The notes under the pieces were generated by a model that saw only the letters and a list, made by a program, of their open reading frames with translations, was not told the origin of the DNA and did not search any database. Shown here in pieces: positions 1-64,000 of a stretch of DNA of 64,000 bases. This DNA is from Agrococcus jejuensis (GTDB lineage: Bacteria; Actinomycetota; Actinomycetes; Actinomycetales; Microbacteriaceae), in assembly GCF_007679035.1 (NCBI RefSeq), contig NZ_VEFR01000002.1:349245-413244 (forward strand). The letters are read 5' to 3'. Each line of letters begins with the position of its first letter. Positions within the stretch are counted from its first letter, which is position 1. The translations under genes were made by a program, and so were the position numbers.

Positions 1-1
1 C

Positions 2-403
2 CTCGGCGCCTTCGCCGTCGCGTGCACCATCCTCGCGTGGGTGCCCAACCTGTGGCTCTTCGCCGTCGGGCTCGCGCTCGCGGGCTTCACGGCGCAGCTG
101 TTCATGACGAACGCGAACTCGACGGTGCAGCTGTCGACGGCGCCCGAGATGCGCGGCCGGGTCATGGCGCTCTACTCCGCCGTGTTCCTCGGCGGCACGC
201 CCATCGGCGCCCCGATCGTCGGCTGGGTCGCGGATGCGTACGGCCCCCGCTGGGCGATCATGGTCGCCGTCGCCACGGCCCTCGTCGCGTTCGCGATCGG
301 TGCCGTGTGGTGGTCGCGCCAGCGCCGCGCCGACCGCATGAGCCGCACGGGCACCCTCCGCCTGGCGGAGGTCACCGAGGAGCTGCAGACGACGAAGGCG
401 TAG
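2..403 (+). CDS. MFS transporter, C-terminal fragment (5' end lies outside the window)
   Basis: The frame is open from the window edge to the stop at 401-403. The translation shows hydrophobic transmembrane segments typical of an MFS C-terminal half (GFTAQLFMT, LYSAVFLGGTPIGAPIVGWVADAYGPRWAIMVAVATALVAFAIGAVWW). Confidence 0.6.
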   Translation, partial: LGAFAVACTILAWVPNLWLFAVGLALAGFTAQLFMTNANSTVQLSTAPEMRGRVMALYSAVFLGGTPIGAPIVGWVADAYGPRWAIMVAVATALVAFAIGAVWWSRQRRADRMSRTGTLRLAEVTEELQTTKA

Positions 404-414
404 CCCCACCAGCC

Positions 415-500
415 GGTCGAGGAGCGGGCGCCCTTCGAGACGGCTGCTCGCTGCGCTCGAGGCCTCCTCAGGATCCGCTGCGCGAGCACGCGTCACGATG
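415..500. repeat. Partial copy of a dispersed GC-rich palindromic intergenic element (CCAGCcGGTCGAGGAGCG...GCTCGCTGCGCTCGAGG)
   Basis: It shares the boxes GGTCGAGGAGCG and GCTCGCTGCGCTCGAGG with elements at 12641-12800, 48100-48790, 52895-53200, 54125-54200, 59575-59665 and 62440-62610. Confidence 0.4.
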
Positions 501-598
501 CTTCACATTCGAACGAATCGGGAATGTCGACGCGTTCGCAGCGTTGCAGTCCTCTGGTCAGCGTCGACCACTCCATCCGCCCATCCGAAGGAGCCGAC

Positions 599-1174
599 AT
601 GACCATCGTCGACCGCACCGCCCCCACCGACCACGCCATCCTCGACGTGCTGCAGGAGCGCTGGAGCCCCCGCGCCTACGAGCCCGTCGAGATCGACGAG
701 TCCCTGCTGTCGAAGGCGCTCGAGGCCGCCCGCTGGAGCCCCTCCGCCTACAACGCGCAGCCCTGGCGCTTCGTGGTCGCCCGCCGCGGCACCGAGGCGT
801 TCGACCGCGTCGTCGGCGCGCTCGCCGAGTTCAACCAGCTCTGGGCGCCCAACGCATCCGTGCTCATCCTCGCGATCGCCGAGGTGACGAACGAGGAGGG
901 TCGCGCGAACCCGACCGCCGTCTACGACCTCGGCCAGGCGGTCGCGCACCTCACCATCCAGGCGCACGCCGACGGCCTCGTCGTGCACCAGATGTCGGGC
1001 TTCGACGCCGACGCCGCCGCGCAGGCGTTCGACCTCGACGAGCGCCTGCAGCCCGTCACGGTCGTCGCCCTCGGCTCGCTCGGCGACGCCGCCGCGCTCG
1101 ACGCGATGCTGCGCGAGCGCGAGCACGCGCCCCGTGCCCGCAAGCCGCTGTCGGAGATCGTGCTGGGCTCCTGA
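599..1174 (+). CDS. Nitroreductase-family protein
   Basis: The translation (MTIVDRTAPTDHAILDVLQERWSPRAYE...SAYNAQPWRFVV) matches the nitroreductase fold signature. A good Shine-Dalgarno (AAGGAG) lies 6 nt upstream of the ATG at 599. The ORF-track start at 524 is probably an N-terminal over-extension. Confidence 0.8.
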   Translation: MTIVDRTAPTDHAILDVLQERWSPRAYEPVEIDESLLSKALEAARWSPSAYNAQPWRFVVARRGTEAFDRVVGALAEFNQLWAPNASVLILAIAEVTNEEGRANPTAVYDLGQAVAHLTIQAHADGLVVHQMSGFDADAAAQAFDLDERLQPVTVVALGSLGDAAALDAMLREREHAPRARKPLSEIVLGS

Positions 1175-1195
1175 CCGATCGGTCACCGCTGACGC

Positions 1196-1253
1196 CTGAT
1201 TGGGCAGCAGTGGTTCGCGACACGCCGTGCAGCGAGCCACTACTGCCCAATCG
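1196..1253. repeat. Palindromic element GATTGGGCAGcAGTGG-N22-CCACTACTGCCCAATC (copy 1 of 2)
   Basis: Near-perfect 15-16 bp inverted arms flank a loop containing GACACGCCGTGCAGC. A second copy with the same arms and a similar loop is at 51876-51934. The element is intergenic, between the nitroreductase stop and the GST start. Confidence 0.6.
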
Positions 1254-1306
1254 TCGTCTTCGCATCCCATCGCCGGCACAGAGGATGCGGCCGTAGCGTT
1301 GCAGGC

Positions 1307-2347
1307 ATGCCCTCCGACTACGTCGCCCCAGGCCAGGAGTACACGCGCGACACCGCGTACATCGAGTCGCGCATCACCGCGGACGGCGCCGACGGCTGGC
1401 CCGTCGAGCCCGGCCGCTACCGGCTGATCGTCGCGCGGGCGTGCCCATGGGCGAACCGCATGCTCATCGTGCGACGCCTGCTCGGGCTCGAGGATGCGCT
1501 GTCGGTCGGCATGTGCGGGCCGACGCACGACGCCCGTTCGTGGACGTTCGACCTCGACCCCGGCGGCGTCGATCCCGTGCTCGGCATCGAGCGCATCCAG
1601 GACGCGTACCTCGCGCGCGTGCCCGACTACCCGAAGGGCATCACGGTGCCTGCGATCGTCGACGTCCCCTCGGGTGCCGTCGTCACGAATGACTTCGCGC
1701 AGATGAGCCTCGACCTCTCCACCGAGTGGCGGCCGTACCACCGCGAGGGCGCGCCCGACCTGCTGCCGGCCGCGCAGCGCGAGGAGATGGATGCGGTGAT
1801 GCGCCGCGTCTACACCGAGGTGAACAACGGCGTCTACCGCTGCGGGTTCGCCGGATCGCAGGCCGCGTACGACGACGCCTACGACCGGCTCTGGACGGCG
1901 CTCGACTGGCTCGAGGATCGCCTCGCCACCCGGCGCTTCCTCATGGGCGACGCCATCACCGAGGCCGACGTGCGCCTCTTCACGACGCTCGCGCGCTTCG
2001 ATCCCGTCTACCACGGGCACTTCAAGGCGAATCGGCAGAGGCTGATCGAGCTCCCGGCGCTGTGGGGCTACGCGCGGGATCTCTTCCAGACCCCCGGCTT
2101 CGGCGACACGATCGACTTCGCGCAGATCAAGGAGCACTACTACGTCGTGCACGAGGACGTGAACCCCTCGGGCATCGTGCCGAAGGGGCCGGCGCTCGAC
2201 GGCTGGCTCGAGCCGCACGGCCGCGAGGCGCTGTCGACGGGAGGGTCGCCGTTCGGCGACGGCACGCCTCCCCCGCCGCCGCGCGACGAGGAGCTCGTGC
2301 CGCAGCACGCGACGCCGCTGCCCGGCGGGGTGGCCGCCTCGCGCTGA
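1307..2347 (+). CDS. Xi-class glutathione S-transferase / glutathionyl-hydroquinone reductase (YqjG/ECM4 family)
   Basis: The protein is 346 aa and carries the Cys-Pro-Trp-Ala active-site motif (ARACPWANR). It shows family-typical segments (GVYRCGFAGSQAAYD, RFDPVYHGHFK). Confidence 0.8.
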   Translation: MPSDYVAPGQEYTRDTAYIESRITADGADGWPVEPGRYRLIVARACPWANRMLIVRRLLGLEDALSVGMCGPTHDARSWTFDLDPGGVDPVLGIERIQDAYLARVPDYPKGITVPAIVDVPSGAVVTNDFAQMSLDLSTEWRPYHREGAPDLLPAAQREEMDAVMRRVYTEVNNGVYRCGFAGSQAAYDDAYDRLWTALDWLEDRLATRRFLMGDAITEADVRLFTTLARFDPVYHGHFKANRQRLIELPALWGYARDLFQTPGFGDTIDFAQIKEHYYVVHEDVNPSGIVPKGPALDGWLEPHGREALSTGGSPFGDGTPPPPPRDEELVPQHATPLPGGVAASR

Positions 2348-2365
2348 CCCTGGGAGGATCGAGGC

Positions 2366-2677
2366 ATGGGTCGGGTGCTCGCGCGCGTCGCCGCCGTCGC
2401 GGCGGGCGTCGCCGTGCTCGCGGGCCTCGCCTGGGGCGTCGCCTCGGTCACGATCCGCATGCAGGACTCGGCGGGAGCGCCGCTCGGCGTCGCGCCGATC
2501 CAGGCGCCCGGCTCGACGACCGCGCCGACGGACCCCGCGCCCACGGAGCCCACCCAGACGCAGGCGCCCGCCCCGGTCGAGCCCGCGCCCGTGCAGCCCG
2601 CCCCGGCGCAGCCGGCCCCGCCGTCGGACGACGACGACGATGACGATGACGACGTCGGCGAGCTCGACGACGACTGA
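2366..2677 (+). CDS. Small membrane-anchored or secreted Pro/Ala/Thr-rich protein with a poly-Asp C-terminal tail (hypothetical)
   Basis: The N-terminus is a hydrophobic signal or anchor (VAAVAAGVAVLAGLAWGVA). The rest is low-complexity (PAPTEPTQTQAPAPVEPAPVQPAPAQPAP) followed by DDDDDDDDD. GGGAGGA lies 8 nt upstream of the ATG. Confidence 0.5.
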   Translation: MGRVLARVAAVAAGVAVLAGLAWGVASVTIRMQDSAGAPLGVAPIQAPGSTTAPTDPAPTEPTQTQAPAPVEPAPVQPAPAQPAPPSDDDDDDDDDVGELDDD

Positions 2678-2713
2678 CACCGGCTGACGCCCCTGCGTCT
2701 CGGCGCAGCCGTC

Positions 2714-2785
2714 TGCGTCGCGCAGGCGATCCGGGTGGGCGGACGGAGGATGCGCCTCCGCGACCCCTGATCGCCCGCAGGACGC
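2714..2785. repeat. Hairpin element family P3 (GCGCAGGCGATCcGGGTGGGCGGA...CCCCTGATCGCCcGC)
   Basis: It is an imperfect long palindrome with outer arms GCAGGCGATC / GATCGCCnGC. It sits between convergent gene ends (2677 plus strand, 2813 minus strand). Related copies are at 3685-3760 and 54566-54642. Confidence 0.55.
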
Positions 2786-2812
2786 GACCGCGACCGCGGC
2801 GGATGCCGCGGG

Positions 2813-3633
2813 TCAGGCGCGCGCGAGCCCGCGGGACGCAGCGACCGTGCCGACGGCGCCGAGCAGTCGGGCGTCGCCGATCGGTGGGCCGCCGACCTCG
2901 TCGACGAGGCAGACGGCGACGCTCGTCGCGCCGACGTCGGCGAGCGCGCGGATCTGGCCGGCGATCGTCTCGGCCGACGAGTCCGCGGGCACCGACAGGA
3001 AGACGACCGCGGCGGGCGCGCCCTCGCGGCCCGCCGCATCCCACGCCTCGCGCACCACCGCGATGCGCTCGCGCGCCGCATCGACGTCTGCGCCCTCGGT
3101 GAGGATCACGCCGTCGCCGAGCTCGCCCGCGAGCGCCAGCGTGCGCTCGCGGATCGCACCGACGAGCAGCGGCGGCACCTCGGCGGGCGGCCAGCGCAGC
3201 TGCACGGCGTCGAGCTGCACGTACCGGCCGTCGCGCGACACCTCCTCGCCCGCGAGCAGCGGCCGCAGCGCCTCGACGTGCTCGCGCAGCAGCGTGAGCG
3301 GCGACTGCGCGCGCACGCCCGCCTGCCCCATCCAGTCGAGCACGCCGTGGCCGAAGCCCGGCAGCAGCCGACCGGGGAAGAGCCTCGCGAGCGTCGCGAC
3401 CTCCATGGCCTCGAGCGCGACGGTGCGCAGCGGCACGGGCATGAGACCGATGCCCACGCGGATGCGGGGCGTCCAGGCGAGGGCGGCCGCCGCGGCGGCG
3501 ACGCCCGACTCGGCGAAGCAGTCCTCCCACACCCACAGCTCGTCGAGCCCCGCGGCATCGGCGGCGACGGCCACCTCGCGGTAGGCCTCGGGCGGCTGAT
3601 CGGGCGGGATGATGAGGGCGACGTCGACCATGC
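2813..3633 (-). CDS. LLM-class (luciferase-like) flavin/F420-dependent oxidoreductase
   Basis: The translation from MVDVALIIPPDQ onward has typical LLM-family segments (ELWVWEDCF, TPRIRVGIGLMPVPLR, GRLLPGFGHGV). The ORF-track start at 3736 is probably over-extended. Confidence 0.7.
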
Positions 3634-3684
3634 CGGCGACGCTACCGCGCCCCTCCGACGCGCGCGCATCCCTCGCCTCGTCTC

Positions 3685-3760
3685 GTGCGCTGCGCAGGCG
3701 ATCACGGTGGGCGGAGGGAAGATGCCCCTCTGCCACCCCTGATCGCCCGCGAAGCGCAGC
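3685..3760. repeat. Hairpin element family P3 (second copy)
   Basis: Sequence: GCGCAGGCGATCACGGTGGGCGGAGGGAAGATGCCCCTCTGCCACCCCTGATCGCCCGCG. It lies immediately downstream (minus strand) of the response-regulator stop. Confidence 0.55.
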
Positions 3761-3773
3761 CGACCGACGGCGG

Positions 3774-4430
3774 TCAGCGGAAGCGGTAGCCCATGCCGCG
3801 CACGGTCTCGATGCGGTCGGCGCCGAGCTTCGCCCGCAGGTAGCGCACGTACACGTCGACGACGTTCGAGCCGGGGTCGAAGTCGTAGCCCCAGACCCGC
3901 GAGAGCAGCTGCTCGCGCGAGAGCACGTTGCCGCGGTTGCGCATGAGCTCCTCGGCGAGGGCGAACTCGCGCGCCGACAGGTCGACCTCGCGCCCGTCGA
4001 GCCGCGCGCGACGCGTGCGCACGTCGAGCACGACGCCGTCGGCCTCCACCTCGCTCGGCGCCGCAGCGCCCTCGCGGCGCATGCGCAGGCGGATGCGCGC
4101 GAGCAGCTCGTCGAAGCGGAAGGGCTTGGGCACGTAGTCGTCGGCGCCGCCCTCGAGCCCCGCGACCGTGTCGGCGGCGGAGGTGCGGGCCGTGAGCATG
4201 ATGACGGGCACCGTCGCGCCCGAGCCGCGCAGCCGCTCGAGCACCTCGAAGCCGTCGAGCCCCGGCAGGCCGACGTCGAGCACGACGAGGTCGAACTCGT
4301 CGCTCAGCGCGAGGTCGAGCGCCTCGGGGCCGGTCGCGGCGACGGTCGTCGCGAAGCCCGCGGCGCGCAGCCCCTTCTCGACGAACGCGCTGATGCGCAC
4401 CTCGTCCTCGGCGATCAGGATCGACGGCAT
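3774..4430 (-). CDS. OmpR-family two-component response regulator
   Basis: The receiver domain is recognisable (ILIAEDEVRISAFVEKGL...DLVVLDVGLPGLDG) and so is the winged-helix output domain (LSAREFALAEELMRN...VDVYVRYLRAKL, MGYRF). The start is assigned at the ATG for MPSILIAEDE; the ORF-track N-terminal extension overlaps the kinase gene. Confidence 0.85.
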   Translation of the reverse strand: MPSILIAEDEVRISAFVEKGLRAAGFATTVAATGPEALDLALSDEFDLVVLDVGLPGLDGFEVLERLRGSGATVPVIMLTARTSAADTVAGLEGGADDYVPKPFRFDELLARIRLRMRREGAAAPSEVEADGVVLDVRTRRARLDGREVDLSAREFALAEELMRNRGNVLSREQLLSRVWGYDFDPGSNVVDVYVRYLRAKLGADRIETVRGMGYRFR

Positions 4431-4452
4431 CCGCTCCCCCTCGCGCTCGCGG

Positions 4453-5952
4453 TCACGCTCGACCATCCTCGCCGACGGCCGCTGCCGACGCGCCGGGCGC
4501 GGCCCCGGCGGCCGCGACCGCCTCGTCGTCGATCGGCAGCGCCACGACGAACGCGGCGCCGCCCTCGACGGCGTCGTCGACGCGTGCCGTGCCGCCGTGC
4601 GCCTCGGCGATCCGGCGCACGATCGACAGGCCCAGGCCGCTGCCCTCGCGCCCACGGCCGGTCTCGACGCGTCGGAATCGCTCGAACACGGCCTCCTTGT
4701 GCGCGTCGGGCACGCCGGGCCCCGCATCCTGCACGACGAGCTCGACGTGGTCGCCGGCGCGCCGCGACGCGACCGTGACGTCGCCGCCCGCGTGCGTCAC
4801 GGCGTTCTGCACGAGCTGCAGCATCGCCTGCGTGATGCGCTCGACGTCGACCATCGCGACGACGCGCGCCGTCGAGCCGAGCCGCACCGTCGCGCCCTCG
4901 ATGCCCGACGCCGTCGTCGCGACCTGCTCCGTGAGCTCGGCGACGTCGGTCGCGCGGAAGCGGAACGCCTCGACGCGGTCGACGCTCGACGCGCGTTGGA
5001 TGTCGCCGACGAGCCCCGCCATGCGGTCGAGCTCGGAGATCGCCACGTCGCGCGCCTGCTCGACGTCGGCCGGGTCGCGCGCATCCATGAGCTCGAGGTG
5101 GCCGCGCACGATCGTGACGGGCGTCTTCAGCTCGTGCCCGACGTCGTCGAGCAGGCGCTGCTGCGCGGCGAGGGATCCGTCGAGCCGGTCGAGCATGGCG
5201 TTGACGGTGACGCCGAGCTGCGAGACGTCGTCGTTGCCCGTCACGGGCACGCGCTCGGAGACGCCGGATGCGGCGATGCGCTCGGCGAGCTGCCGCAGGT
5301 CGCGGATGGGGCGCAGCAGCCGGCCGGCGATCGCGAAGCCGATCACGAGCACGGCGAGCACGCCGATGGCGGCCGCGAGCAGGAAGACGCTCGCCGCGGC
5401 GTCGAGCTCGGCGAGCTCGGCGACGAGGTCGTAGCCGGTGACGAAGATCGCGGTCGTCGCCGCGTCGCCCTCGCCCACGACGATCGGCACGGCCACGTAG
5501 CGCAGCGTGACGTCGGCGCGCGCGTCGGCGTCGGCGTCGGCGATCGTGCCGATCACGACCTGCGCGCCCTCCGTCTCGGCGGTGACGCGCGCCGCGAGCC
5601 CGTCGACGCGTGCAAGGTTCACGTCCATCTGCACGCCCGGCACGAGCGCCGCCTGGCCCGCGATGACGCCGAGCGCGCCGGTGTTGTCGTCGGGGGCGAT
5701 GCGGGTGAGCGCTGCCGTGAGCAGCGCCTCGGCGCTCGACCAGCCGCCGTCCGGCGACTCCGACGCGAGGAAGCGCACCGACTCGACCGACGACAGCAGC
5801 TGCGTGTCGACCTGGTCGAGGATGCGGTTGCGCTCGACGACGTAGGCCGTGACGCCGGCCGCGAGCACCGCGAGCGTCGCCACGAGCCCGAGGGCCGCCA
5901 CGATCCGCGTGCGCACGCTGACGACCGGCAGTCGACTCCGCCGCTCGCCCAT
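4453..5952 (-). CDS. Sensor histidine kinase
   Basis: It has an N-terminal transmembrane segment, then a HAMP-like region, an H-box (LLDDVGHELKTPVT) and a HATPase_c region (GSGLGLSIVRRIAEAHGG). It lies directly upstream of the response regulator on the same strand. Confidence 0.85.
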   Translation of the reverse strand: MGERRSRLPVVSVRTRIVAALGLVATLAVLAAGVTAYVVERNRILDQVDTQLLSSVESVRFLASESPDGGWSSAEALLTAALTRIAPDDNTGALGVIAGQAALVPGVQMDVNLARVDGLAARVTAETEGAQVVIGTIADADADARADVTLRYVAVPIVVGEGDAATTAIFVTGYDLVAELAELDAAASVFLLAAAIGVLAVLVIGFAIAGRLLRPIRDLRQLAERIAASGVSERVPVTGNDDVSQLGVTVNAMLDRLDGSLAAQQRLLDDVGHELKTPVTIVRGHLELMDARDPADVEQARDVAISELDRMAGLVGDIQRASSVDRVEAFRFRATDVAELTEQVATTASGIEGATVRLGSTARVVAMVDVERITQAMLQLVQNAVTHAGGDVTVASRRAGDHVELVVQDAGPGVPDAHKEAVFERFRRVETGRGREGSGLGLSIVRRIAEAHGGTARVDDAVEGGAAFVVALPIDDEAVAAAGAAPGASAAAVGEDGRA

Positions 5953-5991
5953 GCCCCCATCCTGCCCGCCCCGGCACCGTGCGGCCTGTCA

Positions 5992-6009
5992 CATGAGAGC
6001 AGTCTCATG
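5992..6009. promoter_or_regulatory. 18-bp palindrome CATGAGAgcagTCTCATG in the divergent region between the kinase/regulator operon and the phosphotransferase gene
   Basis: It is a perfect 7+7 inverted repeat, relatively AT-rich for this genome. A near-identical palindrome (CATGAGAGgtCTCTCATG) occurs at 7574-7591. Confidence 0.4.
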
Positions 6010-6052
6010 CAAGGCCAGCGATCGCCCAGCGGCGCCTGGAAGGATCGGGGGC

Positions 6053-7195
6053 ATGGAGTCGCGGCCCGCCGAGCACGTGCTGCTCGAGGAGGCGTTGGGC
6101 CGCCCCGGGCGCCTCATCTCCCGCGACCCGTTCGGCGCGGGCGTCATCGCCGGATTCGAGGTCGACGACGACGGCACGACGCTCACCTACTTCGTCGACA
6201 CCTCGGGCGAGGACGTGCCCGAGGAGACGGGGCTCGTGCTGCGCTCGGGCGACGCGCTGCAGGCGCGCGTCTGGCTGCATCCCGCCGATCCGCGCCTGCC
6301 GACGCTGCCCGTCGCCGCGTTCGGCGAGTCGGCGGCGCGACTGCTCGAGCGCTTCGGCATCGCAGGCACGTTCGAGTCGGAGATCGTCGCCTATCGACCG
6401 GGCAAGCGCGCGGTGCTGCGGCTGCGCGGCGAGGAGGCGGAGCACTTCCTGAAGATCGTGCCGCCCGGCGTCACCGAGCACATCGCGAGCCTGCACTCGG
6501 CGCTCGCGAAGGCTGGCGTGCCCGTGCCGCGCATCCCTCGCTGGGCGCCGCAGGGCTGCATGCTCATCGAGCAGGCGAAGGGGCTCGCGGGACCGAAGGC
6601 CGCTCTGTCGCTCGCGCCCGATGCGCTGCTGCAGGCGGTGGACGTCGTGCGGCTGGGGCTCGAGCGCGCCGAGATCACGGGTGCCGCCCGGCCGGCGCTC
6701 GGATCCCGCATCGACTGGTACGCCGCACGCCTCGCGCAGGTCTCGCCCGAGCGGGCGGGTCTCGCGATGGCGCTGCGCGACGCCGTGCACGCCCGCCGCC
6801 GCGACGTGACGCTGCCCGTCGTCGTGCACGGCGACCTGCACCTCGGCCAGCTCTTCTTCACCGACGACGTCGTGACGGGACTCATCGACGTCGACACCGC
6901 GGGCGTCGGCGACCGCGACGAGGACTCCGCCGCGTTCATCGGCCACGCCCGCACGAGCGCGCTGCTCACCGAGGCGGCAGGCCGGTCGGAGGCGGCGCTC
7001 GCCCTGCACGTGCTCGCCGACGTCGCATCCGAGCGCTGGCTCGACGGCCCGCACTCGCGCTCGCTCACGGCGGCGCACCTCATCGCGCACGCGCTGTCGG
7101 CGATCGAGCAGGGTGCGGGCGACCGCGCCGACCGGATGCTCGACGAGGCCTCGTCGCTCGTGCACGTGGCGCCGAAGGCGGCGAGCGCGGGCTGA
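6053..7195 (+). CDS. Phosphotransferase-family protein (aminoglycoside phosphotransferase / APH-like kinase fold)
   Basis: The catalytic-loop motif VVHGDLHLGQ is present, as is the metal-binding motif IDVDTAGVGD. The ATG at 6053 follows the palindromic site. Confidence 0.7.
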   Translation: MESRPAEHVLLEEALGRPGRLISRDPFGAGVIAGFEVDDDGTTLTYFVDTSGEDVPEETGLVLRSGDALQARVWLHPADPRLPTLPVAAFGESAARLLERFGIAGTFESEIVAYRPGKRAVLRLRGEEAEHFLKIVPPGVTEHIASLHSALAKAGVPVPRIPRWAPQGCMLIEQAKGLAGPKAALSLAPDALLQAVDVVRLGLERAEITGAARPALGSRIDWYAARLAQVSPERAGLAMALRDAVHARRRDVTLPVVVHGDLHLGQLFFTDDVVTGLIDVDTAGVGDRDEDSAAFIGHARTSALLTEAAGRSEAALALHVLADVASERWLDGPHSRSLTAAHLIAHALSAIEQGAGDRADRMLDEASSLVHVAPKAASAG

Positions 7196-7224
7196 GGCGC
7201 TGCGGCTCGGCTCGTGCCTGGCTA

Positions 7225-7565
7225 CGCGGTCGGTCGGTCGGCGATTGGTCACGATCGGCTCATGACTGGTCACGATCGGCGCCTGACTGGTCACGATTGG
7301 CCCATGACTGGTCAGAGTTGGCAGCCAGCTGCGACCAGTCGACGACCAACCATGACCAGTGCTCGACCGAGCCATCGGCGAGTGGTCCACTCGTCGCGGT
7401 GACTGGTCACTCGATCCGGCGATCGGTCACTCGTTGTGGCGACTGGTCACTCGTCGGGATCGACTGGTCACCGATCGTTCCCACGAGCGACCATTCCCGA
7501 CCACGAGCGACCAGTCAGCACCACGTGTGACCAGTCAGGCCCACGAGCGACCGATCGACCGCCCG
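7225..7565. repeat. Minisatellite-like array of about 15 units with a ~21-bp period and core (T)GACTGGTCA(C) or its complement GACCAGTC
   Basis: Examples: gattggtcacgatcggctca / tgactggtcacgatcggcgcc / tgactggtcacgattggccca / tgactggtcagagttggcagc ... The units switch to the complementary orientation (cgaccagtc) in the second half. No coherent protein is encoded; the six-frame peptides are 7-aa periodic. Confidence 0.7.
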
Positions 7566-7573
7566 CATCTGCG

Positions 7574-7591
7574 CATGAGAGGTCTCTCATG
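7574..7591. promoter_or_regulatory. 18-bp palindrome CATGAGAGgtCTCTCATG, about 77 bp upstream of the small secreted protein gene
   Basis: It is a perfect 8+8 inverted repeat and a second copy of the motif at 5992-6009. Confidence 0.4.
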
Positions 7592-7667
7592 CGGTCGTCA
7601 TACCCGCCTCACGGGGTCTCGCGAGAGTGGTGCTCGCACACAGGGAGCACCGAAGAAGGAGACCATC

Positions 7668-8108
7668 ATGGAGCAGCGCACCTGGATCACCGTCGGCGCA
7701 GCCGGCACCCTCGGCCTCGGCCTCGTCGCAGCCGGAGCCCTCGCCACCGCCAACGCCATGGACGTCGACGACGCGACGCAGGTCGCGCAGGGCGGCGTCG
7801 TGGTCGGCGACGACCTCGTCGAGCGGCCGGGCGTCACCATCCGCGTCACCGACGGGCACGCATCCGTCGTCTCGGCGCCCACCGCGTCGAGCGCCCCCGC
7901 AGCGCCGGCCCCCACGAGCTCGGCTCCGTCGGCGCCCACGGCCCCGGCACCCGCACCCACCCAGTCGGCGATCTCGGCGCCGTCGCCCGTCGCCGCCCCG
8001 GCTCCCGCCCCGGCCCCCGCCCCCGCCCCGGCGCCCGCTCCCGCATGGGACAGCGCGCCGTCGGCGGCCAGCCCCGTCTCGCCCGTCTCCGCCCCCTCGG
8101 GCGACTGA
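7668..8108 (+). CDS. Small secreted Ala/Pro-rich protein (hypothetical) with a (PA)n tract
   Basis: A strong Shine-Dalgarno (AAGGAGA) lies 7 nt upstream of the ATG. The signal peptide is MEQRTWITVGAAGTLGLGLVAAGALATANA, and the C-terminus includes PAPAPAPAPAPAPAPA. The nucleotide sequence there is a CCCCGC/CCCGGC microsatellite. Confidence 0.6.
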   Translation: MEQRTWITVGAAGTLGLGLVAAGALATANAMDVDDATQVAQGGVVVGDDLVERPGVTIRVTDGHASVVSAPTASSAPAAPAPTSSAPSAPTAPAPAPTQSAISAPSPVAAPAPAPAPAPAPAPAPAWDSAPSAASPVSPVSAPSGD

Positions 8109-8214
8109 CGAGGGCTGGAGGGGTCGGCGTCCGACCGTCGGACGTCGACCCCTCCGCACTCCCCCGGCGCCGCCGACGCATCCTGCGTCGACGGCGCCGC
8201 TGCGTGCGTCCGGA

Positions 8215-8600
8215 CGAGCTGACTGGTCACGCGTGGTTGGGAATGGTCGCTCGTTGCAACCACGAGTGACCAGTCGAAGGTGACGAGTGACCAGTCGGCG
8301 CAACGAGTGACCAGCCGGTGCCGCAGCGGTCAGCGGATGCGGCGCTGGTCGCTCGCCTCGCATGGAGGACGACTGGTCGCAGTTGCACCGGACTGGTCGC
8401 AGTTGCGGTGCACCTGCGACCAGTCGAGCGTGCATCTTCGACCAGCCTGGTGCAATCGTGACCAGTCATGCCGGCGTCGGCGCGCGCCTCGTCGTCGACT
8501 GGTCGCGAATGGCTGTCGACTGGTCGGACTTGGCAGCCAACTGCGACCAGTCACGAGTCGACTGCGACCCGTCACGAGCCACGTGCGACCGGTCGTGGAG
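8215..8600. repeat. Second ~21-bp-period array with the same GACTGGTC / GACCAGTC core, about 17 units
   Basis: Examples: tgaccagtcgaaggtgacgag / tgaccagtcggcgcaacgag / actggtcgcagttgcaccgg / actggtcgcagttgcggtgcac / gaccagtcgagcgtgcatcttc ... It flanks the small secreted gene on the other side. Confidence 0.7.
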
Positions 8601-8603
8601 ACA

Positions 8604-8643
8604 GGCGGATGCGGGCGGCCCTGGCCGGCCGTCCGCATCCGCC
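8604..8643 (-). terminator. GC-rich stem-loop (GGCGGATGCGGGCGGCC...GGCCGTCCGCATCCGCC) just after the stop of the minus-strand M20 gene
   Basis: The stem is 17 bp with one mismatch. There is no clear U-tract, which is common in high-GC actinobacteria. Confidence 0.45.
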
Positions 8644-8653
8644 CTCCCGAGCG

Positions 8654-9832
8654 TCAGCCCTCGAACGTGGCCTTCGCGTCGGCGACGATCGCCGGGTCGC
8701 GGAACGCCGACAGCGCGGTCGCCGCGAGCATCACGGCACCGTCGGCGATCGCCGGCGGCGCCAGCTCGGCCGAGCCGGCCGCCGCCGCGAACTCGCGCGT
8801 GTGCGGTGCGACGTCGCGCGCGAGGCAGATCATCGGGTGGATCGACGGCACCACGTGGCTCACGTTGCCCATGTCGGTCGAGCCCGCGAGCGTCGGGTCG
8901 GGCTCGAGCTCGCGGCCCAGCACGCCGTACGCCGCCTCGGCGACGTCGACGAGCGTGACGTTCGACCGCAGCGAGAAGTACGGCGGCGTGTTCTCGGCGA
9001 TCTCGACCGTCGTGCCCGTCGCGAGCGCGGCGCCGTCGAAGCAGGCGCGCACGCGCGGCACGACGTCGGAGAGCAGGTGCTCGCGGTCGCCGGCGCGCAC
9101 GAAGATCCGCAGCGCCGCATGCTCGGGGATGATGTTCGGCGCCTGGCCGCCGTTCGTGATGATGGCGTGGATGCGCACGTCGTCGGTCATCTGCTGGCGC
9201 AGGAGGCCGATCGCCGTGAGCGACAGCGTCGCGGCGTCGAGCGCGTTGCGGCCGATCTCGGGGGCGCCGGCTGCGTGGGCCGCCTTGCCGTGGAAGTCGA
9301 CGTCGAGCGCGACGCGCGACAGCGACGAGCCGCGCACGGCGTCCGATCCCGACGGGTGCACCATGATCGCGAGGTCGACGCCGTCGAGCACGCCGCCGTC
9401 GATCATCGGCACCTTGCCGGCTGCGCCTTCCTCGCCCGGGCTGCCGATCACCACGAGGTGCGCGGGCACGGGCGACGCCACGAGCGCGTCCTTCACGAGC
9501 ATCCCCGCGCCGAGACCGGCGGCGGCGATGACGTTGTGGCCGCACGCGTGGCCGATCTCCTCGAGCGCGTCGTACTCGCAGAAGATCGCGATCGTCGGGG
9601 CGTCGGCGCCCGCACCCGGCGTCGACCAGCGGCCGACGAAGGCGGTCTCGAGACCGGCGAAGCCGCGCTCGACGGCGAAGCCCGCGAGCTCGAGCTCGGC
9701 CGTGAGGCGCGCGGCGGCGTGCGTCTCGGTGAAGCGGATCTCGGGATGCGCGTGCAGGTCGGCGGCGACGTCGACGAGCGTCGTGAGGCGCGCGGAGAGC
9801 AGCGTCTGCAGCTCGGCGATCGTCGCGGGCAT
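8654..9832 (-). CDS. M20-family amidohydrolase (AbgB / hippurate-hydrolase-like metallopeptidase)
   Basis: The 392-aa translation from MPATIAELQ has M20 metal-binding segments (IGHACGHN, GSPGEEGAAGK, HGKAAHAAG). It lies downstream of abgT on the same strand. Confidence 0.8.
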   Translation of the reverse strand: MPATIAELQTLLSARLTTLVDVAADLHAHPEIRFTETHAAARLTAELELAGFAVERGFAGLETAFVGRWSTPGAGADAPTIAIFCEYDALEEIGHACGHNVIAAAGLGAGMLVKDALVASPVPAHLVVIGSPGEEGAAGKVPMIDGGVLDGVDLAIMVHPSGSDAVRGSSLSRVALDVDFHGKAAHAAGAPEIGRNALDAATLSLTAIGLLRQQMTDDVRIHAIITNGGQAPNIIPEHAALRIFVRAGDREHLLSDVVPRVRACFDGAALATGTTVEIAENTPPYFSLRSNVTLVDVAEAAYGVLGRELEPDPTLAGSTDMGNVSHVVPSIHPMICLARDVAPHTREFAAAAGSAELAPPAIADGAVMLAATALSAFRDPAIVADAKATFEG

Positions 9833-9936
9833 CGCGGCGATGCCGGCCTCGGTGGCGGGACGCACGGTGGTGGTGATGGTGGGCACTGCAAGGACCTCCT
9901 TGGGGTCGGTCGGGGTGAGCGGAGCGGTGGCGGCGG

Positions 9937-11481
9937 TCACAGGGTCAGCCCGTGCCCCGGCCCGACGGGCAGGCCGAGCAGACCCCACACGAGGAACTGC
10001 AGCAGCCACACGCCCCAGATGACGAGGGTGAACGGGATGACGAGGCTGAAGAGCGTGCCGAGGCCGGCCTTGGGCGACCAGCGCTGCAGCAGGCCGAGCA
10101 CGACCGGCAGCATCGGGTTCATCGGCACGAGCGTGTTCGTGGCGGAGTCGGTGATGCGGAACGCGGCCTGCACGTAGGCCGGGTCGATGCCGGCGAGCAT
10201 GAACATCGGCACGAAGATCGGTGCGAGCAGGGTCCACAGCGCGGATCCGGATGCGAGCAGCAGCGCGGGCAGCGTGCAGAAGAGGCTGAACAGCAGCAGG
10301 CCGCCGATGCCGCCGAGGCCCGTCGCCTCCATGCCCTGCGCGCCGGCGGTGGCGATGAGCAGGCCGAGCTGCGACCAGTTGAACCACGCGATCGCCTGCG
10401 CGGCCGTGAAGATGACGACGATGAACGGCACGAGGTCCTTCACCGCGGCCGCCATGTGCTCGGGCACGTCGGTCGCCTTCGTCAGCGTCTTCGCGCCGAG
10501 GCCGTAGGCGACGCCGGCGACGAGGAACAGGAAGAGGATGAAGATCGGCAGCGCCGTCATGAACGGCGAGCGCAGGATCTGACCGCCCTCGCCCTGCAGC
10601 GGCGAGCCGGGCACGAGCAGCGCGGTCGCGACGAGCGCGAGGTAGGCGACCACCGAGATCGCGGCGATGCGCAGCCCGCGGCGCTCGATCGGCTCGAGCG
10701 GCTTCGACGCATCCTCGTCGGCCAGCCCGCCCTCGTACGGCGTGAGGCGCGGCTCGACGTAGCGCTGGCACACGATGGTGATGACGATGGCGAGGATGAG
10801 GGTCGACGTGGCCATGAAGAAGTAGTTGGCGACGGGCGACACCGATGCCTCGGGGTCGACGATCTGCGCCGCGGACGTCGTGATGCCCGAGAGCAGCACG
10901 TCGGTGCCTGCGGGCACGATGTTGGCGGAGAACCCGGCGACGACGGCCGCGTAGGAGGCGGCGAAGCCCGCGAGCGGGTGACGGCCGGCGGCGAGGAACG
11001 CGGCGGCCGCGAGCGGCGGCAGGATGACCATGGCCGAGTCGGAGGCCAGGTTGCCCATGAGGCTCACGAGCACGACGACGAAGGTCACGGCCCAGGCGGG
11101 CGCGGCGAGCACGGCGCCGCGCATCGCGGCCTTCAGCAGCCCGAGGCGCTCGGCGACGCCGATGCCGAGCATGACCGTGACGATGAGCCCGAGCGGCGGG
11201 AACGTGACGAAGTTCGTGATGGCGTTCGTGAGCGCGTAGACGGCGCCCTCGCCGGAGAGGATGCTGCGGATCGGCACCGTCTCCCCCGTCGCCGGGTCGG
11301 TCGTCTCGGCGCCGAGCAGCGCCGCGATGCCCGAGGCGACGGCGACGAGGCCGGCGATGATGAGGAAGAGGTAGAAGGGGTGGGGCAGCTTGTTGCCCAC
11401 CCGCTCGATGCCGCGCAGGATGCGCCCGCCGACGCCCTTGGCGTCGGCGAGCGTGAGCGTCGTGGTGGTGTCGGTGGACAT
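9937..11481 (-). CDS. abgT: AbgT-family transporter (p-aminobenzoyl-glutamate / dipeptide uptake)
   Basis: The 514-aa polytopic membrane protein starts MSTDTTTTLTLADAKGVGGRILRGIERVGNKLPHPFYLFLII, which is characteristic of the AbgT N-terminus. Confidence 0.85.
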   Translation of the reverse strand: MSTDTTTTLTLADAKGVGGRILRGIERVGNKLPHPFYLFLIIAGLVAVASGIAALLGAETTDPATGETVPIRSILSGEGAVYALTNAITNFVTFPPLGLIVTVMLGIGVAERLGLLKAAMRGAVLAAPAWAVTFVVVLVSLMGNLASDSAMVILPPLAAAAFLAAGRHPLAGFAASYAAVVAGFSANIVPAGTDVLLSGITTSAAQIVDPEASVSPVANYFFMATSTLILAIVITIVCQRYVEPRLTPYEGGLADEDASKPLEPIERRGLRIAAISVVAYLALVATALLVPGSPLQGEGGQILRSPFMTALPIFILFLFLVAGVAYGLGAKTLTKATDVPEHMAAAVKDLVPFIVVIFTAAQAIAWFNWSQLGLLIATAGAQGMEATGLGGIGGLLLFSLFCTLPALLLASGSALWTLLAPIFVPMFMLAGIDPAYVQAAFRITDSATNTLVPMNPMLPVVLGLLQRWSPKAGLGTLFSLVIPFTLVIWGVWLLQFLVWGLLGLPVGPGHGLTL

Positions 11482-11602
11482 GTGCGTGCTCCGGGGGGAT
11501 CGGTGCCGCGCCGTTGCGGCGGACGGACGTTGCGTGGCATCTTGCCGATCCCATGTCACGAACCGTGTTGCATGATCGATCCGCACCTCGGTTGCTGCGA
11601 TC

Positions 11603-12634
11603 ATGTTCGACATGCACCCCACGGTCCCCTCGCATCCGCACGACCTGTCGGATTCGGACCTGGCGCTCGTGGCCGCCCTGCAGGACGCGCCGCGGGCGTC
11701 GTGGGCGGCGATCGGACGCGTCATCGGCACGAGCGCACCCACCGCCAGGCGCCGCTGGGAGGCGATCGCCGCGTCGGGTGCGGCATGGACCACGACGTAT
11801 GCGGGCTTCTCGGCGGGGCTGCTGTTCGGCCTCGCCGAGGTGCGCTGCCGCCCCGGCACCGTCGACGCCGTCGCGGCTGCCCTGCGGCAGCATCCGAAGG
11901 TCATCTCCGTCACGGGCATGACGGGCGATCGCGACCTGTCGCTCACGATCCTCGCCGACGACATGGCGCAGTTCCGCAGGCTCATCCAGTCGTGGCTCGG
12001 CACCCACGAGGCGGTGACGGGCGTGCGCACGACGATCGTGACGCGCATGATCTCCGACGGCTCGCGGTGGCGCGCCGTCGGCCCGCCGCACGACCGCCCG
12101 CCGCAGTCGACGCTCGACGAGGGCCGCACCGACGGCGACGCCGCCACGGGTGAGCAGTGGCGCGCCGTGCTCACGGAGCTCGAGCGCGACGGCCGCGCGA
12201 GCGCGCGCGACATCGCCGCGCGCATCGGCACGTCGGAGGCGCACGCGCGCCGCGTCGTGCGGCGGCTGCTCGCGAGCGGATGGATCCAGCAGCGCATCGA
12301 CGTGTCCCTCGAGCAGCGCATGTGGCCGCACGCGCTCGCGCTGTGGCTCGTCGTGCCCGCCGCCCGGCTCGAGGCGACGGCCATGCAGATCGCCGACCTG
12401 CCGATGACGCGCATGTGCGCGGCCCTCGCCGGCGGCGCGTCGAACCTCTACGTCATCGTGTGGCTGCGCGAGATCGCCGACGCCGCGACCATGGAGGCCG
12501 AGCTCGCCCGCAGCCTCGAGCTGCGCGTGCTCGACCGCGCCATCCTGCTGCACTACTACAAGCGCGTCGGCCATCTCTTCGACGACGCGAACCGCCGCGA
12601 GGGCCACGTGTCGTGGCTGGCGCCGTCGCCGTAG
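11603..12634 (+). CDS. Lrp/AsnC-family transcriptional regulator with tandem domains
   Basis: Two HTH_AsnC plus RAM-like halves are visible (DLALVAALQDAPRASWAAIGRVIGTSAPTARRRWEA... and WRAVLTELERDGRASARDIAARIGTSEAHARRVVRRL...). It is transcribed divergently from the abgT-M20 operon. Confidence 0.8.
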   Translation: MFDMHPTVPSHPHDLSDSDLALVAALQDAPRASWAAIGRVIGTSAPTARRRWEAIAASGAAWTTTYAGFSAGLLFGLAEVRCRPGTVDAVAAALRQHPKVISVTGMTGDRDLSLTILADDMAQFRRLIQSWLGTHEAVTGVRTTIVTRMISDGSRWRAVGPPHDRPPQSTLDEGRTDGDAATGEQWRAVLTELERDGRASARDIAARIGTSEAHARRVVRRLLASGWIQQRIDVSLEQRMWPHALALWLVVPAARLEATAMQIADLPMTRMCAALAGGASNLYVIVWLREIADAATMEAELARSLELRVLDRAILLHYYKRVGHLFDDANRREGHVSWLAPSP

Positions 12635-12640
12635 GGGCGA

Positions 12641-12800
12641 CCGGCTGGCCGAGGAGCGGCCTTGGTGGGCACCTCTCGAGGCTCACTTCGTTCGCACCTC
12701 GAGGAGCGGTCATGGGAACCTCGTGGCGCGCTCCCCCTCCGACCCTCGAGGTGCGAGCGCAGCGAGCCTCGCAAGGGTCTCGCCGATCAGCAGTGGTGGC
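12641..12800. repeat. Dispersed GC-rich palindromic element (CCTCGAGGTGCGAGCGCAGCGAGCCTCG core)
   Basis: It contains CACCTCGAGGAGCGG and CCTCGAGGTGCGAGCGCAGCGAGCCTCGCAAGG, boxes shared with 59575-59665 and 62440-62610. Confidence 0.5.
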
Positions 12801-12837
12801 AGGATGCGAGCAGCGCATCCCCGAAGAAGGAGCCCGC

Positions 12838-13143
12838 ATGTCGTTCCAGGCCTACCTCGACGCCGTCGAGGCGAAGACCGGCAAGACCCCGCGGGCGCTC
12901 GTCGCCGAGGCGACGGAGCTCGGGTTCGGCGCCGACACGAAGGCCGGCCCCATCCTCGAATGGCTCAAGGATGCGTACGGACTCGGCCGCGGCCATGGGA
13001 TGGCGATGGTGCACGTGATCACGAAGGGCCCGGGCATCGGGTCGAAGCACGTCGGCTCGACGGGCTCGCACCGCGACGAGTCGGACACCCTCTGGCTCGA
13101 CGGCAAGGACGCCAAGCCCGCCGACTGGGGCCAGCAGGGCTGA
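12838..13143 (+). CDS. DUF4287-family small protein
   Basis: The 101-aa translation (MSFQAYLDAVEAKTGKTPRALVAEA...GHGMAMVHVI) matches DUF4287. A Shine-Dalgarno (GAAGGAG) lies 7 nt upstream. Confidence 0.7.
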   Translation: MSFQAYLDAVEAKTGKTPRALVAEATELGFGADTKAGPILEWLKDAYGLGRGHGMAMVHVITKGPGIGSKHVGSTGSHRDESDTLWLDGKDAKPADWGQQG

Positions 13144-13264
13144 CGCACGGCGCTGCGAGCGTCACCGAGGCGGTCGTCCGCTCCCCGGACCTCGGTGCTG
13201 CGAGCACGCGGACGCCCACGGGCCGGTCGACCCGAAGGTCGACCGGCCCGTCGCGCGTCGGGCG

Positions 13265-16200
13265 TCAGCCCTCGCCGCGTCGGCGGCGCACGCCGAGCAC
13301 GAGGCCGGCGCCGATCGCGAGCATCGCGGCGAGCGCGAGCCAGCCGGCGACCGCGACGCCCGTGCGCGGCAGGTCGCTGCCCGCCTGGCCGCCCTCGGCG
13401 CCCGACTCCGGGCCGCCGTCGTCGGATCCCGGACCGCTCGGAGCGGGAGCGCTGGGCTCGGGCGTGCCCGGGTCGCTCGGTGCGGGCGTGCCGGGATCGC
13501 TGGGACCGGGCGTGCCCGGGTCGCTGGGTCCGGGCGTGCCGGGGTCCTGCGCGAACTCGATGACGATCTCGCCGGTCACGATCGTGCCGTCGGCCGCGAT
13601 GCCCGTCCAGCGCACCGGCGTCGGGTTGCGGGTGAAGCCGACCTCGGGGGTGAACGTGACGAGGCCGGTGGCGACGTCGACCTCCCACACGCCCTCGCCG
13701 GGCACGACGAGTCGCTGCACCTGCGCGCCGAACGCGTCGAGCAGACGCACCGAGTCGCGCTGCAGGGTCGGCGACACGGATCCCGGGTCGACCGTCACGG
13801 GGCTGCCCTCGGGAGCGCTCGCCGCGATGTCGGCGACGACCTCGGTCGAGCCGGCCGTGACCTGCGGGCGGTACGTCGCCGCGGCGGCGGTGCCGTTGGC
13901 GTCGAGGACGCGGTAGGCGACGCCCGCGCCGATGCCGACGAATCCGGCCTCGGGCGTGAACACGATGCGACCGTCGACGAGCGCGTAGGAGCCCTCGCCG
14001 GCCACGACCACGACGGCCGCCGGGGCGCCGACCGCGTCCAGCAGCGTGAGCGACTCGCGCACGAGCGGCACCCCCGGGTCGCCGGCGGCGTCGTTCGCGA
14101 GCGGATCGACCGACTGCGGTGCGCGCTGCACGCCGCTCGACGAGTCGTCGGCGGCGACGGGCGTCACGGCCGAGACCGTCGCACGCGCCGTGCCGGTCGC
14201 GGGGATGCCGTTGGCGTCGCTCACGCGGTAGCCGACCGCGGGCGTCGTGCCCACGAAGCCGGGCTCCGGGGTGAAGACGAGCACGGGCGCGTCGCCGCTG
14301 CGGTCGATCGTCCAGACGCCCTGGCCGTCGACGACGACGCGGTCGATGGGCTGACCGGCGTCGTCGAGCAGCTGCAGCGTCTGCGGGCGCAGCGGCACGT
14401 CGGGGTCGCCGGCCTCGTCGTTCGCGAGCACGTCGACGACGACGGGTGCGCCCTGGCGGCCCGTGCCGAGGTCGGGGCTCGCGATCGGCGCGACGGCGCC
14501 GATCGTCGCGCCGACCGTCGCGGTCGCCACGGTGCCGTTGGCGTCGGCGACGCGGTACGGCACGGGCGTGGCGTCGCCCGAGAACGTCGCAGCGGGCGTG
14601 AAGACCACGACGGGCGCGGCAGGCGTCGAGCGGTCGATCGTCCACACGCCCTGGCCGTCGACGACGAGGCGGTCGACGCCTGCACCGTCGGCATCCACGA
14701 GCTCGAGGGTCGCGGGTCGCAGCGGCACGCTCGGGTGACCGGCGGCGTCGTTCGCGAGCACGTCGATCGTCGCGGCGGCACCCTGGCGGGCGGCGCCGAC
14801 GTCGTCCGTCGCGACGGGCAGCACGGCCGTGATGGTCACGCCGAGGGACGCGGTCGCGCGCGTGCCGTTGACGTCGGCCACGACGTAGCCCACCGGCGTC
14901 GCGTCGCCCCGGAACGTCGGCAGCGGCGTGAACACCACGCGCGGAGCGGCGGGGTCGTCGCGGTCGATCGACCAGGTGCCCTCGTCCTCGACCTCGCGGG
15001 TCGCGACGGGCTCGCCCGCGGCGTCGAGCAGCATGAGCGACGCCGGGTCGAGCGCGACGGCGGGGTCGCCGGCACGGTCGTTCGCGAGCGGGTCGATCCG
15101 CACGGGCGAACCCTGCAGAGCAGCGCCGGCGTCGTCGGCCGCCACCGGCGTCACGGCCGTGACCTCGGCGATGACGATCGCGGCCGTCGTCCAGGTGCCG
15201 TTGGCGTCGGCGACGGCGTACTGCACCGAGGCGCTGCCCGTGAAGGTCGGGTCGGTCGCGAACACGATGCGCGGCGTCGCACCGGCGCGGTCGATCGACC
15301 ACGTGCCGACGCCGGGCACCGACACCTCGTCGACGCGGGCGCCGTTGGCGTCGAGCAGCGTGAGCGACGACGCGACGAGCGGCACCCCGGGTGCACCGGC
15401 GCGGTCGTTGTCGAGCGGCGAGACGGCGACGACGGCGCCCTGGCGGGCCTCGCCCTCGTCGTCGACGGCGATGGGCGTCACGGGCGTGACGCGCACGGCG
15501 ACCTCGGCCGTGGCCGTCGCACCGTTGGCGTCGGCGATCCGGTAGGACACGGGCGTCGCGTCGCCTGCGAACGTCGCGAGCGGCTCGAACACGAGCCTCG
15601 GGGCCGCCGCATCCGTGCGGTCGATGCGCCAGGTGCCCTGGTCGGCCACGTCGAGCGTCGTCACGGCGTCGCCGGCCGCGTCGAGCAGCGTGAGCGTCGA
15701 CGGGCGCAGCGCGATCGACGGGTGGCCCGCCTGATCGTTCGCGAGCACGAGGATCGTCGCCGAGCGCCCCTGCGTCGTCGTGGCCTCGTCGTCGGTCGCG
15801 ACGGGCGTCACGGCGGTCGAGGTCGGCGTGAAGGTCGCCTCCACGGCCGTGCCGTTGGCGTCGGCGACGCGGTAGGCGACGGGCGTCGCGGCGCCGGTGT
15901 GGTCGGCCTCGGGCGTGAAGACGATGCGGGGGCCGCCCATGGCGTCGCGGTCGATGGCGTAGCGGCCCTCGCCGGCGACGACGAGCACGTCGACGGGTGC
16001 GCCGGCGGCGGTCAGCAGCGTGAGCGTCGACGGCACGAGGGGCACCTCGGTGCGACCGGGCACGTCGTTCGCGAGCGGTGCGATCGAGACGGGCGCGCCC
16101 TGCAGGCCGGACGCGACGTCGTCGACCGCCACGGGGGCGACGGCGGCGACCGCGACGACGATCTCGGCGCGCGCGAGCGTGCCGTTCGCGTCGGCGACGC

Positions 16201-19200
16201 GGTACTCGACGGGGGCCGCGTCGCCGCGGAACCCCGCGGCGGGCGCGAACCGCACGACCGGCAGGTCGTCATCGCCGAGCTCGATCGTCCACGTGCCCTC
16301 GTCGAGCACGAAGATGCGGTCGGTCGGCTCGCCGTCGGCGTCGAGCAGCGTGAGCGTCGACGGCACGAGCGGCACGTCGGGGTGGCCGGCGGCGTCGTTC
16401 GCGAGCACGTCGACGGTCATCGGCGCGCCCTGGTAGGTCTGGCCGCGGTCGGCCTCGGCCGTGGGCGTGACGGCGACGATCGTCGCAGCGATCGACGAGC
16501 TCGTGCGCGTGCCGTTGGCGTCGCGCACCTCGTACTCGATCGTCGCGGTGCCGCTGTAGTCGGCCTCGGGGGCGAACGTGACGGTGGGGCCTCCGGCGCC
16601 GGCGCGGTCGATCGACCAGGTGCCGACACCCGGCACCACGACGCGTGCGATGGGCTCGCCGTCCGCGTCGAGCAGCAGGAGCGAGTCGGCGTCGAGCGGC
16701 ACCTCGTCGAGGCCCGCGACGTCGTTGGCGAGCGGCGAGACCGTGACGGGCGCGCCCTGGCGGGCGGTGCCTGCGTCGGCGACGGCGACGGGTGCGACGC
16801 CCGTGATCGTCGCGGCGAAGCCGGCCTCGACGGTCGTGCCGTTCTCGTCGGCGACGCGGTAGCGCACGGCGTCCGCGGTGCCCGTGAAGCCGGGCAGCGG
16901 CGTGAACACGATGCGCGGACCGCCCTCGGCGTCCAGCTCGAGCGCGTACGTGCCCGCATCCGCGATCGTCACGCTCGGCGCGTCCGCGCCGTCCGCGTCG
17001 AGCAGCGTGAGCGTCGAGGGCACGAGCGGCACGTCGGGGTGGCCGGCCGCGTCGTTCGCGAGCGGTGCGACGGATGCGCGCGCACCCTGTCGCGCGGCGG
17101 CCTCGTCGTCGTTGGCGACGGGCACGACGGGAGCGACGCGCACGCCGACGGTCGAGGCCGCCGTCGTGCTGTTCGCGTCGGCGACGCGGTACGCGACGGT
17201 CGTCGCGGGACCCGCGAAGCCGAGCTCGGGTGCGAAGCGCACGACGGGGGCGGCCTCGACGGTGCGGTCGACGGTCCACGTGCCCTCGCCCGTCACGACG
17301 AGCTCGTCGACGGCGGTCTCGCCGTCGAGCAGCGTCAGGGTCGACGGCACGAGGGGCACGTCGGGGTCGCCCGCGGCGTCGTTCGCGACGACGTCGATCG
17401 TCACGGGAGCGCCCTGGCGGGTGCCGGCGGAGTTGGGGTTCGCGACGGGCAGCACGGCGCCGATCGTGGCCGTCGCGGTCGACGTCGCGGGGGTGCCGTT
17501 GGCGTCGGCGACGCGGTAGGCGACGGTCGACTGGCCGACGAAGCCGGGCAGCGGCGCGAAGACGAGCACGGGGGCGTCGACGTCGGCGCGGTCGACGGTC
17601 CAGGTGCCCTGCCCCTCGATCTCGAGCTCGTCGACGGCGGTCTCGCCATCGAGCAGCGAGAGCGATGCGGGCGCGAGCGGCACGTCGGGGTGGCCGGCGA
17701 CGTCGTTCTCGATGGCGTCGATCGTCACCGAGGCGCCCTGGCGGGCAGCGCCGCCGTCGGGAGCGGCCGTCGGGGTCACGGCGTCGATCGTCACGTCGAC
17801 GACGGCGGATGCGTGCGTGCCGTTGTCGTCGGAGACGCGGTACGCGATGGGGCTGGCATCGCCCGTGAAGCCGGGCAGCGGTGCGAAGACGAGGTACGGG
17901 CCGCCCGCGGTGGTGCGGTCGATCGTCCACGTGCCCTCGTCGGCGACCTCGATGCGGTCCACGGGGGCGCCGTCGACGAGCAGCGTGAGCGTGGCGGGGT
18001 CGAGCGGCACCTCGTCGAGCCCGGCGACGTCGTTCGCGAGCACCGCGATCGACACGGGCGCGCCCTGGCGGCCGGTGGCGGCGTCGGGGTCGGCGACGGG
18101 GGTCACGGCGAGCGACGTCGGCGTGAACGTCGCGCTCGTGCGGGTGCCGTTGGCGTCGGCGACGCGGTAGGTCACCGGCGTCGCGGCGCCGACCCACGCG
18201 TCGAGCGGCGTGAAGACGATGCGGGGGCCGCCCTCGGCGTCGGCATCGATCTCGTAGGTGCCCTGGCCGTCGATCGCGACGGTCGCGGCCGGCTGGCCGT
18301 CGGCGCCGAGCAGCTCGAGCGTCTCGGGGTCGAGCGGCACGTCGTCGCGGCCCGCCGCATCGTTCGCGAGGGGTGCGACCGAGACGGGAGCGCCCTGGCG
18401 GGCGGAGGCGACGTCGGCGGTCGCGACGGGCGTCACGGCCTCGACGACCGCGGTGACGGTCGCGATCGCGACGGTGCCGTTGGCGTCGGCGACGCCGTAG
18501 CGCGCGGGCGTCGCGGTGCCCCGGAAGGACGGCTCCGGGGTGAACGCGATGCGCGGCATCGTGGCGTCGGCGACCACGGCGTACGTGCCCTGGCCCGCGA
18601 CGGTCACGGTCGCGACGGGGGTGCCGGCGTCGTCGACGAGCGTGAGCGTCGTCGGGTCGAGCGGCACGTCGTCGAGGCCGGCCGCGTCGTTCGCGAGCGG
18701 TGCGACGGATGCGGTGGCACCCTGGCGCGAGGTGGCGACGTCGGGCCGCGCGATCGGCGTGACCGCGTCGATGATCGCGGTCGCGGTCGAGGTCGCGACG
18801 GTGCCGTTGGCGTCGGAGACGCGGTACGACACGGTCGAGGTGCTCGCGAACGAGGGCAGCGGTGCGAAGACGAGCACGGGGGCGTCCTCGTCGTCGCGGT
18901 CGACGCGCCACGTGCCCTGGCCGGCGATCTCGACCTCGTCGGCGGCGGCGCCCTCGGCGTCGACGAGCGTGAGGGTCGAGGCGACGATCGGCACGGCGGG
19001 GTGGCCGGCGTCGTCGTTCGCGACCGCGTCGATCGTCACGGTGGCGCCCTGACGGGCCTCGCCCGCGTCGGCGACGGCGATGGGCGTGACGGCTGCGATC
19101 GTGGCGGTGACCTGCGCGGTCGCCGTCGTGCCGTTGGCGTCGGCGACGACGTACGTCACGGCGTCGGGCGTGCCGACGTAGGTCGCGACGGGCGTGAAGA

Positions 19201-22200
19201 CGATGCGCGGCGCCACGAGGTTGGCGCGGTCGATCGTCCAGGTGCCGACGCCGTCGACCTCGATGCTCGTGACGGGGGCGCCGTCGACGAGCAGGCGCAC
19301 GGATGCGGGGTCGAGCGCGACGTCGGGGTGGCCGGCGGCGTCGTTCGTGAGCACGGCGACCGAGGCTGCGGCGCCCTGGCGGGCGGTGGCGGCATCGTCG
19401 GTCGCGGTGGGCGTGACGGCGACGAGCGTGGCGGTCGCGGTCGACGTCGCGACGGTGCCGTTGGCGTCGGCGACGCGGTAGGCGACGGTCGACGAGCCCG
19501 CGTACGTGGGCAGCGGCGTGAAGACGAGCACGGGCGCGCTCTCGGTGCGGCGGTCGACGGTCCAGGCTCCCTGGCCGTCGATCACGAGCTCGTCGACCGC
19601 AGCCTCGCCGTCGAGCAGCATGAGCGTCGGGCGGGCGAGCGGCACGTCGGCGGCGCCGGCGCGGTCGTTCGCGAGCGCGTCGATCGTGACCGTCGTGCCC
19701 TGGTGGGCCTCGCCGACGTCCGGCGTCGCGACGGGCGTGACGGCACCGATCGTCGGGGTGACGGTCGCGGTCGTTGTCGTGCCGTTGGCGTCGGCGACGC
19801 GATAGGTCACGGGCGCGGCCGTGCCGACGAACGACGGTGCGGGGGTGAACTCGACGCGCGGAGCCGCGGCCGTCGAGGCGTCGATGGCGTACGTGCCACC
19901 GACGACGCGCACGGTCGTCGCCGGTGCGCCGGTGCCGTCGAGCAGCGTGAGCGTCGAGGGCACGAGACGCACGTCGGGGTGGCCGGCGCGGTCGTTGGCG
20001 AGCACGGCGACGGAGGCCGGGGCGCCCTGTCGTGCGGAGGCGACGTCGGGGTTGGCGGTGGGCGTCACGGCGTCGATCGTCGCGGCGACGGCTGCCGTGG
20101 CCCGGGTGCCGTTGGCGTCGGCGATCGAGTAGTCGACGGGCGTGGCCTCGCCGACGAAGCCGGGCAGCGGCGTGAACACGACCCGCGGGGCGGATGCGGT
20201 GGCGCGGTCGATCGTCCAGGTGCCCTGGCCGTCGACGACGAGCTCGGTGACGAGCGCGCTGCCCGCGCCGACGAGGCGCAGGGAGGCGGGGTCGAGGGGC
20301 ACGGCCCGGTCGCCGGCGACGTCGTTGGCGAGCACGGGCAGCGACACGGGCGCGCCCTGGCGTGCCGAGCCCTCGTCGGCGTTGGCGACCGGCGTGACGG
20401 CCGTCAGCGTCGGCGTGAACGTCGCGGTCGTCGCCGTGCCGTTGGCGTCGGCGACGCGGTACGCGACGCCGGTCGCGGTGCCGACGAAGGCGGGCAGCGG
20501 CGTGAAGGCGATGCGGGGGCCGCCGGCGGCGGCGCGGTCGAGCGCGTACGTGCCCTGGTCCGCGACGACGAGCACGTCGACGGCGGTCGTGCCGTCGAGC
20601 AGCGTGATCGAGCCGGGCTCGAGCGCGACGGCGGCGTCGCCGGGCACGTCGTTCGCGAGCGGTGCGACGGCGACGGTCGAGCCCTGTCGGCCGGTCGCGG
20701 CGTCGTCGGCGGCGATGGGCGTCACGGCCGTGAGGGTCGCGGCGTACGTCGCGCTCGTCGTGGTGCCGTTGGCGTCGGCGACGCGGTAGGCCACGGCGTC
20801 GGCGGTGCCGACGTACGTCGTCTCGGGCGTGAAGACGATGCGGGGTCCGCCCTCCCCTCCGCGCTCGATGGCGTAGGTGCCCTGCCCGGGCACGCGCAGC
20901 GAGTCGACGGCAGCCGTGCCGTCGAGCAGCGTGAGCGTGTCGGCGTCGAGCTGCACGTCGGCGTGGCCGGGGATGTCGTTGCGCAGCGGCTCGACGGCGA
21001 CGGCTGCGCCCTGGCGACCCGTGGCGGCGTCGTCGATCGCCACGGGCGTCACGGCCGTGAGGGTCGGCGTCGCGGTCGACGTCGTGCGCGTGCCGTTGGC
21101 GTCGGCGACCGAGTAGGTGACGGACGCGGCGGTGCCGACGAAGGTCGCGTCGGGCGTGAAGACGACGCGCGGCGCGGCGGCGTTCGTCGCGTCGATCGCG
21201 TAGGAGCCTCCGGTGACCGCGACGGTCGTCGCGGGGGCGCCCTGGGCGTCGAGCAGCTGGAGCGTGCCGGGTCGCAGCGCGACGGCGGGGTCGCCGGCGA
21301 GATCGTTGGCGAGCACCGCCATCGAGACCCGCGCACCCTGGCGCGCGGTGCCGGCGTCGGGGTTGGCGACGGGCCGCACGGCCGAGAGGGTCGGGCGGAA
21401 GGTCGCGGTCGTCGTCGTGCCGTTGGCGTCGGCGACGCGGTAGGTCACGACGGTGGCGTTGCCGGTGAAGGTCGACACGGGCGTGAACACGATGCGCGGG
21501 CCGCCCTGGGCGCCGCGGTCGAGCGCGTACGTGCCCTGGCCGGCGACGACGACCTCGTCGACGACGGTCGTGCCGTCGAGCAGCGAGAGGGTCGCGGGGT
21601 CGAGCGGCACGTCGGGGTGGCCGGCGTCGTCGTTGTCCAGCGGAGCGACCGATGCGACGGCGCCCTGGCGCGCGGTGGCGAAGTCGTCGTCGGCGCTCGG
21701 CGTGACGGGGGCGATGGTCGCGGTGATGGTCGTGGTGGCGACCGTGCCGTTCTGGTCGCGCACCTCGTAGTCGATCGAGGCGTCGCCCGTGAATCCGCGC
21801 TCGGGCGCGAAGGTCACGGTGGGCGCGGCGGGGTCGGTGCGATCGACGGTCCAGCGGCCGACGCCGGCGACGACGAGCTCGGCGACGGGCTGACCGTCGT
21901 CGTCGAGCAGCGTGAACGACTCGGGGTCGAGCGGCACGTCGTCGATGCCGGGCGCGTCGTTCTCGAGGGGCGCGACCGTGACCGATGCGCCCTGGCGCGC
22001 TGCGCCGCCGTCGCGGGCGGCGACGGGCTGCACGCCCGAGATCGTGGGCGTGAAGCGCGCGGTCGTCGTGGTGCCGTTGGCGTCGGCGACGCGGTAGCGC
22101 ACGGGATCGGCGGGGCCGACGAACGATGCGAGCGGCGTGAAGACGATCGTGGGCACGCCGGCGACCTGCTCGATGCGGTACGAGCCTGCGGCGACGTCGA

Positions 22201-25200
22201 CGATCGTCGCGGGCTGGTCGTTCGCGTCGAGCAGCTCGAGCGTCTCGGGGTCGAGCGGCACGTCCGGGTGTCCGGCGGCGTCGTTCGCGAGCGGCGCGAC
22301 GGATGCCTCAGCACCCTGACGCGCGGCGGCCTGGTCGTCGGCGGCGACGGGCGTGACCGCCTCGAGCATCGCGGTGGCGCGCGCGGTCGTGACGGTGCCG
22401 TTGGCGTCGGCGACGGCGTAGGTCACGCGCGAGGTCGCACCGCCGAACGACGGCAGCGGGGTGAAGACGAGCACCGGCGCGGCGGCGACGGACCGGTCGA
22501 CGCGCCACGTGCCGCGATCCTGGACCACGAGCTCGTCGACGTCGTTGCCGGCGCCGTCCCGCAGCGTGAGCGTGGACTGCACGAGCGGCACGTCGGGGTG
22601 GCCGGCCTGGTCGTTGGCGACGGCGTCGATGCGCACGGGAAGGCCCTGGCGCTCCGACTGGCGGTCGTTCGTCGCCACGGGCACGACGGACGTGATCGTC
22701 GGCGTGAACGTCGACGAGGTGCGCGTGCCGTTGGCGTCGGCGACCGAGTAGGTCACGGGTGCGGCCTCGCCGGTGAACGATGCGGCAGGCGAGAAGACGA
22801 TGCGCGGCGCGGTCTCGGATGCCTCGATCGCGTAGCGGCCGCCGTCGACGTCGACGGTCGTCGCCGGCTGGCCCGCGGTGTCGAGCAGCACGAGCGTCGA
22901 GGGCACGAGCGGCACGTCGGCGAGGCCCGGGCGATCGTTCGCGAGCGGCGCGACGGATGCGGGCGCACCCTGGCGCGCGGCGGCGACGTCGGGCGTCGCG
23001 GTGGGCGTGACCGCCGTGATGGTCGCGGTCGCGACCGAGGTCGCAGCGGTGCCGTTGGCGTCGAGCACGCGGTAGGCGACCGGCTCGGTGGTGCCGACGA
23101 AGGAGGGCTGCGGCGTGAAGACGAGCACGGGCGCCTCGGCGGTGGTGCGGTCGACGCGCCATGCACCGACGACGGTGACGACCTCGTCGGTCGCCGCTCC
23201 GGCGCCGTCGAGCAGCGCGAGCGTCGCGGGTGCGAGCGGCACGTCGGCGTGGCCGGCGAGGTCGTTCGCGACGGCGTCGATGCGCACCGGGGCGCCCTGG
23301 CGCGCGGAGGCCCAGTCGGCCTGGGCCGTCGGGGTCACGGCGTCGATCGTCGGGGTGACGGTCGCGGTCGTCGTCGTGCCGTTGGCGTCGGCGACGCGGT
23401 ACGTCACGGGGGTCGCCTGCCCCGTGAACGACGGGATGGGCGTGAACTCGACGCGGGGGGCAGCGGCGTCGGCGCGCGTGATGGCGTAGGTGCCCTGGCC
23501 GTCGATCGTCACCGTCGCCGCGGGCTGGCCGTCGGCGCCGAGCAGCTCGAGCGTCGTGGGGCGCAGCGGCACGTCGGGGTGGCCGCTCGCGTCGTTCGCG
23601 AGCACGGCGACGGATGCGGGAGCGCCCTGACGGCCGGCGGCGACGTCGTCGGCGGCGAGCGGCGTGACCGCCGTGATCGTCGCGACGGCGGTCGAGGCGG
23701 CCTGGGTGCCGTTGGCGTCGAGCACCCGGTACGGGGCCGCGGTCGTGAGACCCGAGAAGCCGGGCAGCGGCGCGAAGACGAGCTCGGGGCCGCCGTCGGC
23801 GTCGAGGTCGACCGTCCAGGTGCCCTCGTCGGCGACGACGAGCTCGGTGACGGGCGTCGCGCCCGAGAGCAGGCGCAGCGTGGCGGGCTGGAGCGGCACG
23901 TCGGGGTCGCCGGCCTCGTCGTTGGCGAGCGCGTCGATGCGCACGGTCTCGCCCTGGCGGCCGTCGCCGGCGTCGGGGGCCGCGGTGGGCGTGACGGCCG
24001 TGAGGATGGCGCGGGCGGTGGCGTCGGCGGGCGTGCCGTTGTCGTCGCGCACGCGGTAGTCGACGGCGGCGGTGCCGACGAAGCCGGCGAGCGGCGTGAA
24101 GACGAGGCTCGCGGTGGCGCGGTCGATGGTCCAGGTGCCCTGGCCGTCGACGACGATCTCCGACACCTCGGCGTCGCCGTCGAGCAGCACGAGCGACGCG
24201 TCGTCGAGCGGCACGTCGGCGTCGCCGGGCTCGTCGTTCGCGAGCGCGTCGATCACGACGGTGGCGCCCTGGCGGGCCGTGCCCTCGTCGTCGATGGCGA
24301 CGGGCGTCACGGCGCCGATCGTGGCGATGGCGGTCGAGGTGGCCTGCGTGCCGTTCTCGTCGAGCACGCGGTAGGCGACGGCAGCCGTCGCGCCGGTGAA
24401 GGTCGCGAGGGGCGTGAAGACGAGCACGGGCTCGGCGCCGTCGCGGTCGACCGTCCAGGTGCCCTCGTTCGGCACGACGATCTCGTCGACGGGGGCGCCG
24501 TCGGCGAGCAGCGCGAGGGACGTGGGCCGCAGCGGCACGTCGGCGTCGCCGGCCTCGTCGTTGGCGAGGGCGTCGATCGTCGCGGGCGCGCCCTGTCGGG
24601 CGGAGCCGGCGTCGGGTCGCGCGATCGGCGTGACGGCGCCGATCGTCGGCGTGAATCGGGCGGTGGCGGTCGTGCCGTTGGCGTCGGCGACGCGGTAGGT
24701 CACGGGCGCGGCCTCGCCGGCGAAGGCGGCGTCGGGCGTGAAGACGATGCGCGGCTGCGCGCCGTCGACGATCGCGTACGAGCCGCCGGCGACCGTCACG
24801 GTCTCGGCGGGGGCGCCGTTCGCGTCGAGCAGCTCGAGCGTGTCGGCGACGAGGGGCACGTCGGCGTCGCCTGCGAGGTCGTTGGCGAGCGGTGCGACGG
24901 ATGCGGGCGCGCCCTGGCGCGCGCTGGCGACGTCGTCGACGGCGACGGGCGTCACGGCGCCGATCGTCACGGTGACGACCGCGGTCGTCGTGGTGCCGTT
25001 CGCGTCGGCGACGCGGTAGGTCACGGCGGTCGGCGTGCCCACGTACGAGGCGAGGGGCGTGAACACGACGCGCGGCGCCGACGCCGTGCGGGTGTCGAGC
25101 GCGTATGTGCCCGCGCCGTCGACGCGCACGGAGGTCGCGGGCTGCCCTGCCGCGTCGAGCAGCGTCACGGAGCCGGGTGCGAGCGGCACGTCGGGGTGGC

Positions 25201-28200
25201 CGGCGACGTCGTTGGCGAGCACGGCGACGGATGCGGCAGCACCCTGGCGCGCGCTGGCGACGTCGTCGACGGCGTCGGGCACGACGGCCTCGATCGTGGG
25301 GGTGACGGTCGCGGTCGTGGTGGTGCCGTTGGCGTCGGCGACGCGGTAGGTCACGGCGGTCGCGGTGCCCGCGAAGCTCGGGATCGGCGTGAAGACCACG
25401 CGCGGAGCAGCTGCGTCGGCGCGGGTGATCGCGTACGTGCCCTGGCCGGCGACGACGACCTCGGTCGTCTCGGCGCCCGTGCCGTCGAGCAGGCGCAACG
25501 TGTCGGGGCGCAGCGGCACGGCGGCGTCGCCGGCGGCGTCGTTCGCGAGCACGGCGACGGATGCCGCGGCACCCTGGCGCGCCGACGCCGTGTCGTTCGC
25601 GGCGACGGGCGTCACGGCCGTGATGGTCGGCGTGAAGGTCGAGGTCGCCGTCGTGCCGTTGGCGTCGGCGACGCGGTAGGTCGCGGGCGTCGCGGTGCCG
25701 GTGAAGGCGGGCGCCGGTGCGAAGACGAGCACGGGGCTCGCGGCGACGCTGCGGTCGACGCGGTAGCTGCCCTGACCGGGCACGAGCAGCAGGTCGACGG
25801 CGGCGTCGTTCGCGCCGACGAGCGTGAGCGACGAGCGCACGAGGGCGACGTCGACGTGGCCGCGAGCGTCGTTGGCGACGGCGTCGACCCGGACCTCGGC
25901 GCCCTGGCGCGCGGAGCCCGCGTCGGGGTTGGCGACGGGGGTCACGGCGGCGACGGTGATGCGGATGCTCGCGGTCGCGGTGGTGCCGTTGGCGTCGGCG
26001 ACGCGGTAGGGCACGGGGGTCGCGACGCCCGTGAAGCCGGGCAGCGGCGTGAAGGTCACGATGGCGCGGCCGTTGGCGGCGAACGAGAGCGCGTAGGTGC
26101 CCTGGCCCGAGATGGTGCGCTCGGCGGTCGCCTGGCCCGTGGGCGTGAGCAGCGTCACCGACGAGTCGACGAGCGGCACGGCGGGGTCGCCGGCGGCGTC
26201 GTTGCCGATGGGCACGACGGCGACCGCGCCTCCCTGGCGCGTGGTGGCCGAGTCGTCGGTCGCGGTCGGCGTGACGGGCGTGATCGTGGACGTCACGGTG
26301 GCGTCGGCGGTCGTGCCGTTGGCGTCGGCGATGCGGTAGCGCTGCGCCGTGGCCTCGCCCGTGAACGCAGGCAGGGGCGTGAAGACGATGCGCGGCGCGC
26401 TCGCCGTCGACCGGTCGATCGTCCAGGTCCCCTGGGTCGCGACCGTGATCGTCGTCGCGAGCTGCCCGTTGCCGTCGACGAGGCGCAGCGACGCGGGGTC
26501 GAGCGGCACGCCGGCGTCGCCGGCGGCGTCGTTGGCGAGCACGGCGACGGATGCGGGGGCACCCTGGCGCGCCGACGTCGTGTCGTTCGCCGCGGTCGGC
26601 GTCACGGGCGTGATCGTCGGCGTGATCGTGGAGGTCGCGACGGTGCCGTTCGCGTCGGCGACGCGGTAGGTCGCCGCGTTCGCCTGGCCGGTGAACGCGG
26701 GCAGCGGCGTGAAGCGCACGACGGGCATCGACGGCGTCGAGCGGTCGACGCGGTAGGTGCCCTGGCCCGCGACGACCACCTCGTCGACGGAGGCGCCGTT
26801 CGCGCCGACGAGCGCGAGCGTCGTGGGCTGGAGCGGGCGGCGCGCGTCGCCGGCGGCGTCGTTGCCGAGCGGTGCGACGGCCACGGCGGCCCCCTGGCGC
26901 GCGGTGCCGGCGTCGGGGTTGGCGACGGGCGTCACGGCCGTGAGCGTGGGCGTGTAGGCGGCGGTCGTCGTCGTGCCGTTCGCGTCGGCGACGCGGTACG
27001 AGACGGGCGTCGCGGAGCCGACGAACGTCGGCTCGGGCGTGAAGACGATGCGCGGGCTCGACGGCGTCGAGCGGTCGACCGTGTACGTGCCCTGGCCCGC
27101 GACGACGACCTGGTCGGTCGCCTGGCCGCCCGAGAGCAGCGTGAGCGTGCCCGGGGTGAGCGGCACGGCGGCGTTGCCGGCCTGGTCGTTGGCCAGCGGT
27201 GCGACCGACAGCGCGATGCCCTGCGCGCCGGTGGCGGCGTCGTTCGCGGCGACGGGCGTCACGCGCACGAACGTGGGCGTGAACGTGGTCGTCGCGGCGG
27301 TGCCGTTGGCGTCGGCGACGCGGTACGAGACGGATGCGGGCGTGCCGATGAAGGTGCGGTCGGGCGTGAACGTGATGGTCGTGCCGCTCAGCGCGTAGGT
27401 GCCGCCGGTGACGGCGAGCGAGGTGACGGCCTGGCCGGAGCCGTTCAGCAGCGTGAGGGTCGACGGCGCGAGCGGCACGTTCGGGTTGCCCGGTGCGTCG
27501 TTGGCGAGCGGCTGCGTCGACTGCGCGACGCCCTGCGGACCCGTGGTGGTGTCCGGCTGCAGCGCGGGGTTCACCGCCGTGACGGTCACGGCGAGCGTCG
27601 TGCGGCGGTGGTTGCCCTGTCCGTCCTCGACGTCGTAGGTGACGGGCGTCGCGGCGCCGCGGAAGGCGGCGAGGGGCGTGAAGACGACCTGGCCGTTCTG
27701 CACGGCGTACGTGCCCTGGCCCGAGACCGTGATGGAGCTGGCGAGCTGACCGGTCGAGGGGTCGACGAGGCGCAGCGTCGCGGGCACGACGTCGGTCGCG
27801 TCGTTCGCGAGCACGGCCACGGTCTGCGCGAGGCCCTGCGCGCCGGTCGACGCGTCGGGGCTCACGCCCGTCTGCACCGTCGCGGTCCACGTCGCGGTCG
27901 TCGTCGTGCCGTTGGCGTCGGCGACGCGGTACGGTGCCGCGGTGGCCACGCCCGTGAAGCCGGGCAGCGGCTGGAAGGTCAGCTGGCCGTCGACGACGCG
28001 CCAGGTGCCCTGGGATCCGACGGTGAGCGCGGTGACGGCGGTGGTGCCCGAGAGCAGCGTGAGCGTGGAGCGCACGAGCGGCACGGCGGCGTTGCCGGCC
28101 TGGTCGTTCGCGAGCGGGTCGATGCGCTGCAGCGCACCCTGCGCGCCCTGCGACACGTCGTTCGCGGCGGTGGGCGTCACGGCGGTCGTCGTCGCCGTGT

Positions 28201-30751
28201 AGGTCGAGGTCGCCGAGGTGCCATTCGCGTTCGTCACGCGGTAGGTGGCGCTCGGCGCCGTGCCCACGAAGGTGCTCGTGGGCGTGAAGACGAGGGTCGA
28301 GCCGCTCACCGAGTAGGTGCCACCCGTGACGGCGAGCGTCGAGACCGCCTGGCCGGAGCCGTTCAGCAGCGTGAGCGCCGACGCGTTCCAGCCGATGCTC
28401 GCGTTGCCCGTGGAGTCGTTCGCGTACGGGTTCACCGACTGGGCGACGCCCTGCGGACCCGTCGTGGCATCCGCGTTCGCCGCCGGGGTGACGGGCGTGA
28501 CGGTCGCGGCGATCGTCGCCTGCACGACCGTGCCCGCGGTGGTGCCGACGCGGTAGTCGATCTGGGTCGCGGCGCCCGTGAAGCTCGCGACGGGCGTGAA
28601 GACCACGGTGGTGCCGTTGACCGACCAGGTGCCCTGGCCCGAGACGGCGTACGACGTGACGGAGGCGCCCGTGGTGGGGTGCACGAGGCGCAGCGTCGAG
28701 CCGTCGAGCGTGACGCCCTGCGCGCCGTCGTTGGCGAGCACGGCGATGGTCTGGGCGACGCCCTGCGGTCCCGTCGACGCGTCGTCGACGGCGACCTGCG
28801 TCACGGTGGGCGTGTACCGGGCGGTCGCGGTGACGCCGCGCGAGTCGGCCACCTGGTAGCGCACGCCGGAGGCCTGGCCGACGAAGTCGGCGACGGGTGC
28901 GAACGCGATCGCTCCCGTCGACGTGTCGACCGTGTACGTGCCCTGGCCGGCGACGGCGAGCGACGTGACGGCGGACGTGCCGTCGAGGATGCGCACGGTC
29001 GACGGCACGAGCGGCACGGAGGCGACGCCGGGGGCGTCGTTCGAGAGCACGGCGGCGGTCTGCGTCGCGCCCTGGGCGCCGGTCGTGGCGTCGTCGCTCG
29101 CCGTGGGCGCGGCGGGCGCCGAGACGGTGACGGTGAGGGTCGCGGTCGTCGAGCGGCCCGCCTCGTCGGTGACGCGGTACGTGAGGGCGGGGGCGGTGCC
29201 GACGTAGCCGGCGGCGGGCGTGAAGGTGATGGCGCCGTCGGAGGTGCGCACGGTGAAGGTGCCCTGCGCCGTCGTGAGGGTCTGGACCCAGCTCGAGCCG
29301 GACTGCAGGCGCACGCTCGAGGGCACGAAGGCGACGCCGCCCGTCGTGTCGTTGTCGAGCACGGCCACGGTCGTGGCCGTCTCGAACGCGGTCGTGCGCG
29401 CGTCGTTCGCGGCCGACGGCTGCGGCACGGTGAGCGTGACGGCGTGGTCCTCGACCTCGCCTCGCTGCACGACGCCCGCGGGGTTCGCGACCATGGCGGC
29501 GGTCGTGCCGATGCGCAGGCGCGCGTAGGTCGGCGATGCGCTCGTCGCGCTCACGGCGTCGTCGGGCACGGTCCACGTGAGCGACGCCGAGCCGCTGGTG
29601 CATGTGGCCGTGGCGCGCTCGTCGCCGTCGAACGAGCCGTTGCCGTCGAAGTCGATCCACGCTGCGACGCTGTTCGTGCTCGACGTCGCGGCGGCGCACG
29701 ACACGGGCACCGTGACGCTCTGACGCGGTGCGACCGTGAGCGCGAAGCCCGCCGACAGCGCATCCTCGTCGTCGAGCCCGTTCTGGTCGTCGCCGACGGC
29801 GCCGGCGGTCGTGAAGGGCCCGGTCTCGGCATCGACGAGGCTGCCGAGGCGCGGCGTCGACTGCTGGCGCGTCGCGAGGGCGAAGGACGACGCGCTCACG
29901 TTCGTCGCGGTCGTCGAGACGGTGCCTCCCGAGAACGTGCTCACGAGCCCGTGCGTCGCCGTGCCGTAGGACGCAGGCGCATCGCTGTGGTCGAACGACG
30001 CCACGACGCCGAACGCAGCGGCCTGGATGCCGCCACCGAACAGGCGCACGCCCGTGATCGACGTGGCGCCCTCGGCCATCGCGACGACGACGTTCGTGCC
30101 CGAGCCGCACTCGCCGTTCGACGTCAGCGTGAGCTGGTTGGCCGTCGTGCTGCGCTGCGCGGTGACGTTGAAGCTCGGGCACACGCCGGCGGGCGTGCGG
30201 TCGAGGATGCGCCACGTGGCGCCCGAGGCGATGGTGCCGCGGATGCTCTCGCCCGACGCGAGGCTCTCGGCGTCCGCCATGACGAGGCCGTCGAGCGGGT
30301 AGGCGACGCCGCCGAGCGTCGCCGAGCAGGCGACGTCGAACTGCGAGGTGGCGCCGGTCTGCGTCGCGAGGCCGATCGACCCCGTGCCGGGGTAGAGGTT
30401 GTCGAGGTAGTCGCCGCTGTAGGAGCCGGGCGTGTACGGCGAGAGGATCTGGCCGGCGGTGTTGCGCTGCGTGTCACGAGCGAGGTTCGAGAGGGTGCAC
30501 GTCGTGACGAATGGCTGACCGTTGACCTGCACGGTGTTCGTCTGCGTCGCGCCCGAGTTCGCGATGGTGCCCGACCACTGGAACCAGTTGATCTCCGCGG
30601 GCAGCGCTCCGGTGCCACCCGTGGCGTACGCCGCCTGCGCCGGCGCGGGCGCGGTGACGAGCGGTGCCGCGAGGGCTCCGAGCAGCACGGCCACGAGTCC
30701 GACGAGGAGCCCATGGCGGAGCTTGCTGGGGCGCTGGCGGCGTGAGAGCAC
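13265..30751 (-). CDS. Giant (5,828 aa) LPXTG-anchored cell-surface protein with about 50 tandem Ig-like (Big_9 / tandem-95-type) repeats
   Basis: One uninterrupted 17,487-nt ORF with a GTG start. The signal peptide is VLSRRQRPSKLRHGLLVGLVAVLLGALAAPLVTAPAPAQA. The ~430-aa non-repetitive N-terminal region includes a GEVED-type motif (FDGNGSFDGDE...GEVEDHAVTL). About 50 repeats of ~95-100 aa follow, each with the signature ...ARQGA.V.V..LANDxAG...VPL.P.TL.LLD...GQGTY.VDR.....PR.VFTP...F.GTAT.VTYRVADANGTT.TAT.TPT...VTPVA.. After a PGTPGPSD x3 linker, the C-terminus ends with the sorting signal LPRTG plus a hydrophobic segment and RRRR. Confidence 0.85.
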   Translation of the reverse strand: MLSRRQRPSKLRHGLLVGLVAVLLGALAAPLVTAPAPAQAAYATGGTGALPAEINWFQWSGTIANSGATQTNTVQVNGQPFVTTCTLSNLARDTQRNTAGQILSPYTPGSYSGDYLDNLYPGTGSIGLATQTGATSQFDVACSATLGGVAYPLDGLVMADAESLASGESIRGTIASGATWRILDRTPAGVCPSFNVTAQRSTTANQLTLTSNGECGSGTNVVVAMAEGATSITGVRLFGGGIQAAAFGVVASFDHSDAPASYGTATHGLVSTFSGGTVSTTATNVSASSFALATRQQSTPRLGSLVDAETGPFTTAGAVGDDQNGLDDEDALSAGFALTVAPRQSVTVPVSCAAATSSTNSVAAWIDFDGNGSFDGDERATATCTSGSASLTWTVPDDAVSATSASPTYARLRIGTTAAMVANPAGVVQRGEVEDHAVTLTVPQPSAANDARTTAFETATTVAVLDNDTTGGVAFVPSSVRLQSGSSWVQTLTTAQGTFTVRTSDGAITFTPAAGYVGTAPALTYRVTDEAGRSTTATLTVTVSAPAAPTASDDATTGAQGATQTAAVLSNDAPGVASVPLVPSTVRILDGTSAVTSLAVAGQGTYTVDTSTGAIAFAPVADFVGQASGVRYQVADSRGVTATARYTPTVTQVAVDDASTGPQGVAQTIAVLANDGAQGVTLDGSTLRLVHPTTGASVTSYAVSGQGTWSVNGTTVVFTPVASFTGAATQIDYRVGTTAGTVVQATIAATVTPVTPAANADATTGPQGVAQSVNPYANDSTGNASIGWNASALTLLNGSGQAVSTLAVTGGTYSVSGSTLVFTPTSTFVGTAPSATYRVTNANGTSATSTYTATTTAVTPTAANDVSQGAQGALQRIDPLANDQAGNAAVPLVRSTLTLLSGTTAVTALTVGSQGTWRVVDGQLTFQPLPGFTGVATAAPYRVADANGTTTTATWTATVQTGVSPDASTGAQGLAQTVAVLANDATDVVPATLRLVDPSTGQLASSITVSGQGTYAVQNGQVVFTPLAAFRGAATPVTYDVEDGQGNHRRTTLAVTVTAVNPALQPDTTTGPQGVAQSTQPLANDAPGNPNVPLAPSTLTLLNGSGQAVTSLAVTGGTYALSGTTITFTPDRTFIGTPASVSYRVADANGTAATTTFTPTFVRVTPVAANDAATGAQGIALSVAPLANDQAGNAAVPLTPGTLTLLSGGQATDQVVVAGQGTYTVDRSTPSSPRIVFTPEPTFVGSATPVSYRVADANGTTTTAAYTPTLTAVTPVANPDAGTARQGAAVAVAPLGNDAAGDARRPLQPTTLALVGANGASVDEVVVAGQGTYRVDRSTPSMPVVRFTPLPAFTGQANAATYRVADANGTVATSTITPTITPVTPTAANDTTSARQGAPASVAVLANDAAGDAGVPLDPASLRLVDGNGQLATTITVATQGTWTIDRSTASAPRIVFTPLPAFTGEATAQRYRIADANGTTADATVTSTITPVTPTATDDSATTRQGGAVAVVPIGNDAAGDPAVPLVDSSVTLLTPTGQATAERTISGQGTYALSFAANGRAIVTFTPLPGFTGVATPVPYRVADANGTTATASIRITVAAVTPVANPDAGSARQGAEVRVDAVANDARGHVDVALVRSSLTLVGANDAAVDLLLVPGQGSYRVDRSVAASPVLVFAPAPAFTGTATPATYRVADANGTTATSTFTPTITAVTPVAANDTASARQGAAASVAVLANDAAGDAAVPLRPDTLRLLDGTGAETTEVVVAGQGTYAITRADAAAPRVVFTPIPSFAGTATAVTYRVADANGTTTTATVTPTIEAVVPDAVDDVASARQGAAASVAVLANDVAGHPDVPLAPGSVTLLDAAGQPATSVRVDGAGTYALDTRTASAPRVVFTPLASYVGTPTAVTYRVADANGTTTTAVVTVTIGAVTPVAVDDVASARQGAPASVAPLANDLAGDADVPLVADTLELLDANGAPAETVTVAGGSYAIVDGAQPRIVFTPDAAFAGEAAPVTYRVADANGTTATARFTPTIGAVTPIARPDAGSARQGAPATIDALANDEAGDADVPLRPTSLALLADGAPVDEIVVPNEGTWTVDRDGAEPVLVFTPLATFTGATAAVAYRVLDENGTQATSTAIATIGAVTPVAIDDEGTARQGATVVIDALANDEPGDADVPLDDASLVLLDGDAEVSEIVVDGQGTWTIDRATASLVFTPLAGFVGTAAVDYRVRDDNGTPADATARAILTAVTPTAAPDAGDGRQGETVRIDALANDEAGDPDVPLQPATLRLLSGATPVTELVVADEGTWTVDLDADGGPELVFAPLPGFSGLTTAAPYRVLDANGTQAASTAVATITAVTPLAADDVAAGRQGAPASVAVLANDASGHPDVPLRPTTLELLGADGQPAATVTIDGQGTYAITRADAAAPRVEFTPIPSFTGQATPVTYRVADANGTTTTATVTPTIDAVTPTAQADWASARQGAPVRIDAVANDLAGHADVPLAPATLALLDGAGAATDEVVTVVGAWRVDRTTAEAPVLVFTPQPSFVGTTEPVAYRVLDANGTAATSVATATITAVTPTATPDVAAARQGAPASVAPLANDRPGLADVPLVPSTLVLLDTAGQPATTVDVDGGRYAIEASETAPRIVFSPAASFTGEAAPVTYSVADANGTRTSSTFTPTITSVVPVATNDRQSERQGLPVRIDAVANDQAGHPDVPLVQSTLTLRDGAGNDVDELVVQDRGTWRVDRSVAAAPVLVFTPLPSFGGATSRVTYAVADANGTVTTARATAMLEAVTPVAADDQAAARQGAEASVAPLANDAAGHPDVPLDPETLELLDANDQPATIVDVAAGSYRIEQVAGVPTIVFTPLASFVGPADPVRYRVADANGTTTTARFTPTISGVQPVAARDGGAARQGASVTVAPLENDAPGIDDVPLDPESFTLLDDDGQPVAELVVAGVGRWTVDRTDPAAPTVTFAPERGFTGDASIDYEVRDQNGTVATTTITATIAPVTPSADDDFATARQGAVASVAPLDNDDAGHPDVPLDPATLSLLDGTTVVDEVVVAGQGTYALDRGAQGGPRIVFTPVSTFTGNATVVTYRVADANGTTTTATFRPTLSAVRPVANPDAGTARQGARVSMAVLANDLAGDPAVALRPGTLQLLDAQGAPATTVAVTGGSYAIDATNAAAPRVVFTPDATFVGTAASVTYSVADANGTRTTSTATPTLTAVTPVAIDDAATGRQGAAVAVEPLRNDIPGHADVQLDADTLTLLDGTAAVDSLRVPGQGTYAIERGGEGGPRIVFTPETTYVGTADAVAYRVADANGTTTSATYAATLTAVTPIAADDAATGRQGSTVAVAPLANDVPGDAAVALEPGSITLLDGTTAVDVLVVADQGTYALDRAAAGGPRIAFTPLPAFVGTATGVAYRVADANGTATTATFTPTLTAVTPVANADEGSARQGAPVSLPVLANDVAGDRAVPLDPASLRLVGAGSALVTELVVDGQGTWTIDRATASAPRVVFTPLPGFVGEATPVDYSIADANGTRATAAVAATIDAVTPTANPDVASARQGAPASVAVLANDRAGHPDVRLVPSTLTLLDGTGAPATTVRVVGGTYAIDASTAAAPRVEFTPAPSFVGTAAPVTYRVADANGTTTTATVTPTIGAVTPVATPDVGEAHQGTTVTIDALANDRAGAADVPLARPTLMLLDGEAAVDELVIDGQGAWTVDRRTESAPVLVFTPLPTYAGSSTVAYRVADANGTVATSTATATLVAVTPTATDDAATARQGAAASVAVLTNDAAGHPDVALDPASVRLLVDGAPVTSIEVDGVGTWTIDRANLVAPRIVFTPVATYVGTPDAVTYVVADANGTTATAQVTATIAAVTPIAVADAGEARQGATVTIDAVANDDAGHPAVPIVASTLTLVDAEGAAADEVEIAGQGTWRVDRDDEDAPVLVFAPLPSFASTSTVSYRVSDANGTVATSTATAIIDAVTPIARPDVATSRQGATASVAPLANDAAGLDDVPLDPTTLTLVDDAGTPVATVTVAGQGTYAVVADATMPRIAFTPEPSFRGTATPARYGVADANGTVAIATVTAVVEAVTPVATADVASARQGAPVSVAPLANDAAGRDDVPLDPETLELLGADGQPAATVAIDGQGTYEIDADAEGGPRIVFTPLDAWVGAATPVTYRVADANGTRTSATFTPTSLAVTPVADPDAATGRQGAPVSIAVLANDVAGLDEVPLDPATLTLLVDGAPVDRIEVADEGTWTIDRTTAGGPYLVFAPLPGFTGDASPIAYRVSDDNGTHASAVVDVTIDAVTPTAAPDGGAARQGASVTIDAIENDVAGHPDVPLAPASLSLLDGETAVDELEIEGQGTWTVDRADVDAPVLVFAPLPGFVGQSTVAYRVADANGTPATSTATATIGAVLPVANPNSAGTRQGAPVTIDVVANDAAGDPDVPLVPSTLTLLDGETAVDELVVTGEGTWTVDRTVEAAPVVRFAPELGFAGPATTVAYRVADANSTTAASTVGVRVAPVVPVANDDEAAARQGARASVAPLANDAAGHPDVPLVPSTLTLLDADGADAPSVTIADAGTYALELDAEGGPRIVFTPLPGFTGTADAVRYRVADENGTTVEAGFAATITGVAPVAVADAGTARQGAPVTVSPLANDVAGLDEVPLDADSLLLLDADGEPIARVVVPGVGTWSIDRAGAGGPTVTFAPEADYSGTATIEYEVRDANGTRTSSSIAATIVAVTPTAEADRGQTYQGAPMTVDVLANDAAGHPDVPLVPSTLTLLDADGEPTDRIFVLDEGTWTIELGDDDLPVVRFAPAAGFRGDAAPVEYRVADANGTLARAEIVVAVAAVAPVAVDDVASGLQGAPVSIAPLANDVPGRTEVPLVPSTLTLLTAAGAPVDVLVVAGEGRYAIDRDAMGGPRIVFTPEADHTGAATPVAYRVADANGTAVEATFTPTSTAVTPVATDDEATTTQGRSATILVLANDQAGHPSIALRPSTLTLLDAAGDAVTTLDVADQGTWRIDRTDAAAPRLVFEPLATFAGDATPVSYRIADANGATATAEVAVRVTPVTPIAVDDEGEARQGAVVAVSPLDNDRAGAPGVPLVASSLTLLDANGARVDEVSVPGVGTWSIDRAGATPRIVFATDPTFTGSASVQYAVADANGTWTTAAIVIAEVTAVTPVAADDAGAALQGSPVRIDPLANDRAGDPAVALDPASLMLLDAAGEPVATREVEDEGTWSIDRDDPAAPRVVFTPLPTFRGDATPVGYVVADVNGTRATASLGVTITAVLPVATDDVGAARQGAAATIDVLANDAAGHPSVPLRPATLELVDADGAGVDRLVVDGQGVWTIDRSTPAAPVVVFTPAATFSGDATPVPYRVADANGTVATATVGATIGAVAPIASPDLGTGRQGAPVVVDVLANDEAGDPDVPLRPQTLQLLDDAGQPIDRVVVDGQGVWTIDRSGDAPVLVFTPEPGFVGTTPAVGYRVSDANGIPATGTARATVSAVTPVAADDSSSGVQRAPQSVDPLANDAAGDPGVPLVRESLTLLDAVGAPAAVVVVAGEGSYALVDGRIVFTPEAGFVGIGAGVAYRVLDANGTAAAATYRPQVTAGSTEVVADIAASAPEGSPVTVDPGSVSPTLQRDSVRLLDAFGAQVQRLVVPGEGVWEVDVATGLVTFTPEVGFTRNPTPVRWTGIAADGTIVTGEIVIEFAQDPGTPGPSDPGTPGPSDPGTPAPSDPGTPEPSAPAPSGPGSDDGGPESGAEGGQAGSDLPRTGVAVAGWLALAAMLAIGAGLVLGVRRRRGEG

Positions 30752-30867
30752 GGCGAGGAGACCTCTCGGAGGGCATGACTGCAGGGATTGCGACGAGCGC
30801 AGAGATGCTCCGGCGGCACTGATTCCGTAGCGTCACGATCCTATGCGTCCGCACCGCACATTCGTGA

Positions 30868-30892
30868 GGAATTGTCAACGGCATTGACGCTT
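30868..30892 (-). promoter_or_regulatory. Candidate promoter/operator of the giant gene: an AT-richer patch with a TTGACA hexamer inside an inverted repeat TGTCAAcggcaTTGAC
   Basis: It lies about 120 bp upstream (on the minus strand) of the GTG start. Local GC is lower than surroundings. No convincing -10 was found by eye. Confidence 0.3.
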
Positions 30893-31207
30893 CCGCCCGA
30901 GGCTCATGCGGCGTGCCCTTGTACCCCGGTGAGTCGAGGACACTTCATGTATTTCGCTCGTCCACGGAACGGGGTACAGGATCGGCGTGTCGCACGCCGA
31001 CGCGCGGCCAGGTCGTTCGATCGACGTACGAGACGCCTGACGCGGCACGACGCTTCGATGGCCTCCCGACGCGAGGGGGCCACCGACGCCCGCCCTCGGC
31101 GAGGGTCAGCGGCCCCTGCCGCGTCGCGATCGCGGCCGGCTCGTCGGCGGCGGTCGGGTCGAGCACGGCATCCCCGCGGCGGTCGTCGACGACGACCGCC
31201 GCTGCGG

Positions 31208-32794
31208 TCATCGCGCGTCGGAGGCCTCGTGGCCCGCCGGGGGCTGCTCGCCACCCAGGATCGACGACGCAGCGGCGGCGACTCCCGAGTCGCCGGCCGA
31301 CCGGCGCTGCGCACCCGCGACGGCGGAGCCCGCGGCGTTGCCCTGAGCCGTGGCGTTGATGACCTGCTGCAGGTCGATGCCCGTGGCGTCCTTCATCATC
31401 GTCGTCATGGAGGCGATGTTGCCCACCATGTCCGCCGTGAGCTTGTTCGTGCCGTCGGCCGAGACGACCGTGATGTTCGACGAGGCGTAGGCCTTCGCGA
31501 ACGCCTCGGCGACCTCGGGCAGGCGCTCGAGCAGCTCCTGCGCGAGCACGAACTGGCTGTTCTCGGCGAGGGCGGCGGCGCGAGCGGCGATGGCGTCGCC
31601 CTCTGCGCGACCGCGGGCCGAGATCGCCTCGGCCTCGGCGCGACCCTTGGCGGCGACGGCCACGGCCTCGGCCTCGCCCTCTGCCTTCTGCGCCTCGGCG
31701 GCAGCGATGCGCGACGTGCGCTGGGCGTTGCCTCGCGCCTCGGTCACGCTGGCCTCGGCGACACCCTCGGCCTTCTGCGCCTCGGCACGAGCCTCGCGGG
31801 CTGCACGGTCGGCGTTCGCCTCGGTCGACTTCGCGACGGCGTTCGCCTCGGCCGTGATGCGGATGCGGTAGGCCTCGGCGTCGGCGACCTTGCGCACCTC
31901 GGCGTTCAGCGTCTGCTCCTTGAGCTCGGCTTCGCGCTGGGCGGTGATCTCCTCCTGCTGCACGATCGCCTGACGCTGCACGGCATCCTCGAGCGGCTTC
32001 GCCGCGTTCGCCTGCGCGAGCGCCTTGTCGGTCTCGGCCTGCACGGCCGCCTCCTGCAGCTGCAGCACGCGGTTGGCCTCGAGGATCTGCTTCTTCGCCT
32101 CGATCGACGCCTGCTCGGCCGCCTTCTGCGCCTCGGTGTTCGCGATCGCGGCCGCACGCTGCACGGCCGCCGACTCGGGCACGCCGAGGTTCGCGATGTA
32201 GTTCTGGGTGTCGTTGATCTCCTGGATCTGCAGGGTGTCGACGTTGAGGCCCTGCTTCGTCAGCGCATCCTCGGCCGCCTGCAGCACCGCGTCGGCGAGC
32301 GCCTTGCGGTCGTGGATGATCTCGAGCACCGTGAGCGAGCCGATGATGCCGCGGAGCGAGCCCGAGAGCACCTCCTGCGTGGACGACTCGATCTCCTCCT
32401 GCTGCGAGAGGAATCGCTGGGCCGCGTGGCGGATCATCTCCTCGGAGCCACCGACCTTGATGACGGCGACGGCCTGCGCGTGGATCGTGATGCCGTTGCG
32501 GGTCTGCGCCGTCGTGTTGAACAGCAGTCGGCGCGAGCGCAGCGACATGCGGAAGTGCTTCTGCACGAACGGCATGACGAAGATGCCGCCACCCGTGACG
32601 ACCTTCTGGCCCGAGAGGTCGGTGACCTCCTCGCCCTTGGCGTCGATGTACGTGCGGCCCTTGCGGCCCGTGACGATGATCGCCTCGTCGGGCTCCGCGA
32701 TGCGGTAGCGGCGGATGGCGCCGAAGACGAGCAGCAGGAGGACGATGACGCCGAGTGCGATGAGCACGACGAGGCCGAGGTCGAGACCGAGCAC
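31208..32794 (-). CDS. Flotillin-family (SPFH / band-7) membrane-microdomain protein
   Basis: It has an N-terminal transmembrane segment, an SPFH region (RYRIAEPDEAIIVTGRKG...VMPFVQKH...) and a long Ala/Glu-rich coiled-coil (EAQKAAEQASIEAKKQILEANR...). Confidence 0.8.
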   Translation of the reverse strand: MLGLDLGLVVLIALGVIVLLLLVFGAIRRYRIAEPDEAIIVTGRKGRTYIDAKGEEVTDLSGQKVVTGGGIFVMPFVQKHFRMSLRSRRLLFNTTAQTRNGITIHAQAVAVIKVGGSEEMIRHAAQRFLSQQEEIESSTQEVLSGSLRGIIGSLTVLEIIHDRKALADAVLQAAEDALTKQGLNVDTLQIQEINDTQNYIANLGVPESAAVQRAAAIANTEAQKAAEQASIEAKKQILEANRVLQLQEAAVQAETDKALAQANAAKPLEDAVQRQAIVQQEEITAQREAELKEQTLNAEVRKVADAEAYRIRITAEANAVAKSTEANADRAAREARAEAQKAEGVAEASVTEARGNAQRTSRIAAAEAQKAEGEAEAVAVAAKGRAEAEAISARGRAEGDAIAARAAALAENSQFVLAQELLERLPEVAEAFAKAYASSNITVVSADGTNKLTADMVGNIASMTTMMKDATGIDLQQVINATAQGNAAGSAVAGAQRRSAGDSGVAAAASSILGGEQPPAGHEASDAR

Positions 32795-32959
32795 GAGGGT
32801 CCTTCGTTTCGAGGGAGGGGATGCTCGCCCAACCTATGGAAGTCGTCTGGACGGCTCCTGGCCGGCGGCTCGACGATGCCTCGGCCGAGGACGGTCCCCC
32901 ACCAGCGAGCGCCGTCCTCACGACCGTCGCGTGACGTGCGCCCTTCGAGCCCGGGCCGC

Positions 32960-33778
32960 TCAGTCCGAGTGCGTCGACGCCGGCAGCATGATGCCCTCGA
33001 ACGGGGCGACGCCGGTCTCGTACGCCCGCTCGTCGTCCTGCGAGATCACGGTGCCGCCGATGAAGAGGCTGACGCCCGAGTCGGTCTCCGTCCACGCACC
33101 CTCGGGGGCCGTGTCGCGACGCACGTCCCAGATCGACACCCACACCCACATGGAGTCGCGCTCGGCCATCCCCGCCCACATCCACATCGCGTCGGGGTCG
33201 AGGGAGCCGAACTGCGCCACGACCTGCTCGTCGCGGTCGGCCTCGGTCTCGTAGTCGTAGGGCTCGCGCTCGTGATCCCAGACGATCGGTCCGTAGCCGA
33301 GGTCGGCGAGCTCGGCGCCGAGCGCAGCGGCCATCGCGGACCAGTCGGCATCGGCAGCGAGGCCGTCGCCGAGGTTCGTGGGCGAGTTGTAGACGCGGTG
33401 CAGCGTCGGCCCGCCGTAGCCGTTGCCGCCGCCGGTCGGCAGGACGTCGTCGGCGTTGCCCGTAGGCACCAGCGACCACTCGAGCTCGGGGACGACCGGC
33501 TCGACCGCGGCGGCGAGCGCGACGAGCTCCGCGTCGCCCACCGCCTCGACCTCCTCGGCGCGAGGCGCGGCGAGCACGGAGGCGGGGTCCTGGGAGGCGT
33601 CGGCCGGGTAGTCGGCCCAGTCGAGCACCACCTGGCTGCCGTCGTCGGCCGTGACCGTGGCCGTGGGGCTCGGAGGGTCGACGAGACGCTCGAGCATGAC
33701 GGCACCGGTCGCGAGCCCGGCGACGACGATCGCGGCGACGCCGCCGATCGCGAGGGTGAGTCGGGTGGGAGCGCGCAT
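32960..33778 (-). CDS. Hypothetical protein with an N-terminal membrane anchor and an acidic, Trp-rich extracellular domain
   Basis: The 272-aa ORF starts MRAPTRLTLAIGGVAAIVVAGLATGAV and has no recognisable family. It is co-directional with, and upstream of, the flotillin gene. Confidence 0.45.
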   Translation of the reverse strand: MRAPTRLTLAIGGVAAIVVAGLATGAVMLERLVDPPSPTATVTADDGSQVVLDWADYPADASQDPASVLAAPRAEEVEAVGDAELVALAAAVEPVVPELEWSLVPTGNADDVLPTGGGNGYGGPTLHRVYNSPTNLGDGLAADADWSAMAAALGAELADLGYGPIVWDHEREPYDYETEADRDEQVVAQFGSLDPDAMWMWAGMAERDSMWVWVSIWDVRRDTAPEGAWTETDSGVSLFIGGTVISQDDERAYETGVAPFEGIMLPASTHSD

Positions 33779-33897
33779 CGCCTCGACGGTAGCCGCGCGC
33801 CCCTGGGAGGCGCGTCGTCCGCGCGGATGATCCCTCGGCGCCGCGTCGCGGTCGCGGACGACGCGCGACGAGCCAGGGCGACCGCGCCCTTGACCCC

Positions 33898-35304
33898 TCA
33901 GGCCCGCGTCACGTCGCGCTCGAGCGCCTCGAGCGTGCGCCCGCGCGACTCCGGCAGGCGCCAGAGCACGAAGGCGAGCGCGCACCCGCCGAGCACGGCG
34001 AAGCCGAAGAAGGTGCCCGAGATGCCGACGGAGGCGACGAGCGTCGGGAAGGCGAGCGCGAGCGCCGCGTTCGTGATCCAGTTCGCGAACGCGCCCACGC
34101 CGACGCCGAGCCCGCGCATCCGCATGGGGAAGATCTCCGACAGCGTGACCCAGAACGCCACGTTGAGGAACGTCTGCATGGCGCCGACGAACGCGACGAC
34201 GAGCACGAGGATCACGATCGGCCGCGCGGGGTCGCCGGGCTGCAGCACGAGCGAGGCGACGCCGATGAGCACCTGGCAGATCGTGGTGAGCCCGAAGCCG
34301 AGCACGAACGTCGTGCGCCGGTTCACGCGGTCCATCATCCACAGCGCCACGATGCCGCCGAGCACGGCGATGACGCCGGGCGCGACGTTGGCGACGAGCG
34401 CCGCCTGACGCTCGAAGCCGGACTCCACGAGCACGGTCTGGCCGTAGTACATGATCGCGTTGATGCCCGTGACCTGCTGGCCGATGCCGAGGCCGATGCC
34501 CGTGAGCAGGATCGCCAGCAGGCGGCGGTCGCGCACGACGTCGGCCAGCGTGACCCGGTCCGCCTGGCGGAGGCGTGCGATGGCCTCGACGTCGGCGAGC
34601 TCGGCGGCGGCGCGCTCGGGCGTGCGGATGCGCTGCAGCACCGCGAGCGCCTCGTCGCGGCGGCCGTGGTCGACGAGCCAGCGGGGCGACTCCGGCATGC
34701 GCAGCATGCCGACGAACAGGGCGGCGGCGGGCAGGGCGCAGACGGCGAACATGATGCGCCACACGCCGTCGAGGTGACCGAGCTGCGCGCCGAGGATGGC
34801 GTTGACCACGAATGCCGCGAGCTGTCCCGAGACGATCGCGAGCTCGTTGCGGCCCGAGAGGGAGCCGCGGATCTCGTGCGGTGCGAGCTCGGCGAGGTAG
34901 ACGGGCACGACCGTCGAGGCGCCGCCGACGGCGAGGCCCAGCGCCACGCGGCCGACCACGAGCACCTCGAGGCTCGGCGACGCCACGACCACGAGGGCGC
35001 CGACGAAGAAGAGCACCGCGAGCGCCACGATCGTCGTGCGGCGGCCGCGCGCATCCGACACGCGCCCGCCCACGAGCGCGCCGATCGCGGCGGCGAAGAC
35101 GAGCGACGACGTGGCGATGCCCTGCGTCAGCGGCGTGAGGCCGAGCTCCTGCGTCATCGGCAGCAGCGCGCCGTTGATGACGCCCGTGTCGTAGCCGAAC
35201 AGCAGCCCGCCGAGGCACGCGACGACCGCGACGAGGCCGAGCCTGCGTCGATGCGGTCCGTCGCCGAGCGGGGGCAGCGTGGCGGGGGCGCTCGGCGCGG
35301 TCAT
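33898..35304 (-). CDS. MFS sugar-porter-family transporter
   Basis: The 469-aa protein carries sugar-transporter signatures (GLLFGYDTGVINGA, GRVSDARGRRTT, PESPRWL, motif region QQVTGINAIMYYG). Confidence 0.85.
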   Translation of the reverse strand: MTAPSAPATLPPLGDGPHRRRLGLVAVVACLGGLLFGYDTGVINGALLPMTQELGLTPLTQGIATSSLVFAAAIGALVGGRVSDARGRRTTIVALAVLFFVGALVVVASPSLEVLVVGRVALGLAVGGASTVVPVYLAELAPHEIRGSLSGRNELAIVSGQLAAFVVNAILGAQLGHLDGVWRIMFAVCALPAAALFVGMLRMPESPRWLVDHGRRDEALAVLQRIRTPERAAAELADVEAIARLRQADRVTLADVVRDRRLLAILLTGIGLGIGQQVTGINAIMYYGQTVLVESGFERQAALVANVAPGVIAVLGGIVALWMMDRVNRRTTFVLGFGLTTICQVLIGVASLVLQPGDPARPIVILVLVVAFVGAMQTFLNVAFWVTLSEIFPMRMRGLGVGVGAFANWITNAALALAFPTLVASVGISGTFFGFAVLGGCALAFVLWRLPESRGRTLEALERDVTRA

Positions 35305-35363
35305 GGTCCTCCTCGATCCGACCCTCCATCCTGGCAGCGGATGGATGCGCCGGGCGCCCTGCG

Positions 35364-36914
35364 CTACGACGTGCGTCGCATCCTGCGCACGCGTCGCGAC
35401 GCTCGGGCCGCGGCGTCGCGCATCCGACCGGACGGCCACGCGCGATGCAGGGCGACGCCGTCGAGCCCGGTCACGAGCGTCGTGCGACGACCGGCGAGCA
35501 GCGGCGAGCGTCCGGCGGCGGCGACGACGGAGGGGTCGACCCGCACGGCCGCGTCGACGTCGCCTCCGGCGCGCCGCGCCCGCACGAGCAGCGGGAGGTC
35601 GGTGCCGCCCGCATCCGCGCCGAACGCGCGGATCGGGTCGATGGAGACGGACGCGACGCCGTGCGCGTCGACGACGCACGATCCGATGCGGCGATCGTGC
35701 CCCCCGTCGACGCCGCGCACGAGGAGGTCGACGCGGTCGACGGGCGACTCGCCGAGCACCTCGGCGTACAGGTCGCCGAGCCACGGCGGACCGTGCCACG
35801 CCTCGGCGGCGTCGTCGGTCAGCCGCAGGCGCAGTCGCAGCCGCAGGCCGCCGCCGCGCGACCAGCGAGCGTCGACGAGCTGCGCAGTGCCCACGGACGC
35901 TCGCACCTCCTCGGCGGCGAGGGCGAGGAGGTCCGCGCGCCTGCCGGCGCGCAGCAGCGCGACGCGCAGCCGGTTCGGCCCGGAGAGCCCCGCGTCGACG
36001 CCGAGGCCGAACCTGCGCTCGACGAGCGGCGTCACGACGTCGAGCAGGCGCTCGCGGTACGCGTCGGGGTAGCGCAGCATCTGCCGCCCCGTCAGCCGCT
36101 TGAGGATCTTGCTGCGCAACCAGTGCCCCAGCAGCCGATCGCGCAGCTCGCCGGGCTCGGTGTGCTGCTCGACCACGTCGAGCACGGTCTCGAGGTGCGG
36201 GTAGTACGTCTCGGGCTCGATGCGCGACGAGCTCGCGCTGCCCGGCTGCTTGACCCAGGCGTAGCAGGGCGTGCTGGCGAGGATCGAGATGACGTCGGCC
36301 GCGAAGTACGCCTGCATGACGAAGAGGTGGTCCTCGAGCCGCACGCGGCCCTCGGGGAAGCGGATGCCGTGCTGCCGCAGGAACGCGGTGCGGAACATCT
36401 TGTGGGGCGTGAGCATCTGCAGCAGCGGGTCGACGCCGAGGCGGGCGTCGAACACGTCGCGACGGAAGATGGCCTCGGGGATCGCGCGCCCGACGCCGAC
36501 CTCGCGACCGACGACGACGTCGGAGCCGTGCTCGTCGGCGACGTCGCACAGGCGCTCGAGCGCCTCGGGGAAGAGGTGGTCGTCCTGGTCGACGAGCTGC
36601 ACGAAGGTGCCGCGCGCCTCGTCGATGCCGCGGTTGCGCGGCGTCCCCGGCCATCCCGAGTGCGGCAGGGAGAGCACGCGCACGTGGGGTCGTTCGCGCG
36701 CGATCGCCTCGAGCTGCGCGGCCGTCTCGTCGCCGGATCCGTCGTCGCACAGCAGCACCTCGAAGCGGTCCTGCGCGAGCGTCTGCGCGTCGAGCGATGC
36801 GATCAGCGGATCGATCGCGGCACCTGGACGGAACACCGGCACGACGACCGACACGCGGATCGGCCCCGCCTCGTGCGCGGCCATCGTGCGTCGGTCGATC
36901 CCATCCGTGGTCAT
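35364..36914 (-). CDS. Family-2 glycosyltransferase with a large C-terminal extension
   Basis: The GT2 N-terminal domain is clear (VSVVVPVFRPGAAIDPLIASLDAQT...EVLLCDDGSGDET...QLVDQDD). The C-terminal ~250 aa has no recognisable family. Confidence 0.75.
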   Translation of the reverse strand: MTTDGIDRRTMAAHEAGPIRVSVVVPVFRPGAAIDPLIASLDAQTLAQDRFEVLLCDDGSGDETAAQLEAIARERPHVRVLSLPHSGWPGTPRNRGIDEARGTFVQLVDQDDHLFPEALERLCDVADEHGSDVVVGREVGVGRAIPEAIFRRDVFDARLGVDPLLQMLTPHKMFRTAFLRQHGIRFPEGRVRLEDHLFVMQAYFAADVISILASTPCYAWVKQPGSASSSRIEPETYYPHLETVLDVVEQHTEPGELRDRLLGHWLRSKILKRLTGRQMLRYPDAYRERLLDVVTPLVERRFGLGVDAGLSGPNRLRVALLRAGRRADLLALAAEEVRASVGTAQLVDARWSRGGGLRLRLRLRLTDDAAEAWHGPPWLGDLYAEVLGESPVDRVDLLVRGVDGGHDRRIGSCVVDAHGVASVSIDPIRAFGADAGGTDLPLLVRARRAGGDVDAAVRVDPSVVAAAGRSPLLAGRRTTLVTGLDGVALHRAWPSGRMRDAAARASRRVRRMRRTS

Positions 36915-36976
36915 CGAAGGATGGTGACAGAGCGACGGGGCGCGCGCTCGCCGATGCGAGCGGGATGCGATCCGTG

Positions 36977-37927
36977 CTACCCGTCGGCCGGGCGATGGCT
37001 GCGGAGGCCACGGAGGCCGCCGATCCCCACGTCGGCGAGCGGGATGCCGCGCACGAGGCGGCGCCACGGATGCTCGGCGAGCGTCCACAGCATGCCGCCC
37101 TCGACGTCGATCGCGAGGTCCTCGCAGCCGACCGGCAGCGCCACCTCGGTGCGGCGCAGGGCGTCGCCCGGCCCCGACCAGAGCGCGCCGGGCCGCATGC
37201 CGCGCGACTGCGAGACGAGCACGGTCTCCCCGACCCGCACGACGCCCTGCATGCGCGCCACGCCCGTCGGCACGGGCGCGAGCGGCGGCCACGCGTCTCC
37301 TCCCGCGGGCACGACCGACTCGACGATGCGGCCCGCGTCGTCGGTGCGGTACTCGCCGACGAGCACGCTCGGCTGCACGGTGCCGTCGGCGTCGAACGCG
37401 CGACCGAGGAAGGAGCAGCGGATCGGCACCTCGTGCACGTGCGCGCGCACGACGGCCCGGCCGCGAGCGCCGAACGAGGGGCTCCGCGACCCGCGCAGCC
37501 GCCGCGCCTCGGCCCCCCGCACGTCGCGCACGTCGGCGAGGTCGAACTCCCACACGCCCTCGCGCGTCGCCGCGACGAGCAGCCGGTCGCCGATCCAGGC
37601 GAGGCCGCCTGCGTGGATGCGCGCGGGCGCGAGCGCTTCGGCCCCGTCGGGGATCGCGAGCGCCAGGTCGATGCTCGTGCCGCGCGCGAGGTCGACGAGC
37701 GTGATGCGCGACGCGAGGTGCTGCGTGCCCGCCGCGTCCTTGCGGAACCAGCTCACGGCGAGCGTGCGCCGACCGCGCCACGTGCCCACGTCGATGCCCT
37801 GCGGATACCACCTGCGAGCCACGGCGCGATGGCTCAGCCAGCGCAGGTCGATCGTCGAGCGGCCGGTCCGCAGCAGCGGTCGCCACGAGCGCAGGCGGGA
37901 GAGGAGCACGGCCCCATCGTCGCGCAT
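36977..37927 (-). CDS. Hypothetical protein (no recognisable domain)
   Basis: The 316-aa ORF sits between kdgK and the GT2 gene on the same strand with short gaps. The start codon is uncertain. Confidence 0.4.
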   Translation of the reverse strand: MRDDGAVLLSRLRSWRPLLRTGRSTIDLRWLSHRAVARRWYPQGIDVGTWRGRRTLAVSWFRKDAAGTQHLASRITLVDLARGTSIDLALAIPDGAEALAPARIHAGGLAWIGDRLLVAATREGVWEFDLADVRDVRGAEARRLRGSRSPSFGARGRAVVRAHVHEVPIRCSFLGRAFDADGTVQPSVLVGEYRTDDAGRIVESVVPAGGDAWPPLAPVPTGVARMQGVVRVGETVLVSQSRGMRPGALWSGPGDALRRTEVALPVGCEDLAIDVEGGMLWTLAEHPWRRLVRGIPLADVGIGGLRGLRSHRPADG

Positions 37928-37960
37928 CCGCGCACCGCGGCCGGCCGCCGCGCTGGTGCG

Positions 37961-38905
37961 CTACCGGTCGACGGGGTCGCCGCCGCCGCGCACGAGCTCG
38001 GCGACGTCGGCGGGGGTGGGCATGGCCTCCCAGTCGCCCTCGGCGCGGCACGCGCATGCACCGGCGGCGGATGCCGTGCGCAGGCGGGTCGCGTGGTCGG
38101 CGCCGCGCACGAGCTCGGCGAGGTAGCCGCCCACGAACGCGTCGCCGGCGCCCACGGTGTCGGCGACGGGCACGCGGTACGCGTCGACGCGCAGCACCTC
38201 GTCGCCGTCGACGCCCACGGCGCCGCGGTCGCCGAGCTTCACGACGGCCCGCGCCGGGCCGAGCGCCTGCAGCGCGAGCGCGAGCGCGTCGTCCGACTCG
38301 CCCGACACGAGGATGCGCGCCTCGTCGTCGCCCGCGAACACGACGTCGGCGAGCGCGACGAGCTCGCGATACCGGGGCGCGGCGTCGGCGTGCGACCACA
38401 GCTTCGACCGGTGGTTCACGTCGAACGACACGAGCGTGCCGACCTCGCGCGCATGGCGCACGGCGTGCAGCACGGCCTCCGCCGACGTCGCCGAGAGCGC
38501 GAGGCCGATGCCGGTGACGTGCAGCACGTCGGCCGCCGCGATCGCGTCGAGGTCGACGTCGGCGGGCGACAGCCGCGAGCCGGCGTTGCCGTCGCGGTAG
38601 TAGGTGACGCGGCTGCGGCCGAGGTGCGGCCGGTCCTTGAGCATGATCGCGGTCGGCACCTCGGCGTCGACGGCGACGTGCGCCGTCACGTGCTCGGCGC
38701 GCAGCGTGCGCAGGATGCGGCGGCCGACGGCGTCGTCGCCCACGCGGCCGATCCACGACGTCGGGATGCCGAGGCGCGCCGTCGCGATCGCGACGTTCGT
38801 CTCGGCGCCGCCGAACGACAGCTCGGCGTCGCCCACGACGTCGAAGCCGCCCGTGCGACGCGCGAGCACGAGCCCGAGGGCCTCGCCGAGCGTCACGACG
38901 CTCAT
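37961..38905 (-). CDS. kdgK: PfkB-family sugar kinase, 2-dehydro-3-deoxygluconokinase-like
   Basis: Ribokinase-fold motifs are present (GGAETNVAIATARLG, anion hole DTVGAGDAFVGGYL). Its start overlaps the eda stop (ATGA). Confidence 0.8.
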   Translation of the reverse strand: MSVVTLGEALGLVLARRTGGFDVVGDAELSFGGAETNVAIATARLGIPTSWIGRVGDDAVGRRILRTLRAEHVTAHVAVDAEVPTAIMLKDRPHLGRSRVTYYRDGNAGSRLSPADVDLDAIAAADVLHVTGIGLALSATSAEAVLHAVRHAREVGTLVSFDVNHRSKLWSHADAAPRYRELVALADVVFAGDDEARILVSGESDDALALALQALGPARAVVKLGDRGAVGVDGDEVLRVDAYRVPVADTVGAGDAFVGGYLAELVRGADHATRLRTASAAGACACRAEGDWEAMPTPADVAELVRGGGDPVDR

Positions 38906-39520
38906 GCCGGCACCGCCTCGGCGATCGCGACGGCGCGTGCGGCGATGGCCGCGACCGCATCCGCGCCCTCGCGCATCGCGGGGCCTGCGGCGAGCCACGA
39001 CCCAGAGACGGCGAACACCGCCGGATGCGCGAGGTGCGTGGCGAGCGTCGACTCGCTCACGCCGCCCGAGGGCATGAAGGTCACGTCGGCGAAGACGGAG
39101 GCGTACGCGTCGAGCAGCGCGAGGCCGCCCGCGACGCCGGCGGGGAAGAGCTTGAGCCGACGCAGGCCGAGGTCGCGCGCCATCGTGACCTCGGTGGCCG
39201 TCATGACGCCGGGCAGCACGTCGACGCCCGCCGCCTGCGCGACGGCGACGACGTCGGCCGAGAGGCCGGGCGACACGAGGAACCGCGCGCCGGCATCGAT
39301 CGCCGCGCGCGCCTGGTCGGCGTCGAGCACCGTGCCGGCGCCGGCAACGAGGTCGCCGCGGCTCGCGATCGTGCGCAGCGCATCCATCGCGTGCGGCGTG
39401 CGCAGCGCGACCTCGACGATGCCGATGCCGCCCGCGACGAGCCCGTCGGCGAGCGCCGCCGACTCCCCCGGCGTCGACGGTGCGGCGAGCGGCACGAGGC
39501 GGTGCCCGGCGACGGCGCTC
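38902..39520 (-). CDS. eda: 2-dehydro-3-deoxyphosphogluconate (KDPG) aldolase
   Basis: The 206-aa translation matches the Eda family (GIGIVEVALRTPHAMDALRTIA, GAGTVLD, KLFPA). Confidence 0.8.
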
Positions 39521-40271
39521 ATCGGGCCAGCCAGCCGCCGTCGACGGGCAGGATCGCGCCCGTCACGTACGCGGCCGCGGGGCTCGCGAGGAACACCGTC
39601 GCGCCGCCGAGGTCGTCCGCACGGCCCCAGCGGCCCGCCGGGATGCGCTCGAGGATGGCCGCCGAGCGGTCGGGGTCGTCGCGCAGCGCCTCGGTGTTGT
39701 CGGTCGCGATGTAGCCGGGCGCGATGCCGTTCACCGTGACGCCACGGCTGGCCCACTCGTTCGACAGCGCGTGCACGAGGCCCGCGACGCCCGACTTCGC
39801 GGCCGCGTAGCCCGGCACGTTGATGCCGCCCTGGAACGTCAGGAGGCTCGCGGTGAAGATGATGCGGCCGTGGCCGCGCTCGAGCATGCCCGCGGCGACG
39901 GCCTGCGAGAGCACGAACTGGCTCGACAGGTTCACCTGCAGCACCTCGTCCCACCACTCGAGCGGGTGCTCGGCGGCAGGCGCGCGGCGGATCGTGCCCG
40001 CGTTGTTCACGAGGATGTCGGCACCGCCGACGCGCGCGCCGAAGGCCTCGACGGCGGCGCGGTCGGAGAAGTCGACGGCGTGGCCCTCGAATGCGCGACC
40101 GAGGTCGCGCACACGGCGGCCGATCTCGCCGCCGTCGGCCTCCTGGCTCGACGAGGCGGCGACGATGTCGGCGCCGGCCTCGGCGAGCGCGAGGGCCATG
40201 GCGAAGCCGATGCCGCGGCGCGCGCCGGTGACGACGGCCGTCTGGCCCGTGAGGTCGAACGAGACGGTCAT
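39519..40271 (-). CDS. kduD: SDR-family 2-dehydro-3-deoxy-D-gluconate 5-dehydrogenase (KduD-like)
   Basis: The nucleotide-binding motif TGARRGIG is present, and so is the catalytic Y-x3-K (YAAAKSGVAGL). Confidence 0.75.
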   Translation of the reverse strand: MTVSFDLTGQTAVVTGARRGIGFAMALALAEAGADIVAASSSQEADGGEIGRRVRDLGRAFEGHAVDFSDRAAVEAFGARVGGADILVNNAGTIRRAPAAEHPLEWWDEVLQVNLSSQFVLSQAVAAGMLERGHGRIIFTASLLTFQGGINVPGYAAAKSGVAGLVHALSNEWASRGVTVNGIAPGYIATDNTEALRDDPDRSAAILERIPAGRWGRADDLGGATVFLASPAAAYVTGAILPVDGGWLAR

Positions 40272-41293
40272 GCGCGGGCTCCCTGCACGTCGACGAGGAT
40301 CTTCATGGCGTCGCCGACCGCGAGGGCCTCGAACGCGGCCTGCGTGTCGTCGAGGGGCACGACGCGCGTGATGAGCTCGTCGGCGGGCACCTGACCGGAG
40401 GCGAGCAGGTCGACGGCGCGCTCGAAGTCGGCGCGCTCGTAGACGCGAGCGCCGATGAGCTCGAGCTCGCGCCAGAAGACGCGGTGCAGGTCGATCGGCA
40501 CGGGCTGCGCGTGGATGGCGACCATGACGACGCGGCCGCGCACGCGGGCGAGGTGCGGGCTCGACAGCGCGGTGGCGGCGACGCCGGCGACCTCGAACAC
40601 GACGTCGGCGCCTGCGCCGCCCGTGCGCTCGTCGACCACCGCGGGCACGTCGGCGCCGATGGGGTCGAGGGTGTCGGCGCCGAGGCGCTCGGCGAGCGCG
40701 CGGCGCTCGGCGTTGGGCTCGACGACGAGCACGTGCGCACCGGTCGCGCGAGCGACGAGGGCGATGAGCTGGCCGATGGGGCCGCCGCCCACGACGACGA
40801 CATGCTCGCCCGCGGCGACGCGGCCTCGGGCCACGTCGTGGCACGCGACGGCGAGGGGCTCGACGAGCGCCGCGTGGCGCAGGGAGAGGGATGCGGGCAG
40901 CGGCACGATGAGCGCCGCATCCACGTTCCACCGCTCCTGCAGCGAGCCGGGGCTGTCGATGCCGACGAAGTTGAGGCGCTGGCAGACGTGACCGTTGCCG
41001 GCCTCGCACGCGGGGCACGAGCCGCACGCGTCGAGCGGCATGACGGTGACCTGGTCGCCGACCGCGATGTCCGTCACGCCCTCGCCGACCGCGGCGATCG
41101 TGCCGCTCATCTCGTGGCCGATCGACTGCGGCGTCGTGACGCGGGAGTCCATCGAGCCGTGCAGCACGTGCAGGTCGGTGCCGCAGATGCCGGTGTAGGC
41201 GACGTCGATCTGCACCTGGCCCGCGGCGGGCTCGGTGGCGGCGACCTCGTCGACGGTGATGCGGTGCTCGCCGCGGTACTGCGCTGCCCTCAT
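40268..41293 (-). CDS. Zinc-dependent medium-chain alcohol/polyol dehydrogenase (idonate / sorbitol / threonine-dehydrogenase type)
   Basis: The zinc-binding segment is GICGTDLHV...GHEMSGT, with structural-zinc cysteines CGSCPACEAGNGHVC and a Rossmann motif VVVGGGPIG. Confidence 0.8.
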   Translation of the reverse strand: MRAAQYRGEHRITVDEVAATEPAAGQVQIDVAYTGICGTDLHVLHGSMDSRVTTPQSIGHEMSGTIAAVGEGVTDIAVGDQVTVMPLDACGSCPACEAGNGHVCQRLNFVGIDSPGSLQERWNVDAALIVPLPASLSLRHAALVEPLAVACHDVARGRVAAGEHVVVVGGGPIGQLIALVARATGAHVLVVEPNAERRALAERLGADTLDPIGADVPAVVDERTGGAGADVVFEVAGVAATALSSPHLARVRGRVVMVAIHAQPVPIDLHRVFWRELELIGARVYERADFERAVDLLASGQVPADELITRVVPLDDTQAAFEALAVGDAMKILVDVQGARA

Positions 41294-41424
41294 GCGCGGA
41301 TGCTCCCTTGGATCCGTGAAACTTGCTTCCATCCGAAGGTCCACGTTGCGGAACTTCGTTTCGTGACGCTACCGTACCCGAAGCGGTCGTCCCACGCACC
41401 GCGGAACTTCAACGAGGAGGATCC

Positions 41425-42438
41425 ATGCGCAGCATGAGGGTCGGCGCCATCGCCGGCATCGCGACCGTCGGACTCGCCCTGGCGGCGTGCTCGGGCGGCA
41501 CGGGCGGCGAGGGCGGCTCCGCCGACCAGACCGTCTTCCGCGTCGCGTTCAACCAGGACATCGACCACCCGCAGGCGCAGGCGCTGCTCGAGGTGTCGGA
41601 TGCGCTCGAGGAGGCGACCGACGGCGCCTACCGCTTCGAGCTCTTCACCGACGAGACGCTCGGCGACCAGGCCGCGACGATCGAGCAGGTCCAGTCCGGC
41701 ACCCTCGACTTCGCGATCGTCGCAGGCAGCCTGCTCGAGAACTTCGAGCCCGACTTCTCGGTCGTGAACCTGCCGTACCTCTACGAGTCGCCCGAGCACC
41801 AGATGACCGTGCTCAACGACCCCGAGATCATGGGCGACCTCTACGAGACCGTCGTCGACGACAGCATCCAGGTGCTCACGGCCTACCACGGCGGCGTGCG
41901 CAACGTGTACACGACCGAGGGCCCCATCGAGACGCCCGAGGACCTCGCGGGCCTCAAGATCCGCGTCATCGGCTCGGACACGAACGTGCTCATGATGGAG
42001 CTCATGGGCGGCGTCGGCACCCCGATGGCGCAGGGCGAGGTCTACACGGCCATCCAGTCGGGCGTGCTCGACGGCGCCGAGAACAACGAGCTCATCTACT
42101 CGACGCTCAGCCACGACGAGATCGCCGGCTACTACTCGTACACGCAGCACCTCATGATGCCCGACTACCTCATCGCGAGCCCGACCGTCTGGGACGGCCT
42201 CGACGACGAGACGCGCGGCATCCTCGAGGACCTGCTCGCCGACAGCGTCGACACCGAGCTCGAGCTCTTCGCGACCGCCGTCGACGAGGCGGTCGCCGCC
42301 GCCGAGGAGGCCGGTGCGCAGTTCTCGGACGCCGACGTCGACGCCTTCCGCGAGGCCGTGCTGCCCATCCACGAGGAGCGGGTCACGAGCGACCTCACGC
42401 AGTCGATCTACGACGCGATCGACGCGGCGCGAGGCTGA
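41425..42438 (+). CDS. dctP: TRAP transporter substrate-binding subunit (DctP family), a lipoprotein
   Basis: The lipobox is LALAACSG. DctP-family body segments include NLPYLYESPEH and GLKIRV. The Shine-Dalgarno is GAGGAGGA. Confidence 0.85.
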   Translation: MRSMRVGAIAGIATVGLALAACSGGTGGEGGSADQTVFRVAFNQDIDHPQAQALLEVSDALEEATDGAYRFELFTDETLGDQAATIEQVQSGTLDFAIVAGSLLENFEPDFSVVNLPYLYESPEHQMTVLNDPEIMGDLYETVVDDSIQVLTAYHGGVRNVYTTEGPIETPEDLAGLKIRVIGSDTNVLMMELMGGVGTPMAQGEVYTAIQSGVLDGAENNELIYSTLSHDEIAGYYSYTQHLMMPDYLIASPTVWDGLDDETRGILEDLLADSVDTELELFATAVDEAVAAAEEAGAQFSDADVDAFREAVLPIHEERVTSDLTQSIYDAIDAARG

Positions 42439-42440
42439 CG

Positions 42441-42968
42441 ATGGCGAACGCCGTGACCACGTTCGAGACCTGGCTCACCAGGGTGCTCCGCGTCATCTGC
42501 GCCACGCTCTTCGCAGTGCTCGTGGCGCTCGTGACCTGGCAGGTCTTCACCCGGCTCGTGCTCGGGGACCCGAGCCCGTGGACGGAGGAGGCGGCTCGCT
42601 ACGCCTTCGTCTGGGTGAGCCTCATCGGCATCGCGATCGCGGTCGCCGAGAAGGCCGACGTGGTCATGGAGTTCGTCGTCGAGCGCCTGCCGAGGGCGCT
42701 GCAGCGCGTCGCCGACGTGCTCGCCTACCTCTCCACCCTGTCGTTCGTCGTGTACGCCATGATCATCGGCGGCTTCGAGCTCGTCGACCTCGCGTGGGGG
42801 CAGCGCAACCCGCTGCTGCCCCTCACGCAGGGCCAGCTGTACCTCGTGATCCCCATCTCGGGCGTCCTGCTCGCGCTCTTCCTGCTCCTGCACCTCGGTC
42901 GCGTGCTCGCACCCGGCTACGCAGGGCGCGAGGGCTTCCACGAGGACCCCGCGGCGGCCGGCGCATGA
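42441..42968 (+). CDS. dctQ: TRAP transporter small permease (DctQ)
   Basis: The 175-aa protein has 4 transmembrane segments and lies immediately after dctP. Confidence 0.8.
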   Translation: MANAVTTFETWLTRVLRVICATLFAVLVALVTWQVFTRLVLGDPSPWTEEAARYAFVWVSLIGIAIAVAEKADVVMEFVVERLPRALQRVADVLAYLSTLSFVVYAMIIGGFELVDLAWGQRNPLLPLTQGQLYLVIPISGVLLALFLLLHLGRVLAPGYAGREGFHEDPAAAGA

Positions 42969-44272
42969 TCGATCCAGCGCTCATCGGCGCCATCCTCATC
43001 GGTGGCCTCGTCATCCTGCTCGCGGTCGGCGCCCCCGTGTCGATCTCCATCGCGCTGCCGTCGGCGGTGTGCATGCTCCTCATCTCCGACTTCGACCGCG
43101 GCGCCATCACGAGCGCGCAGCAGATGGTGCGCGGCGCCAACTCGTTCGCGTTGCTCGCCATCCCGTTCTTCGTGCTCGCCGGCGTCATCATGAACAACGG
43201 CGGCATCGCCGAACGGCTCATCAACCTCGCCCGCGTGCTCGTGGGCAGGATGCCGGCGCCGCTCGTGCAGTCGAACGTCATCGCGAACGCGATCTTCGGC
43301 ACCGTCTCGGGCTCGGCCGTCGCCTCGGCGGCCGCCGTCGGCTCGACGATGGCGCCGATGCAGAAGCGCGAGGGCTACGACCCCGCCTTCGCGGCCGCCG
43401 CGAACGTCGCCTCGGCGCCGTCGGGCATGCTCATCCCGCCGAGCAACACGCTCATCGTCTACTCGCTCGCCGCCGGCGGCACCTCGGTCGGCGCGCTCTT
43501 CCTCGCCGGCTACGTGCCCGGCTTCCTGTGGGCGCTCGCGTGCGCGGTCGTCGTGTTCCTCTACGCCCGCAAGCACCCCGAGCTCAAGGGCAAGCCGTGG
43601 CCCGCGCCGTCGGTCTTCCTCACGACCTTCCTCAAGGCGCTGCCGTCGCTCGGCCTCATCGTCGTCGCCATCGGCGGCATCGTCGCCGGCTTCTTCACCC
43701 CCACCGAGGGCTCGGCGATCGCGGTGCTCTACGCGCTCGCGCTGTCGTTCGCCTACCGCACGATCAAGGTCCGCGACCTGCCGCGCATCCTGCTCGAGGC
43801 GTGCCGCACGTCGTCGATCGTGATCTTCCTCATCGCGGTCTCGACGATCATGGGCTTCGTCATGACGTACGCGCGGCTGCCGCAGCTCATGGCGGATGCG
43901 CTGTTCGGCTGGACGGACTCGAAGGTCGTCGTGCTGCTCATCATGATGCTGCTGCTGCTCGTCATCGGCATCCCGCTCGACCCCACGCCGGCGATCCTCA
44001 TCTTCACGCCGATCTTCCTGCCCATCGCCGTCTCGTACGGGATCGACCCCGTGCACTTCGGCATCATGATGGTCTTCAACCTGTCGATCGCGGTGATCTC
44101 GCCACCATCGGCACCGGTGCTCTTCGTGGGCGCGCAGGTGGCGAAGGTGCGGCTCGAGCCCGTCATCAAGCACCTGCTGCCGTTCATGGCCGTGCTCATC
44201 GTGCTGCTGTTCGTCATCGTGTTCGTGCCCGAGATCTCGCTGTGGCTGCCGCAGCTCGCCGGCCTCCTGTGA
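42965..44272 (+). CDS. dctM: TRAP transporter large permease (DctM)
   Basis: The 435-aa polytopic protein has DctM-typical segments (IPFFVLAGVIMNNGGIAERL). Its start overlaps the dctQ stop (ATGA). Confidence 0.85.
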   Translation: MIDPALIGAILIGGLVILLAVGAPVSISIALPSAVCMLLISDFDRGAITSAQQMVRGANSFALLAIPFFVLAGVIMNNGGIAERLINLARVLVGRMPAPLVQSNVIANAIFGTVSGSAVASAAAVGSTMAPMQKREGYDPAFAAAANVASAPSGMLIPPSNTLIVYSLAAGGTSVGALFLAGYVPGFLWALACAVVVFLYARKHPELKGKPWPAPSVFLTTFLKALPSLGLIVVAIGGIVAGFFTPTEGSAIAVLYALALSFAYRTIKVRDLPRILLEACRTSSIVIFLIAVSTIMGFVMTYARLPQLMADALFGWTDSKVVVLLIMMLLLLVIGIPLDPTPAILIFTPIFLPIAVSYGIDPVHFGIMMVFNLSIAVISPPSAPVLFVGAQVAKVRLEPVIKHLLPFMAVLIVLLFVIVFVPEISLWLPQLAGLL

Positions 44273-44289
44273 CCGAAGAAAGGACTCCC

Positions 44290-45123
44290 ATGCCCTCCGC
44301 CTACCGTCCCGGCCGCCCCGAGGACATCCCCGGCCTCGACCAGGCCGCGCTGCGCGACCGCTACCTCGTGCAGGGGCTGCTGACGCCCGGCGAGGTGCGC
44401 ACGGTCGTCACGCACTTCGACCGCGTCGTCGCGGTCGGCGCGGTGCCGACGGATGCGCCGCTGTCGCTCGAGGCCGTGCCGGAGATCCGCTCGGAGCGGT
44501 TCCTCGACCATCGCGAGATCGGCATCGCGAACGTGGGCGGCGCCGGCACGATCGTCGCCGACGGCGAGCGGTTCGCCATGGCGCCCGAGGCGCTGCTGTA
44601 CCTGGGCCGCGGCACGAGGGAGGTCGTCTTCGAGTCCGACGACGCCGCGAGCCCCGCCGCGTTCTACGGCTTCTCGGCACCCGCCCACGCGACGTTCCCG
44701 AACGCGCTCGCGACGCCGGCCGACGGCACGATCCGCGAGCTGGGCGACCAGGCGACGTCGAACCGGCGCACGCTGCGCCAGGTGATCCACGAGGACGGCA
44801 TCCGCTCATGCCAGGTGGTGATGGGCATCACGCGCCTGCACGAGGGCAGCATGTGGAACACGATGCCGGCGCACACGCACGACCGCCGCACCGAGCTCTA
44901 CCTCTACTTCGACCTCGCGGCCGACGCCCGGGTCGTGCACCTCATGGGTGAGCCCGACGAGACGCGCCACCTCATGGCCGCGTCCGGCGACCTCATCCTG
45001 TCGCCGTCGTGGTCGCTGCACTCGGGCGTAGGCTCATCGAACTACGCGTTCGTGTGGGCCATGGCGGGCGAGAACCAGTCGTTCGACGACATGGACTCGG
45101 TGCCGATCGCCGCGATGCGGTGA
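44290..45123 (+). CDS. kduI: 5-dehydro-4-deoxy-D-glucuronate isomerase (KduI)
   Basis: The 277-aa protein has a cupin fold and matches KduI (GSMWNTMPAHTHDRRTELYLYF...SPSWSLHSG). Confidence 0.8.
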   Translation: MPSAYRPGRPEDIPGLDQAALRDRYLVQGLLTPGEVRTVVTHFDRVVAVGAVPTDAPLSLEAVPEIRSERFLDHREIGIANVGGAGTIVADGERFAMAPEALLYLGRGTREVVFESDDAASPAAFYGFSAPAHATFPNALATPADGTIRELGDQATSNRRTLRQVIHEDGIRSCQVVMGITRLHEGSMWNTMPAHTHDRRTELYLYFDLAADARVVHLMGEPDETRHLMAASGDLILSPSWSLHSGVGSSNYAFVWAMAGENQSFDDMDSVPIAAMR

Positions 45124-45137
45124 CGGGAGGGAGTCAC

Positions 45138-45917
45138 GTGGTGCTGGAGCAGATCGACCGCTCGGCCGCCCCCGCTGCGGGGGCGAGCGAGAAGACCCTG
45201 CGCGTGCTGCAGGCCGCGCTCGAGCACCCGCGCTTCACCGACATCGTCGCCGAGGCCGGCCTCGCCAAGGCGACGGTGCACCGCATCCTCGCGACGCTCG
45301 TCGAGCAGGAGTTCATCGCCGGCGACGCCGACCACGGCTACCGCGCCGGCCCGAGCCTGCTGACGCTCGCGGGGCGCGCGCTCGCCTCGGTCGACATCTC
45401 GTCGATCGCCGAGCCGATCGTCGACGACCTCGTCGCCCGCGTCGACTGCACCGTGCACGTGGGCGTGCTCACCGACGCCGAGATGGTCTACGTCATCCGC
45501 AAGGACGCGTCGAAGCCCTACCGCATGCGCTCGCGCGTCGGCCTCGGCATCCCGATGCACTGCTCGGGCATGGGCAAGGCCGTGCTCGCGTCGTGGAGCC
45601 CCGAGCGCGTCGACCAGCTCGTCGCACGCGAGGGGCTGCCGGCTCGCACCGAGCTGACGATCACCACCCCCGAGGCGCTGCACGAGGAGCTCGCACGCGT
45701 CGCGGCACGCGGCTACGCGATGGACCTCGGCGAGAACGAGGTGGGCACGGTGTGCGTCTCGGCACCCATCCGCGACCACTCGGGCGCCGTCACCTACGGG
45801 CTGTCGATCTCGTCGATCGCGCTCGAGCACCCCGGCACGTCGATCGAGGCGCTCGCTCCCGCCGCGATCGAGGCGGCCGACGAGATCTCGCGACTGCTGG
45901 GCGCGCCGAGCGCCTGA
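45138..45917 (+). CDS. IclR-family transcriptional regulator (KdgR-like)
   Basis: It starts at a GTG preceded by GGGAGGGAG. The HTH segment is FTDIVAEAGLAKATVHRILATL and an IclR effector domain follows. It ends the dctPQM-kduI operon. Confidence 0.8.
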   Translation: MVLEQIDRSAAPAAGASEKTLRVLQAALEHPRFTDIVAEAGLAKATVHRILATLVEQEFIAGDADHGYRAGPSLLTLAGRALASVDISSIAEPIVDDLVARVDCTVHVGVLTDAEMVYVIRKDASKPYRMRSRVGLGIPMHCSGMGKAVLASWSPERVDQLVAREGLPARTELTITTPEALHEELARVAARGYAMDLGENEVGTVCVSAPIRDHSGAVTYGLSISSIALEHPGTSIEALAPAAIEAADEISRLLGAPSA

Positions 45918-45933
45918 GTCGGACGGCCGTCGG

Positions 45934-46254
45934 CTACGCCGCGACGGCGACGGCGACGGGAGCGGCTGCGACGACCGCGGCGACGACCATGCCCGCCGGT
46001 CGGTTCGCGTGGCGCATCATGTCCTCGAGGCGATCGCGGTCGAGCGCGGGCTGGGCGCCGGCGGCGAACGTGTAGCGCAGCATCGCCGAGGGATGGATCC
46101 ACAGCGACTCGCGGCTCCCGCCGGCGTCGATCGAGAGCACGAACGCCTCCTGGCGTCGGAGCTTGGCGACGACGATCGCCGACACGTGCACGAGCGTCTC
46201 GTCGTCGATCGTGAACGACGCGTCGCTGCTGGTGCCGTAGTGCAGAGTGCCCAT
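45934..46254 (-). CDS. Small conserved actinobacterial protein of unknown function (DUF-type)
   Basis: The 106-aa translation starts MGTLHYGTSSDASFTIDDETLVHVSAIVVAKLRRQEAFVLSI, which resembles a widespread family of small actinobacterial proteins. Confidence 0.45.
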   Translation of the reverse strand: MGTLHYGTSSDASFTIDDETLVHVSAIVVAKLRRQEAFVLSIDAGGSRESLWIHPSAMLRYTFAAGAQPALDRDRLEDMMRHANRPAGMVVAAVVAAAPVAVAVAA

Positions 46255-46278
46255 GGTTGCTCCTCGGGGTCGGTGCGG

Positions 46279-46512
46279 TCAGGCCGCTGCGGATTGCGCG
46301 GACTCGAGCTCGAGCCGCCGTGCGAGAGCGCCACGACGGAACGCGGCGTGGAGCCTGCGTCGCGCGCTGCGCTCGGCGTCGCGCGCGTCGAACGGCATGA
46401 CGAGATCCCAGAGCGTGTCGGCGGTGAGCGCGGGATCGGGGTCGCCGCGCAGGCCGGCACGCACGCCGAGCGCCCTGGCGGTGGCCAGGTTCGCGGCGGT
46501 GAGGGACTGCAT
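46279..46512 (-). CDS. Hypothetical small protein (weak call)
   Basis: It is a 77-aa ORF with codon bias consistent with coding. There is no recognisable family. Confidence 0.25.
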   Translation of the reverse strand: MQSLTAANLATARALGVRAGLRGDPDPALTADTLWDLVMPFDARDAERSARRRLHAAFRRGALARRLELESAQSAAA

Positions 46513-46629
46513 GGATCCGACTCAAGCAGAACGGCTTCCGTTTAGCAAGTTTGTCAAGATGAATGTTTGCAGACATGGCCGCTTCTCGTGGCACTATGGT
46601 CGAGAGGACAGCGATGCGAAGGAGGGGCC

Positions 46630-47130
46630 GTGACCGATCGCGGACCACAGGCGACGACCGGATTCACCTACGACGCCTCCGCATCCAGCGACGGACCCGA
46701 GGCCATGCTGAATCTGCTGCTCGAGTACCGCGAGGCCGAGGCCGCGCTGCGGCGCCGCGTCGCCGACGACCTCGAGATCGGCGACCTCGACCTGCTCGGC
46801 CTGCGCTACATCGCTCGCGCCGCGGAGCAGGGAGCGCCGCTGCGTCCCTCCGACCTGCGCGACCTGCTGCTCATCACGACCGGCTCCACCACCGCACTCC
46901 TCGACCGGCTCGAGACGCGCGGACTCGCGACGCGCGCGCCGCATCCGACCGACCGACGCTCCTCGGTGCTCGAGCTCGACGAGGCCGCGACCGCGATCGT
47001 GCGCGACGCGCTCGACGGCATGCAGGCGAGCATCCTCGACGTCGCAGAGCACCTCGATCCGCACGACCGCGCGACCGCCATCCGCGTGCTCCGCGACCTC
47101 ATCGCCGCCACCCGCACCGCCAGCGCCTAG
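46630..47130 (+). CDS. MarR-family transcriptional regulator
   Basis: The winged HTH is visible (LRPSDLRDLLLITTGSTTALLDRLETRGLATRAPHPTDRRS). The start is a GTG preceded by GAAGGAGGGG; the ATG at 46705 is an alternative start. Confidence 0.7.
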   Translation: MTDRGPQATTGFTYDASASSDGPEAMLNLLLEYREAEAALRRRVADDLEIGDLDLLGLRYIARAAEQGAPLRPSDLRDLLLITTGSTTALLDRLETRGLATRAPHPTDRRSSVLELDEAATAIVRDALDGMQASILDVAEHLDPHDRATAIRVLRDLIAATRTASA

Positions 47131-47262
47131 CGCCGCGACGAGCGCCCGCGTGCGCCGATAGCCTGCCAGCATGAGCGCCGCCGCCCGGATCCTCGCGACG
47201 ACGCGACGCCCGTGCGCGCCGGCGCACGTCGACGCCGTCGCGACAGACCGGCGGGACGCCGC

Positions 47263-47682
47263 GTGAGGGTCGTGCGCGGACGCGTGCACCTCGCGGTCGG
47301 CGGTCCCATCGATCCGACGCTCGCCTGGCAGCGCTACGCCCGCATCGACCGGTGGACGTGGTGGTCGCGCCATCTCGACCGCGTCGACGTCGACGGCGAC
47401 GAGCTGCGCATCCGCCCCGGGCTCACCGGCCGGGTCGCGTCCGGTCCGTTCGTCGCGCGCTTCACGGTGGACGCGGTCGACGAGCCCGCACGCACGTGGA
47501 CCTGGACGGTGCGCGCGGGCATCGTGCGGCTGCGGCTCGAGCACGCGGTGCTGCCGGCGACGCAGATCGGCACGCAGCGCGAGGGCACGCTCACGCGGCT
47601 CGTGCTGCACGGCCCGCTGCCGATCACGATGGCGTACGCGCCGATCGCGGCGCTGGCGCTGCAGCGGCTCGTGCGCCGCTGA
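47263..47682 (+). CDS. SRPBCC-superfamily (polyketide-cyclase / AHSA1-like) protein
   Basis: The ~140-aa protein shows the beta-rich pattern typical of SRPBCC partners of MarR regulators. The start is GTG (VRVVRGRVHLAV...). Confidence 0.5.
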   Translation: MRVVRGRVHLAVGGPIDPTLAWQRYARIDRWTWWSRHLDRVDVDGDELRIRPGLTGRVASGPFVARFTVDAVDEPARTWTWTVRAGIVRLRLEHAVLPATQIGTQREGTLTRLVLHGPLPITMAYAPIAALALQRLVRR

Positions 47683-47696
47683 GCCCCCAGGGGGCG

Positions 47697-48077
47697 CTAG
47701 CCGCGCGCGGGTGCGTCGTCGCCGAGGTCGGCGAGCGCCACGGCGATCGCACCGGTCGCCGCGTCGATGTGCGCGTCGAACTGCAGCTGCGCGATCGGGC
47801 GCAGGATGGGGCGACGCGCGTGGTTCGCGGCTGCTTCGCGCGCCTCGTCGGTCGCCTGCGTGGCGGCGAGCAGGCACATCGCCACCGAGCGGTCGAGGTC
47901 GGTGTCGCCGAGGTGACGATTCGCGGACGCGGCGCACGCGCCGATGCGGTCGAGCTGCGCGGCGTCGCGGATGCCGATCGTCTCGTCGTCGAAGCGGCGC
48001 AGCAGGCTCTGCATCTCGAGGAGGTCGGTGGTGACGTCGTTCGGCACGCAGACGATCATGCACCCATCGGCCGTCAT
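47697..48077 (-). CDS. Hypothetical protein
   Basis: It is a 126-aa ORF with no confident family. Confidence 0.3.
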   Translation of the reverse strand: MTADGCMIVCVPNDVTTDLLEMQSLLRRFDDETIGIRDAAQLDRIGACAASANRHLGDTDLDRSVAMCLLAATQATDEAREAAANHARRPILRPIAQLQFDAHIDAATGAIAVALADLGDDAPARG

Positions 48078-48099
48078 CGCGCGAAGCGGGGGCTGCGCG

Positions 48100-48790
48100 T
48101 CCGCTGGGATCGTGGTGCTCCGGCCTCCCCGTCAGCTGGTCGAGAGCCGTCCTTCCCTTGCCGCCCTCCGTCCGGGGACGCCCTCCTTCCAGCTGGTCGA
48201 GGAGGCCCCGAGCGCAGCGAGGAGCCGTCTCGAGACCACGCGACGTGCCCGCTCGGCGCGACCACGCGCGTGGCCGGGCAGGAGCAGCGCTCCCGTGGTC
48301 TCGTGACGCGGGCTCGCCCAGGGGCTCGCGCGCTCCTCGACCAGCTGGATGGGGGCCGCCCGGCCCGCCCGCCCCTTGCCGCCCTCCGTCCGGGGACGCC
48401 CTCCTCCCAGCTGGTCGAGGAGGCCCCGAGCGCAGCGAGGAGCCGTCACGAGACCACGCGACGTGCCCGCTCGACGCGACCACGCTCATGCTGGTGGGGA
48501 GCCGCCCGGCCCGCCCGCCCCTTGCCGCCCTCCCTCCGGGGACGCCCTCCTCCCCGCTGGTCGAGGAGCGCAGGCGCGAAGCGCCTCCGCGTCACGAGAC
48601 CACGCGACGTGCCCGCCCGAGGCGACCACGCGCGTGGCCGGGCAGGAGCCGCGCTCGCGTGGTCTCGTGACGCGTGCTCGCCCAGGGGCTCGCGCGCTCC
48701 TCGACCAGCTGGTGGGGAGCCGAACGGCCCGTGAGGTACGAACGCAGAGCCTCGAACGGCCCCCTCAGGACACGCGAGCCCCCACCACCG
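48100..48790. repeat. Tandem block of composite GC-rich palindromic repeats, about 3 copies of a ~210-bp A+B unit
   Basis: The unit has two parts. Part A is CAGCTGGTGGGGAGCCGCCCGGCCCGCCCGCCCCTTGCCGCCCTCCGTCCGGGGACGCCCTCCTCC. Part B is CAGCTGGTCGAGGAGGCCCCGAGCGCAGCGAGGAGCCGTCACGAGACCACGCGACGTGCCCGC...CGCGTGGTCTCGTGACGCG.GCTCGCCCAGGGGCTCGCGCGCTCCTCGAC. CGTCACGAGACCACGCG and CGCGTGGTCTCGTGACG are exact reverse complements. Confidence 0.7.
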
Positions 48791-51743
48791 CATCCGCCAG
48801 CACGCCGTCCGCCCACTCGCGGGCCACGTCGCCGACGTCGAGCGGTCCCGACGCGTCGTGCCTGCCGTACTCGCCGACGCGCGTGGCGCCGCGGGCAGCG
48901 AGCGCCTCGTCGACGCGCTCCGACCCGCGCGAGTACGTCTTCGCGTACGAACGGTCGCCCATCCCGAAGACCGCGTACCGCAGCGCGTCGAGCCGACCCG
49001 AGCCGGCGACGAGCGCCTCGTGGAAGGGCCGCGCAGCGGTCGGCACCTCGCCGTCGCCGTACGTCGAGCAGACGACGAGGTGGATGCGCGACGCGTCGAG
49101 CGCCTCGGGGTCGGCGTTGGCGAGGTCGACGACAGCCACGTCGGTGCGGCCCGCGAGGTGCTGCGCGAGGTCCTCGGCGACGAGCTCGGCGCCGCCCGAC
49201 TCCGTGCCGAAGAGGATCGTCACGGGCACGCCGACGCCGCCCGCCGCATCCGCGACGGCCCCGATCTCCGGCAGCGCGATCGACGCGTCCGCCGCGACTG
49301 CCCGCAGCGCGTCGATCGTGCGCAGCTTCGCGCGCCGCCGGCCGGGCGCGGCCGCGAGCGTCTCGGCGACGTCGATGCGCCGCCAGCCGTCGAAGTCCGT
49401 CGCGCCGTCGAAGTCGGCGACGCCCGGCCGACCGATGGGCACGGCACCCGTCGACAGGTCGTCGAGCACGAGCCCCGCGAGCCCCTTCGCGTCGGTGCGC
49501 TGGTCGGGGATGGTGCCACGGGGTCCGCGGCGCAGCCAGCCGGCGACGTAGAGGCCCGGCTCGACGCGGCCATCGGCGTGCGCGCCGGGCTCGACCAGGC
49601 AGTCGTCGCCTGCCGCGAAGCCGATCGCGGTCACGACCGACGACGCCTCGAGCACCCGCTCCCCCGCGGGCGTCGCCACGCGCATGCCCGCGACGGCCTC
49701 GGCACCGAGCACCGCGACGGGCGTCGCACCGAACCACCAGTGGATGCGCACGCGCACGTCCCCGACCATCCCGGACGCGCGAGCGGCGAGCGCGCGCACG
49801 GCATCCATGCGCGCATCCTTGCCCTCGGGCACGGTGGCGAGGTCGACGTCGTGCACGACGTGCTCGACCCCGGCGAGCGTGGCGAGCTCGCGCACCATCA
49901 CGGGGTCGAAGCGTGCTGCGTCGGGCGCGGAGCGACCCACGAGATGCACGTCGCGCACGTCGCCGGCGAGCGCGTGCCGCACGGCGTCGTCGACGTCGGT
50001 GCCGTCGAACTCGGCGGGGTCGCGGACGACGAGCCGCGCCACGTCCATCGCCACGTTGCCGTGGCCCACGATCACGACCGAGCGGCCGAGCGACGGCACG
50101 TCGGCCTCGTCGGGGTGGCCGTTCAGGATGCGCGTGACCGTGCCCGCTCCGACCACACCGGGCAGCGAGGCGCCCGGGATCGCGAGCGCCGCGTCGGCCG
50201 AGAGCCCCGTCGCCAGCACGACCGCGTCGTAGTCGCGACGCAGGCGGGCCAGCGCGTCGGCGTCCACGTGCACGCCGCCGACGAACCGCACGCCCTCGTG
50301 CAGGAACAGCCGGTCGAACTGCCGCGCGACCGCCTTCGTGCCCTGGTGGTCGGCGGCGACGCCGTGCCGCACGAGCCCGTACGGCACGGGCAGGCGATCC
50401 ACGACGTCGAGGTGCGCGGCAGGCAGCGCGCGCCGCAGGGCCTGCGCCGAGAAGCAGCCCGCGGGCCCCGAGCCGACGATCGCGATGCGCGGCGCGAGCG
50501 CGGGCGCCGCGGCATCCCGCGCGGCGTCGACCGCGACCGACGCGCCCGCCGGGGCCACGGCATCCCACGCGATGGGCATCGAGAGCATGCCGCGGAACAC
50601 CCAGCCGCCGACCTCCGCCGGTCGGTCCGGCACGAGGTCGAGGCCGCGCAGCCGATCGAAGAGCATCGGCAGCGCCACGTCGGCCACCGCCGAGCGCGCC
50701 GCCCAGTTGCCGAGGCACACGTGCACGCCCTTCGAGAAGGCGAGGTGCGGCTTGACCTCGCGGCGCACGTCGAACGCGTCCGCGCGATCCCACACCGACT
50801 CGTCGCGGTTCGCGGAGAGGATGCAGATGCCGAGCCTCGCCCCTCGCGGCAGCGTGACGCCGGCGAGCTCGACCTCGCGCGTCGTCTGCCGCGAGTACAG
50901 CCCGATGGGCGAGATCCAGCGGATCGTCTCCTCGAACGCCGTCGGCCACAGGGTTGCATCCGCCTCGATGATGCGGCGCTGCTCGGGGTGCTGCAGCACG
51001 GCCCATGCGGCGACGCCCAGCGCGTCGCGCGGCTCGTTGAGCCCGCCGCCGATCGTCATCTTTACGTTGGCTCGGATGCGCTCGATGGGCATCTCGTAGT
51101 CGGGGATGCGGATGAGCTGCGAGAGGAGCGAGTGGTCGGGGTGCTTCGCGTGCCACGCGAGCATCTCGTCGAGCGCGGCGTCGACCTCGTCGAACGAGCG
51201 CTCGCCCCTCGCCCACACGTCGGGGTCGTCGGCGTAGTTGCCGGTCGCGTCGATGAGCGTCTGCGACCACCGCTGCAGGTCGGTCTGGTGCACGTTGTGC
51301 AGGCCGAGCATCTCGCGCAGGTTCTCGGCGGCGAAGGGGGCGGCGAAGTCCCAGATGAGGTCGGCCTCGCCAGGACCCTTCGCGATCATCTCGTCGAGGT
51401 AGCGCGCGGCGTTGCGCTCGAAGACGCTGCGCCACACGCGCTTCACGACGCCGGGCCGCAGCGTCGGCTGCCACGCCTTCCGCTCGAGGTGGTGCTCGGG
51501 GTCGTCGCGTCGCAGCATCGAGTGCCCCATGGCGCGGATCTGCAGCGACCCCTCCTCGTTCGCCGAGAAGGTCGCCTGGTCGACCTCGGTCGCGTGCACG
51601 GCGTCGTAGGTCGTGACGAGGTACCGGCCGACGGCGGGCACCCAGTGCACGCCGCCCTCGGCGCGCAAGCGCTCGTAGATGGGGAAGGGGTCGCGGTACA
51701 GGTCGGCGATCTGCACCCAGTCGGCGACGGGAGGGGTCGGCAT
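48765..51743 (-). CDS. Self-sufficient cytochrome P450 fused to an adrenodoxin-reductase-like FAD/NADPH reductase and a C-terminal flavodoxin (P450-FprA/XplB-like-flavodoxin)
   Basis: It is a single 992-aa ORF. The N-terminal P450 has the ExxR motif EETIRW and the Cys-ligand loop FSKGVHVCLGNWAARS. The middle domain has GxGxxG (IAIVGSGPAGCF), a second Rossmann fold (VVIVGHGNVAMDVARLV) and an adrenodoxin-reductase-like segment (YVAGWLRRGPRGTIPDQRTDAK). The C-terminal flavodoxin has VTILFGTESGGAELVAEDLA...VVCSTYGDGE...YAVFGMGDRSY. Confidence 0.85.
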   Translation of the reverse strand: MPTPPVADWVQIADLYRDPFPIYERLRAEGGVHWVPAVGRYLVTTYDAVHATEVDQATFSANEEGSLQIRAMGHSMLRRDDPEHHLERKAWQPTLRPGVVKRVWRSVFERNAARYLDEMIAKGPGEADLIWDFAAPFAAENLREMLGLHNVHQTDLQRWSQTLIDATGNYADDPDVWARGERSFDEVDAALDEMLAWHAKHPDHSLLSQLIRIPDYEMPIERIRANVKMTIGGGLNEPRDALGVAAWAVLQHPEQRRIIEADATLWPTAFEETIRWISPIGLYSRQTTREVELAGVTLPRGARLGICILSANRDESVWDRADAFDVRREVKPHLAFSKGVHVCLGNWAARSAVADVALPMLFDRLRGLDLVPDRPAEVGGWVFRGMLSMPIAWDAVAPAGASVAVDAARDAAAPALAPRIAIVGSGPAGCFSAQALRRALPAAHLDVVDRLPVPYGLVRHGVAADHQGTKAVARQFDRLFLHEGVRFVGGVHVDADALARLRRDYDAVVLATGLSADAALAIPGASLPGVVGAGTVTRILNGHPDEADVPSLGRSVVIVGHGNVAMDVARLVVRDPAEFDGTDVDDAVRHALAGDVRDVHLVGRSAPDAARFDPVMVRELATLAGVEHVVHDVDLATVPEGKDARMDAVRALAARASGMVGDVRVRIHWWFGATPVAVLGAEAVAGMRVATPAGERVLEASSVVTAIGFAAGDDCLVEPGAHADGRVEPGLYVAGWLRRGPRGTIPDQRTDAKGLAGLVLDDLSTGAVPIGRPGVADFDGATDFDGWRRIDVAETLAAAPGRRRAKLRTIDALRAVAADASIALPEIGAVADAAGGVGVPVTILFGTESGGAELVAEDLAQHLAGRTDVAVVDLANADPEALDASRIHLVVCSTYGDGEVPTAARPFHEALVAGSGRLDALRYAVFGMGDRSYAKTYSRGSERVDEALAARGATRVGEYGRHDASGPLDVGDVAREWADGVLADAVVGARVS

Positions 51744-51875
51744 CGGTTCGCTCCGCTTCCACGCGCAGCACCGTCGCTGCACATGCATCCAGCATCCGTC
51801 GTGGTCTTCCTCGTGAAAAGCGGAGAGATGCGACCTGCAACTGCGATAGAACCGAGGAAGCGGTGATTGGTCACT

Positions 51876-51934
51876 TCTGTCGTTCGATTGGGCAGTAGTG
51901 GCGGACGACACGCCGCAGCACGTGCAACTACTGC
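51876..51934. repeat. Palindromic element CGATTGGGCAGTAGTGG-N25-CAACTACTGCCCAATCG (copy 2 of 2)
   Basis: It has perfect 15-bp arms. The loop (GACACGCCGCAGCACG) is similar to that of the copy at 1196-1253. It lies in the divergent region between the P450 fusion and the LysR gene. Confidence 0.6.
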
Positions 51935-51960
51935 CCAATCGACGATGGGAGACCGCCCGC

Positions 51961-52887
51961 GTGACCCCCGACTCGCCCATCCCCGACTTCACGCTGCGAC
52001 AGCTCGCGTACCTCGTGGCCGCGGCCGACGACGGCACGATCGCGGCGGCGGCGGCGCGGCTGCACGTGTCGGCGTCGGCGATCTCGGATGCGATCAGCGA
52101 GCTCGAGCGCTCCCTCGGCGCGCACCTCGCCATCCGTCGCCGCGCGCACGGGCTCACGCTCACGAGCGCCGGCGCGCACGTGGTCGCGCAGGCGCGTCCG
52201 CTGCTGGCAGCGGCGCGCGAGCTCTCGACGAGCCTCCACGCCGACGGCGCGCTCGTGGGGCCGATCACGATCGCCTGCTTCCCGACGCTCGCGCCCACGA
52301 TCCTGCCGCCGCTGCTCGCGGGCTTCGCCGCCGAGCATCCCGGCGTCGACCTGCACGTGGTCGAGACGACGCAGGACGGCCTCGCCGGCCGCATCGAGTC
52401 GGGCGAGATCGACGTCGCGTTCGTGTACGAGACGCTCGTGCCCGGCAACCCGCGCCGTCGTCGCCTGTACGCCCTGCCCGCGCACGTCGTGCTCGCCGCC
52501 GACGACCCGCTCGCCGCGCAGCCGACCGTGCGGCTGGAGACCCTCGTCGATCGCGACCTCATCCTGCTCGACGCGCCCCCGTCGAGCGAGCACACGCTCT
52601 CGCTGTTCGCGGCCCGCGGGCTCACCCCGCGCATCCGCCAACGCGTGCGCAGCTACGAAGCGGTGCGCACGCTCGTGGGCCGCGGGCTCGGCTACGGCAT
52701 CCTCGTGCAGCGGCCGGCGAACCCGGCGAGCTACGAGGGCTTCCCGCTCGCGCTGCGCGAGATCGCGCCGGCGGTCGACCCGGTCGGCGTCGACGTCATC
52801 TGGTCGGCGGATGCGGATGCTCCGCCGCGCGTGCGCGCGCTCATCGACTTCGCGACGTCGCTGGAATGGCGTTCACCGACGACCTGA
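51961..52887 (+). CDS. LysR-family transcriptional regulator, divergent from the P450 fusion
   Basis: The HTH segment is FTLRQLAYLVAAADDGTIAAAAARLHVSASAISDAISELE and a LysR substrate-binding domain follows. The start is placed at the GTG (VTPDSPIPDF). The earlier ORF-track start at 51898 would make the protein overlap the palindromic element. Confidence 0.7.
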   Translation: MTPDSPIPDFTLRQLAYLVAAADDGTIAAAAARLHVSASAISDAISELERSLGAHLAIRRRAHGLTLTSAGAHVVAQARPLLAAARELSTSLHADGALVGPITIACFPTLAPTILPPLLAGFAAEHPGVDLHVVETTQDGLAGRIESGEIDVAFVYETLVPGNPRRRRLYALPAHVVLAADDPLAAQPTVRLETLVDRDLILLDAPPSSEHTLSLFAARGLTPRIRQRVRSYEAVRTLVGRGLGYGILVQRPANPASYEGFPLALREIAPAVDPVGVDVIWSADADAPPRVRALIDFATSLEWRSPTT

Positions 52888-52894
52888 CGGCTCC

Positions 52895-53200
52895 CCGCAC
52901 ATCCCACGTTCCCCTTCGACGCGCACTCCTCCCAGCTGGTCGAGGCCCGAGCGCAGCGGGGAGCCGTCACGAGACCACGCGACGTGCCCGCACGACGCGG
53001 CCACGCACGTGGCTGGGCAGGAGCTGCGGTCGCGTGGTCTCGTGACGCGTGCTCGCTGCGCTCGCGCGCTCCTCGACCAGCTGGTGGGGTCCGCCCGATG
53101 CCCCTGGCGCTCCGCTCCCCTGACCGCTCCCCGAGGTGCGAGCGAACCGAGCCTCCAGAGGCGCCCGCCGCAGACCCCACCAGGCATCCCCCACCCCGCC
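52895..53200. repeat. Dispersed composite element: B-type hairpin unit plus a CCTCGAGGTGCGAGCGAACCGAGCCTCCAGAGG box
   Basis: It is near-identical to part B of the tandem block at 48100-48790 (CAGCTGGTCGAGG...CGTCACGAGACCACGCGACGTGCCCGC...CGCGTGGTCTCGTGACGCG...CTCCTCGACCAGCTGG). The box shared with 59575-59665 and 62440-62610 follows. Confidence 0.55.
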
Positions 53201-53217
53201 CGGGATACGCTGTGGCG

Positions 53218-53718
53218 ATGCCCGACTCCGTGCCGACGCCGGCTGACGACGCCGCTGCGACCGCATCCCCGAGCCCCGCATCCATCGCGCCCGGCTCGCT
53301 CGTGTGGCGCATCAAGTCGTCGCTCATCGGCTACGTGCGCGGCATGTCCGACGGCGAGGTGCTGGTCGACGACGGCGTGCACGAGACCCCGCACGGCTTC
53401 GCGTTCCCGCCGAGGGGCGCCGACGGCGACACGCTGCGCTTCGGTGGCGTCGTGACGTTCCAGGGCCACAACGGCATGATGCACGTCGAGCTGTCGGAGC
53501 CGTCGCTCACGCCCGTCGGCGACGGCTGGCGCGTGGAGTTCTCCGACCCGGATGCGCCGACGGTGCGGCTGCACTTCGCCGACGTCGCGTCGGTCGTGAC
53601 CGGCGGCGATGGCACGCAGCACGGCACGGGCACGTTCCTCGCCGCCGACGGCGCCGACCTCTTCTTCGGGCCGTACGAGCAGGGCACCCCGCTCGACGAC
53701 CCGTTCGTGCAGGGCTGA
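53218..53718 (+). CDS. HtaA-domain-containing protein with no obvious signal peptide
   Basis: The translation contains LVWRIKSSLIGYV...GFAFP...FGGVVTFQGHNGMMHVELSEP..., which matches the HtaA (heme-binding) domain pattern L.WG.K.SF..Y...F.G.V.F.GH.G.L. The N-terminal 30 aa are low-complexity and not signal-peptide-like. Confidence 0.5.
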   Translation: MPDSVPTPADDAAATASPSPASIAPGSLVWRIKSSLIGYVRGMSDGEVLVDDGVHETPHGFAFPPRGADGDTLRFGGVVTFQGHNGMMHVELSEPSLTPVGDGWRVEFSDPDAPTVRLHFADVASVVTGGDGTQHGTGTFLAADGADLFFGPYEQGTPLDDPFVQG

Positions 53719-53729
53719 CGGAGCCGACC

Positions 53730-54110
53730 GTGGTCGACCTCGCGTGGTGGGAGGTCGAGACGCCGTGGCCCGATCGCTTCCGCGAGTTCCACGGTGCGAT
53801 GTGGGGGTGGACGTTCGAGCCCGCCTTCGAGGACGCGGGGATCGGCCGCTACTGGATCGTGAAGGAGCACACGTCGGCGACGATCGGCGGGCTCTGGGAG
53901 TCGGCGGCGCTGCGCCCGCCGGTCGCCGGCGCGCGCATGTACCTCGTCGTGGAGGACCTGGAGGCGACGCTCGCGTACGCCGTCGGGCACGGCGCGAGCA
54001 TCGAGCGGCAGCGCACGGGCCTCGGCGGCGACGACCGGTGGTTCGCGATCTTCCGCGATCCGGCGGGCGTCTCGTGGGGCATCTGGACGGACAACGAGGC
54101 GGCTGCCTGA
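53730..54110 (+). CDS. VOC-family (glyoxalase / bleomycin-resistance fold) protein
   Basis: The ~126-aa protein starts at a GTG just after the HtaA stop. Typical VOC segments are present (LAWWEVETP...RMYLVVEDLEATLAYAVGHGA...FAIFRDPAGVSWGIW). Confidence 0.6.
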   Translation: MVDLAWWEVETPWPDRFREFHGAMWGWTFEPAFEDAGIGRYWIVKEHTSATIGGLWESAALRPPVAGARMYLVVEDLEATLAYAVGHGASIERQRTGLGGDDRWFAIFRDPAGVSWGIWTDNEAAA

Positions 54111-54124
54111 GACCCGCCGGCGGC

Positions 54125-54200
54125 CCCATCCCCATCCGCTGGTCGAGGAGCGCGCGACCGCAGCGAGCCCGCGTCACGACACTCGAGTCACCCCGAGCAC
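54125..54200. repeat. Partial dispersed element (GCTGGTCGAGGAGCGCGCGACCGCAGCGAGCCCGCGTCACGAC)
   Basis: It carries box 1 plus box 2 of the dispersed family. Confidence 0.4.
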
Positions 54201-54227
54201 CTCGATGAGCGAACCGAGGGGCGCGGG

Positions 54228-54482
54228 TCAGGCGACGACGACCCCGGCTCCGATCGCCATCACGAGCAGGATGAAGCCGACGATGCCGGCGGCCGAGGCC
54301 ACCACGGTGACGACCTTCGGGAAGGCGCGGTCGCGCTGGTGTGCGCGGAATCTCACGACGAGCACCACGATCGCGAGCGCCACCGCGATCGCGCCGAGCA
54401 CGCCGAGCGTCTGGAAGACGGGCGTGAGGTCGGCGGTGAGCGGATCGGAGGGTCCGGCGTCGTCGCCTGCGAGGAACAGCAT
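54228..54482 (-). CDS. Small two-transmembrane membrane protein (hypothetical)
   Basis: The 84-aa protein has two hydrophobic helices (VLGAIAVALAIVVLVV and IVGFILLVMAIGAGVVVA). Confidence 0.4.
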   Translation of the reverse strand: MLFLAGDDAGPSDPLTADLTPVFQTLGVLGAIAVALAIVVLVVRFRAHQRDRAFPKVVTVVASAAGIVGFILLVMAIGAGVVVA

Positions 54483-54565
54483 GGTGTCACGCTGCTCCCC
54501 TCCGGCCCCGCGTCGCGCCGCCTGGACAGCCCACGGGCTCGCCCGCTATGTGCGCCGCGCCCATC

Positions 54566-54642
54566 CGTGCGTCTCGCAGGCGATCCGGGCGAATGAAGGG
54601 ACGATGCCCCCTCTGCCACCCCTGATCGCCTGCGATACGCAA
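54566..54642. repeat. Hairpin element family P3 (third copy)
   Basis: Sequence: CGTCTCGCAGGCGATCCGGGCGAATGAAGGGACGATGCCCCCTCTGCCACCCCTGATCGCCTGCGATACGCAA. Confidence 0.55.
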
Positions 54643-54659
54643 CCGACCCGTCCGAAGCG

Positions 54660-54732
54660 ATTGCGTTTCGCAGGCGATTCCGCGAGCCAAGGGAGCATTC
54701 CCCTCGGCTCGCGGAATCGCCTGCGAAACGCA
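54660..54732. repeat. Long perfect hairpin element family P2 (TTGCGTTTCGCAGGCGATTCCGCGAGCC-loop-GGCTCGCGGAATCGCCTGCGAAACGCA)
   Basis: The 28-bp arms are perfectly complementary around the loop AAGGGAGCATTCCCCTC. It lies downstream of the proX stop (minus strand), which is consistent with a terminator or REP-like role. Confidence 0.65.
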
Positions 54733-54805
54733 GACACGCCGCCCCGCACACGCCAGCGAGGCGGCGACCCGAAGGTCACCGCCCCGCCCGCCGTCGAGGA
54801 TCCGA

Positions 54806-55717
54806 CTACTCGACGACGATCGTGTCGAACGCGTCGGGGTTCGCCTCGAGCCACGCCTCGATGGCCTCGGCCTCGCGGCCGTCCCCGTACTCGTTGACGA
54901 CCATGTCCTCCAGCGATGCGTACTGCTCGTCGGTCAGCTGGATGCCGGCGATGTACTCCGCCGCCTCGGGGAACTCGTCCGCGAAGCCGTCGGTGCCGAG
55001 GAAGTGCAGGCCCTCCGTGCCGCCCATGAGGCCGTTCGGGTCCTCGAGCGCGCGCAGGTCGTACGCCTCGTTCGCCCAGTACGGCGCCCACGAGGTCACG
55101 ACGATGTCGCGCTCGGCGGCGATGGCCGTGTCGAGCTCGGCGAGCATCGCGGCGGTCGAGGAGGTGACGAGCTCGTAGTCGTCGAGGCCGGCCTCGGGCA
55201 TCATCGACTCGGTCTGGGCGGTGAGGCCCGCGCCGGGCTCGATGCCGACGATCTGGCCGCCGAAGCGGTCCGCCTGGCCGACGAGCTCGTCGATCGACGT
55301 GATGTCGACGTAGTCGGGCACCGACAGGTTGAGGCTCGCGCCCTCGTAGTACGTGCCGAGGTCCTCGATGCTGTCGCCGTACTCCTCCATGTAGGAGGCG
55401 TGGGTCAGCTCGGGCCATGCCGACGGGTAGATGTCGACGTCGCCCTGGGCGAGGCCCGTATAGAGCGGGCCCGCCTCGGTGAGCTCCTGCATCTCGACGG
55501 TGTAGCCGAGCTGCTCGAGCTGGTTCTCGAGCAGGTAGGCGGTCGAGAGGCCGTCGGTCCACGAGGGCAGGAAGCCGAGCGTGATGGTGCCGAGGCTGTC
55601 GCCGGAGCCCTCGCCCGAGCCTCCCTCGGTCTGGTTGCCGGTGGCGCAGCCGGTGAGCGCGAGCGCGGCGGCGGCGCCGATCGCGGCGATGCCGGTGAGA
55701 CGGGTGCGATGCATCAT
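54806..55717 (-). CDS. proX: Glycine-betaine/proline ABC transporter substrate-binding lipoprotein (ProX / OpuAC-like)
   Basis: The lipobox is LALTGCATG and the translation matches the OpuAC family. It is the last gene of the proVWX operon. Confidence 0.8.
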   Translation of the reverse strand: MMHRTRLTGIAAIGAAAALALTGCATGNQTEGGSGEGSGDSLGTITLGFLPSWTDGLSTAYLLENQLEQLGYTVEMQELTEAGPLYTGLAQGDVDIYPSAWPELTHASYMEEYGDSIEDLGTYYEGASLNLSVPDYVDITSIDELVGQADRFGGQIVGIEPGAGLTAQTESMMPEAGLDDYELVTSSTAAMLAELDTAIAAERDIVVTSWAPYWANEAYDLRALEDPNGLMGGTEGLHFLGTDGFADEFPEAAEYIAGIQLTDEQYASLEDMVVNEYGDGREAEAIEAWLEANPDAFDTIVVE

Positions 55718-55767
55718 GTCCTCTTTCGTGTGTCGTTCGTGCGTTGCGTATGGATGGAGGGGATGGG

Positions 55768-56693
55768 TCAGGCGACCTGCGCGAGGCCGCGCTGCGCGTC
55801 GCTCACGACGGCGCGCTTCGAGGCCGCACGCCGGCGCTGCAGGATGCCGAGCAGCGACCAGCGGTAGTCGCGGGCGGCGCCGAGCGCAGCGGTGAGGCGG
55901 TCGAGGTAGACGGCGATGATGACGACGCTCAGGCCGGCCTCGACGCCCGTGGCGATGTCCACGGTCGACATGGCCTGCACGATCTCGGAGCCGAGCCCGG
56001 GGGCGCCGGCGATGCCGGCGATGACGGCCATCGACAGCGCGAGCATGATGACCTGGTTGATGCCGGTCATGATCGTGGGCATCGCCAGCGGCAGCTGCAC
56101 GCCGCGCAAGATCTGCCCGGGCTTCGCGCCGAAGGCGTACCCGGCCTCGACGGTCTCGCCGTCGACGCCGCGGATGCCGAGCTCCGTGAGCCGCACGCCG
56201 GGCGGCAGCGAGAAGATGATCGTCGCCACGAGGCCCGGCACGACGCCGATCGAGAAGAAGACGATCGCCGGGATGAGGTAGACGAAGCCGGGCATGGCCT
56301 GCATGAGGTCGAGGATCGGCCGCAGGATGGCGCTGAACCGGTCGCTGCGCGCGGCGAGGATGCCGAGCGGCACGGCCACGAGCACGGTCACGACGGTGGC
56401 GACGAGCACGAGCGCGAGCGTCTGCATCGCGGTGATCCACTGGCCCATGCCGAGGATGAGCGCGAACGTGATGGCGGTGCCGAGGGCGAACTGCCACGAG
56501 CGCAGCAGCCAGGCGAGCAGCGCGGCGATCACGATGACGACGACGATGGGCGTCGACACGAGCAGCTCGGTGAGCGAGCGCACGAGCGTGCCCATCACCA
56601 TCGAGAGCGTGCCGAGCAGCCAGTCGAGGTTGTCGCGCATCCAGCGCACGGCGTCCTCGGCCCACATGCCGATGGGGATGCGGAAGCCATCCA

Positions 56694-56694
<1 letters not shown>
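55768..56694 (-). CDS. proW: Glycine-betaine/proline ABC transporter permease (ProW / OpuAB-like)
   Basis: The 308-aa polytopic protein has BPD_transp_1-type segments. Confidence 0.85.
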
Positions 56695-57977
<1,283 letters not shown>

Positions 57978-58398
57978 GTGCACCTCACGCCGCCGCGCAG
58001 GATGGCGCGCGGCAGCATCGGTCGCGTCCGGGTCAGCGGTCCGGCGGCGCGCATCCATGACGGACGGCGCACGGCGCGGATGTCGGATCTGCGCCACGGG
58101 CCACCGACCGTACGCTCGCCGGTCTGGTGCCGCGGTGCTCACGCACCTGCAGGCATCACCAGCGACCGCGGACTGGTCGGATCGGGCCCCGAGGGACCGC
58201 ATCCACCATGTCTCCGAGGATTGCTCGATGCAACCGCGCTGAGGGCTTGCGCACTGCTGGCACCGCGACTATCACGTGCGTGCGTAGCAAAGCCTCGTGC
58301 ATGCTTCCCGGCCGCGATCGTGCGCCGAACGTTGCCCTTTCGTGACCTTCCCGCGCGGGTCGGCGGGCGGTCGGCGCCCCCTGCTATGCCCGCCTCGG

Positions 58399-58471
58399 AT
58401 TGCGTTTCGCAGGCGATTCCGGGCTCCGAGGGAGCATTCCCCTCGGCTCCCGGAATCGCCTGCGAAACGCA
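58399..58471. repeat. Long hairpin element family P2 (second copy, with compensatory arm changes)
   Basis: Sequence: GATTGCGTTTCGCAGGCGATTCCGGGCTCCGAGGGAG-CATTC-CCCTCGGCTCCCGGAATCGCCTGCGAAACGCAATC. Inner-arm positions differ from copy 1 but pairing is retained. Confidence 0.65.
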
Positions 58472-58482
58472 ATCGGCGGCAC

Positions 58483-58848
58483 CTAGCCGGCGTCCTCCAC
58501 GAGGTTCAGCTGGGTGCCGTCGAGGTCGACGAGGTAGCCGATGCGCAGGCCGCTCGCCTCGCGCCGCACGGGGTGCAGGCGAGGGCAGCCGGTCGTCGCC
58601 TCGGGCACGCCGGCGGCACGGATGTCGGCCACGAGCGCGTCGACGTCGGCGACGCGCAGCACGCACATCGCGGCCGTCGTCGCCGGGTCGACGTCGGGCT
58701 GGTGCGAGAACTCCAGCTGCACGGTGCCGCGCCGCAGGATGAGCCAACCGTCGTCGTCGAAGGTGCGCTCGAACCCCAGCGAGCCGTAGAACGCGGTCGT
58801 CGCCTCGAACGATCGCGACGGCAGCACGGGGATGGCGCGGTCGCTCAT
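58483..58848 (-). CDS. VOC-family (glyoxalase / bleomycin-resistance-like) protein
   Basis: The translation is 121 aa (MSDRAIPVLPSRSFEATTAFYGSLGFERTFDDDGWLILRRGTVQLEF...). Confidence 0.6.
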   Translation of the reverse strand: MSDRAIPVLPSRSFEATTAFYGSLGFERTFDDDGWLILRRGTVQLEFSHQPDVDPATTAAMCVLRVADVDALVADIRAAGVPEATTGCPRLHPVRREASGLRIGYLVDLDGTQLNLVEDAG

Positions 58849-59513
58849 CCCGGGTCGACCCCGAAGTCGCCGCCGCGCGCATCCGCCACCCGGCGCTCGG
58901 CCTCGGGCACGTGCTGCTTCGCGTCCTCGTACGCGGCCGGCGTCTCGCCCTCGGCCGTCGGGCCCGGCGACGGGCGGTAGATGGTGCGCAGCATGCCGGT
59001 GGGCAGCGCCTCGGCGTGCTCGAGCGCGAAGTGCTGCATGGCGCCGTCGTCGAACAGGCGCTCGCCCGCCCGCGCCGCGACGGGGTGGATGAGCAGCCGC
59101 AGCTCGTCGAGCTCGCCCGCCGCGAGCAGCTGCCGCACGATCGAGAGCGAGCCGGCGACGAGCACCTTGTCGACGCCTTCGGCGCGGAGCGCGCGAGCGG
59201 CAGCGACGACGTCGTCGGTGCGCTCGACCGCGCGCCAGCCGAGCTCCTGGTCGCCGCGGGTGGCGACGACCTTGCGCAGGTCGCCGAGCTCCTTGGCGAA
59301 GCCGGCATCCTCGCCACCCGCCGCCTCGCGATCGGGCCAGGCGCCGGCGAACGAGTCGTAGGTGACGCGGCCGAGCAGCAGGGCGTCGGCACCCGCGTAG
59401 TCCTCGCCGACGGCGGCGCCGACCGCGTCGTCGAAGTACGGGAAGTGCCAGTCGGGGTCGATCTCGGCGACGCCGTCGAGCGAGATGAACAGGGTCGAGA
59501 CGATCGTCGTCAC
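58845..59513 (-). CDS. Dihydrofolate-reductase-family protein (RibD C-terminal-domain-like)
   Basis: The 222-aa protein starts VTTIVSTLFISLDGV, followed by LLLGRVTYDSFAGAWP and LIHPVAARAGERLF. The start is a GTG preceded by GGAGGTG. Confidence 0.7.
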   Translation of the reverse strand: MTTIVSTLFISLDGVAEIDPDWHFPYFDDAVGAAVGEDYAGADALLLGRVTYDSFAGAWPDREAAGGEDAGFAKELGDLRKVVATRGDQELGWRAVERTDDVVAAARALRAEGVDKVLVAGSLSIVRQLLAAGELDELRLLIHPVAARAGERLFDDGAMQHFALEHAEALPTGMLRTIYRPSPGPTAEGETPAAYEDAKQHVPEAERRVADARGGDFGVDPG

Positions 59514-59574
59514 GCCGCACCTCCGTCGGTCGGGTCCGTTCGACCCTACGCCCCCGACCGCGCCTGACCGATGC

Positions 59575-59665
59575 CCGCCTCCTCGAGCTCGTGACGCAGT
59601 GCGCCGCCCCCATGCCCGCTCCTCGAGGTGCGAGCGAAGCGAGCCTCGAGAGGAGCCCCACCGAC
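59575..59665. repeat. Dispersed element with the CCTCGAGGTGCGAGCGAAGCGAGCCTCGAGAGG palindromic box
   Basis: The same box is found at 62440-62520 and, in variant form, at 12740-12780 and 53110-53160. Confidence 0.5.
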
Positions 59666-59844
59666 GACGCCAGCCCCCGCATGCGCACGCCGCCGACCAC
59701 GGGAGCGACACCGGCTGCCTATGACCTCCCCATGGCTTGCAGCCAGAAGCGTCGCTACCAGCCCACGAGCCGACCGGTGTTCCGTATCCTGAGCAGACCC
59801 ATTCCCTGACCCACGAGAGAGCAACCCCCGTGAGCCATCGAAGC

Positions 59845-59940
59845 CCCGCCTCCGACTCGGAGTGCCACAGTCCCAGCCCCGACTCGGAGGGACGAAGTCC
59901 CGACTCCGACTCGGAGGGCCGAAGGCCCAGCCCGACCCTG
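59845..59940. repeat. Three tandem ~31-bp units, each with CGACTCGGAG and a short GNA-loop hairpin (GGGACgaaGTCCC / GGGCCgaaGGCCC), 30-120 bp upstream of the first CNNM gene
   Basis: Sequence: gcctccgactcggagtgccacagtcccagc / cccgactcggagggacgaagtcccgactc / cgactcggagggccgaaggcccagcccg. Confidence 0.45.
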
Positions 59941-59969
59941 ATGCGCCGCCCCCGAGGGGGTGAGGACCA

Positions 59970-61385
59970 GTGATCGAGGCAGTGCTCACGCTGCTGCTGG
60001 GCGTGCTGCTGACGTTGGCGATCATCGCCGCGTGCGGCTTCTTCGTGGCGCAGGAGTTCGCCTACATGTCGGTCGACCGCTCGCGGATCGCAGCGAAGGC
60101 ATCCGCCGGCGACGCGCAGGCGAAGCGCGTGCAGGAGATCACGAAGCGCACGTCGTTCATGCTGTCGGGCGCGCAGCTCGGCATCACCGTGACGGGCCTG
60201 CTCATCGGCTACGTCGCGGAGCCGCTCATCGGCGAGTCCCTCGGCGTGCTGCTGGGCGGCGTCGGCATCCCCACGGGTGTCAGCGTGCTCATCGGCACCA
60301 CAGGCGCACTCGTGCTGGCGACGATCGTCACGATGATCTTCGGCGAGCTGTACCCGAAGAACTACGCGATCGCGAACCCCGAGCCGCTCGCTCGCGCGCT
60401 CGCCATCCCGACGCGCATCTACCTGCTGGCCTTCGGCTGGCTCATCACGGTCTTCGACCATGCGGCGAACGCGCTGCTGCGCCTCGTGCGCATCGAGCCG
60501 CTCGAGGACGTGGATGCGAGCGCCAACCGCACCGACCTCGAGGCGATCGTCGAGGAGTCGCGGATCAGCGGGCACCTGCCCGCCGACCTGTCGATGATGA
60601 TCGACCGCATCCTCGACTTCCCGCAGCGCGACGTGGAGCACGCGATGGTGCCGCGGTCGCGCGTGGATGCCGTGGCGCCGGAGTCCACGATCGGCGAGGT
60701 GCGGGCGCTCATGGCGACCGGCCACACCCGCTATCCCGTGGTCGACGAGCACGACTCCCCCGTGGGCGTCGTGGCGCTCGTCGACGTGCTGCGCTCGACC
60801 GCGCCGCTGACCACGCCCGTCACCGAGGTGATGACGGAGGCCGTGGTGCTGCCCGCGACGATGCTGCTGCCCGCTGCGCTCGACCGCATGCAGCGCACCC
60901 GCAACGAGCTCGTCTGCGTCGTCGACGAGCACGGCTCGTTCGACGGCATCCTCACGATCGAGGACCTGACCGAGGAGGTCGTGGGCGAGATCGTCGACGA
61001 GCACGACGCCGACGAGATCGCCGTCGTCGCGAGCGGCGACCACGCGTGGGTGCTGCCGGGCGACGTGCACGTCGACGAGGTCGAGCGCCTCATCGGCCAC
61101 GACCTGCCCGAGGGCGACGACGAGACGATCGCGGGCGTCGCCATCCGCCACCACGGCGACCTGCCGGTGGTCGGCGACCTCGTGCGGGTCGACCTGCCCG
61201 AGGAGGCCGGCGAGATGGTCGAGGGCATCGAGATCGACCGCTGGCTCGAGATCGAGGTCACCGAGGTCGAGCGGCACGTGCCGTCGCAGGTGGCGCTGCG
61301 GCTGCTGACGCTCGACCGGAACGCGGATGCCGACGAGGCCGATGCGGTCGACGCGTCGGCCGCGGACGAGGAGGTGGCCCGATGA
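59970..61385 (+). CDS. CNNM/CorC-family (hemolysin-family) membrane protein: DUF21, CBS pair and CorC_HlyC domains
   Basis: The 471-aa protein has N-terminal transmembrane helices, then CBS-pair segments (MVPRSRVDAV...VVDEHDSPVGVV) and a C-terminal transporter-associated domain. The start is a GTG after GGGGTGAGGA. Confidence 0.85.
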   Translation: MIEAVLTLLLGVLLTLAIIAACGFFVAQEFAYMSVDRSRIAAKASAGDAQAKRVQEITKRTSFMLSGAQLGITVTGLLIGYVAEPLIGESLGVLLGGVGIPTGVSVLIGTTGALVLATIVTMIFGELYPKNYAIANPEPLARALAIPTRIYLLAFGWLITVFDHAANALLRLVRIEPLEDVDASANRTDLEAIVEESRISGHLPADLSMMIDRILDFPQRDVEHAMVPRSRVDAVAPESTIGEVRALMATGHTRYPVVDEHDSPVGVVALVDVLRSTAPLTTPVTEVMTEAVVLPATMLLPAALDRMQRTRNELVCVVDEHGSFDGILTIEDLTEEVVGEIVDEHDADEIAVVASGDHAWVLPGDVHVDEVERLIGHDLPEGDDETIAGVAIRHHGDLPVVGDLVRVDLPEEAGEMVEGIEIDRWLEIEVTEVERHVPSQVALRLLTLDRNADADEADAVDASAADEEVAR

Positions 61386-62398
61386 GCTGGTGGGTCGTCG
61401 CACTGATCACGACGCTGCTCATCGTCGCGAGCGCGTTCTTCGTCATCGTCGAGTTCGCGCTGCTCGCCGCGCGCCGTCACCGGCTCGAGGAGGAGGCGCC
61501 TCGCAGCGCATCCGCTCGCGCCGCGCTGCGCGGCGTCAACGAGCTCACCGTCATGCTCGCGTTCGCGCAGCTCGGCATCACGCTGTGCACCTTCCTGCTC
61601 GGCGCGATCACGAAGCCCGCGATCGACTACGCGCTGTCGCCCGTGTTCGAGGCCTGGGGGCTGCCCTTCTGGGCGGCCGACGTGCTGGCGTTCATGCTCG
61701 CGCTCGTCGTCGTCACCTTCCTGCACCTCGTCATCGGCGAGATGGCACCGAAGTCGTGGGCGATCGCGCACCCCGAGACGGCCGCGAAGGCGACCGGCAT
61801 CCTGGCGCGTGCCATGACCTGGCCGCTGCGCCCGTTCCTGCTGTGGATCAACCACATCGCGAACCGGCTGGTGCAGGCGTCGGGCGTCGAGCCCGTCGAG
61901 AAGGCTGCCGCGGGCGGGCAGGACATCGACACGATCCGCGAGCTCGTCGCGCACTCGAAGGCCGCGGGCGTGCTCGAGACGCAGTACTCGGAGCCGATCG
62001 CCAAGGCGATCTCGCTCACGACGCTCACGATCGGCGACGTCGTGCAGACGCATGCGGCGCCGACGTCGGTGCCCTCGTCGGCGTCCGCTGCGGACGTGCA
62101 GGCGGCGTCGGCCGCGTCGGGTCACCTGCGCGTGCTCGTCGGCTCGGGTGCGGGCGCACGCGTCGTGCACGTGCGCGACACCCTCGCCGTCGCGGCGTCG
62201 ACCCCGGTCGAGTCGCTGGCGCGGGATGCGTTCGCGGTGACGCCGGACACGTCGGTGCACGACGCGCTCGCGCGCATGCGCCGCGAGCGCGTGCAGCTGG
62301 CGACGGTCGTCTCCGACTCATCGCTCGTCGGCGTCGTGACGCTCGACGACCTCCTGCGCGAGGTGCTCCCCGGCCCGGCCGACCCCGTCCCCGCCTAG
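61382..62398 (+). CDS. Second CNNM/CorC-family membrane protein (DUF21 plus CBS pair)
   Basis: The 338-aa protein has a start that overlaps the upstream stop (ATGA). It lacks the C-terminal CorC_HlyC module. Confidence 0.8.
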   Translation: MSWWVVALITTLLIVASAFFVIVEFALLAARRHRLEEEAPRSASARAALRGVNELTVMLAFAQLGITLCTFLLGAITKPAIDYALSPVFEAWGLPFWAADVLAFMLALVVVTFLHLVIGEMAPKSWAIAHPETAAKATGILARAMTWPLRPFLLWINHIANRLVQASGVEPVEKAAAGGQDIDTIRELVAHSKAAGVLETQYSEPIAKAISLTTLTIGDVVQTHAAPTSVPSSASAADVQAASAASGHLRVLVGSGAGARVVHVRDTLAVAASTPVESLARDAFAVTPDTSVHDALARMRRERVQLATVVSDSSLVGVVTLDDLLREVLPGPADPVPA

Positions 62399-62439
62399 CA
62401 GCGTCGAGGGTCTCGGCCCGATATGAGGGCACATCGGGC

Positions 62440-62610
62440 CGAGACCCTCGACGCCACTGCCCGCTCCTCGAGGTGCGAGCGAGGCGAGCCTCGAGAGGGG
62501 CCCCGATCGAGGCCGCTCCCCCACCAGCTGGTCGAGGAGGCCGCTCGCGCAGCGAGCAGCCGTCACGAGACCCGAGTCACGACCGGCGCACCGGCCCGCG
62601 ACCACGCAGG
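62440..62610. repeat. Composite dispersed element (CCTCGAGGTGCGAGCGAGGCGAGCCTCGAGAGG box plus CCAGCTGGTCGAGGAGG...CGTCACGAGAC boxes)
   Basis: It combines the three boxes seen separately at other loci. Confidence 0.5.
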
Positions 62611-62703
62611 CATGACGCCGCATGACGCCCACCCCTCGCCACCCCTGACGCGCGCCCGTACCGTCGCCGCCAGGGACAGCCACCGCATCCGAGGGAGCTC
62701 GCC

Positions 62704-63366
62704 ATGACCACATCCACCCGCACCGTCGCCGACCAGGTGTCGGAGTTCGACGTCGGCTTCGCCGAGACCATCGGTCCCGACCTGTCGGCGGTCTTCGCCA
62801 AGGAGCAGGCCGACCTGAACGCGGCGGGCACCCCCGCGGGCGCCGTCGCCGCGGGCGATCCCCTCCCCGACGCGACCCTCACCACCGTCGACGGCCAGCA
62901 GGTGACCCTCGCATCCGTGCTCGACGGCGCCCCCGCCGTCATCGTCTTCTACCGCGGCGCGTGGTGCCCGTACTGCAACATCACGCTGCAGCACTACGAG
63001 CAGACCCTCGCGGCGACGCTGCGCGAGCAGGGCGTCGGCCTCGTCGCGATCAGCCCCCAGACCCCGGATGGGTCGCAGGCGGCGGTCGCGAACGGCGAGC
63101 TGTCGTTCACGGTGCTGTCCGACCCGGCGAACGCCCTCGCGAGCCAGCTCGGCATCGTCACCGCGCCGAGCGCCGAGGCGCAGGAGGCGCACACGACGCT
63201 CGGCTTCGCGGTGCAGGACTCGAACGCCGACGACACCCCCGGCATCCCGTTCCCGACGGTGCTCGTGGTGGATGCATCGGGCACCGTGCGCTTCGCCGAC
63301 GTGCACGTCGACTACACGACGCGCACGGAGACCGAGGAGATCCTCGAGGCGGTCGCCGCGCTCTGA
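62704..63366 (+). CDS. Peroxiredoxin-like / AhpC-TSA redoxin-family protein
   Basis: The translation is 220 aa. It has the active-site context VIVFYRGAWCPYCN, a thioredoxin fold. Confidence 0.75.
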   Translation: MTTSTRTVADQVSEFDVGFAETIGPDLSAVFAKEQADLNAAGTPAGAVAAGDPLPDATLTTVDGQQVTLASVLDGAPAVIVFYRGAWCPYCNITLQHYEQTLAATLREQGVGLVAISPQTPDGSQAAVANGELSFTVLSDPANALASQLGIVTAPSAEAQEAHTTLGFAVQDSNADDTPGIPFPTVLVVDASGTVRFADVHVDYTTRTETEEILEAVAAL

Positions 63367-63422
63367 CGATCCGGTCGGCTCCTCCTGCATCGCGACGATG
63401 CGGGAGGAGCCCATCCCGTGAC

Positions 63423-63953
63423 TCAGCTCCAGCGCTCTCCGACATGCCCGCGGTAGCCGCGGGCGGCGATCGCCTGCAGCACCGGTCGCACGTCGAACGA
63501 CGCCGGATTCACCACGACCCGGTCGCCGTCGCTGCCGCGCACCTCGAGCACGGGGACGCCACGATGCGAGCGCAGGCTCGAGGCGACGATGTCGTCGTAG
63601 ACGACGCAGCGCACCCGTCCGAGCGCCGTGCGCTGGTAGACGCGGTCGTCGAGCACGGCGAGGCGCCAGTTGCGGTGCAGCACGACGATGCCCAGTCCGC
63701 CGAGCACCATCGCGACCGAGGCGATCCGCATCGGCACCGGGTCGTCGGCCTCGTCGAGTCCGAACGCGACGAGCGCCATGAGCGCGCCGGCGACGAGGAT
63801 GAGCCACCCGAGCAGGGCGATCACGATCGGCAGGCGCACGCCGCCCCCGATCGCGGGCGTCGGCCTGCGCCGCATCCATCGGCTCGCCAGCCCGACGAGG
63901 GCCACGACCGCGACCGTCGCGGCTGCGACCAGCACGGGGCGCATCCACTCCAT
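63423..63953 (-). CDS. Membrane protein with two N-terminal transmembrane helices and a PH-like C-terminal domain (hypothetical)
   Basis: The 176-aa protein has hydrophobic helices (VLVAAATVAVVALVGL and LPIVIALLGWLILVAGALMALVAF) followed by a soluble domain. Confidence 0.45.
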   Translation of the reverse strand: MEWMRPVLVAAATVAVVALVGLASRWMRRRPTPAIGGGVRLPIVIALLGWLILVAGALMALVAFGLDEADDPVPMRIASVAMVLGGLGIVVLHRNWRLAVLDDRVYQRTALGRVRCVVYDDIVASSLRSHRGVPVLEVRGSDGDRVVVNPASFDVRPVLQAIAARGYRGHVGERWS

Positions 63954-64000
63954 CGCTCAGCCCTTCGTGTCGCGCGTCGTCGCGATCAGCCGTCGACCCG

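Follow-up and report, generated by a model that had tools for sequence, protein, structure and literature searches.

A conserved single-chain fusion of a CYP1232-family P450, an adrenodoxin-reductase-type reductase and a flavodoxin in Agrococcus jejuensis

In a 2019 study in J Biochem, Klenk et al. reportedly showed that CYP1232A24 from Arthrobacter sp. demethylates homovanillate and 3,4-dimethoxyphenylacetate, and the activity is said to have been reconstituted with the physiological partners of the enzyme. Among other P450 systems, XplA/XplB (class VI) combines a flavodoxin-P450 fusion with a separate adrenodoxin-reductase-like reductase, and the reaction for which XplA is known is the reductive denitration of RDX. 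The CYP255 enzymes GcoA and SyoA are aromatic O-demethylases; GcoB, the partner of GcoA, is a separate three-domain reductase. The full NAD(P)H-to-haem chain with an N-terminal haem domain is contained in a single polypeptide in CYP102A1 (P450 BM3, class VIII) and in CYP116B (class VII). According to a review, Klenk et al. found a flavodoxin and a flavodoxin reductase in the CYP1232A24/F1 gene cluster as electron partners (PMC9687028). The class III system of P450cin (CYP176A1), cindoxin and cindoxin reductase transfers electrons from NADPH through an FAD reductase and an FMN flavodoxin to the P450, all of them separate polypeptides (PMC9687028; PMC11173547).

The window analysed here is a 64 kb stretch of Agrococcus jejuensis DNA. 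An initial annotation of it had described one 992-aa polypeptide without a stop or frame change, in which a P450, a reductase and a flavodoxin follow one another. Its coordinates were correct and the strand was left out: the ORF is open from ATG to stop on the minus strand, and all the motifs quoted were found in the minus-strand translation. Reading of the same interval on the plus strand gave no protein and was rejected. The features of the locus are as follows.

48765–51743, minus strand: whole fusion gene, 992 codons, ATG at 51743, stop at 48765–48767 (ORF and translation)
50556–51743, minus strand: cytochrome P450 domain, CYP1232 family, aa 1–396 (6g71 match, NCBIfam P450 models)
50490–50555, minus strand: linker 1, Ala/Pro-rich, aa 397–418 (low identity, variable length)
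49293–50489, minus strand: adrenodoxin-reductase/FprA-type FAD and NAD(P)H reductase domain, aa 419–817 (1cjc, 1lqt, Foldseek)
49224–49292, minus strand: linker 2, aa 818–840 (low identity, variable length)
48768–49223, minus strand: short-chain flavodoxin (FMN) domain, aa 841–992 or, more narrowly, 841–985 (PF00258, 4oxx)
51744–51960, no strand: divergent intergenic region, 217 bp, presumed promoter/operator
51961–52887, plus strand: LysR-type regulator, 308 aa, GTG start (Pfam HTH_1 and LysR_substrate)
53218–53718, plus strand: small cytosolic HtaA/CR-type (haem-binding) domain protein, about 166 aa (Pfam HtaA, E=2e-13)

According to the PDB sequence search, aa 4–396 match CYP1232A24 (6g71) with E=1e-167, and the identity between this enzyme and the P450 domain was 61% (tblastn). 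In P450 nomenclature, an identity line of 55% places two enzymes in one subfamily; the sequence of the domain assigns it to the CYP1232 family and, by this rule, to the same subfamily as CYP1232A24. The Pfam p450 score was 47.7 bits (cut-off 22.8), NCBIfam P450 models span aa 16–392, and 6g71 was among the top Foldseek matches of the AlphaFold2 (AF2) model, beside FprA and adrenodoxin reductase (AdR). The P450 is therefore bona fide, as had been proposed, but it ends at about aa 396 rather than extending over some 430 aa. The ExxR motif occupies aa 272–275 (EETIR, aa 271–275) and the haem-thiolate loop FSKGVHVCLG aa 336–345, with Cys343 as the cysteine; the motifs of this domain are invariant across 59 orthologues. 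In the I-helix, the usual acid-alcohol pair is replaced by Asn236-Glu237. CYP1232A24 has the same kinds of redox partner as the fusion (PMC9687028), but its chain of about 405 residues carries no redox domains, whereas here the three parts form one chain. The next closest solved haem domains were those of SyoA and GcoA (E of about 1e-45 to 1e-53, about 29% identity), which belong to a different P450 family and share with the fusion an amide-acid pair in the I-helix.

As for the middle domain, the first dinucleotide motif GSGPAG (aa 424–429) lies within IVGSGPAG (aa 422–429), the second, GHGNVA (aa 560–565), within VVIVGHGNVAMD (aa 556–567), and GWLRRGPRGTI (aa 735–745) opens the segment GWLRRGPRGTIPDQ (aa 735–748). 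The Pyr_redox_2 score was 38.4 bits (cut-off 26.1). In the PDB, the domain matched adrenodoxin reductase 1cjc (E=6e-45) and FprA 1lqt (E=8e-39), and in Foldseek, FprA and AdR aligned with TM values of 0.78–0.79 (about 455 residues); the FAD domain is thus of the two-Rossmann glutathione-reductase/adrenodoxin-reductase type, in agreement with the family named for it initially. In the Arg pair that binds the NADPH 2'-phosphate in AdR and FprA (GRRGP), the second Arg is Ser in the fusion (GRSAP), so either NADH or NADPH may be preferred.

The C-terminal flavodoxin was also confirmed, by a Flavodoxin_1 (PF00258) score of 78.9 bits (cut-off 25) and by a match to cindoxin (4oxx, E=3e-21), the best among solved structures; to the FMN domain of BM3 the relationship is distant (E=4e-14). 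The domain contains FGTESGGAE (aa 845–853) with the phosphate loop TESGGAE (aa 847–853), CSTYGDGE (aa 892–899) and FGMGDRSY (aa 926–933). The phosphate loop and the candidate FMN-stacking residues Tyr895 and Tyr933 are invariant across the 59 orthologues. Mean identity to orthologues was 79% for the P450, 63% for the reductase and 69% for the flavodoxin; for linker 1 (15 to 38 residues long) it was 29%, and for linker 2 (21 to 29 residues) 40%. Judging from these values, all three domains are constrained, unlike the linkers. The AF2 model, built without cofactors, shows three folded domains (pLDDT 81, pTM 0.64), with pLDDT below 50 at aa 402–406 of linker 1 and aa 829–836 of linker 2.

In the domain scan that had been suggested for this protein, p450, Pyr_redox_2 and Flavodoxin_1 all exceeded their cut-offs, and no FNR-type FAD domain, 2Fe-2S domain or further domain type was found with Pfam and NCBIfam at E<=0.01. 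The layout is accordingly neither that of CYP102 nor that of CYP116B, as the initial annotation had stated: in BM3, an FNR-type (CPR) FAD/NADPH part stands after the FMN domain, whereas in the fusion an adrenodoxin-reductase-type FAD part stands before it, and the FMN/2Fe-2S PFOR module of CYP116B is lacking. The likeness to XplA/XplB that had been proposed holds for the redox parts and not for the haem domain. On Gordonia sp. KTR9 pGKT2, as on a plasmid of Rhodococcus sp. DN22, a homologous FAD oxidoreductase gene adjoins a 552-aa P450 gene; residues 419–965 of the fusion align collinearly, with 43% identity, to the first gene and the beginning of the second. These two genes encode FdR and Fld-P450, in that order, as separate proteins, whereas the fusion runs P450-FdR-Fld in a single chain. 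XplA was absent from the best 60 solved-structure matches to the whole fusion (E down to 2e-28), so the two haem domains are not closely related.

A further, uncharacterised database protein, P0127 (980 aa), unites these three types of domain in a single polypeptide, with 44% identity in the reductase part. Its order is circularly permuted (FdR-Fld-P450, like a fused xplB-xplA) and its P450, whose best PDB matches were CYP125 and CYP130, is from a different family, which implies an independent fusion event. The nearest functional relatives of the fusion are the unfused class III systems, namely CYP1232A24 with its partners and P450cin with cindoxin, although the P450cin family is unrelated; the fusion is probably a class III system in a single covalent chain. 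The standard P450 classification has no such all-in-one P450-FdR-Fld layout, and no description of the single-chain architecture was found in the literature.

Unfused operons of like gene order exist, in which stop and start codons overlap. In the metagenome locus L081, a divergent LysR gene is followed by P450, FdR and Fld genes, the last two overlapping; identity with the fusion was 67% for the P450 (aa 3–396), 46% for FdR (aa 422–817) and 46% for Fld (aa 841–987). R. opacus pRho-G13 has the same unfused p450-fdr-fld order, again with an overlapping stop and start. Such operons, and the frameshifted C-terminus of the orthologue P0063 from Agrococcus sp. SGAir0287, would be in keeping with an artefact or pseudogene in which a missed stop or frameshift joined three adjacent genes. 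The probability of this is negligible. A protein on record from A. jejuensis (P0001) is 100% identical, and more than 120 protein clusters, as well as 80 genome loci from independent assemblies, hold the continuous three-domain ORF with linkers that can be aligned, so the fusion did not arise through misassembly. In addition, its N-terminus lines up with those of the orthologues, and the codon-position GC (0.72/0.56/0.94) is typical of a real gene along the full length.

The intact fusion was found in at least 80 species, comprising many Micrococcales and one Halomonadaceae clade whose nested position implies horizontal transfer; rather than a one-off, the fusion is a family conserved across many genera. 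In a neighbour-joining tree of haem domains, which carries no bootstrap values, the fused members form one clade, with CYP1232A24 and the L081-type stand-alone P450s as its sister. The fusion probably originated in a single event, through the loss of stop/start signals in a p450-fdr-fld operon, and the fused gene would then have spread through Micrococcales and once into Halomonadaceae.

We consider it likely that the protein is a catalytically self-sufficient class III P450 of single origin that acts as a homovanillate-type O-demethylase under LysR control. In the electron path that we infer from sequence, NAD(P)H would reduce the FAD of the middle domain, and the flavodoxin FMN would take single electrons from it. 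On its flexible linker of about 23 residues, the flavodoxin could deliver these electrons to the CYP1232A haem domain at its proximal face, in the same chain or in the partner chain of a dimer, where O2 would be activated. The relatives of these redox parts, cindoxin and XplB with the XplA flavodoxin domain, are working P450 redox chains.

Some neighbours bear on whether the chain is autonomous. The CR-domain protein matched CR structures in profile searches (6jsa, 3.5e-18; HtaA-CR2 8smu, 3e-16) and keeps their Tyr/His/Tyr positions. Its homologues accompany the reductase/flavodoxin module in 59 of the 80 loci, and in L085 and L087 the CR domain is fused to the reductase; such a frequent companion gives a hint that in vivo the chain may lack full autonomy. 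In Arthrobacter (L057, L058), a stand-alone CYP1232-family P450 and a separate flavodoxin, but no separate reductase, are co-transcribed with the fusion. The reductase-flavodoxin part might therefore mainly serve other acceptors such as stand-alone P450s, or the haem domain might depend on a further component, for instance the CR-domain protein. A third variant is a dominant peroxide shunt: the Gln-Glu pair of the peroxygenase-capable CYP255 enzymes supports peroxide-driven turnover, SyoA demethylates exclusively by this route, and with Asn-Glu at the same position peroxide could contribute to turnover of the fusion. Taken as a whole, a non-autonomous chain seems improbable. The CR-domain gene is dispensable, as neither the unfused L081 operon nor any of the copies in Halomonadaceae and Brevibacterium has it. 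The tight joint conservation of the three domains across distant genera and a cross-phylum transfer would be difficult to account for if the chain did not act as a unit.

The substrate of the presumably self-sufficient enzyme was assessed from the identity to CYP1232A24 and from synteny in other genomes. Within 10 kb of the gene, at least one Hpa meta-cleavage gene was present in 38 of the 74 related loci and at least three in 26, with an HpaD gene in 24; representative neighbours scored above the NCBIfam curated cut-offs for HpaD, HpaE, HpaH and HpaI. These homoprotocatechuate meta-cleavage neighbours point to homovanillate-type O-demethylation, and the fusion probably demethylates plant- or amine-derived aromatic acids. 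The most likely reaction would be O-demethylation of a methoxylated phenylacetate, e.g., homovanillate or 3,4-dimethoxyphenylacetate, to 3,4-dihydroxyphenylacetate (homoprotocatechuate) and formaldehyde, after which homoprotocatechuate would enter the Hpa pathway. Neighbours that consume homoprotocatechuate are compatible with any enzyme making it, including one of the same architecture and electron chain that hydroxylates 4- or 3-hydroxyphenylacetate (or another arylacetate) in place of HpaBC, and no HpaB-type hydroxylase was found among the conserved neighbour clusters. Moreover, the 64 kb window contains no hpa genes, so the A. jejuensis copy may act on something else, possibly an unrelated substrate. 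We regard a reaction other than O-demethylation as rather unlikely, since the identity to CYP1232A24, reportedly an O-demethylase, lies above the subfamily line and the next nearest solved structures are also aromatic O-demethylases. Ring hydroxylation could be performed by a 635-aa phenol-2-monooxygenase-type flavoprotein that adjoins the fusion in 18 loci.

The divergent LysR gene noted beside the fusion gene was verified by its Pfam domains, its GTG start being chosen by alignment to homologues. In the intergenic region 51744–51960, a repeat search revealed a 19-nt inverted repeat (51884–51902 and 51924–51942, 95% complementary) that is not kept in related loci; searches of the region for a sigma-70-like site or a terminator were negative. 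The regulator probably controls expression of the fusion; a divergent LysR is present in 43 of the 74 related loci, and that of the window is 70% identical (tblastn) to the fusion-adjacent LysR of Agrococcus sp. KRD186 (L004).

Most likely, the product of the fusion gene is a self-sufficient class III cytochrome P450 in a single chain and belongs to the CYP1232A subfamily; it would probably act as an aromatic O-demethylase and feed the homoprotocatechuate (3,4-dihydroxyphenylacetate, Hpa) pathway. Two genes of the window are referred to throughout:

48765-51743, minus strand: fusion gene, P450 followed by an adrenodoxin reductase (AdR)/FprA-type FAD reductase (FdR) and a flavodoxin (Fld)
53218-53718, plus strand: small ORF with a Pfam HtaA match, 3' of the divergent LysR gene (CR-domain protein)

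The minus-strand frame, which starts with the ATG at 51743 and closes with the stop codon at 48765-48767, is open throughout and gives a protein of 992 aa, whereas the plus-strand reading of 48765-51743 yields no protein and was rejected. The G+C content of the window is about 74%, so that long chance ORFs are abundant; the codon-position G+C of the fusion ORF is 0.72/0.56/0.94, as in a real gene. An identical protein is present in the database under the name 'cytochrome P450 [Agrococcus jejuensis]'. The initial annotation had described the three domains as one uninterrupted chain, and this was borne out: in the minus-strand translation, all the motifs it quoted were found in the order in which it gave them, within the single open frame of 992 aa. 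The p450, Pyr_redox_2, and Flavodoxin_1 domains each scored over the Pfam gathering score.

NCBIfam P450 models span aa 16-392 of the haem domain, which also matched Pfam p450 above the gathering score. The haem-thiolate loop FSKGVHVCLG (aa 336-345, proximal Cys343) and the K-helix ExxR motif (E272-T-I-R275) are invariant among 59 orthologues. According to the search against sequences of solved structures, aa 4-396 match 6g71 with E=1e-167, and the top Foldseek match was 'Structure of CYP1232A24 from Arthrobacter sp.' (TM 0.80 to 6g71). In tblastn, CYP1232A24 (6G71) and the haem domain were 61% identical over 390 residues. Under the P450 naming rule, identity >40% defines a family and >55% a subfamily; the value of 61% passes the latter threshold, and the haem domain would thus be a member of the CYP1232 family, subfamily A, the formal name being for the nomenclature committee to give. 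After CYP1232A24, the closest enzymes of solved structure are SyoA and GcoA, both aromatic O-demethylases. In the I-helix, an invariant Asn236-Glu237 pair lies within GGGLNEPRD (aa 232-240; window 51024-51050), at the position where most P450s carry an acid-alcohol pair. In CYP255 enzymes, a Gln-Glu 'amide-acid pair' at the same I-helix position supports peroxygenase activity; to see Asn-Glu there is odd in a P450 that has a complete NAD(P)H chain attached.

As for the middle domain, aa 417-809 match bovine adrenodoxin reductase (1cjc) with E=6e-45 in two stretches, and aa 420-765 match M. tuberculosis FprA (1lqt) with E=8e-39. In Foldseek, FprA and adrenodoxin reductase rank after CYP1232A24 (about 455 columns, TM 0.78-0.79). 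The two dinucleotide motifs, GSGPAG (aa 424-429) and GHGNVA (aa 560-565), both of the GxGxxG/A type, and the residues GWLR-G--G-I are invariant in the 59 orthologues. The domain is similar to AdR and FprA over the full length, including the C-terminal segment, and is an AdR/FprA-type reductase with the glutathione-reductase fold. In AdR and FprA, the Arg-Arg pair of GRRGP binds the 2'-phosphate of NADPH; the fusion has GRSAP at this place, with R604 fully and S605 almost fully conserved in the same 59 proteins, so that either NADPH or NADH may be the preferred cofactor.

The C-terminal domain matches Flavodoxin_1 (PF00258) with 78.9 bits against a cut-off of 25, and aa 842-983 match the FMN partner of P450cin, cindoxin, with E=3e-21. 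It is a short-chain flavodoxin of the cindoxin/CPR-FMN-domain type. The FMN phosphate loop TESGGAE (aa 847-853), Tyr895, and Tyr933 are invariant in the 59 orthologues; with the CPR and BM3 motif positions as a guide, we infer that the two tyrosines are candidate residues flanking the isoalloxazine ring. The AlphaFold2 model, built with the alignment of 59 orthologues, contains three folded units (mean pLDDT 81.4, pTM 0.64), and low confidence is confined to the haem loop, the B-C loop, and both linkers. Identities and lengths of the segments are given below.

Segments of the fusion protein: window protein compared with 58 orthologues (position; mean identity; length range, aa)
P450: aa 1-396; 79%; 391-400
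Linker 1: aa 397-418; 29%; 15-38
Reductase: aa 419-817; 63%; 392-435
Linker 2: aa 818-840; 40%; 21-29
Flavodoxin: aa 841-985; 69%; 142-161

At E<=0.01, the only domain families found in the fusion by Pfam and NCBIfam were p450, Pyr_redox_2/NAD_binding_8, and Flavodoxin_1; FNR-type FAD, 2Fe-2S, and PFOR-type domains were not detected. With no further domain type at this threshold, the layout is neither CYP102-like nor CYP116B-like, as the initial annotation had proposed. A 2024 review lists ten P450 classes, none of which is P450-FdR-Fld; there, class III consists of separate FdR, Fld, and P450, and class VI of an Fld-P450 fusion (PMC11173547). The fusion resembles class III in that an FAD reductase, an FMN flavodoxin, and a P450 are all present, but it carries in one ORF what is separate in that class; it may therefore act like class III while standing outside the class as defined. 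In class VI (XplA type), Fld is N-terminal to the P450 and the reductase is separate, whereas here Fld is C-terminal and the reductase is fused too. Class VIII (CYP102 type) has a diflavin CPR with FNR-type FAD/NADPH, unlike the AdR-type FAD domain of the fusion, and class VII (CYP116B type) has a PFOR module of FMN, NADH-binding, and 2Fe-2S parts, whereas the fusion is without a ferredoxin or PFOR-type domain.

On Gordonia KTR9 pGKT2, and likewise on a Rhodococcus DN22 plasmid, two neighbouring genes are collinear with the FdR-Fld part and share 43% identity with it; they are annotated as 'FAD-dependent oxidoreductase' and as the start of a 552-aa 'cytochrome P450'. We take this gene pair of the RDX plasmids to be xplB and xplA, and with this collinearity the likeness to XplA/XplB that had been noted earlier is correct for the redox parts.

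Two Arthrobacter CYP1232 enzymes have been described as clustered with a flavodoxin and a flavodoxin reductase (Klenk et al., per review PMC9687028). In Arthrobacter mobilis (locus L083:8001-10852), a stand-alone CYP1232-like P450, 56% identical to the fusion haem domain, has as its partners a 2Fe-2S ferredoxin and a reductase of the putidaredoxin-reductase type; set against the flavodoxin systems, this indicates that the type of redox partner varies within the CYP1232 family. FolD, GlyA, and PurU are encoded near this P450, which suggests one-carbon handling. In Arthrobacter sp. NyZ413 and A. terricola (loci L057:8734-13969 and L058:8835-14074), an operon following a divergent LysR gene contains, in order, a stand-alone CYP1232-family P450 (42% identity to CYP1232A24), a flavodoxin that likewise stands alone (51% identity to the Fld domain), a CR-domain gene, and the fusion. 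No separate reductase gene was seen in this gene run, so the fused reductase may serve the stand-alone P450 too.

The three-domain protein recurs in >120 clusters, with identities of 63-91%. Scanning a single genome for each species confirmed 128 matching stretches, of which 80 loci were fetched for comparison. Actinobacterial hosts include Agrococcus, Microbacterium, Leucobacter, Agromyces, Isoptericola, Kineococcus, Brevibacterium, Arthrobacter, Yaniella, Enteractinococcus, Citricoccus, and Gulosibacter. Full-length copies with 58-60% identity occur in the Gammaproteobacteria Halomonas, Kushneria, Larsenimonas, and Terasakiispira. In the Halomonadaceae (loci L034, L035, L037, L038, L039, L043, L044), the fusion sits between an hpa meta-cleavage cluster with a phenol-2-monooxygenase-type gene and a TRAP transporter. 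Databases label the family simply 'cytochrome P450'; it is a conserved, mobile gene family and not a singular oddity. In Agrococcus sp. SGAir0287, the orthologue (P0063, 1032 aa) shares 86% identity with the first 76% of the query and then runs out of frame, with loss of the flavodoxin domain; either the gene is a genuine pseudogene or the long-read assembly contains an indel error.

The FdR-Fld part was additionally searched against 1.84 billion representative proteins. Among the matches listed, the P450-FdR-Fld layout was present in one representative (P0121) and a circularly permuted FdR-Fld-P450 layout in another one (P0127, 980 aa), while the others were mostly stand-alone reductases of about 420 aa with 35-50% identity. 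In P0127, the reductase occupies aa 9-168 onwards, the flavodoxin aa 386-519, and the P450 the C-terminal part; the haem domain comes from another P450 family, which implies an independent fusion of the same redox module.

Unfused counterparts were found as well. In the metagenomic locus L081, the genes that come after a divergent LysR gene encode first a P450 (67% identity, aa 3-396), then a reductase (46%, aa 422-817), and finally a flavodoxin (46%, aa 841-987), the latter two genes overlapping by 4 nt; the R. opacus plasmid pRho-G13 carries an unfused operon of the same arrangement. Operons of this type served as a proxy for the CYP1232A24 cluster itself, the best protein match to the 6G71 sequence being 62%. 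In the neighbour-joining tree of haem domains, which has no support values, all fused members form one clade, within which there are also four short database entries, at least two of which look truncated. CYP1232A24 and the L081-type stand-alone enzymes are sister to this clade. The Halomonadaceae form one clade within the actinobacterial ones, beside Brevibacterium, which implies cross-phylum transfer. The simplest reading, provisional since the tree is without support values, would be that a p450-fdr-fld operon became fused once and that the fused gene then spread both vertically and horizontally.

Evidence on the reaction comes from the closest named relative and from the gene neighbourhood. 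According to Klenk et al. (J Biochem 2019), CYP1232A24 reportedly demethylates homovanillate and 3,4-dimethoxyphenylacetate to 3,4-dihydroxyphenylacetate. Genes in the 80 loci were called with a GC3 and GC1-GC2 script, which is approximate, and then clustered; key neighbour calls were confirmed by NCBIfam and tblastn. The commonest neighbours of the fusion were the divergent LysR gene (43/74 loci), an MFS metabolite/H+ symporter (38 loci), and homoprotocatechuate meta-cleavage genes.

NCBIfam scores of neighbour-gene representatives (score; curated cut-off)
HpaD: 446; 321
Iron-type HpaD: 442; 316
HpaE: 767; 638
HpaH: 356; 352
HpaI: 426; 369

The NCBIfam cut-off is also exceeded by an FAH-family protein that carries a fused RraA-like domain. 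Within 10 kb of the fusion, at least one Hpa meta-cleavage gene was present in 38 of the 74 loci and at least three in 26, and an HpaD gene in 24. Such a neighbourhood is the context expected of an enzyme that makes homoprotocatechuate. No hpa homologues were found anywhere in the 64-kb window, which shares only the LysR and CR-domain genes with the related loci; for this reason, O-demethylation of methoxylated phenylacetates feeding the Hpa pathway is a substrate assignment that we infer for the window gene and hold to be somewhat more probable than its negation. Ring hydroxylation in place of O-demethylation is the alternative for the same enzyme. A quaternary-amine (glycine betaine) demethylase had also been suspected, from the halotolerant hosts and the nearby CBS-domain ABC transporter; this idea was dropped in view of the synteny with Hpa genes and the match of the haem domain to CYP1232A24.

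The second shared gene encodes the CR-domain protein. Its homologues were detected by tblastn in 59 of the 80 loci; one lies at L057:10537-10980 of Arthrobacter sp. NyZ413, and in several loci the CR-domain gene overlaps the fusion start codon. A profile of these proteins matched corynebacterial haem-binding CR structures (6jsa, 3.5e-18; HtaA-CR2 8smu, 3e-16). Tyr15, His60, and Tyr129 are invariant (CR alignments A3 and A4) and align with the 'Y(I/V)xG', 'GH(G/H)G', and 'FY' positions of 6jsa and 8smu; 6jsc is the His-to-Ala variant of 6jsa. The companion thus has the features of an HtaA/CR domain with the axial-ligand Tyr, the His, and the second Tyr, and haem binding is predicted. CR/HtaA domains are known from cell-surface haem uptake. 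In the aligned CR homologues, no signal-peptide-like N-terminus was visible by eye, and the protein is apparently cytosolic.

The CR domain is also fused N-terminally to the related reductases P0124, P0125, P0157, and P0171, two of which belong to the loci L085:6001-7767 and L087:3407-5152; the flavoprotein that carries the domain there is cytoplasmic. The operon of these two loci has the order CR-FdR, flavodoxin, P450, copper amine oxidase; its reductase and flavodoxin are 45-48% identical to the fusion domains, but its P450 is unrelated (26%). Since the redox parts are kept and the P450 differs, the CR domain appears to travel with the redox module and not with one P450 family. The CR-domain gene is absent from the Halomonadaceae copies, the Brevibacterium copies, and L081, which indicates that the CR protein is non-essential. 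It could be a haem donor to the P450 or a modulator of electron transfer, and either role of a CR/HtaA domain, in P450 haem loading or in electron transfer, would be new if true. It seems rather unlikely that the fusion represents an unrecognised class of self-sufficient P450 (haem, AdR-type FAD, flavodoxin) whose redox module recruits a dedicated cytosolic haem-binding CR protein as a fourth component. The cytosolic companion is a question separate from the fusion itself.

Natural single-chain P450s with the whole electron chain are few, the classic ones being CYP102 and CYP116B, which are prized as biocatalysts because there are no partner proteins to find or balance. The fusion family would add a third fusion chemistry, an AdR-type reductase with a flavodoxin. 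A full-text literature search, with most subscription journals outside its reach, returned no description of a P450-AdR-flavodoxin fusion. The haem-domain family demethylates aromatic methoxy groups, and aromatic O-demethylation is a rate-limiting step when aromatics derived from lignin, alkaloids, or catecholamines are channelled into central metabolism. Together, the unfused operons, the permuted fusion, and the fusion form a natural series for the effect of tethering and domain order on electron-transfer rate and coupling, and the transfer into Halomonadaceae suggests that the gene, once fused, can be passed on as one working unit. The fusion would be of value to P450 enzymology and biocatalysis, although its parts are all known and would work in a known way.

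Around the fusion gene, no sigma-70-like or terminator-like sites were found, and Rfam gave no match in the window. About 630 bp directly downstream (48131-48764) have no clear codon-position signal and are without a terminator-like site or Rfam match; a candidate ORF at 48132-48449 on the minus strand has no Pfam match. A 19-nt inverted repeat (51884-51902 / 51924-51942; 95% complementary, with 21 nt between the arms) is located in the divergent intergenic region, 19 nt upstream of the start codon of LysR; it was considered as a family-wide operator and rejected, since it is not conserved in related loci. None of the following neighbours is conserved beside the fusion in other genomes:

40268-41344, minus strand: Zn-dependent alcohol dehydrogenase
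41323-44272, plus strand: TRAP transporter DctP and DctM genes
45009-45917, plus strand: IclR regulator
45934-46254, minus strand: DUF7882 protein
46567-47130, plus strand: MarR regulator
55768-58097, minus strand: ABC transporter with a CBS-domain ATPase, osmoprotectant-uptake-like

Farther away, a giant minus-strand ORF of 5856 aa (13265-30832) encodes a CshA-type surface adhesin. The scan of its N-terminal 2000 aa and C-terminal 1999 aa found 32 CshA repeats, Big_9 and cadherin-like repeats, and a CshA_NR2 head; the match to a C-terminal LPXTG anchor is weak. The strong GC skew over 16-30 kb of the window is due to this ORF.

Follow-up and report, generated by a model that had tools for sequence, protein, structure and literature searches.

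A tandem array of palindromic hairpin repeats, probably REP-like, in an intergenic spacer of Agrococcus jejuensis

The array in the spacer beside the P450 gene

In the 64-kb stretch of Agrococcus jejuensis DNA analysed here (the window), a spacer of 687 bp (48078-48764) separates a P450-reductase-flavodoxin gene, which lies on the minus strand with its stop at 48765 (tca on the plus strand, 48765-48767), from a 126-aa ORF. The P450 protein shows 100% identity to an A. jejuensis protein, and exact look-ups with three proteins of the window and with protein P0006 returned no recorded match. This spacer is filled by an array of three copies of a palindrome of about 160 nt, here called B, one of which is half-deleted, with a 57-nt C-rich spacer, A, between them. 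The sequence at 48100-48790 is as an earlier note on this DNA had described it. The array can be divided as follows.

48125-48188, plus strand: truncated A (48146-48188) with a B end fragment, CTCCCCGTCAGCTGGTCGAG, recognised by sequence comparison
48189-48349, plus strand: B1, full palindrome, with arms at 48191-48243 (plus strand) and 48291-48346 (minus strand)
48350-48406, minus strand: spacer A copy 1, with a minus-strand G-quadruplex motif at 48359-48375
48407-48495, plus strand: B2, half element, keeping the left arm (48409-48461) and part of the centre
48496-48552, minus strand: spacer A copy 2, C-rich on the plus strand, with the G-quadruplex motif GGGGCGGGCGGGCCGGG on the minus strand at 48505-48521
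48553-48712, plus strand: B3, full palindrome of about 160 nt, recognised by inverted repeats, covariance-model matches and RNA fold
48723-48765, plus strand: degenerate C-type hairpin unit, matched by covariance model R1 (32.4 bits, E 8.5e-07)

A repeat search returned a 221-nt unit in three copies, which begin at 48147, 48365 and 48511 (spacings 218 and 146 nt) and match the reference copy at 70-86% identity, and TRF reported a period of 146 with 2.0 copies, 87% matches and a score of 448. The earlier note had proposed a unit of about 210 bp repeated about three times in tandem. Three copies are indeed present, but the unit is not uniform, its lengths of 218 and 146 nt reflecting the loss of half the palindrome from the middle B copy. 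The right half of B2 (about 72 nt) is deleted, and what is left matches the corresponding half of B1 at 93% identity. The two copies of spacer A are 95% identical to each other, and no further copy of A was found in the window or in any retrieved locus. The end fragment CTCCCCGTCAGCTGGTCGAG is homologous to the B end and flank in strain L077, and the nearest copy to B3 is likewise found in that strain, as its LysR-side B (90% identical). The degenerate C unit lies directly against the P450 stop codon, in antisense orientation to that gene, and at the orthologous position in L077 the C unit is intact (12973-13017).

A CRISPR array was also considered and ruled out: the repeats are 160-nt palindromes of 83-93% identity, the spacers are 95% identical and the units measure 218 and 146 nt.

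Element B (160 nt) consists of two head-to-head arms around a 47-nt centre; in B3 these are hairpins at 48555-48607 (plus strand) and 48655-48710 (minus strand). An exact inverted repeat of 17 bp had been noted within B, and this is real and longer than claimed, extending over 20 nt at 100% complementarity (48588-48607 with 48655-48674). Secondary-structure prediction, proposed earlier as a check, gave an RNA fold of -137 kcal/mol for the B3 region (48540-48725), compared with -100.6 for shuffled sequences (z -7.3), and a second fold of B gave a z-score of -7.7. B can fold as a very stable long hairpin or cruciform. A search of both strands across 47900-48900 for intrinsic (Rho-independent) terminators, in which a T/U run follows a GC-rich hairpin, found no terminator-like site.

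A common hairpin plan at seven intergenic sites

The arms and the C units are built to one common plan, C being a hairpin related to the arm. The basic unit is a hairpin of about 45-50 nt in two tiers, with an outer stem, an internal loop and an inner stem. Read 5' to 3', it comprises the outer stem, GAGG(AG), an inner stem with a GAA or GCA triloop, C(G/C)TC(AC), an unpaired GA and the outer stem again. The outer stem of the arm is GCTGGTC paired with GACCA(C)GC, and that of the C unit consists of seven variable base pairs. Tandem G.A mismatches are frequent in the inner stem, and in the variant GTTCGC-GAA-GCGAAC Watson-Crick pairs take their place.

Covariation was counted on the same sequences from which the structures were derived; on this basis, 91.6% of cells in the C unit are paired, against 79.6% in shuffled sequences and 32-45% with slid partners, and both sides change in 9 of 14 pairs. 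For the arm the values are 84.8% paired and 74.7% in shuffles, with changes on both sides in 7 of 17 pairs, 6 of these within the 10 inner-stem pairs. One pair of the arm outer stem shows a C-G to U-A change. Single arms showed no extra stability over shuffled sequences with nearest-neighbour DNA parameters (z +0.8 to -0.8, not significant); the evidence for the single-arm structure is covariation.

Covariance models R1 and R2 located 10 arms and 6 C units in the window, that is 16 units at seven intergenic sites, with intergenic status judged from a GC3-based gene map. The window has about 25 intergenic gaps of 100 nt or more, and these units occupy seven of them; strong matches are absent from coding sequence, which bears out the earlier statement that all copies are intergenic. 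The models also recovered each of the six dispersed sites named in that note, although the total is seven loci and not the eight or more it had counted. The sites outside the array are:

409-508, plus strand (nested unit 428-477, minus strand): arm unit seemingly interrupted by a nested unit (R2 27.9 bits, R1 16.5 bits)
12642-12782: partial arm start, then two inverted C units (12666-12710 minus, 12738-12782 plus), from covariance-model matches
52930-53167, plus strand: full B (52930-53085; model match 52934-53082), then a C unit (53123-53167), from models R1 and R2
54137-54186, plus strand: lone diverged arm unit between convergent genes (R2 34.1 bits, E 4.4e-07)
59615-59659, plus strand: lone C unit between divergent genes (R1 69.9 bits)
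62460-62578, plus strand: C unit (62460-62504), then an arm unit (62526-62578), from covariance-model matches

The site at 409-508 begins 6 nt past a stop codon, and its nested unit combines arm-type internal motifs with C-type outer stems. The site at 12642-12782 begins 7 nt past a stop codon, and that at 52930-53167 sits between a LysR gene and an HtaA-like gene. Upstream of the units at 62460-62578 lies a perfect hairpin (62400-62455), which itself follows a stop codon.

Motif counts in the window were in part far above chance. The terminal motif CAGCTGGTCGAGGAG occurs 13 times with up to 2 mismatches (0.37 expected by chance), and a 30-mer of the C module occurs 5 times (0.00 expected). 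The 17-mer, with up to 3 mismatches, was only weakly above chance (8 against 3.5 expected), and seven of its occurrences are true copies at 0-1 mismatch. What the earlier note had separated as three modules are variants of one hairpin plan whose signature reaches well beyond the A. jejuensis genome. A is no module of the family.

Differences between strains

Covariance models found arms and C units in two related Agrococcus genomes in numbers similar to those in the window, and neither in 23 kb from each of two other Agrococcus species, so that the family is not shared across the whole genus. The A. jejuensis copies found all lie within one syntenic region, and at the same spacers module type, copy number and orientation vary between strains. 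Downstream of the P450 gene, strain L077 carries C and one B, the window carries a degenerate C followed by B-A-half B-A-B, and strain L078 carries C-B-C-C-B, its two B copies being 98% identical to each other. The C unit that follows the P450 stop lies on one strand in L077 and on the other in L078. The LysR-HtaA spacer holds B in L077, B and C in the window (the segment of about 75 nt with the C unit at 53123-53167 is missing from L077) and three C units in L078. Inverted C pairs occur at 12666/12738 in the window and at 5116/5177 in L077. A further assembly (L196) contains an independent tandem array of four B copies in a different gene context, with spacers unrelated to A, so that B copies per array number 1, 2, 3 or 4. 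The GC3 skew of the P450 and LysR genes did not indicate whether the A. jejuensis chromosome record LT629695 (3.40 Mb) and the SGAir0287 chromosome record CP027942 carry this region on different replichores; a placement of the C units on the lagging-strand template in both is conceivable.

The data show that units spread to, and turn over at, intergenic sites. Their apparent mobility is read from differences in presence or absence and in orientation, which recombination alone could also produce. The composite A+B element proposed earlier is mistaken on one point, A being a local spacer that was co-duplicated; the spacers of the four-copy array in L196 are unrelated to it.

Such repeats are difficult to assemble when only short reads are available, and the contig from which the window is taken is a draft (748 kb), so the three-copy block could in principle be a mis-assembly of a single B. 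We regard this as highly improbable, as the copies are not identical (83-93% identity, with differing arm subtypes), one of them carries a specific half deletion, and multi-copy arrangements also occur at the same spacer in the 3.08-Mb record of SGAir0287 and, in another gene context, as the four-copy array of L196.

The size of B (about 160 nt), its 15-16-nt terminal inverted repeats, its intergenic position and its potential to form a long hairpin recall MITEs such as Correia/NEMIS, RUP and Nezha, and its presence varies between genomes. On this reading B would be a classical MITE, a deletion derivative of an IS that has CAGCTGGTCGAGGAG as its terminal inverted repeats and depends for movement on a DDE transposase making target-site duplications. 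Such an origin seems very unlikely. The "inverted repeats" correspond to the outer stems of a pair of hairpin units, and such units are found also singly and in direct tandem, so that half units are repeats in their own right, and conservation across genomes lies in the internal loop motifs and not at the termini. Neither a clean insertion junction nor a target-site duplication was seen at the flanks of the B copies or at the C-unit indel between the window and L077; a look for such duplications had been proposed in the earlier note. The window and the L077 annotation encode neither a transposase nor a Y1/HUH protein, the window contains no IS with such ends, and BLAST searches with B and C against plasmid and phage collections returned no match. 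Of the "REP/MITE-like family" in the earlier note, the REP-like part is upheld, in that these are multi-copy, intergenic, covarying hairpin repeats with copies in other genomes, but the MITE part is not.

Relatives, known repeat systems and proposed origin

The sequences are not confined to the window, and arms or C units occur in other Agrococcus genomes and beyond. Arms are present in Nocardioides islandensis, N. pelophilus and several Actinomycetota metagenome-assembled genomes, often in tandem and often directly past stop codons. A scan of a genome collection with the 17-mer CGTCACGAGACCACGCG was unspecific, most of the matches listed being single chance matches, with at least about a dozen of the 76 loci listed holding true arms. 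In locus L085 an arm-type and a C-type unit are joined as one dimer. The C core, commonly arranged in inverted pairs, was found in replicons of Methylobacterium, Roseibium and Ancylobacter as well as in 10 IMG/VR contigs. A related unit, CCTGAGGAGC-hairpin-GCGTCTCGAAGG, is represented by 147 units in 104 IMG/VR stretches, from contigs without host assignment; covariation is seen in its inner stems, and most of the loops are GAA (38) or GCA (23). A multi-copy ORF of 478 aa beside module arrays in two metagenome-assembled loci (L075 and L036) was considered as a DUF222/HNH (REP13E12-like) protein, and this assignment was dropped for want of Pfam/NCBIfam support.

The position of many units, which begin 6-25 nt past stop codons, raises the possibility that the hairpins are maintained mainly as functional RNA, whether as exonuclease barriers at mRNA 3' ends, factor-dependent terminators or small RNAs, in which case the array would be a reinforced 3'-end structure of the P450 transcript. 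Covarying stems with conserved unpaired motifs would fit such a role, as would the finding that most single arms in the Nocardioides-type loci are sense to the adjacent gene, by a rough GC3-based strand call. The orientations elsewhere argue against it: C units at the same spacer point in opposite directions in L077 and L078, the window unit beside the P450 stop is antisense, and units also lie between divergent genes (59615) and, in an ABC-transporter ORF, as one arm in frame. The number of B copies at one site ranges from 1 to 3 among close relatives, and no T-tract terminator was found in 47900-48900. Rfam 15 gave no match across the whole window at gathering thresholds, and at permissive E-values the matches, all far below threshold, were limited to generic hairpins or miRNA precursors. 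A GNA triloop with a closing C-G pair, as in d(GCGAAGC) mini-hairpins, is moreover a feature of DNA hairpins. We therefore think it unlikely that RNA function is the main reason for these hairpins, although such a function is compatible with a REP-like nature of the repeats, and it is plausible that the array may serve as a barrier at the 3' end of an mRNA or have a role at the promoter of the ORF that follows.

REPs are short GC-rich imperfect palindromes with many intergenic copies, as set out by Nunvar et al. (2010, PMC2817692) and Di Nocera et al. (2013, PMC3733652). The Agrococcus units share these properties, and resemble REPs and REPINs as there described in the conserved unpaired motifs beside a stem that varies by compensatory changes, in the predominance of head-to-head dimers able to form a larger hairpin (here B and the inverted C pairs), in occasional in-frame intragenic copies and in a patchy distribution across related species. 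They differ in length (45-50 nt as against 20-40 nt for REPs), in being two-tiered and in having no GTAG tag. The REPIN concept itself is reportedly that of Bertels and Rainey. The Agrococcus units have CGTC (or CCTC) 3' of the inner stem, yet do not share the dimensions of families CGTC-1 to CGTC-4, in which 8-9-bp stems begin with A/T pairs, loops measure 4-5 nt and the tail is CCA (PMC3733652). The phyla listed in that paper do not include Actinobacteria, and none of our motif strings is present in it or its supplements. Full-text literature searches with the motif strings, which cover text and not figures, gave no relevant paper, and actinobacterial elements of this kind are largely absent from the REP literature searched.

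BIMEs have conserved linker motifs, those of the BIME-2 type are tandemly amplified, and in E. coli they are bound by IHF or gyrase. The REPs within E. coli BIMEs are regularly spaced and alternate in orientation, according to Nunvar et al. (PMC2817692). The Agrococcus arrays are similar in being mosaics of alternating palindromic units with other short motifs between them, in their tandem amplification with strain-variable copy number and in their location between co-directional or convergent genes. They differ in that linker A is not a family motif, as the unrelated spacers of the L196 array illustrate. Transposition of IS200/IS605 elements is coupled to the lagging strand. Their subterminal hairpins are recognised by Y1 HUH transposases, as described in PMC6006769, and a hairpin with conserved flanking single-stranded motifs is the type of substrate on which these enzymes act; the GNA triloops of the Agrococcus units likewise favour DNA hairpins. 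The analogy is a mechanistic one only, as no Y1 HUH enzyme is linked to the Agrococcus units, and no RAYT (Y1 transposase) gene was found in the window or in the 23-kb related loci.

The array is a selfish or structural repeat, not a gene. We judge, with a probability of roughly 0.7, that the block is a REP/REPIN/BIME-like cluster of palindromic, non-coding repeats that recombination or slippage has amplified locally. The units probably spread via a single-stranded DNA hairpin intermediate, recognised in trans by an enzyme that would be encoded outside the window. The array at 48.1-48.8 kb itself is probably not the product of successive insertions. Instead, unequal recombination between repeats, or slippage between them during replication, may have duplicated a resident B at its site along with the adjacent spacer A, after which one B copy would have lost half of its palindrome and one would have undergone exchange with, or conversion by, the B copy that lies 4.3 kb away.

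The proposed signature, in which GAGG(AG) precedes a covarying stem capped by a GNA triloop, and C(G/C)TC and an unpaired GA follow it, suggests that REP-like elements of high-GC Gram-positive bacteria share sequence and structure with abundant alphaproteobacterial repeats. It is possible, though we put this forward tentatively and at less than even odds, that the arms and C units of Agrococcus, the arms of the Nocardioides type and the very common alphaproteobacterial units (CCTGAGG-hairpin-C/G-TCTCGAAGG) form one ancient cross-phylum superfamily of DNA hairpins, not yet described as such, which would be propagated as single-stranded DNA by an enzyme other than a classical RAYT and could land in frame in genes. 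If the link between the actinobacterial and the alphaproteobacterial repeats is true, it points to a common recognition machinery.

A protein-database search with the open frame across the array gave one match, pointing to locus L196, and arrays of this kind generate spurious ORF calls, as with the 291-aa "protein" annotated across one of them. Because these spacers are unstable between strains, with 1-4 copies, module swaps and inversions, they are hotspots for recombination and assembly, and the covariance models built here would allow such units to be masked or annotated systematically.

The spacer between the P450 gene and the 126-aa ORF

The repeats occupy the entire spacer at 48078-48764 (687 bp), which runs from the stop codon of the P450 gene to the start of a co-directional 126-aa ORF without a Pfam match, as defined from the sequence and a GC3-based gene map. 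The window has a G+C content of ~74%. Neither a sigma-70-like promoter nor a T-tract terminator was found in 47900-48900. Below, B is a ~160-nt palindrome, A a 57-nt C-rich spacer between B copies, and C a related hairpin unit.

Features of the spacer and flanking gene (repeats as read on the plus strand)
48125-48188, plus: end fragment of B with a truncated A
48189-48349, plus: B1
48350-48406: A
48407-48495, plus: B2, a half element
48496-48552: A
48553-48712, plus: B3
48723-48765, plus: degenerate C unit (C'), touching the P450 stop codon
48765-51743, minus: P450, FAD/NAD(P) reductase (Pyr_redox_2) and flavodoxin three-domain fusion, 992 aa (Pfam domains)

The P450 fusion protein has a match at 100% identity in Agrococcus jejuensis (Microbacteriaceae). 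Its gene adjoins a divergent LysR regulator, and full-length homologues (63-91% identity) are common across Microbacteriaceae and other Micrococcales. Both 57-nt A spacers contain the G-quadruplex motif GGGGCGGGCGGGCCGGG on the minus strand, sense to the P450 gene (48359-48375 and 48505-48521). These are two of the three short-loop (3 nt or less) G-quadruplex motifs on both strands of the 64-kb window, the third lying at 8004-8029.

Every feature described in an earlier note on this DNA was found in the sequence, with some changes of reading. The array had been described as about three tandem copies of a ~210-bp unit. A repeat search does recover three copies of a 221-nt unit, but their spacings are unequal (218 and 146 nt) because the middle copy is missing half its palindrome; TRF puts the period at 146 nt (87% matches). 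The exact 17-bp inverted repeat is present and extends to 20 nt at 100% complementarity. Allowing ≤2 mismatches, the window has 13 occurrences of the boundary motif CAGCTGGTCGAGGAG (0.37 expected); the 30-mer C module is present 5 times (0 expected). Covariance models and the GC3-based gene map place all six proposed dispersed sites (6/6) in intergenic gaps as real copies, giving a total of seven loci where at least eight had been claimed. A had been described as part of a composite A+B unit, but it is no module of this family: no other copy of it was found in the window or in ~190 fetched loci.

Other repeats occur in the window. In a mostly non-coding 1.46-kb stretch (7196-8653), the 10-mer GTGACCAGTC / GACTGGTCAC recurs more than 25 times, in several 20-21-nt tandem arrays on either side of a small Pro/Ala-rich ORF (~7669-8108). 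This family is distinct from the hairpin units, and its arrays might be an operator or iteron array. On the minus strand, a giant ORF of ~5,830 codons (13265-30751) contains ~40 copies of a 330-bp (110-aa) repeat (TRF: 14021-27333, period 330, 40.7 copies, 67% matches).

Hairpin architecture and covariation

The units form a multi-copy intergenic hairpin family with covariation support. Aligning seven full B copies from three genomes in both orientations revealed an imperfect palindrome of fixed polarity, with different arm subtypes on either side. Each half is a ~50-nt arm, and single arms also lie at 54137, at 62526 and in many other genomes. The arm has an outer stem of GCTGGTC paired with GACCA(C)GC, unpaired conserved motifs GAGGAG and CGTCACGA, and an inner stem capped by a GCA or GAA triloop, in which tandem G.A mismatches are frequent in Agrococcus. 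C shares this layout: its 7-bp outer stem is variable, GAGG pairs with CCTC, the inner stem is GC-GA-GC / GAA / GC-GA-GC and, as in the arm, an unpaired GA lies ahead of the 3' outer stem. The two types are tied together by a hybrid unit at 428-477, which has C-type outer stems with arm-type internal motifs, and by a single inverted dimer of one arm-type and one C-type unit in one viral-contig locus.

Covariation supports the predicted C-unit and arm structures, with the caveat that these were derived from the same sequences in which pairs were then counted.

Pairing in C units and arms, counted in the sequences from which the structures were derived
Measure; C unit; arm
Standard-pair cells; 91.6%; 84.8%
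Standard-pair cells, shuffles; 79.6%; 74.7%
Standard-pair cells, slid partners; 32-45%; 27-45%
Pairs changed on both sides; 9/14; 7/17 overall, 6/10 among inner-stem pairs

The C outer stem varies as CTCCTC/GAGGAG in A. jejuensis, CCCT/AGGG in Agrococcus sp. SGAir0287, GGTT/AACC in an Actinomycetota metagenome-assembled genome and TCATCCT/AGGATGA in viral contigs; the arm outer stem shows a compensatory change in one sequence. Secondary-structure prediction, a check proposed in the earlier note, found B more stable than shuffles as RNA (-137 vs -100.6 kcal/mol, z -7.3; opposite strand, z -7.7), and the entire spacer gave z -6.6. Single arms were no more stable than shuffles under standard DNA parameters (z +0.8 to -0.8), and only the B dimer and some C units exceeded shuffled sequence.

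Turnover among strains and copies in distant genomes

Covariance models for C units (R1) and arms (R2) were built, then run on the window and four 23-kb Agrococcus loci.

Copy counts in Agrococcus
Sequence; C units; arms
Window, 64 kb; 6; 10
A. jejuensis LT629695, 23 kb (L077); 5; 4
Agrococcus sp. SGAir0287, 23 kb (L078); 6; 4
Agrococcus sp. ARC_14, 23 kb (L079); 0; 0
A. carbonis, 23 kb (L081); 0; 0

The zero counts in the 23-kb loci of ARC_14 and A. carbonis therefore mark the family as specific to one lineage within the genus. Inverted dimers and tandem clusters vary in copy number, content and orientation among close relatives, and the two spacers compared differ in content in each genome examined.

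Content of two spacers in three genomes
Spacer; LT629695; window; SGAir0287
Downstream of P450 gene; C + one B (291 bp); C' + B-A-half B-A-B (687 bp); C-B-C-C-B (560 bp)
LysR / HtaA-like gene; B; B + C; three tandem C units, no B

The C unit 3' of the P450 stop codon lies on opposite strands in LT629695 and SGAir0287. A ~75-nt segment with the C unit at 53123 is cleanly absent from LT629695, and this indel has no flanking duplication of the kind that a target-site duplication check would seek.

Identity is 95% between the A copies and 93% between B2 and the corresponding half of B1; this part of the array reads as B and its spacer recently duplicated in place. At 89% identity to B1, B3 is more diverged; its best match (90%) is the LysR-side B of LT629695, which suggests that the two B sites on either side of the P450-LysR pair have undergone exchange or conversion. 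In SGAir0287 the two B copies are 98% identical. A second array, in GCA_029960005.1 (L196 9872-10621, JASCOW010000061.1), consists of four tandem B copies (8 alternating arms) with unrelated, non-conserved spacers. It fills a ~880-bp gap that has a phosphatase gene on one side and a gene for an RpiR-type regulator on the other; the 291-aa protein annotated in this gap is almost certainly a spurious ORF. Given this second array with unrelated spacers, and an A that has no other copies, local amplification together with adjoining DNA is a recurrent behaviour of B and not a property of a composite A+B element.

Other differences lie nearby. The SGAir0287 P450 gene call (1032 aa) has no flavodoxin Pfam match and continues, as annotated, across a C unit into the first B (L078 12978-13099), which suggests a 3'-end frameshift or a mis-call caused by the repeats. 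A PemK-toxin / RHH-antitoxin pair adjoins a 119-aa ORF in LT629695 (L077 13621-14239); the window's strain lacks this pair, and its flanks meet directly (47683-47702). Nothing in the LT629695 locus matches window ~54530-58400 (~3.9 kb) at the nucleotide level, and this segment is a strain-variable insertion or deletion with module-bearing spacers at its borders; SGAir0287 has ABC_tran / BPD_transp_1 / OpuAC genes at the matching position.

The same signature occurs in distant genomes, with at least one in-frame intragenic copy. A genome-collection 17-mer scan gave mostly chance matches; about a dozen loci among the matches listed carry true arms, in Nocardioides islandensis, N. pelophilus, and Nocardioidaceae and unclassified Actinomycetota metagenome-assembled genomes. 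The non-Agrococcus form is (C/T)TGGTCGAGGAG, a 5-6-bp stem with a 3-4-nt loop, then CGTCACGAGACCACGCGG. At these loci partial and full units are often arrayed in direct tandem, and arms often start just 3' of stop codons. In N. pelophilus (L057 5675-5720) an arm falls in frame within the linker that precedes the nucleotide-binding domain of an ABC-exporter ORF and is translated as GGRGGRPGDRHETTR (context ...DADTHPGGRGGRPGDRHETTRDTTGEVAFENVSFSY...). Close to the 5' end of this ORF are another arm and tandem partial units.

The 23-nt C core has exact matches in 10 IMG/VR contigs. A dimer from one of them matches only alphaproteobacterial replicons (four Methylobacterium, one Roseibium, one Ancylobacter), at no fewer than 40 places in one Methylobacterium bullatum replicon, where R1 scores the units at 32-34 bits. 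A search for the related unit CCTGAGGAGC-hairpin-GCGTCTCGAAGG found 147 units in 104 IMG/VR stretches. Their inner stems covary freely, their loops are mainly GAA (38) and GCA (23), and they include the inner sequence GAGCGAAGCGA, as in Agrococcus; units at IMG/VR loci commonly form inverted pairs 60-80 nt apart. Viral-contig loci such as L091 (4400-4830) hold regular ~155-nt mosaic arrays, with C units and another long hairpin repeat (GTCATTGCGAGGAGCGCAGCGACGAAGCAATCC ... GGATTGCTTCGCTGCGCTCGCAATGAC) in alternation; this other repeat shares the GAGCGCAGCGA core. Two contigs of the uncultured Actinomycetota MFD04212.bin.1.94 (L075 5880-7316; L036 from ~3113 downward) share the same 478-aa ORF start and an identical upstream leader, with C-unit and arm arrays upstream in both. 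A resemblance of this ORF to DUF222/HNH proteins is not supported (no Pfam or NCBIfam match).

Relation to known elements and possible mode of spread

No Rfam family reached threshold anywhere in the window, permissive searches returning generic hairpin matches only, and neither the window nor the annotated LT629695 and SGAir0287 neighbourhoods encode a transposase. CGTC-tagged REP families as published include no reported Actinobacteria (PMC3733652) and differ in dimensions from the Agrococcus units; the family motif strings are absent from that paper, its supplements and the searchable literature. The REP/MITE-like reading of the earlier note holds up in kind, with the family REP/BIME-like and not MITE, and is incomplete in detail.

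The units probably spread as DNA hairpins recognised in trans, as suggested by conserved single-stranded motifs that flank a freely varying stem, by GNA triloops, which have exceptional stability in DNA, as in d(GCGAAGC), and by a unit orientation independent of transcription. The array would have grown through unequal recombination or slippage, and half deletion, as in B2, is what long palindromes usually undergo. The units may plausibly affect mRNA 3' ends, yet their orientation gives this no support. If LT629695 and CP027942 (SGAir0287) both start at oriC, their C units (at 1.33 of 3.40 Mb and 2.72 of 3.08 Mb) would keep the same strand on the lagging-strand template, which would account for their opposite orientation relative to genes. 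The tandem block itself is ordinary for REP/BIME-like elements. Of greater interest is a hairpin signature that seems to be shared by Actinomycetota and Alphaproteobacteria.

What the first reader, a model, noticed from the sequence alone, without database searches (positions are those of the whole stretch)
54566..54732. Extremely stable long hairpin elements (TCGCAGGCGAT-type) at gene 3' ends, with compensatory arm substitutions between copies
Two P2 copies (54660-54732, 58399-58471) have 28-37-bp perfectly complementary arms around a conserved AGGGAGCATTCCCCTC loop. Where the inner arms differ between copies (CGCGAGCC/GGCTCGCG versus GGGCTCC/GGCTCCC), both strands changed together, so pairing is under selection. 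Three related P3 copies (2714-2785, 3685-3760, 54566-54642) share the outer GCAGGCGATC / GATCGCCnGC arms. Every copy lies just beyond a stop codon or between convergent or divergent genes: after proX, after the VOC/DHFR pair, after the response regulator, and between the small secreted gene and the LLM oxidoreductase. This is consistent with factor-independent terminators or transcript-stabilising elements of a genome-specific repeat family.
Basis: seen in the sequence. Interest (0 to 1): 0.5.

Follow-up and report, generated by a model that had tools for sequence, protein, structure and literature searches.

The report
Mobile palindromic intergenic repeats in Agrococcus
The hairpins are real copies of a roughly 75-base palindromic repeat family that is scattered between genes in Agrococcus jejuensis and some relatives and is gained and lost between strains, so it looks like a small mobile repeat of a familiar bacterial kind rather than a dedicated transcription terminator.

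Summary
The five hairpins exist at the stated coordinates and fold far better than shuffled controls (z about -12 for the two P2 copies, -3 to -7 for the three P3 copies). P2 and P3 are one family. They share an 18-bp outer stem (GCGTnTCGCAGGCGAT), a variable and often mismatched middle, and a conserved tip (GAGGGG-loop-CCCTC). All five copies are intergenic and in the same orientation. The organism is Agrococcus jejuensis or a close relative. Further copies occur in A. lahaulensis, in another Agrococcus species and in metagenome contigs. Three other Agrococcus genomes had none in about 21 kb each. The main new result is turnover. A strain about 99% identical lacks copy 54661-54733 through a precise 91-nt indel with no target duplication. 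The site after proX holds different element types, or a gene instead, in relatives. Copies at different loci are more alike (92-95%) than tandem neighbours (72%). No copy is followed by a U-tract, and proX has its own conserved hairpin. The "compensatory" claim holds for only one of four differences between the two P2 copies, and family-wide covariation is weak. There was no Rfam, plasmid or phage match. My verdict is a new member of the REP/REPIN/MITE/TRIT-like class. Its effect on RNA is plausible but untested.

The parts
54661..54733 (-). P2a: 73-nt palindromic element downstream of proX. It lies inside a 91-nt block (54646-54736) that is absent from a conspecific strain.
   Evidence: Fold -71 to -75 kcal/mol, z -12. 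Profile hit E 9e-21. Deleting 54646-54736 recreates an exact 60-mer junction found in L002.
54646..54736 (-). The 91-nt insertion/deletion block: 4 nt, then the hairpin, then a tail of about 15 nt (TCGCTTCGGACGGGT). No target-site duplication.
   Evidence: L127 shows a tandem pair of elements with the same 91-nt period.
54567..54642 (-). P3a: 76-nt element in tandem with P2a (18-nt spacer), upstream of the 84-aa membrane-protein gene.
   Evidence: Present in L002 with 4 substitutions. A P3-type element also occupies this site in L136.
58400..58472 (-). P2b: 73-nt element 11 nt after the stop of the VOC (Glyoxalase) gene, about 500 nt upstream of proV.
   Evidence: Present in L001-L003 with 1-2 substitutions.
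3686..3759 (-). P3c: element 14 nt after the response-regulator stop, upstream of the LLM oxidoreductase gene.
   Evidence: The same intergenic space in Agrococcus sp. GCA_042666335 (L130) holds two tandem elements.
2714..2786 (-). P3b: element between the convergent 103-aa gene and the LLM oxidoreductase gene.
   Evidence: The orthologous site is empty (9-nt and 24-nt gaps) in L130 and L131.
54760..54790 (-). Native short hairpin (GGCGGTGACC-TTCG-GGTCGCCGCC) directly after the proX stop. It is not a family member and is listed for context.
   Evidence: Conserved in L002, L133, L134 and L136 whichever element follows. The 62-nt region folds at -43.5 kcal/mol, z -4.6.

Best explanation
These are copies of a lineage-specific, non-autonomous, dispersed palindromic repeat of about 73-76 bp, or about 91 bp with its short tail. 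It belongs to the same general kind as REP/REPIN elements, small MITEs and the mycobacterial TRIT motif.

Shown: copies are added to and lost from intergenic DNA on the time scale of strain divergence. Copies at different loci and in different genomes are closer to each other than tandem neighbours are. The one resolved insertion is precise and has no target duplication.

Inferred: copying uses the hairpin or its conserved outer arms and tip as the recognition structure for an enzyme encoded elsewhere in the genome. It may work on single-stranded DNA, as the Y1 transposases of the IS200/IS605/RAYT type do. New copies land preferentially next to existing ones at a fixed spacing of 18-19 nt.

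Inferred: the surviving copies sit downstream of genes in the sense orientation, so they are transcribed into very stable 3'-UTR or intercistronic RNA hairpins. The most likely effect is a barrier to 3' exonucleases, or a pause or partial stop site, as a side effect. They are not dedicated canonical intrinsic terminators.
For: Family and structure.

Turnover:
- A precise 91-nt indel of P2a separates strains that are 98.7% identical.
- The site after proX holds P2a+P3a, P3 alone, a different P2-like element, or a DUF1905 gene with no element in close relatives.
- The P3b site is empty in two other Agrococcus genomes, and the response regulator-LLM spacer holds one element here and two in L130.

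Dispersal rather than local duplication: P2a is 92% identical to P2b, which lies 3.7 kb away, and 90% identical to a metagenome copy, but only 72% identical to its neighbour P3a. P2b is 95% identical to L127_b.

Patchy distribution: copies occur in A. lahaulensis, in Agrococcus sp. L130 and in metagenome contigs. None were found in about 21 kb each of A. beijingensis, A. sediminis and A. sp. SGAir0287.

Position and orientation: all five window copies are intergenic and share one orientation, which is sense to the upstream gene at every co-directional site.

Tandem pairs keep 18-19 nt spacers.

Divergence between strains is about 3% inside the elements against about 1.1% for the window as a whole, so sequence constraint is weak.

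No U-tract follows any copy.
Against: - No transposase or other candidate mobilising gene was found. About 40 window ORFs show none, and the rest of the genome could not be searched.
- Only one insertion is resolved to the base. A precise deletion would look the same, although P2a's similarity to distant copies argues for insertion.
- The tip of the hairpin is conserved in sequence across species. REPIN spacers and typical MITE interiors are not conserved in this way, so the tip hints at a sequence-specific partner or an RNA-level role.
- Substitutions between strains and arm mismatches lean towards G.U pairs on the sense strand (36 against 17, not independent). A purely selfish DNA element does not predict this.
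Confidence: 0.6

Rival explanations
1. The elements are dedicated factor-independent ("I-shaped", U-tract-less) transcription terminators. They share a sequence because a common factor or RNA polymerase feature recognises them. This is the first reader's main reading, and it parallels what was proposed for TRIT in Mycobacterium.
For: The RNA hairpins are very stable. Copies lie 11-27 nt after stop codons for P2b, P3c, P3b and L091. They are in sense orientation at co-directional sites. The sense strand is more stable than the antisense in 16 of 18 copies. The outer stem and tip are conserved in sequence, as in TRIT (PMC3152330).
Against: No U-tract follows any copy, and the terminator scan gives 0 hits. 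Purified mycobacterial RNA polymerase does not terminate at U-tract-less hairpins, even with NusA and NusG (PMC3993855). P2a is absent in a conspecific strain, and the whole element is replaced by a gene in L134. proX already has its own conserved hairpin. The P3b site is empty in relatives whose convergent genes lie 9-24 nt apart. P2a and P3a would be redundant in tandem. The elements diverge faster than the window as a whole.
Confidence: 0.15
2. The conserved outer arms and tip are a binding site for a host DNA-binding or RNA-binding protein, for example a nucleoid-associated protein, a gyrase-like enzyme or a double-stranded-RNA-binding factor. On this reading the repeats are kept for chromosome or transcript organisation, as proposed for some REP/BIME clusters.
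For: The 18-bp arms and the GAGGGG...CCCTC tip are conserved in sequence, not only in pairing, across species, while the middle varies. Tandem pairs keep a fixed spacing.
Against: There is no candidate protein. Copies are dispensable between strains. The family is absent from the sampled regions of three congeners. Nothing here separates this reading from recognition by a mobilising enzyme.
Confidence: 0.1
3. The elements are chance or mutationally generated palindromes, or a local duplication, with no family-level biology.
For: High-GC genomes are rich in inverted repeats, and the window has 139 pairs.
Against: Copies 92-95% identical occur at unlinked loci and in other genomes and metagenomes. 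Fold z-scores reach about -12. The profile finds no weak background hits.
Confidence: 0.02

Closest known systems
REP / REPIN elements mobilised by RAYT transposases (Bertels and Rainey 2011, PMC3116915)
   Same: Both are extragenic. Both form long hairpins in ssDNA or mRNA from two inverted conserved arms. Both occur singly and in clusters or tandems. Both are non-autonomous, vary between strains and insert without an obvious target duplication.
   Different: Here the tip of the hairpin is conserved and the middle of the stem varies, whereas the REPIN spacer is the variable part. Each arm is not itself a convincing small palindrome. No GTAG-type conserved 5' tetranucleotide is present. No RAYT gene was found, and my literature searches found no report of REPIN-RAYT systems in Actinobacteria.
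TRIT, the "Tuberculosis Rho-independent terminator" motif of Mycobacterium (Gardner et al. 2011, PMC3152330)
   Same: Both are actinobacterial, palindromic, conserved in sequence and structure, multi-copy, genus-restricted and associated with gene 3' ends. Both lack a canonical U-tract context.
   Different: TRIT is reported only from Mycobacterium. It sits in a narrow window around position -8 relative to the stop codon, overlapping the coding sequence. The Agrococcus elements lie 11 to about 160 nt beyond stops. Sequence relatedness could not be tested because no model was available, and Rfam gave no hit.
Small MITEs such as Correia elements, RUP and Nezha
   Same: Both are short non-autonomous repeats with inverted-repeat ends, are intergenic, show presence/absence polymorphism and are co-transcribed with neighbouring genes.
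   Different: The one resolved insertion has no target-site duplication. The whole element is essentially one hairpin with no internal unique segment. No parent insertion sequence with matching ends was seen.
Canonical intrinsic terminators
   Same: Both have a GC-rich hairpin downstream of genes in the sense orientation.
   Different: There is no U-tract. The stems of 30 bp or more are far longer than those of terminators. The sequence is shared between unrelated genes. Copies are dispensable between strains.

Membership tests
Canonical intrinsic (Rho-independent) terminator | GC-rich RNA hairpin downstream of a gene on the transcribed strand | tested here: met
   Four of five window copies are unambiguously sense to the upstream gene.
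Canonical intrinsic (Rho-independent) terminator | U-rich tract of 7-9 nt immediately 3' of the hairpin (PMC3993855) | tested here: not met
   The 3' flanks of all 18 copies are G/C-rich. The terminator scan of 52-60 kb finds 0 sites.
Canonical intrinsic (Rho-independent) terminator | Transcript 3' ends map to the element | not testable with these tools
   No RNA data were available.
REP / REPIN-RAYT | Two inverted conserved arms plus a spacer form a hairpin, located in extragenic space | tested here: met
   All five window copies and all copies in related loci are intergenic.
REP / REPIN-RAYT | Each arm is itself a short imperfect palindrome (a REP) | tested here: inconclusive
   The arm contains only TCGC-AG-GCGA and GCG-TTT-CGC, that is 3-4 bp with 2-3 nt loops, by inspection. 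This is too weak to count as a REP hairpin.
REP / REPIN-RAYT | A cognate RAYT (Y1 transposase) gene, typically flanked by the repeats | not testable with these tools
   None was found among about 40 window ORFs. The rest of the genome could not be searched.
REP / REPIN-RAYT | Evidence of movement: presence/absence between strains and excision or insertion without target duplication | tested here: met
   A 91-nt precise indel with no duplication. Variable occupancy at orthologous sites.
MITE | Terminal inverted repeats | tested here: met
   18-bp conserved outer arms.
MITE | Target-site duplication flanking the insertion | tested here: not met
   The empty site GGCGGCG^CGGTTGCG compared with the filled site shows no duplicated bases. 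This rests on a single resolved insertion.
MITE | A parent insertion sequence with the same ends | not testable with these tools
   The arm sequence occurs in the window only inside the five elements. There were no plasmid or phage hits.
TRIT (Mycobacterium) | Narrow placement around -8 relative to the stop codon, and restriction to Mycobacterium (PMC3152330) | tested here: not met
   The copies lie +11 to about +164 nt after stops. The host is Agrococcus.
TRIT (Mycobacterium) | Match to the TRIT covariance model or consensus | not testable with these tools
   No model or sequence was available. Rfam 15 gives no hit at gathering thresholds and only spurious miRNA-hairpin hits at relaxed E-values.
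Integron attC site | R''/R' core sites (RYYYAAC ... GTTRRRY) at the feet of an imperfect hairpin, in an array next to intI | tested here: not met
   The feet read GCGTTTCGC / GCGAAACGC, which fit neither core. The copies are scattered over 56 kb among ordinary operons, and no integrase was found.

The most novel reading that the evidence does not exclude
The family could be the visible half of a hairpin-guided, single-strand transposition system in Actinobacteria that has not been described. On this reading a unit of about 91 nt (hairpin plus short tail) is copied without target duplication to a fixed distance of 18-19 nt from an existing hairpin, by a single-copy domesticated enzyme encoded elsewhere. 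That would be analogous to REPIN-RAYT but have a different architecture, with a conserved tip and a variable mid-stem.

Alternatively, it could be a TRIT-like terminator of conserved sequence that depends on a dedicated factor binding the double-stranded RNA.
Probability: 0.15. Interest if true: 0.55.

Novelty: new member of a known kind. Interest (0 to 1): 0.3.

Why it matters
The practical consequences are modest.
- The repeats break draft assemblies. Several contigs end inside them.
- They mark a hypervariable intergenic hotspot.
- They would be mistaken for terminators by structure-only predictors in a high-GC genome that lacks canonical terminators.

If a cognate mobilising enzyme were found, the family would extend REPIN-like "resident" mobile DNA to Actinobacteria. 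If the hairpins do set transcript 3' ends, they would offer a natural presence/absence experiment between strains with and without P2a on how U-tract-less hairpins act in actinobacteria. That question remains open since the TRIT and I-shaped-terminator proposals.

Tried and rejected
- The genome-collection scan with CGCAGGCGAT-N25-55-ATCGCCYGCG was too loose.
- Rfam gave nothing at gathering thresholds. At relaxed E-values it gave only generic miRNA-hairpin hits, which I rejected as spurious.
- Plasmid and viral searches found no family member. L141 is a chance match in a 64% GC genome.
- Exact-protein look-ups failed for three proteins.
- I considered an integron attC reading because of hairpins after small cassette-like genes such as VOC. 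I rejected it: there are no core sites, no array and no integrase.
- I considered recombination between the shared arm sequences of P2a and P3a as the cause of the L002 deletion. I rejected it because the junction keeps the P3a-type 4-nt leader (CGGT) rather than the P2a-type leader (TGTC).
- I considered assembly collapse in L002. I rejected it because P2a and P3a share no exact stretch longer than 11 nt, and other relatives independently show different occupancy.
- "CATAGC/TAGCGT" motifs 3' of several copies are partly explained as -10-like boxes of downstream leaderless genes (P3c, L125). Otherwise they remain unexplained.
- Literature searches for Agrococcus, Microbacteriaceae or actinobacterial REP, RAYT or MITE reports found nothing relevant.

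Full report
**Observation.** The window has 73.6% G+C. The five reported elements are present at the stated positions. Folded as RNA, the two P2 copies reach -66 to -75 kcal/mol, with z about -12 and 0 of 200 dinucleotide shuffles as stable. The three P3 copies have z from -2.7 to -7.5. DNA parameters give the same picture.

A profile built from the copies finds exactly these five in 64 kb, with no weaker background hits. P2 and P3 align over their entire length, so they are sub-types of one family. The family has three parts:
- an 18-bp outer stem, GCGTnTCGCAGGCGAT / ATCGCCTGCGAnACGC;
- a variable middle stem of 8-12 nt;
- a conserved tip, GAGGGG-(5 nt)-CCCTC.

The tip is asymmetric, which defines an orientation. 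All five copies have the same orientation, which is the minus strand of the window.

- The arms are not perfect. P2a carries an A.C mismatch on the plus strand, which is a G.U pair on the minus strand. P2b carries a 2x2 internal loop.
- Of the four inner-arm differences between P2a and P2b, only one is a true compensatory double change (C-G to G-C). Two adjacent positions are paired in P2a and mismatched in P2b. The fourth is an A.C mismatch in P2a and a G-C pair in P2b.
- P2a and P3a are not immediately after the proX stop. A separate, gene-specific hairpin at 54760-54790 comes first, and it is conserved in every relative examined.

**Organism and context.** ProX is 100% identical to a protein that NCBI names from Agrococcus jejuensis. 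The LLM oxidoreductase has its nearest named relatives in other Agrococcus.

On the minus strand the local order is RibD_C, VOC (Glyoxalase), P2b, proV-proW-proX, the native hairpin, P2a, P3a, and an 84-aa membrane-protein gene. At the other end of the window the order is histidine kinase, response regulator, P3c, LLM oxidoreductase, P3b, and then a convergent 103-aa gene.

**Relatives elsewhere.**
- One genome-collection scan was wasted on a pattern that was too loose. It still recovered a clear copy between convergent genes in A. lahaulensis (L091).
- A stricter pattern found P2-type copies on metagenome contigs, including a tandem pair with a 91-nt period (L125, L127, L128).
- Agrococcus sp. 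GCA_042666335 has two tandem copies between the orthologous response-regulator and LLM genes (L130).
- About 21 kb each from A. beijingensis, A. sediminis and A. sp. SGAir0287 contain none.
- There is no Rfam family, no plasmid hit and no phage hit.

**Turnover, the main result.** Contigs from conspecific strains are 98.6-99.2% identical to the window. One of them, L002, lacks P2a. Removing window 54646-54736 (91 nt) recreates an exact 60-mer junction present in L002. No base is duplicated at the junction.

The block consists of 4 nt, the hairpin and a tail of about 15 nt. Assembly collapse and arm-to-arm recombination do not explain the indel. P2a and P3a share no exact stretch longer than 11 nt, and the junction keeps the P3a-type leader.

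The same intergenic site in relatives with 91-93% identical ProX holds one of three things:
- a single, different P2-like element (L133);
- a P3-type element (L136);
- a DUF1905 gene and no element (L134).

The P3b site is empty in L130 and L131, where the convergent genes lie 9 and 24 nt apart.

Similarity between copies does not follow their position. P2a is 92% identical to P2b, 3.7 kb away, and 90% identical to a metagenome copy, but only 72% identical to its tandem neighbour P3a. P2b is 95% identical to L127_b. This is the pattern of dispersal by copying, not of local duplication.

Tandem pairs (P2a-P3a, L127a-b, L130a-b) keep spacers of 18-19 nt. This suggests either a unit of about 91 nt or insertion at a set distance from an existing hairpin.

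**Is the structure selected?** On 15 distinct copies, 93.8% of cells in 26 consensus pairs are paired. Most pairs never vary. Five pairs show double changes, against 3.5 in column shuffles (78 of 500 shuffles reach 5). The covariation score is 0.149 against 0.111 (0 of 500 shuffles reach it). That is weak to moderate support, and related sequences inflate such scores.

The middle stem carries many non-wobble mismatches (69 in all, against 53 transition-type mismatches). Between strains the elements differ at about 3% of positions, against about 1.1% for the window as a whole. Sequence constraint is therefore low.

The sense RNA is more stable than the antisense RNA in 16 of 18 copies. Wobble-compatible mismatches favour the sense strand, 36 against 17. 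These counts are not independent, because part of the bias is the inherited G.U pair at the tip. I treat this as a hint of an RNA-level or strand-specific ssDNA constraint, not as proof.

**Terminator reading.** No copy is followed by a U-tract, and the consensus scan finds no terminator-like site in 52-60 kb. [quoted passage not shown] This is an extrapolation from another actinobacterial genus. Together with the dispensability of P2a, the native proX hairpin and the empty orthologous sites, it makes a dedicated intrinsic-terminator role unlikely. A role as a 3'-exonuclease barrier or a pause site in the transcript is plausible, as is established for E. coli REP sequences (my own knowledge). 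It is untested.

**Mechanism and comparison.** The best-supported account is a non-autonomous dispersed palindromic repeat, mobilised by an enzyme encoded elsewhere. About 40 window ORFs show no transposase domain.

It works like REP/REPIN elements (PMC3116915). Both are extragenic, form hairpins from inverted arms, occur in clusters, insert without target duplication and vary between strains. It fails or cannot be tested on several defining features of that family:
- the arms are not convincing REP palindromes;
- the tip is conserved and the mid-stem varies, the reverse of the REPIN pattern;
- no RAYT gene is known.

It lacks the target duplication of MITEs. It resembles the mycobacterial TRIT motif (PMC3152330) in being a genus-restricted palindrome of conserved sequence at gene ends, but it differs in placement and host. 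attC sites are excluded by sequence and by arrangement.

**Verdict.** This is a real, well-structured, lineage-specific repeat family, and a new member of a known kind. Interest is modest (0.3). The family would become more interesting if a cognate enzyme or a factor-dependent RNA function were found.

Noticed in passing
window 12672-12776, 48217-48317, 48311-48444, 48588-48674, 52945-53067; also 62455-62500: There are at least one and probably two other intergenic palindromic repeat families. One is a unit of about 125 nt with arms CGTC(A/T)CGAGACCACGCGAC / GTCGCGTGGTCTCGTGACG, flanked by GAGCGCAGCGAGGAGCC and including a 146-nt tandem repeat at 48344-48631. The other is a CTCGAGGTGCGAGCG(C)AGCGAGCCTCG motif. 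This genome carries several hairpin repeat families, not only the one reported.
   Followed up: partly
window 7234-8594: There are clusters of 20-21-nt repeats with the core GACTGGTC(A/G)C, in both orientations, in a region of about 2.7 kb without a confident gene call. Their nature is unknown.
   Followed up: no
window 13265-30832 (-): This is a single open reading frame of about 5,856 codons, made largely of about 40 tandem 330-nt (110-aa) repeats at 60-80% identity. It is presumably a giant repetitive surface or adhesin-like protein.
   Followed up: no
window 54482-54806 and loci L002, L133, L134, L136: The spacer between proX and the 84-aa gene is a hotspot. Conspecific and sister strains carry different elements there, and L134 carries a DUF1905 gene in place of any element, although its ProX protein is identical to that of L136.
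   Followed up: partly
window 54806-57978 (proVWX): Beyond the immediate species group, the nearest ProX homologues (about 78% identity) are from Microbacterium rather than from other Agrococcus. This suggests that the operon was transferred horizontally or lost in other Agrococcus. It is flanked on both sides by P2 elements.
   Followed up: no
L001 (end, about 7680-7745), L004 (end), L125, L127, L128, L136 (contig ends): Draft and metagenome contigs repeatedly end inside or next to these elements. L001 and L004 end in poly-G/poly-C junk just after the native proX hairpin. The repeats break short-read assemblies.
   Followed up: partly
window 62401-62454: A 25-bp, 96% complementary, gene-specific hairpin starts 3 nt after the stop of the second CNNM/CorC gene. 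It has no U-tract. This is another example showing that 3' hairpins without U-tracts are the norm here.
   Followed up: no
window 59839-59933: A 27-nt unit is repeated 3.5 times (CGAAGTCCCAGCCCCGACTCGGAGGGC) just upstream of the CNNM gene start at 59964.
   Followed up: no
L020, L041, L061 (Halieaceae bacterium WMMBA7): The loose genome scan also picked up an unrelated gammaproteobacterial palindromic repeat, AGGAGCCTGCTACGCAGGCGATCGCG...CGATCGCCTGCGTAGCAGGCTCCT. It has several copies per 8 kb and contains GTAG, like a classical REP. Its CGCAGGCGATCGC core resembles the Agrococcus arm, probably by chance.
   Followed up: no
3' flanks of P2b (window about 58375-58385), P3a (about 54540-54550), L133, P3c, L125: A (C/G)(A/G)TAGC motif recurs 15-50 nt downstream of the hairpin at five loci. 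In P3c and L125 it reads TAGCGT about 7 nt before the ATG, which fits a -10 box for a leaderless downstream gene. In the other loci it is unexplained.
   Followed up: partly
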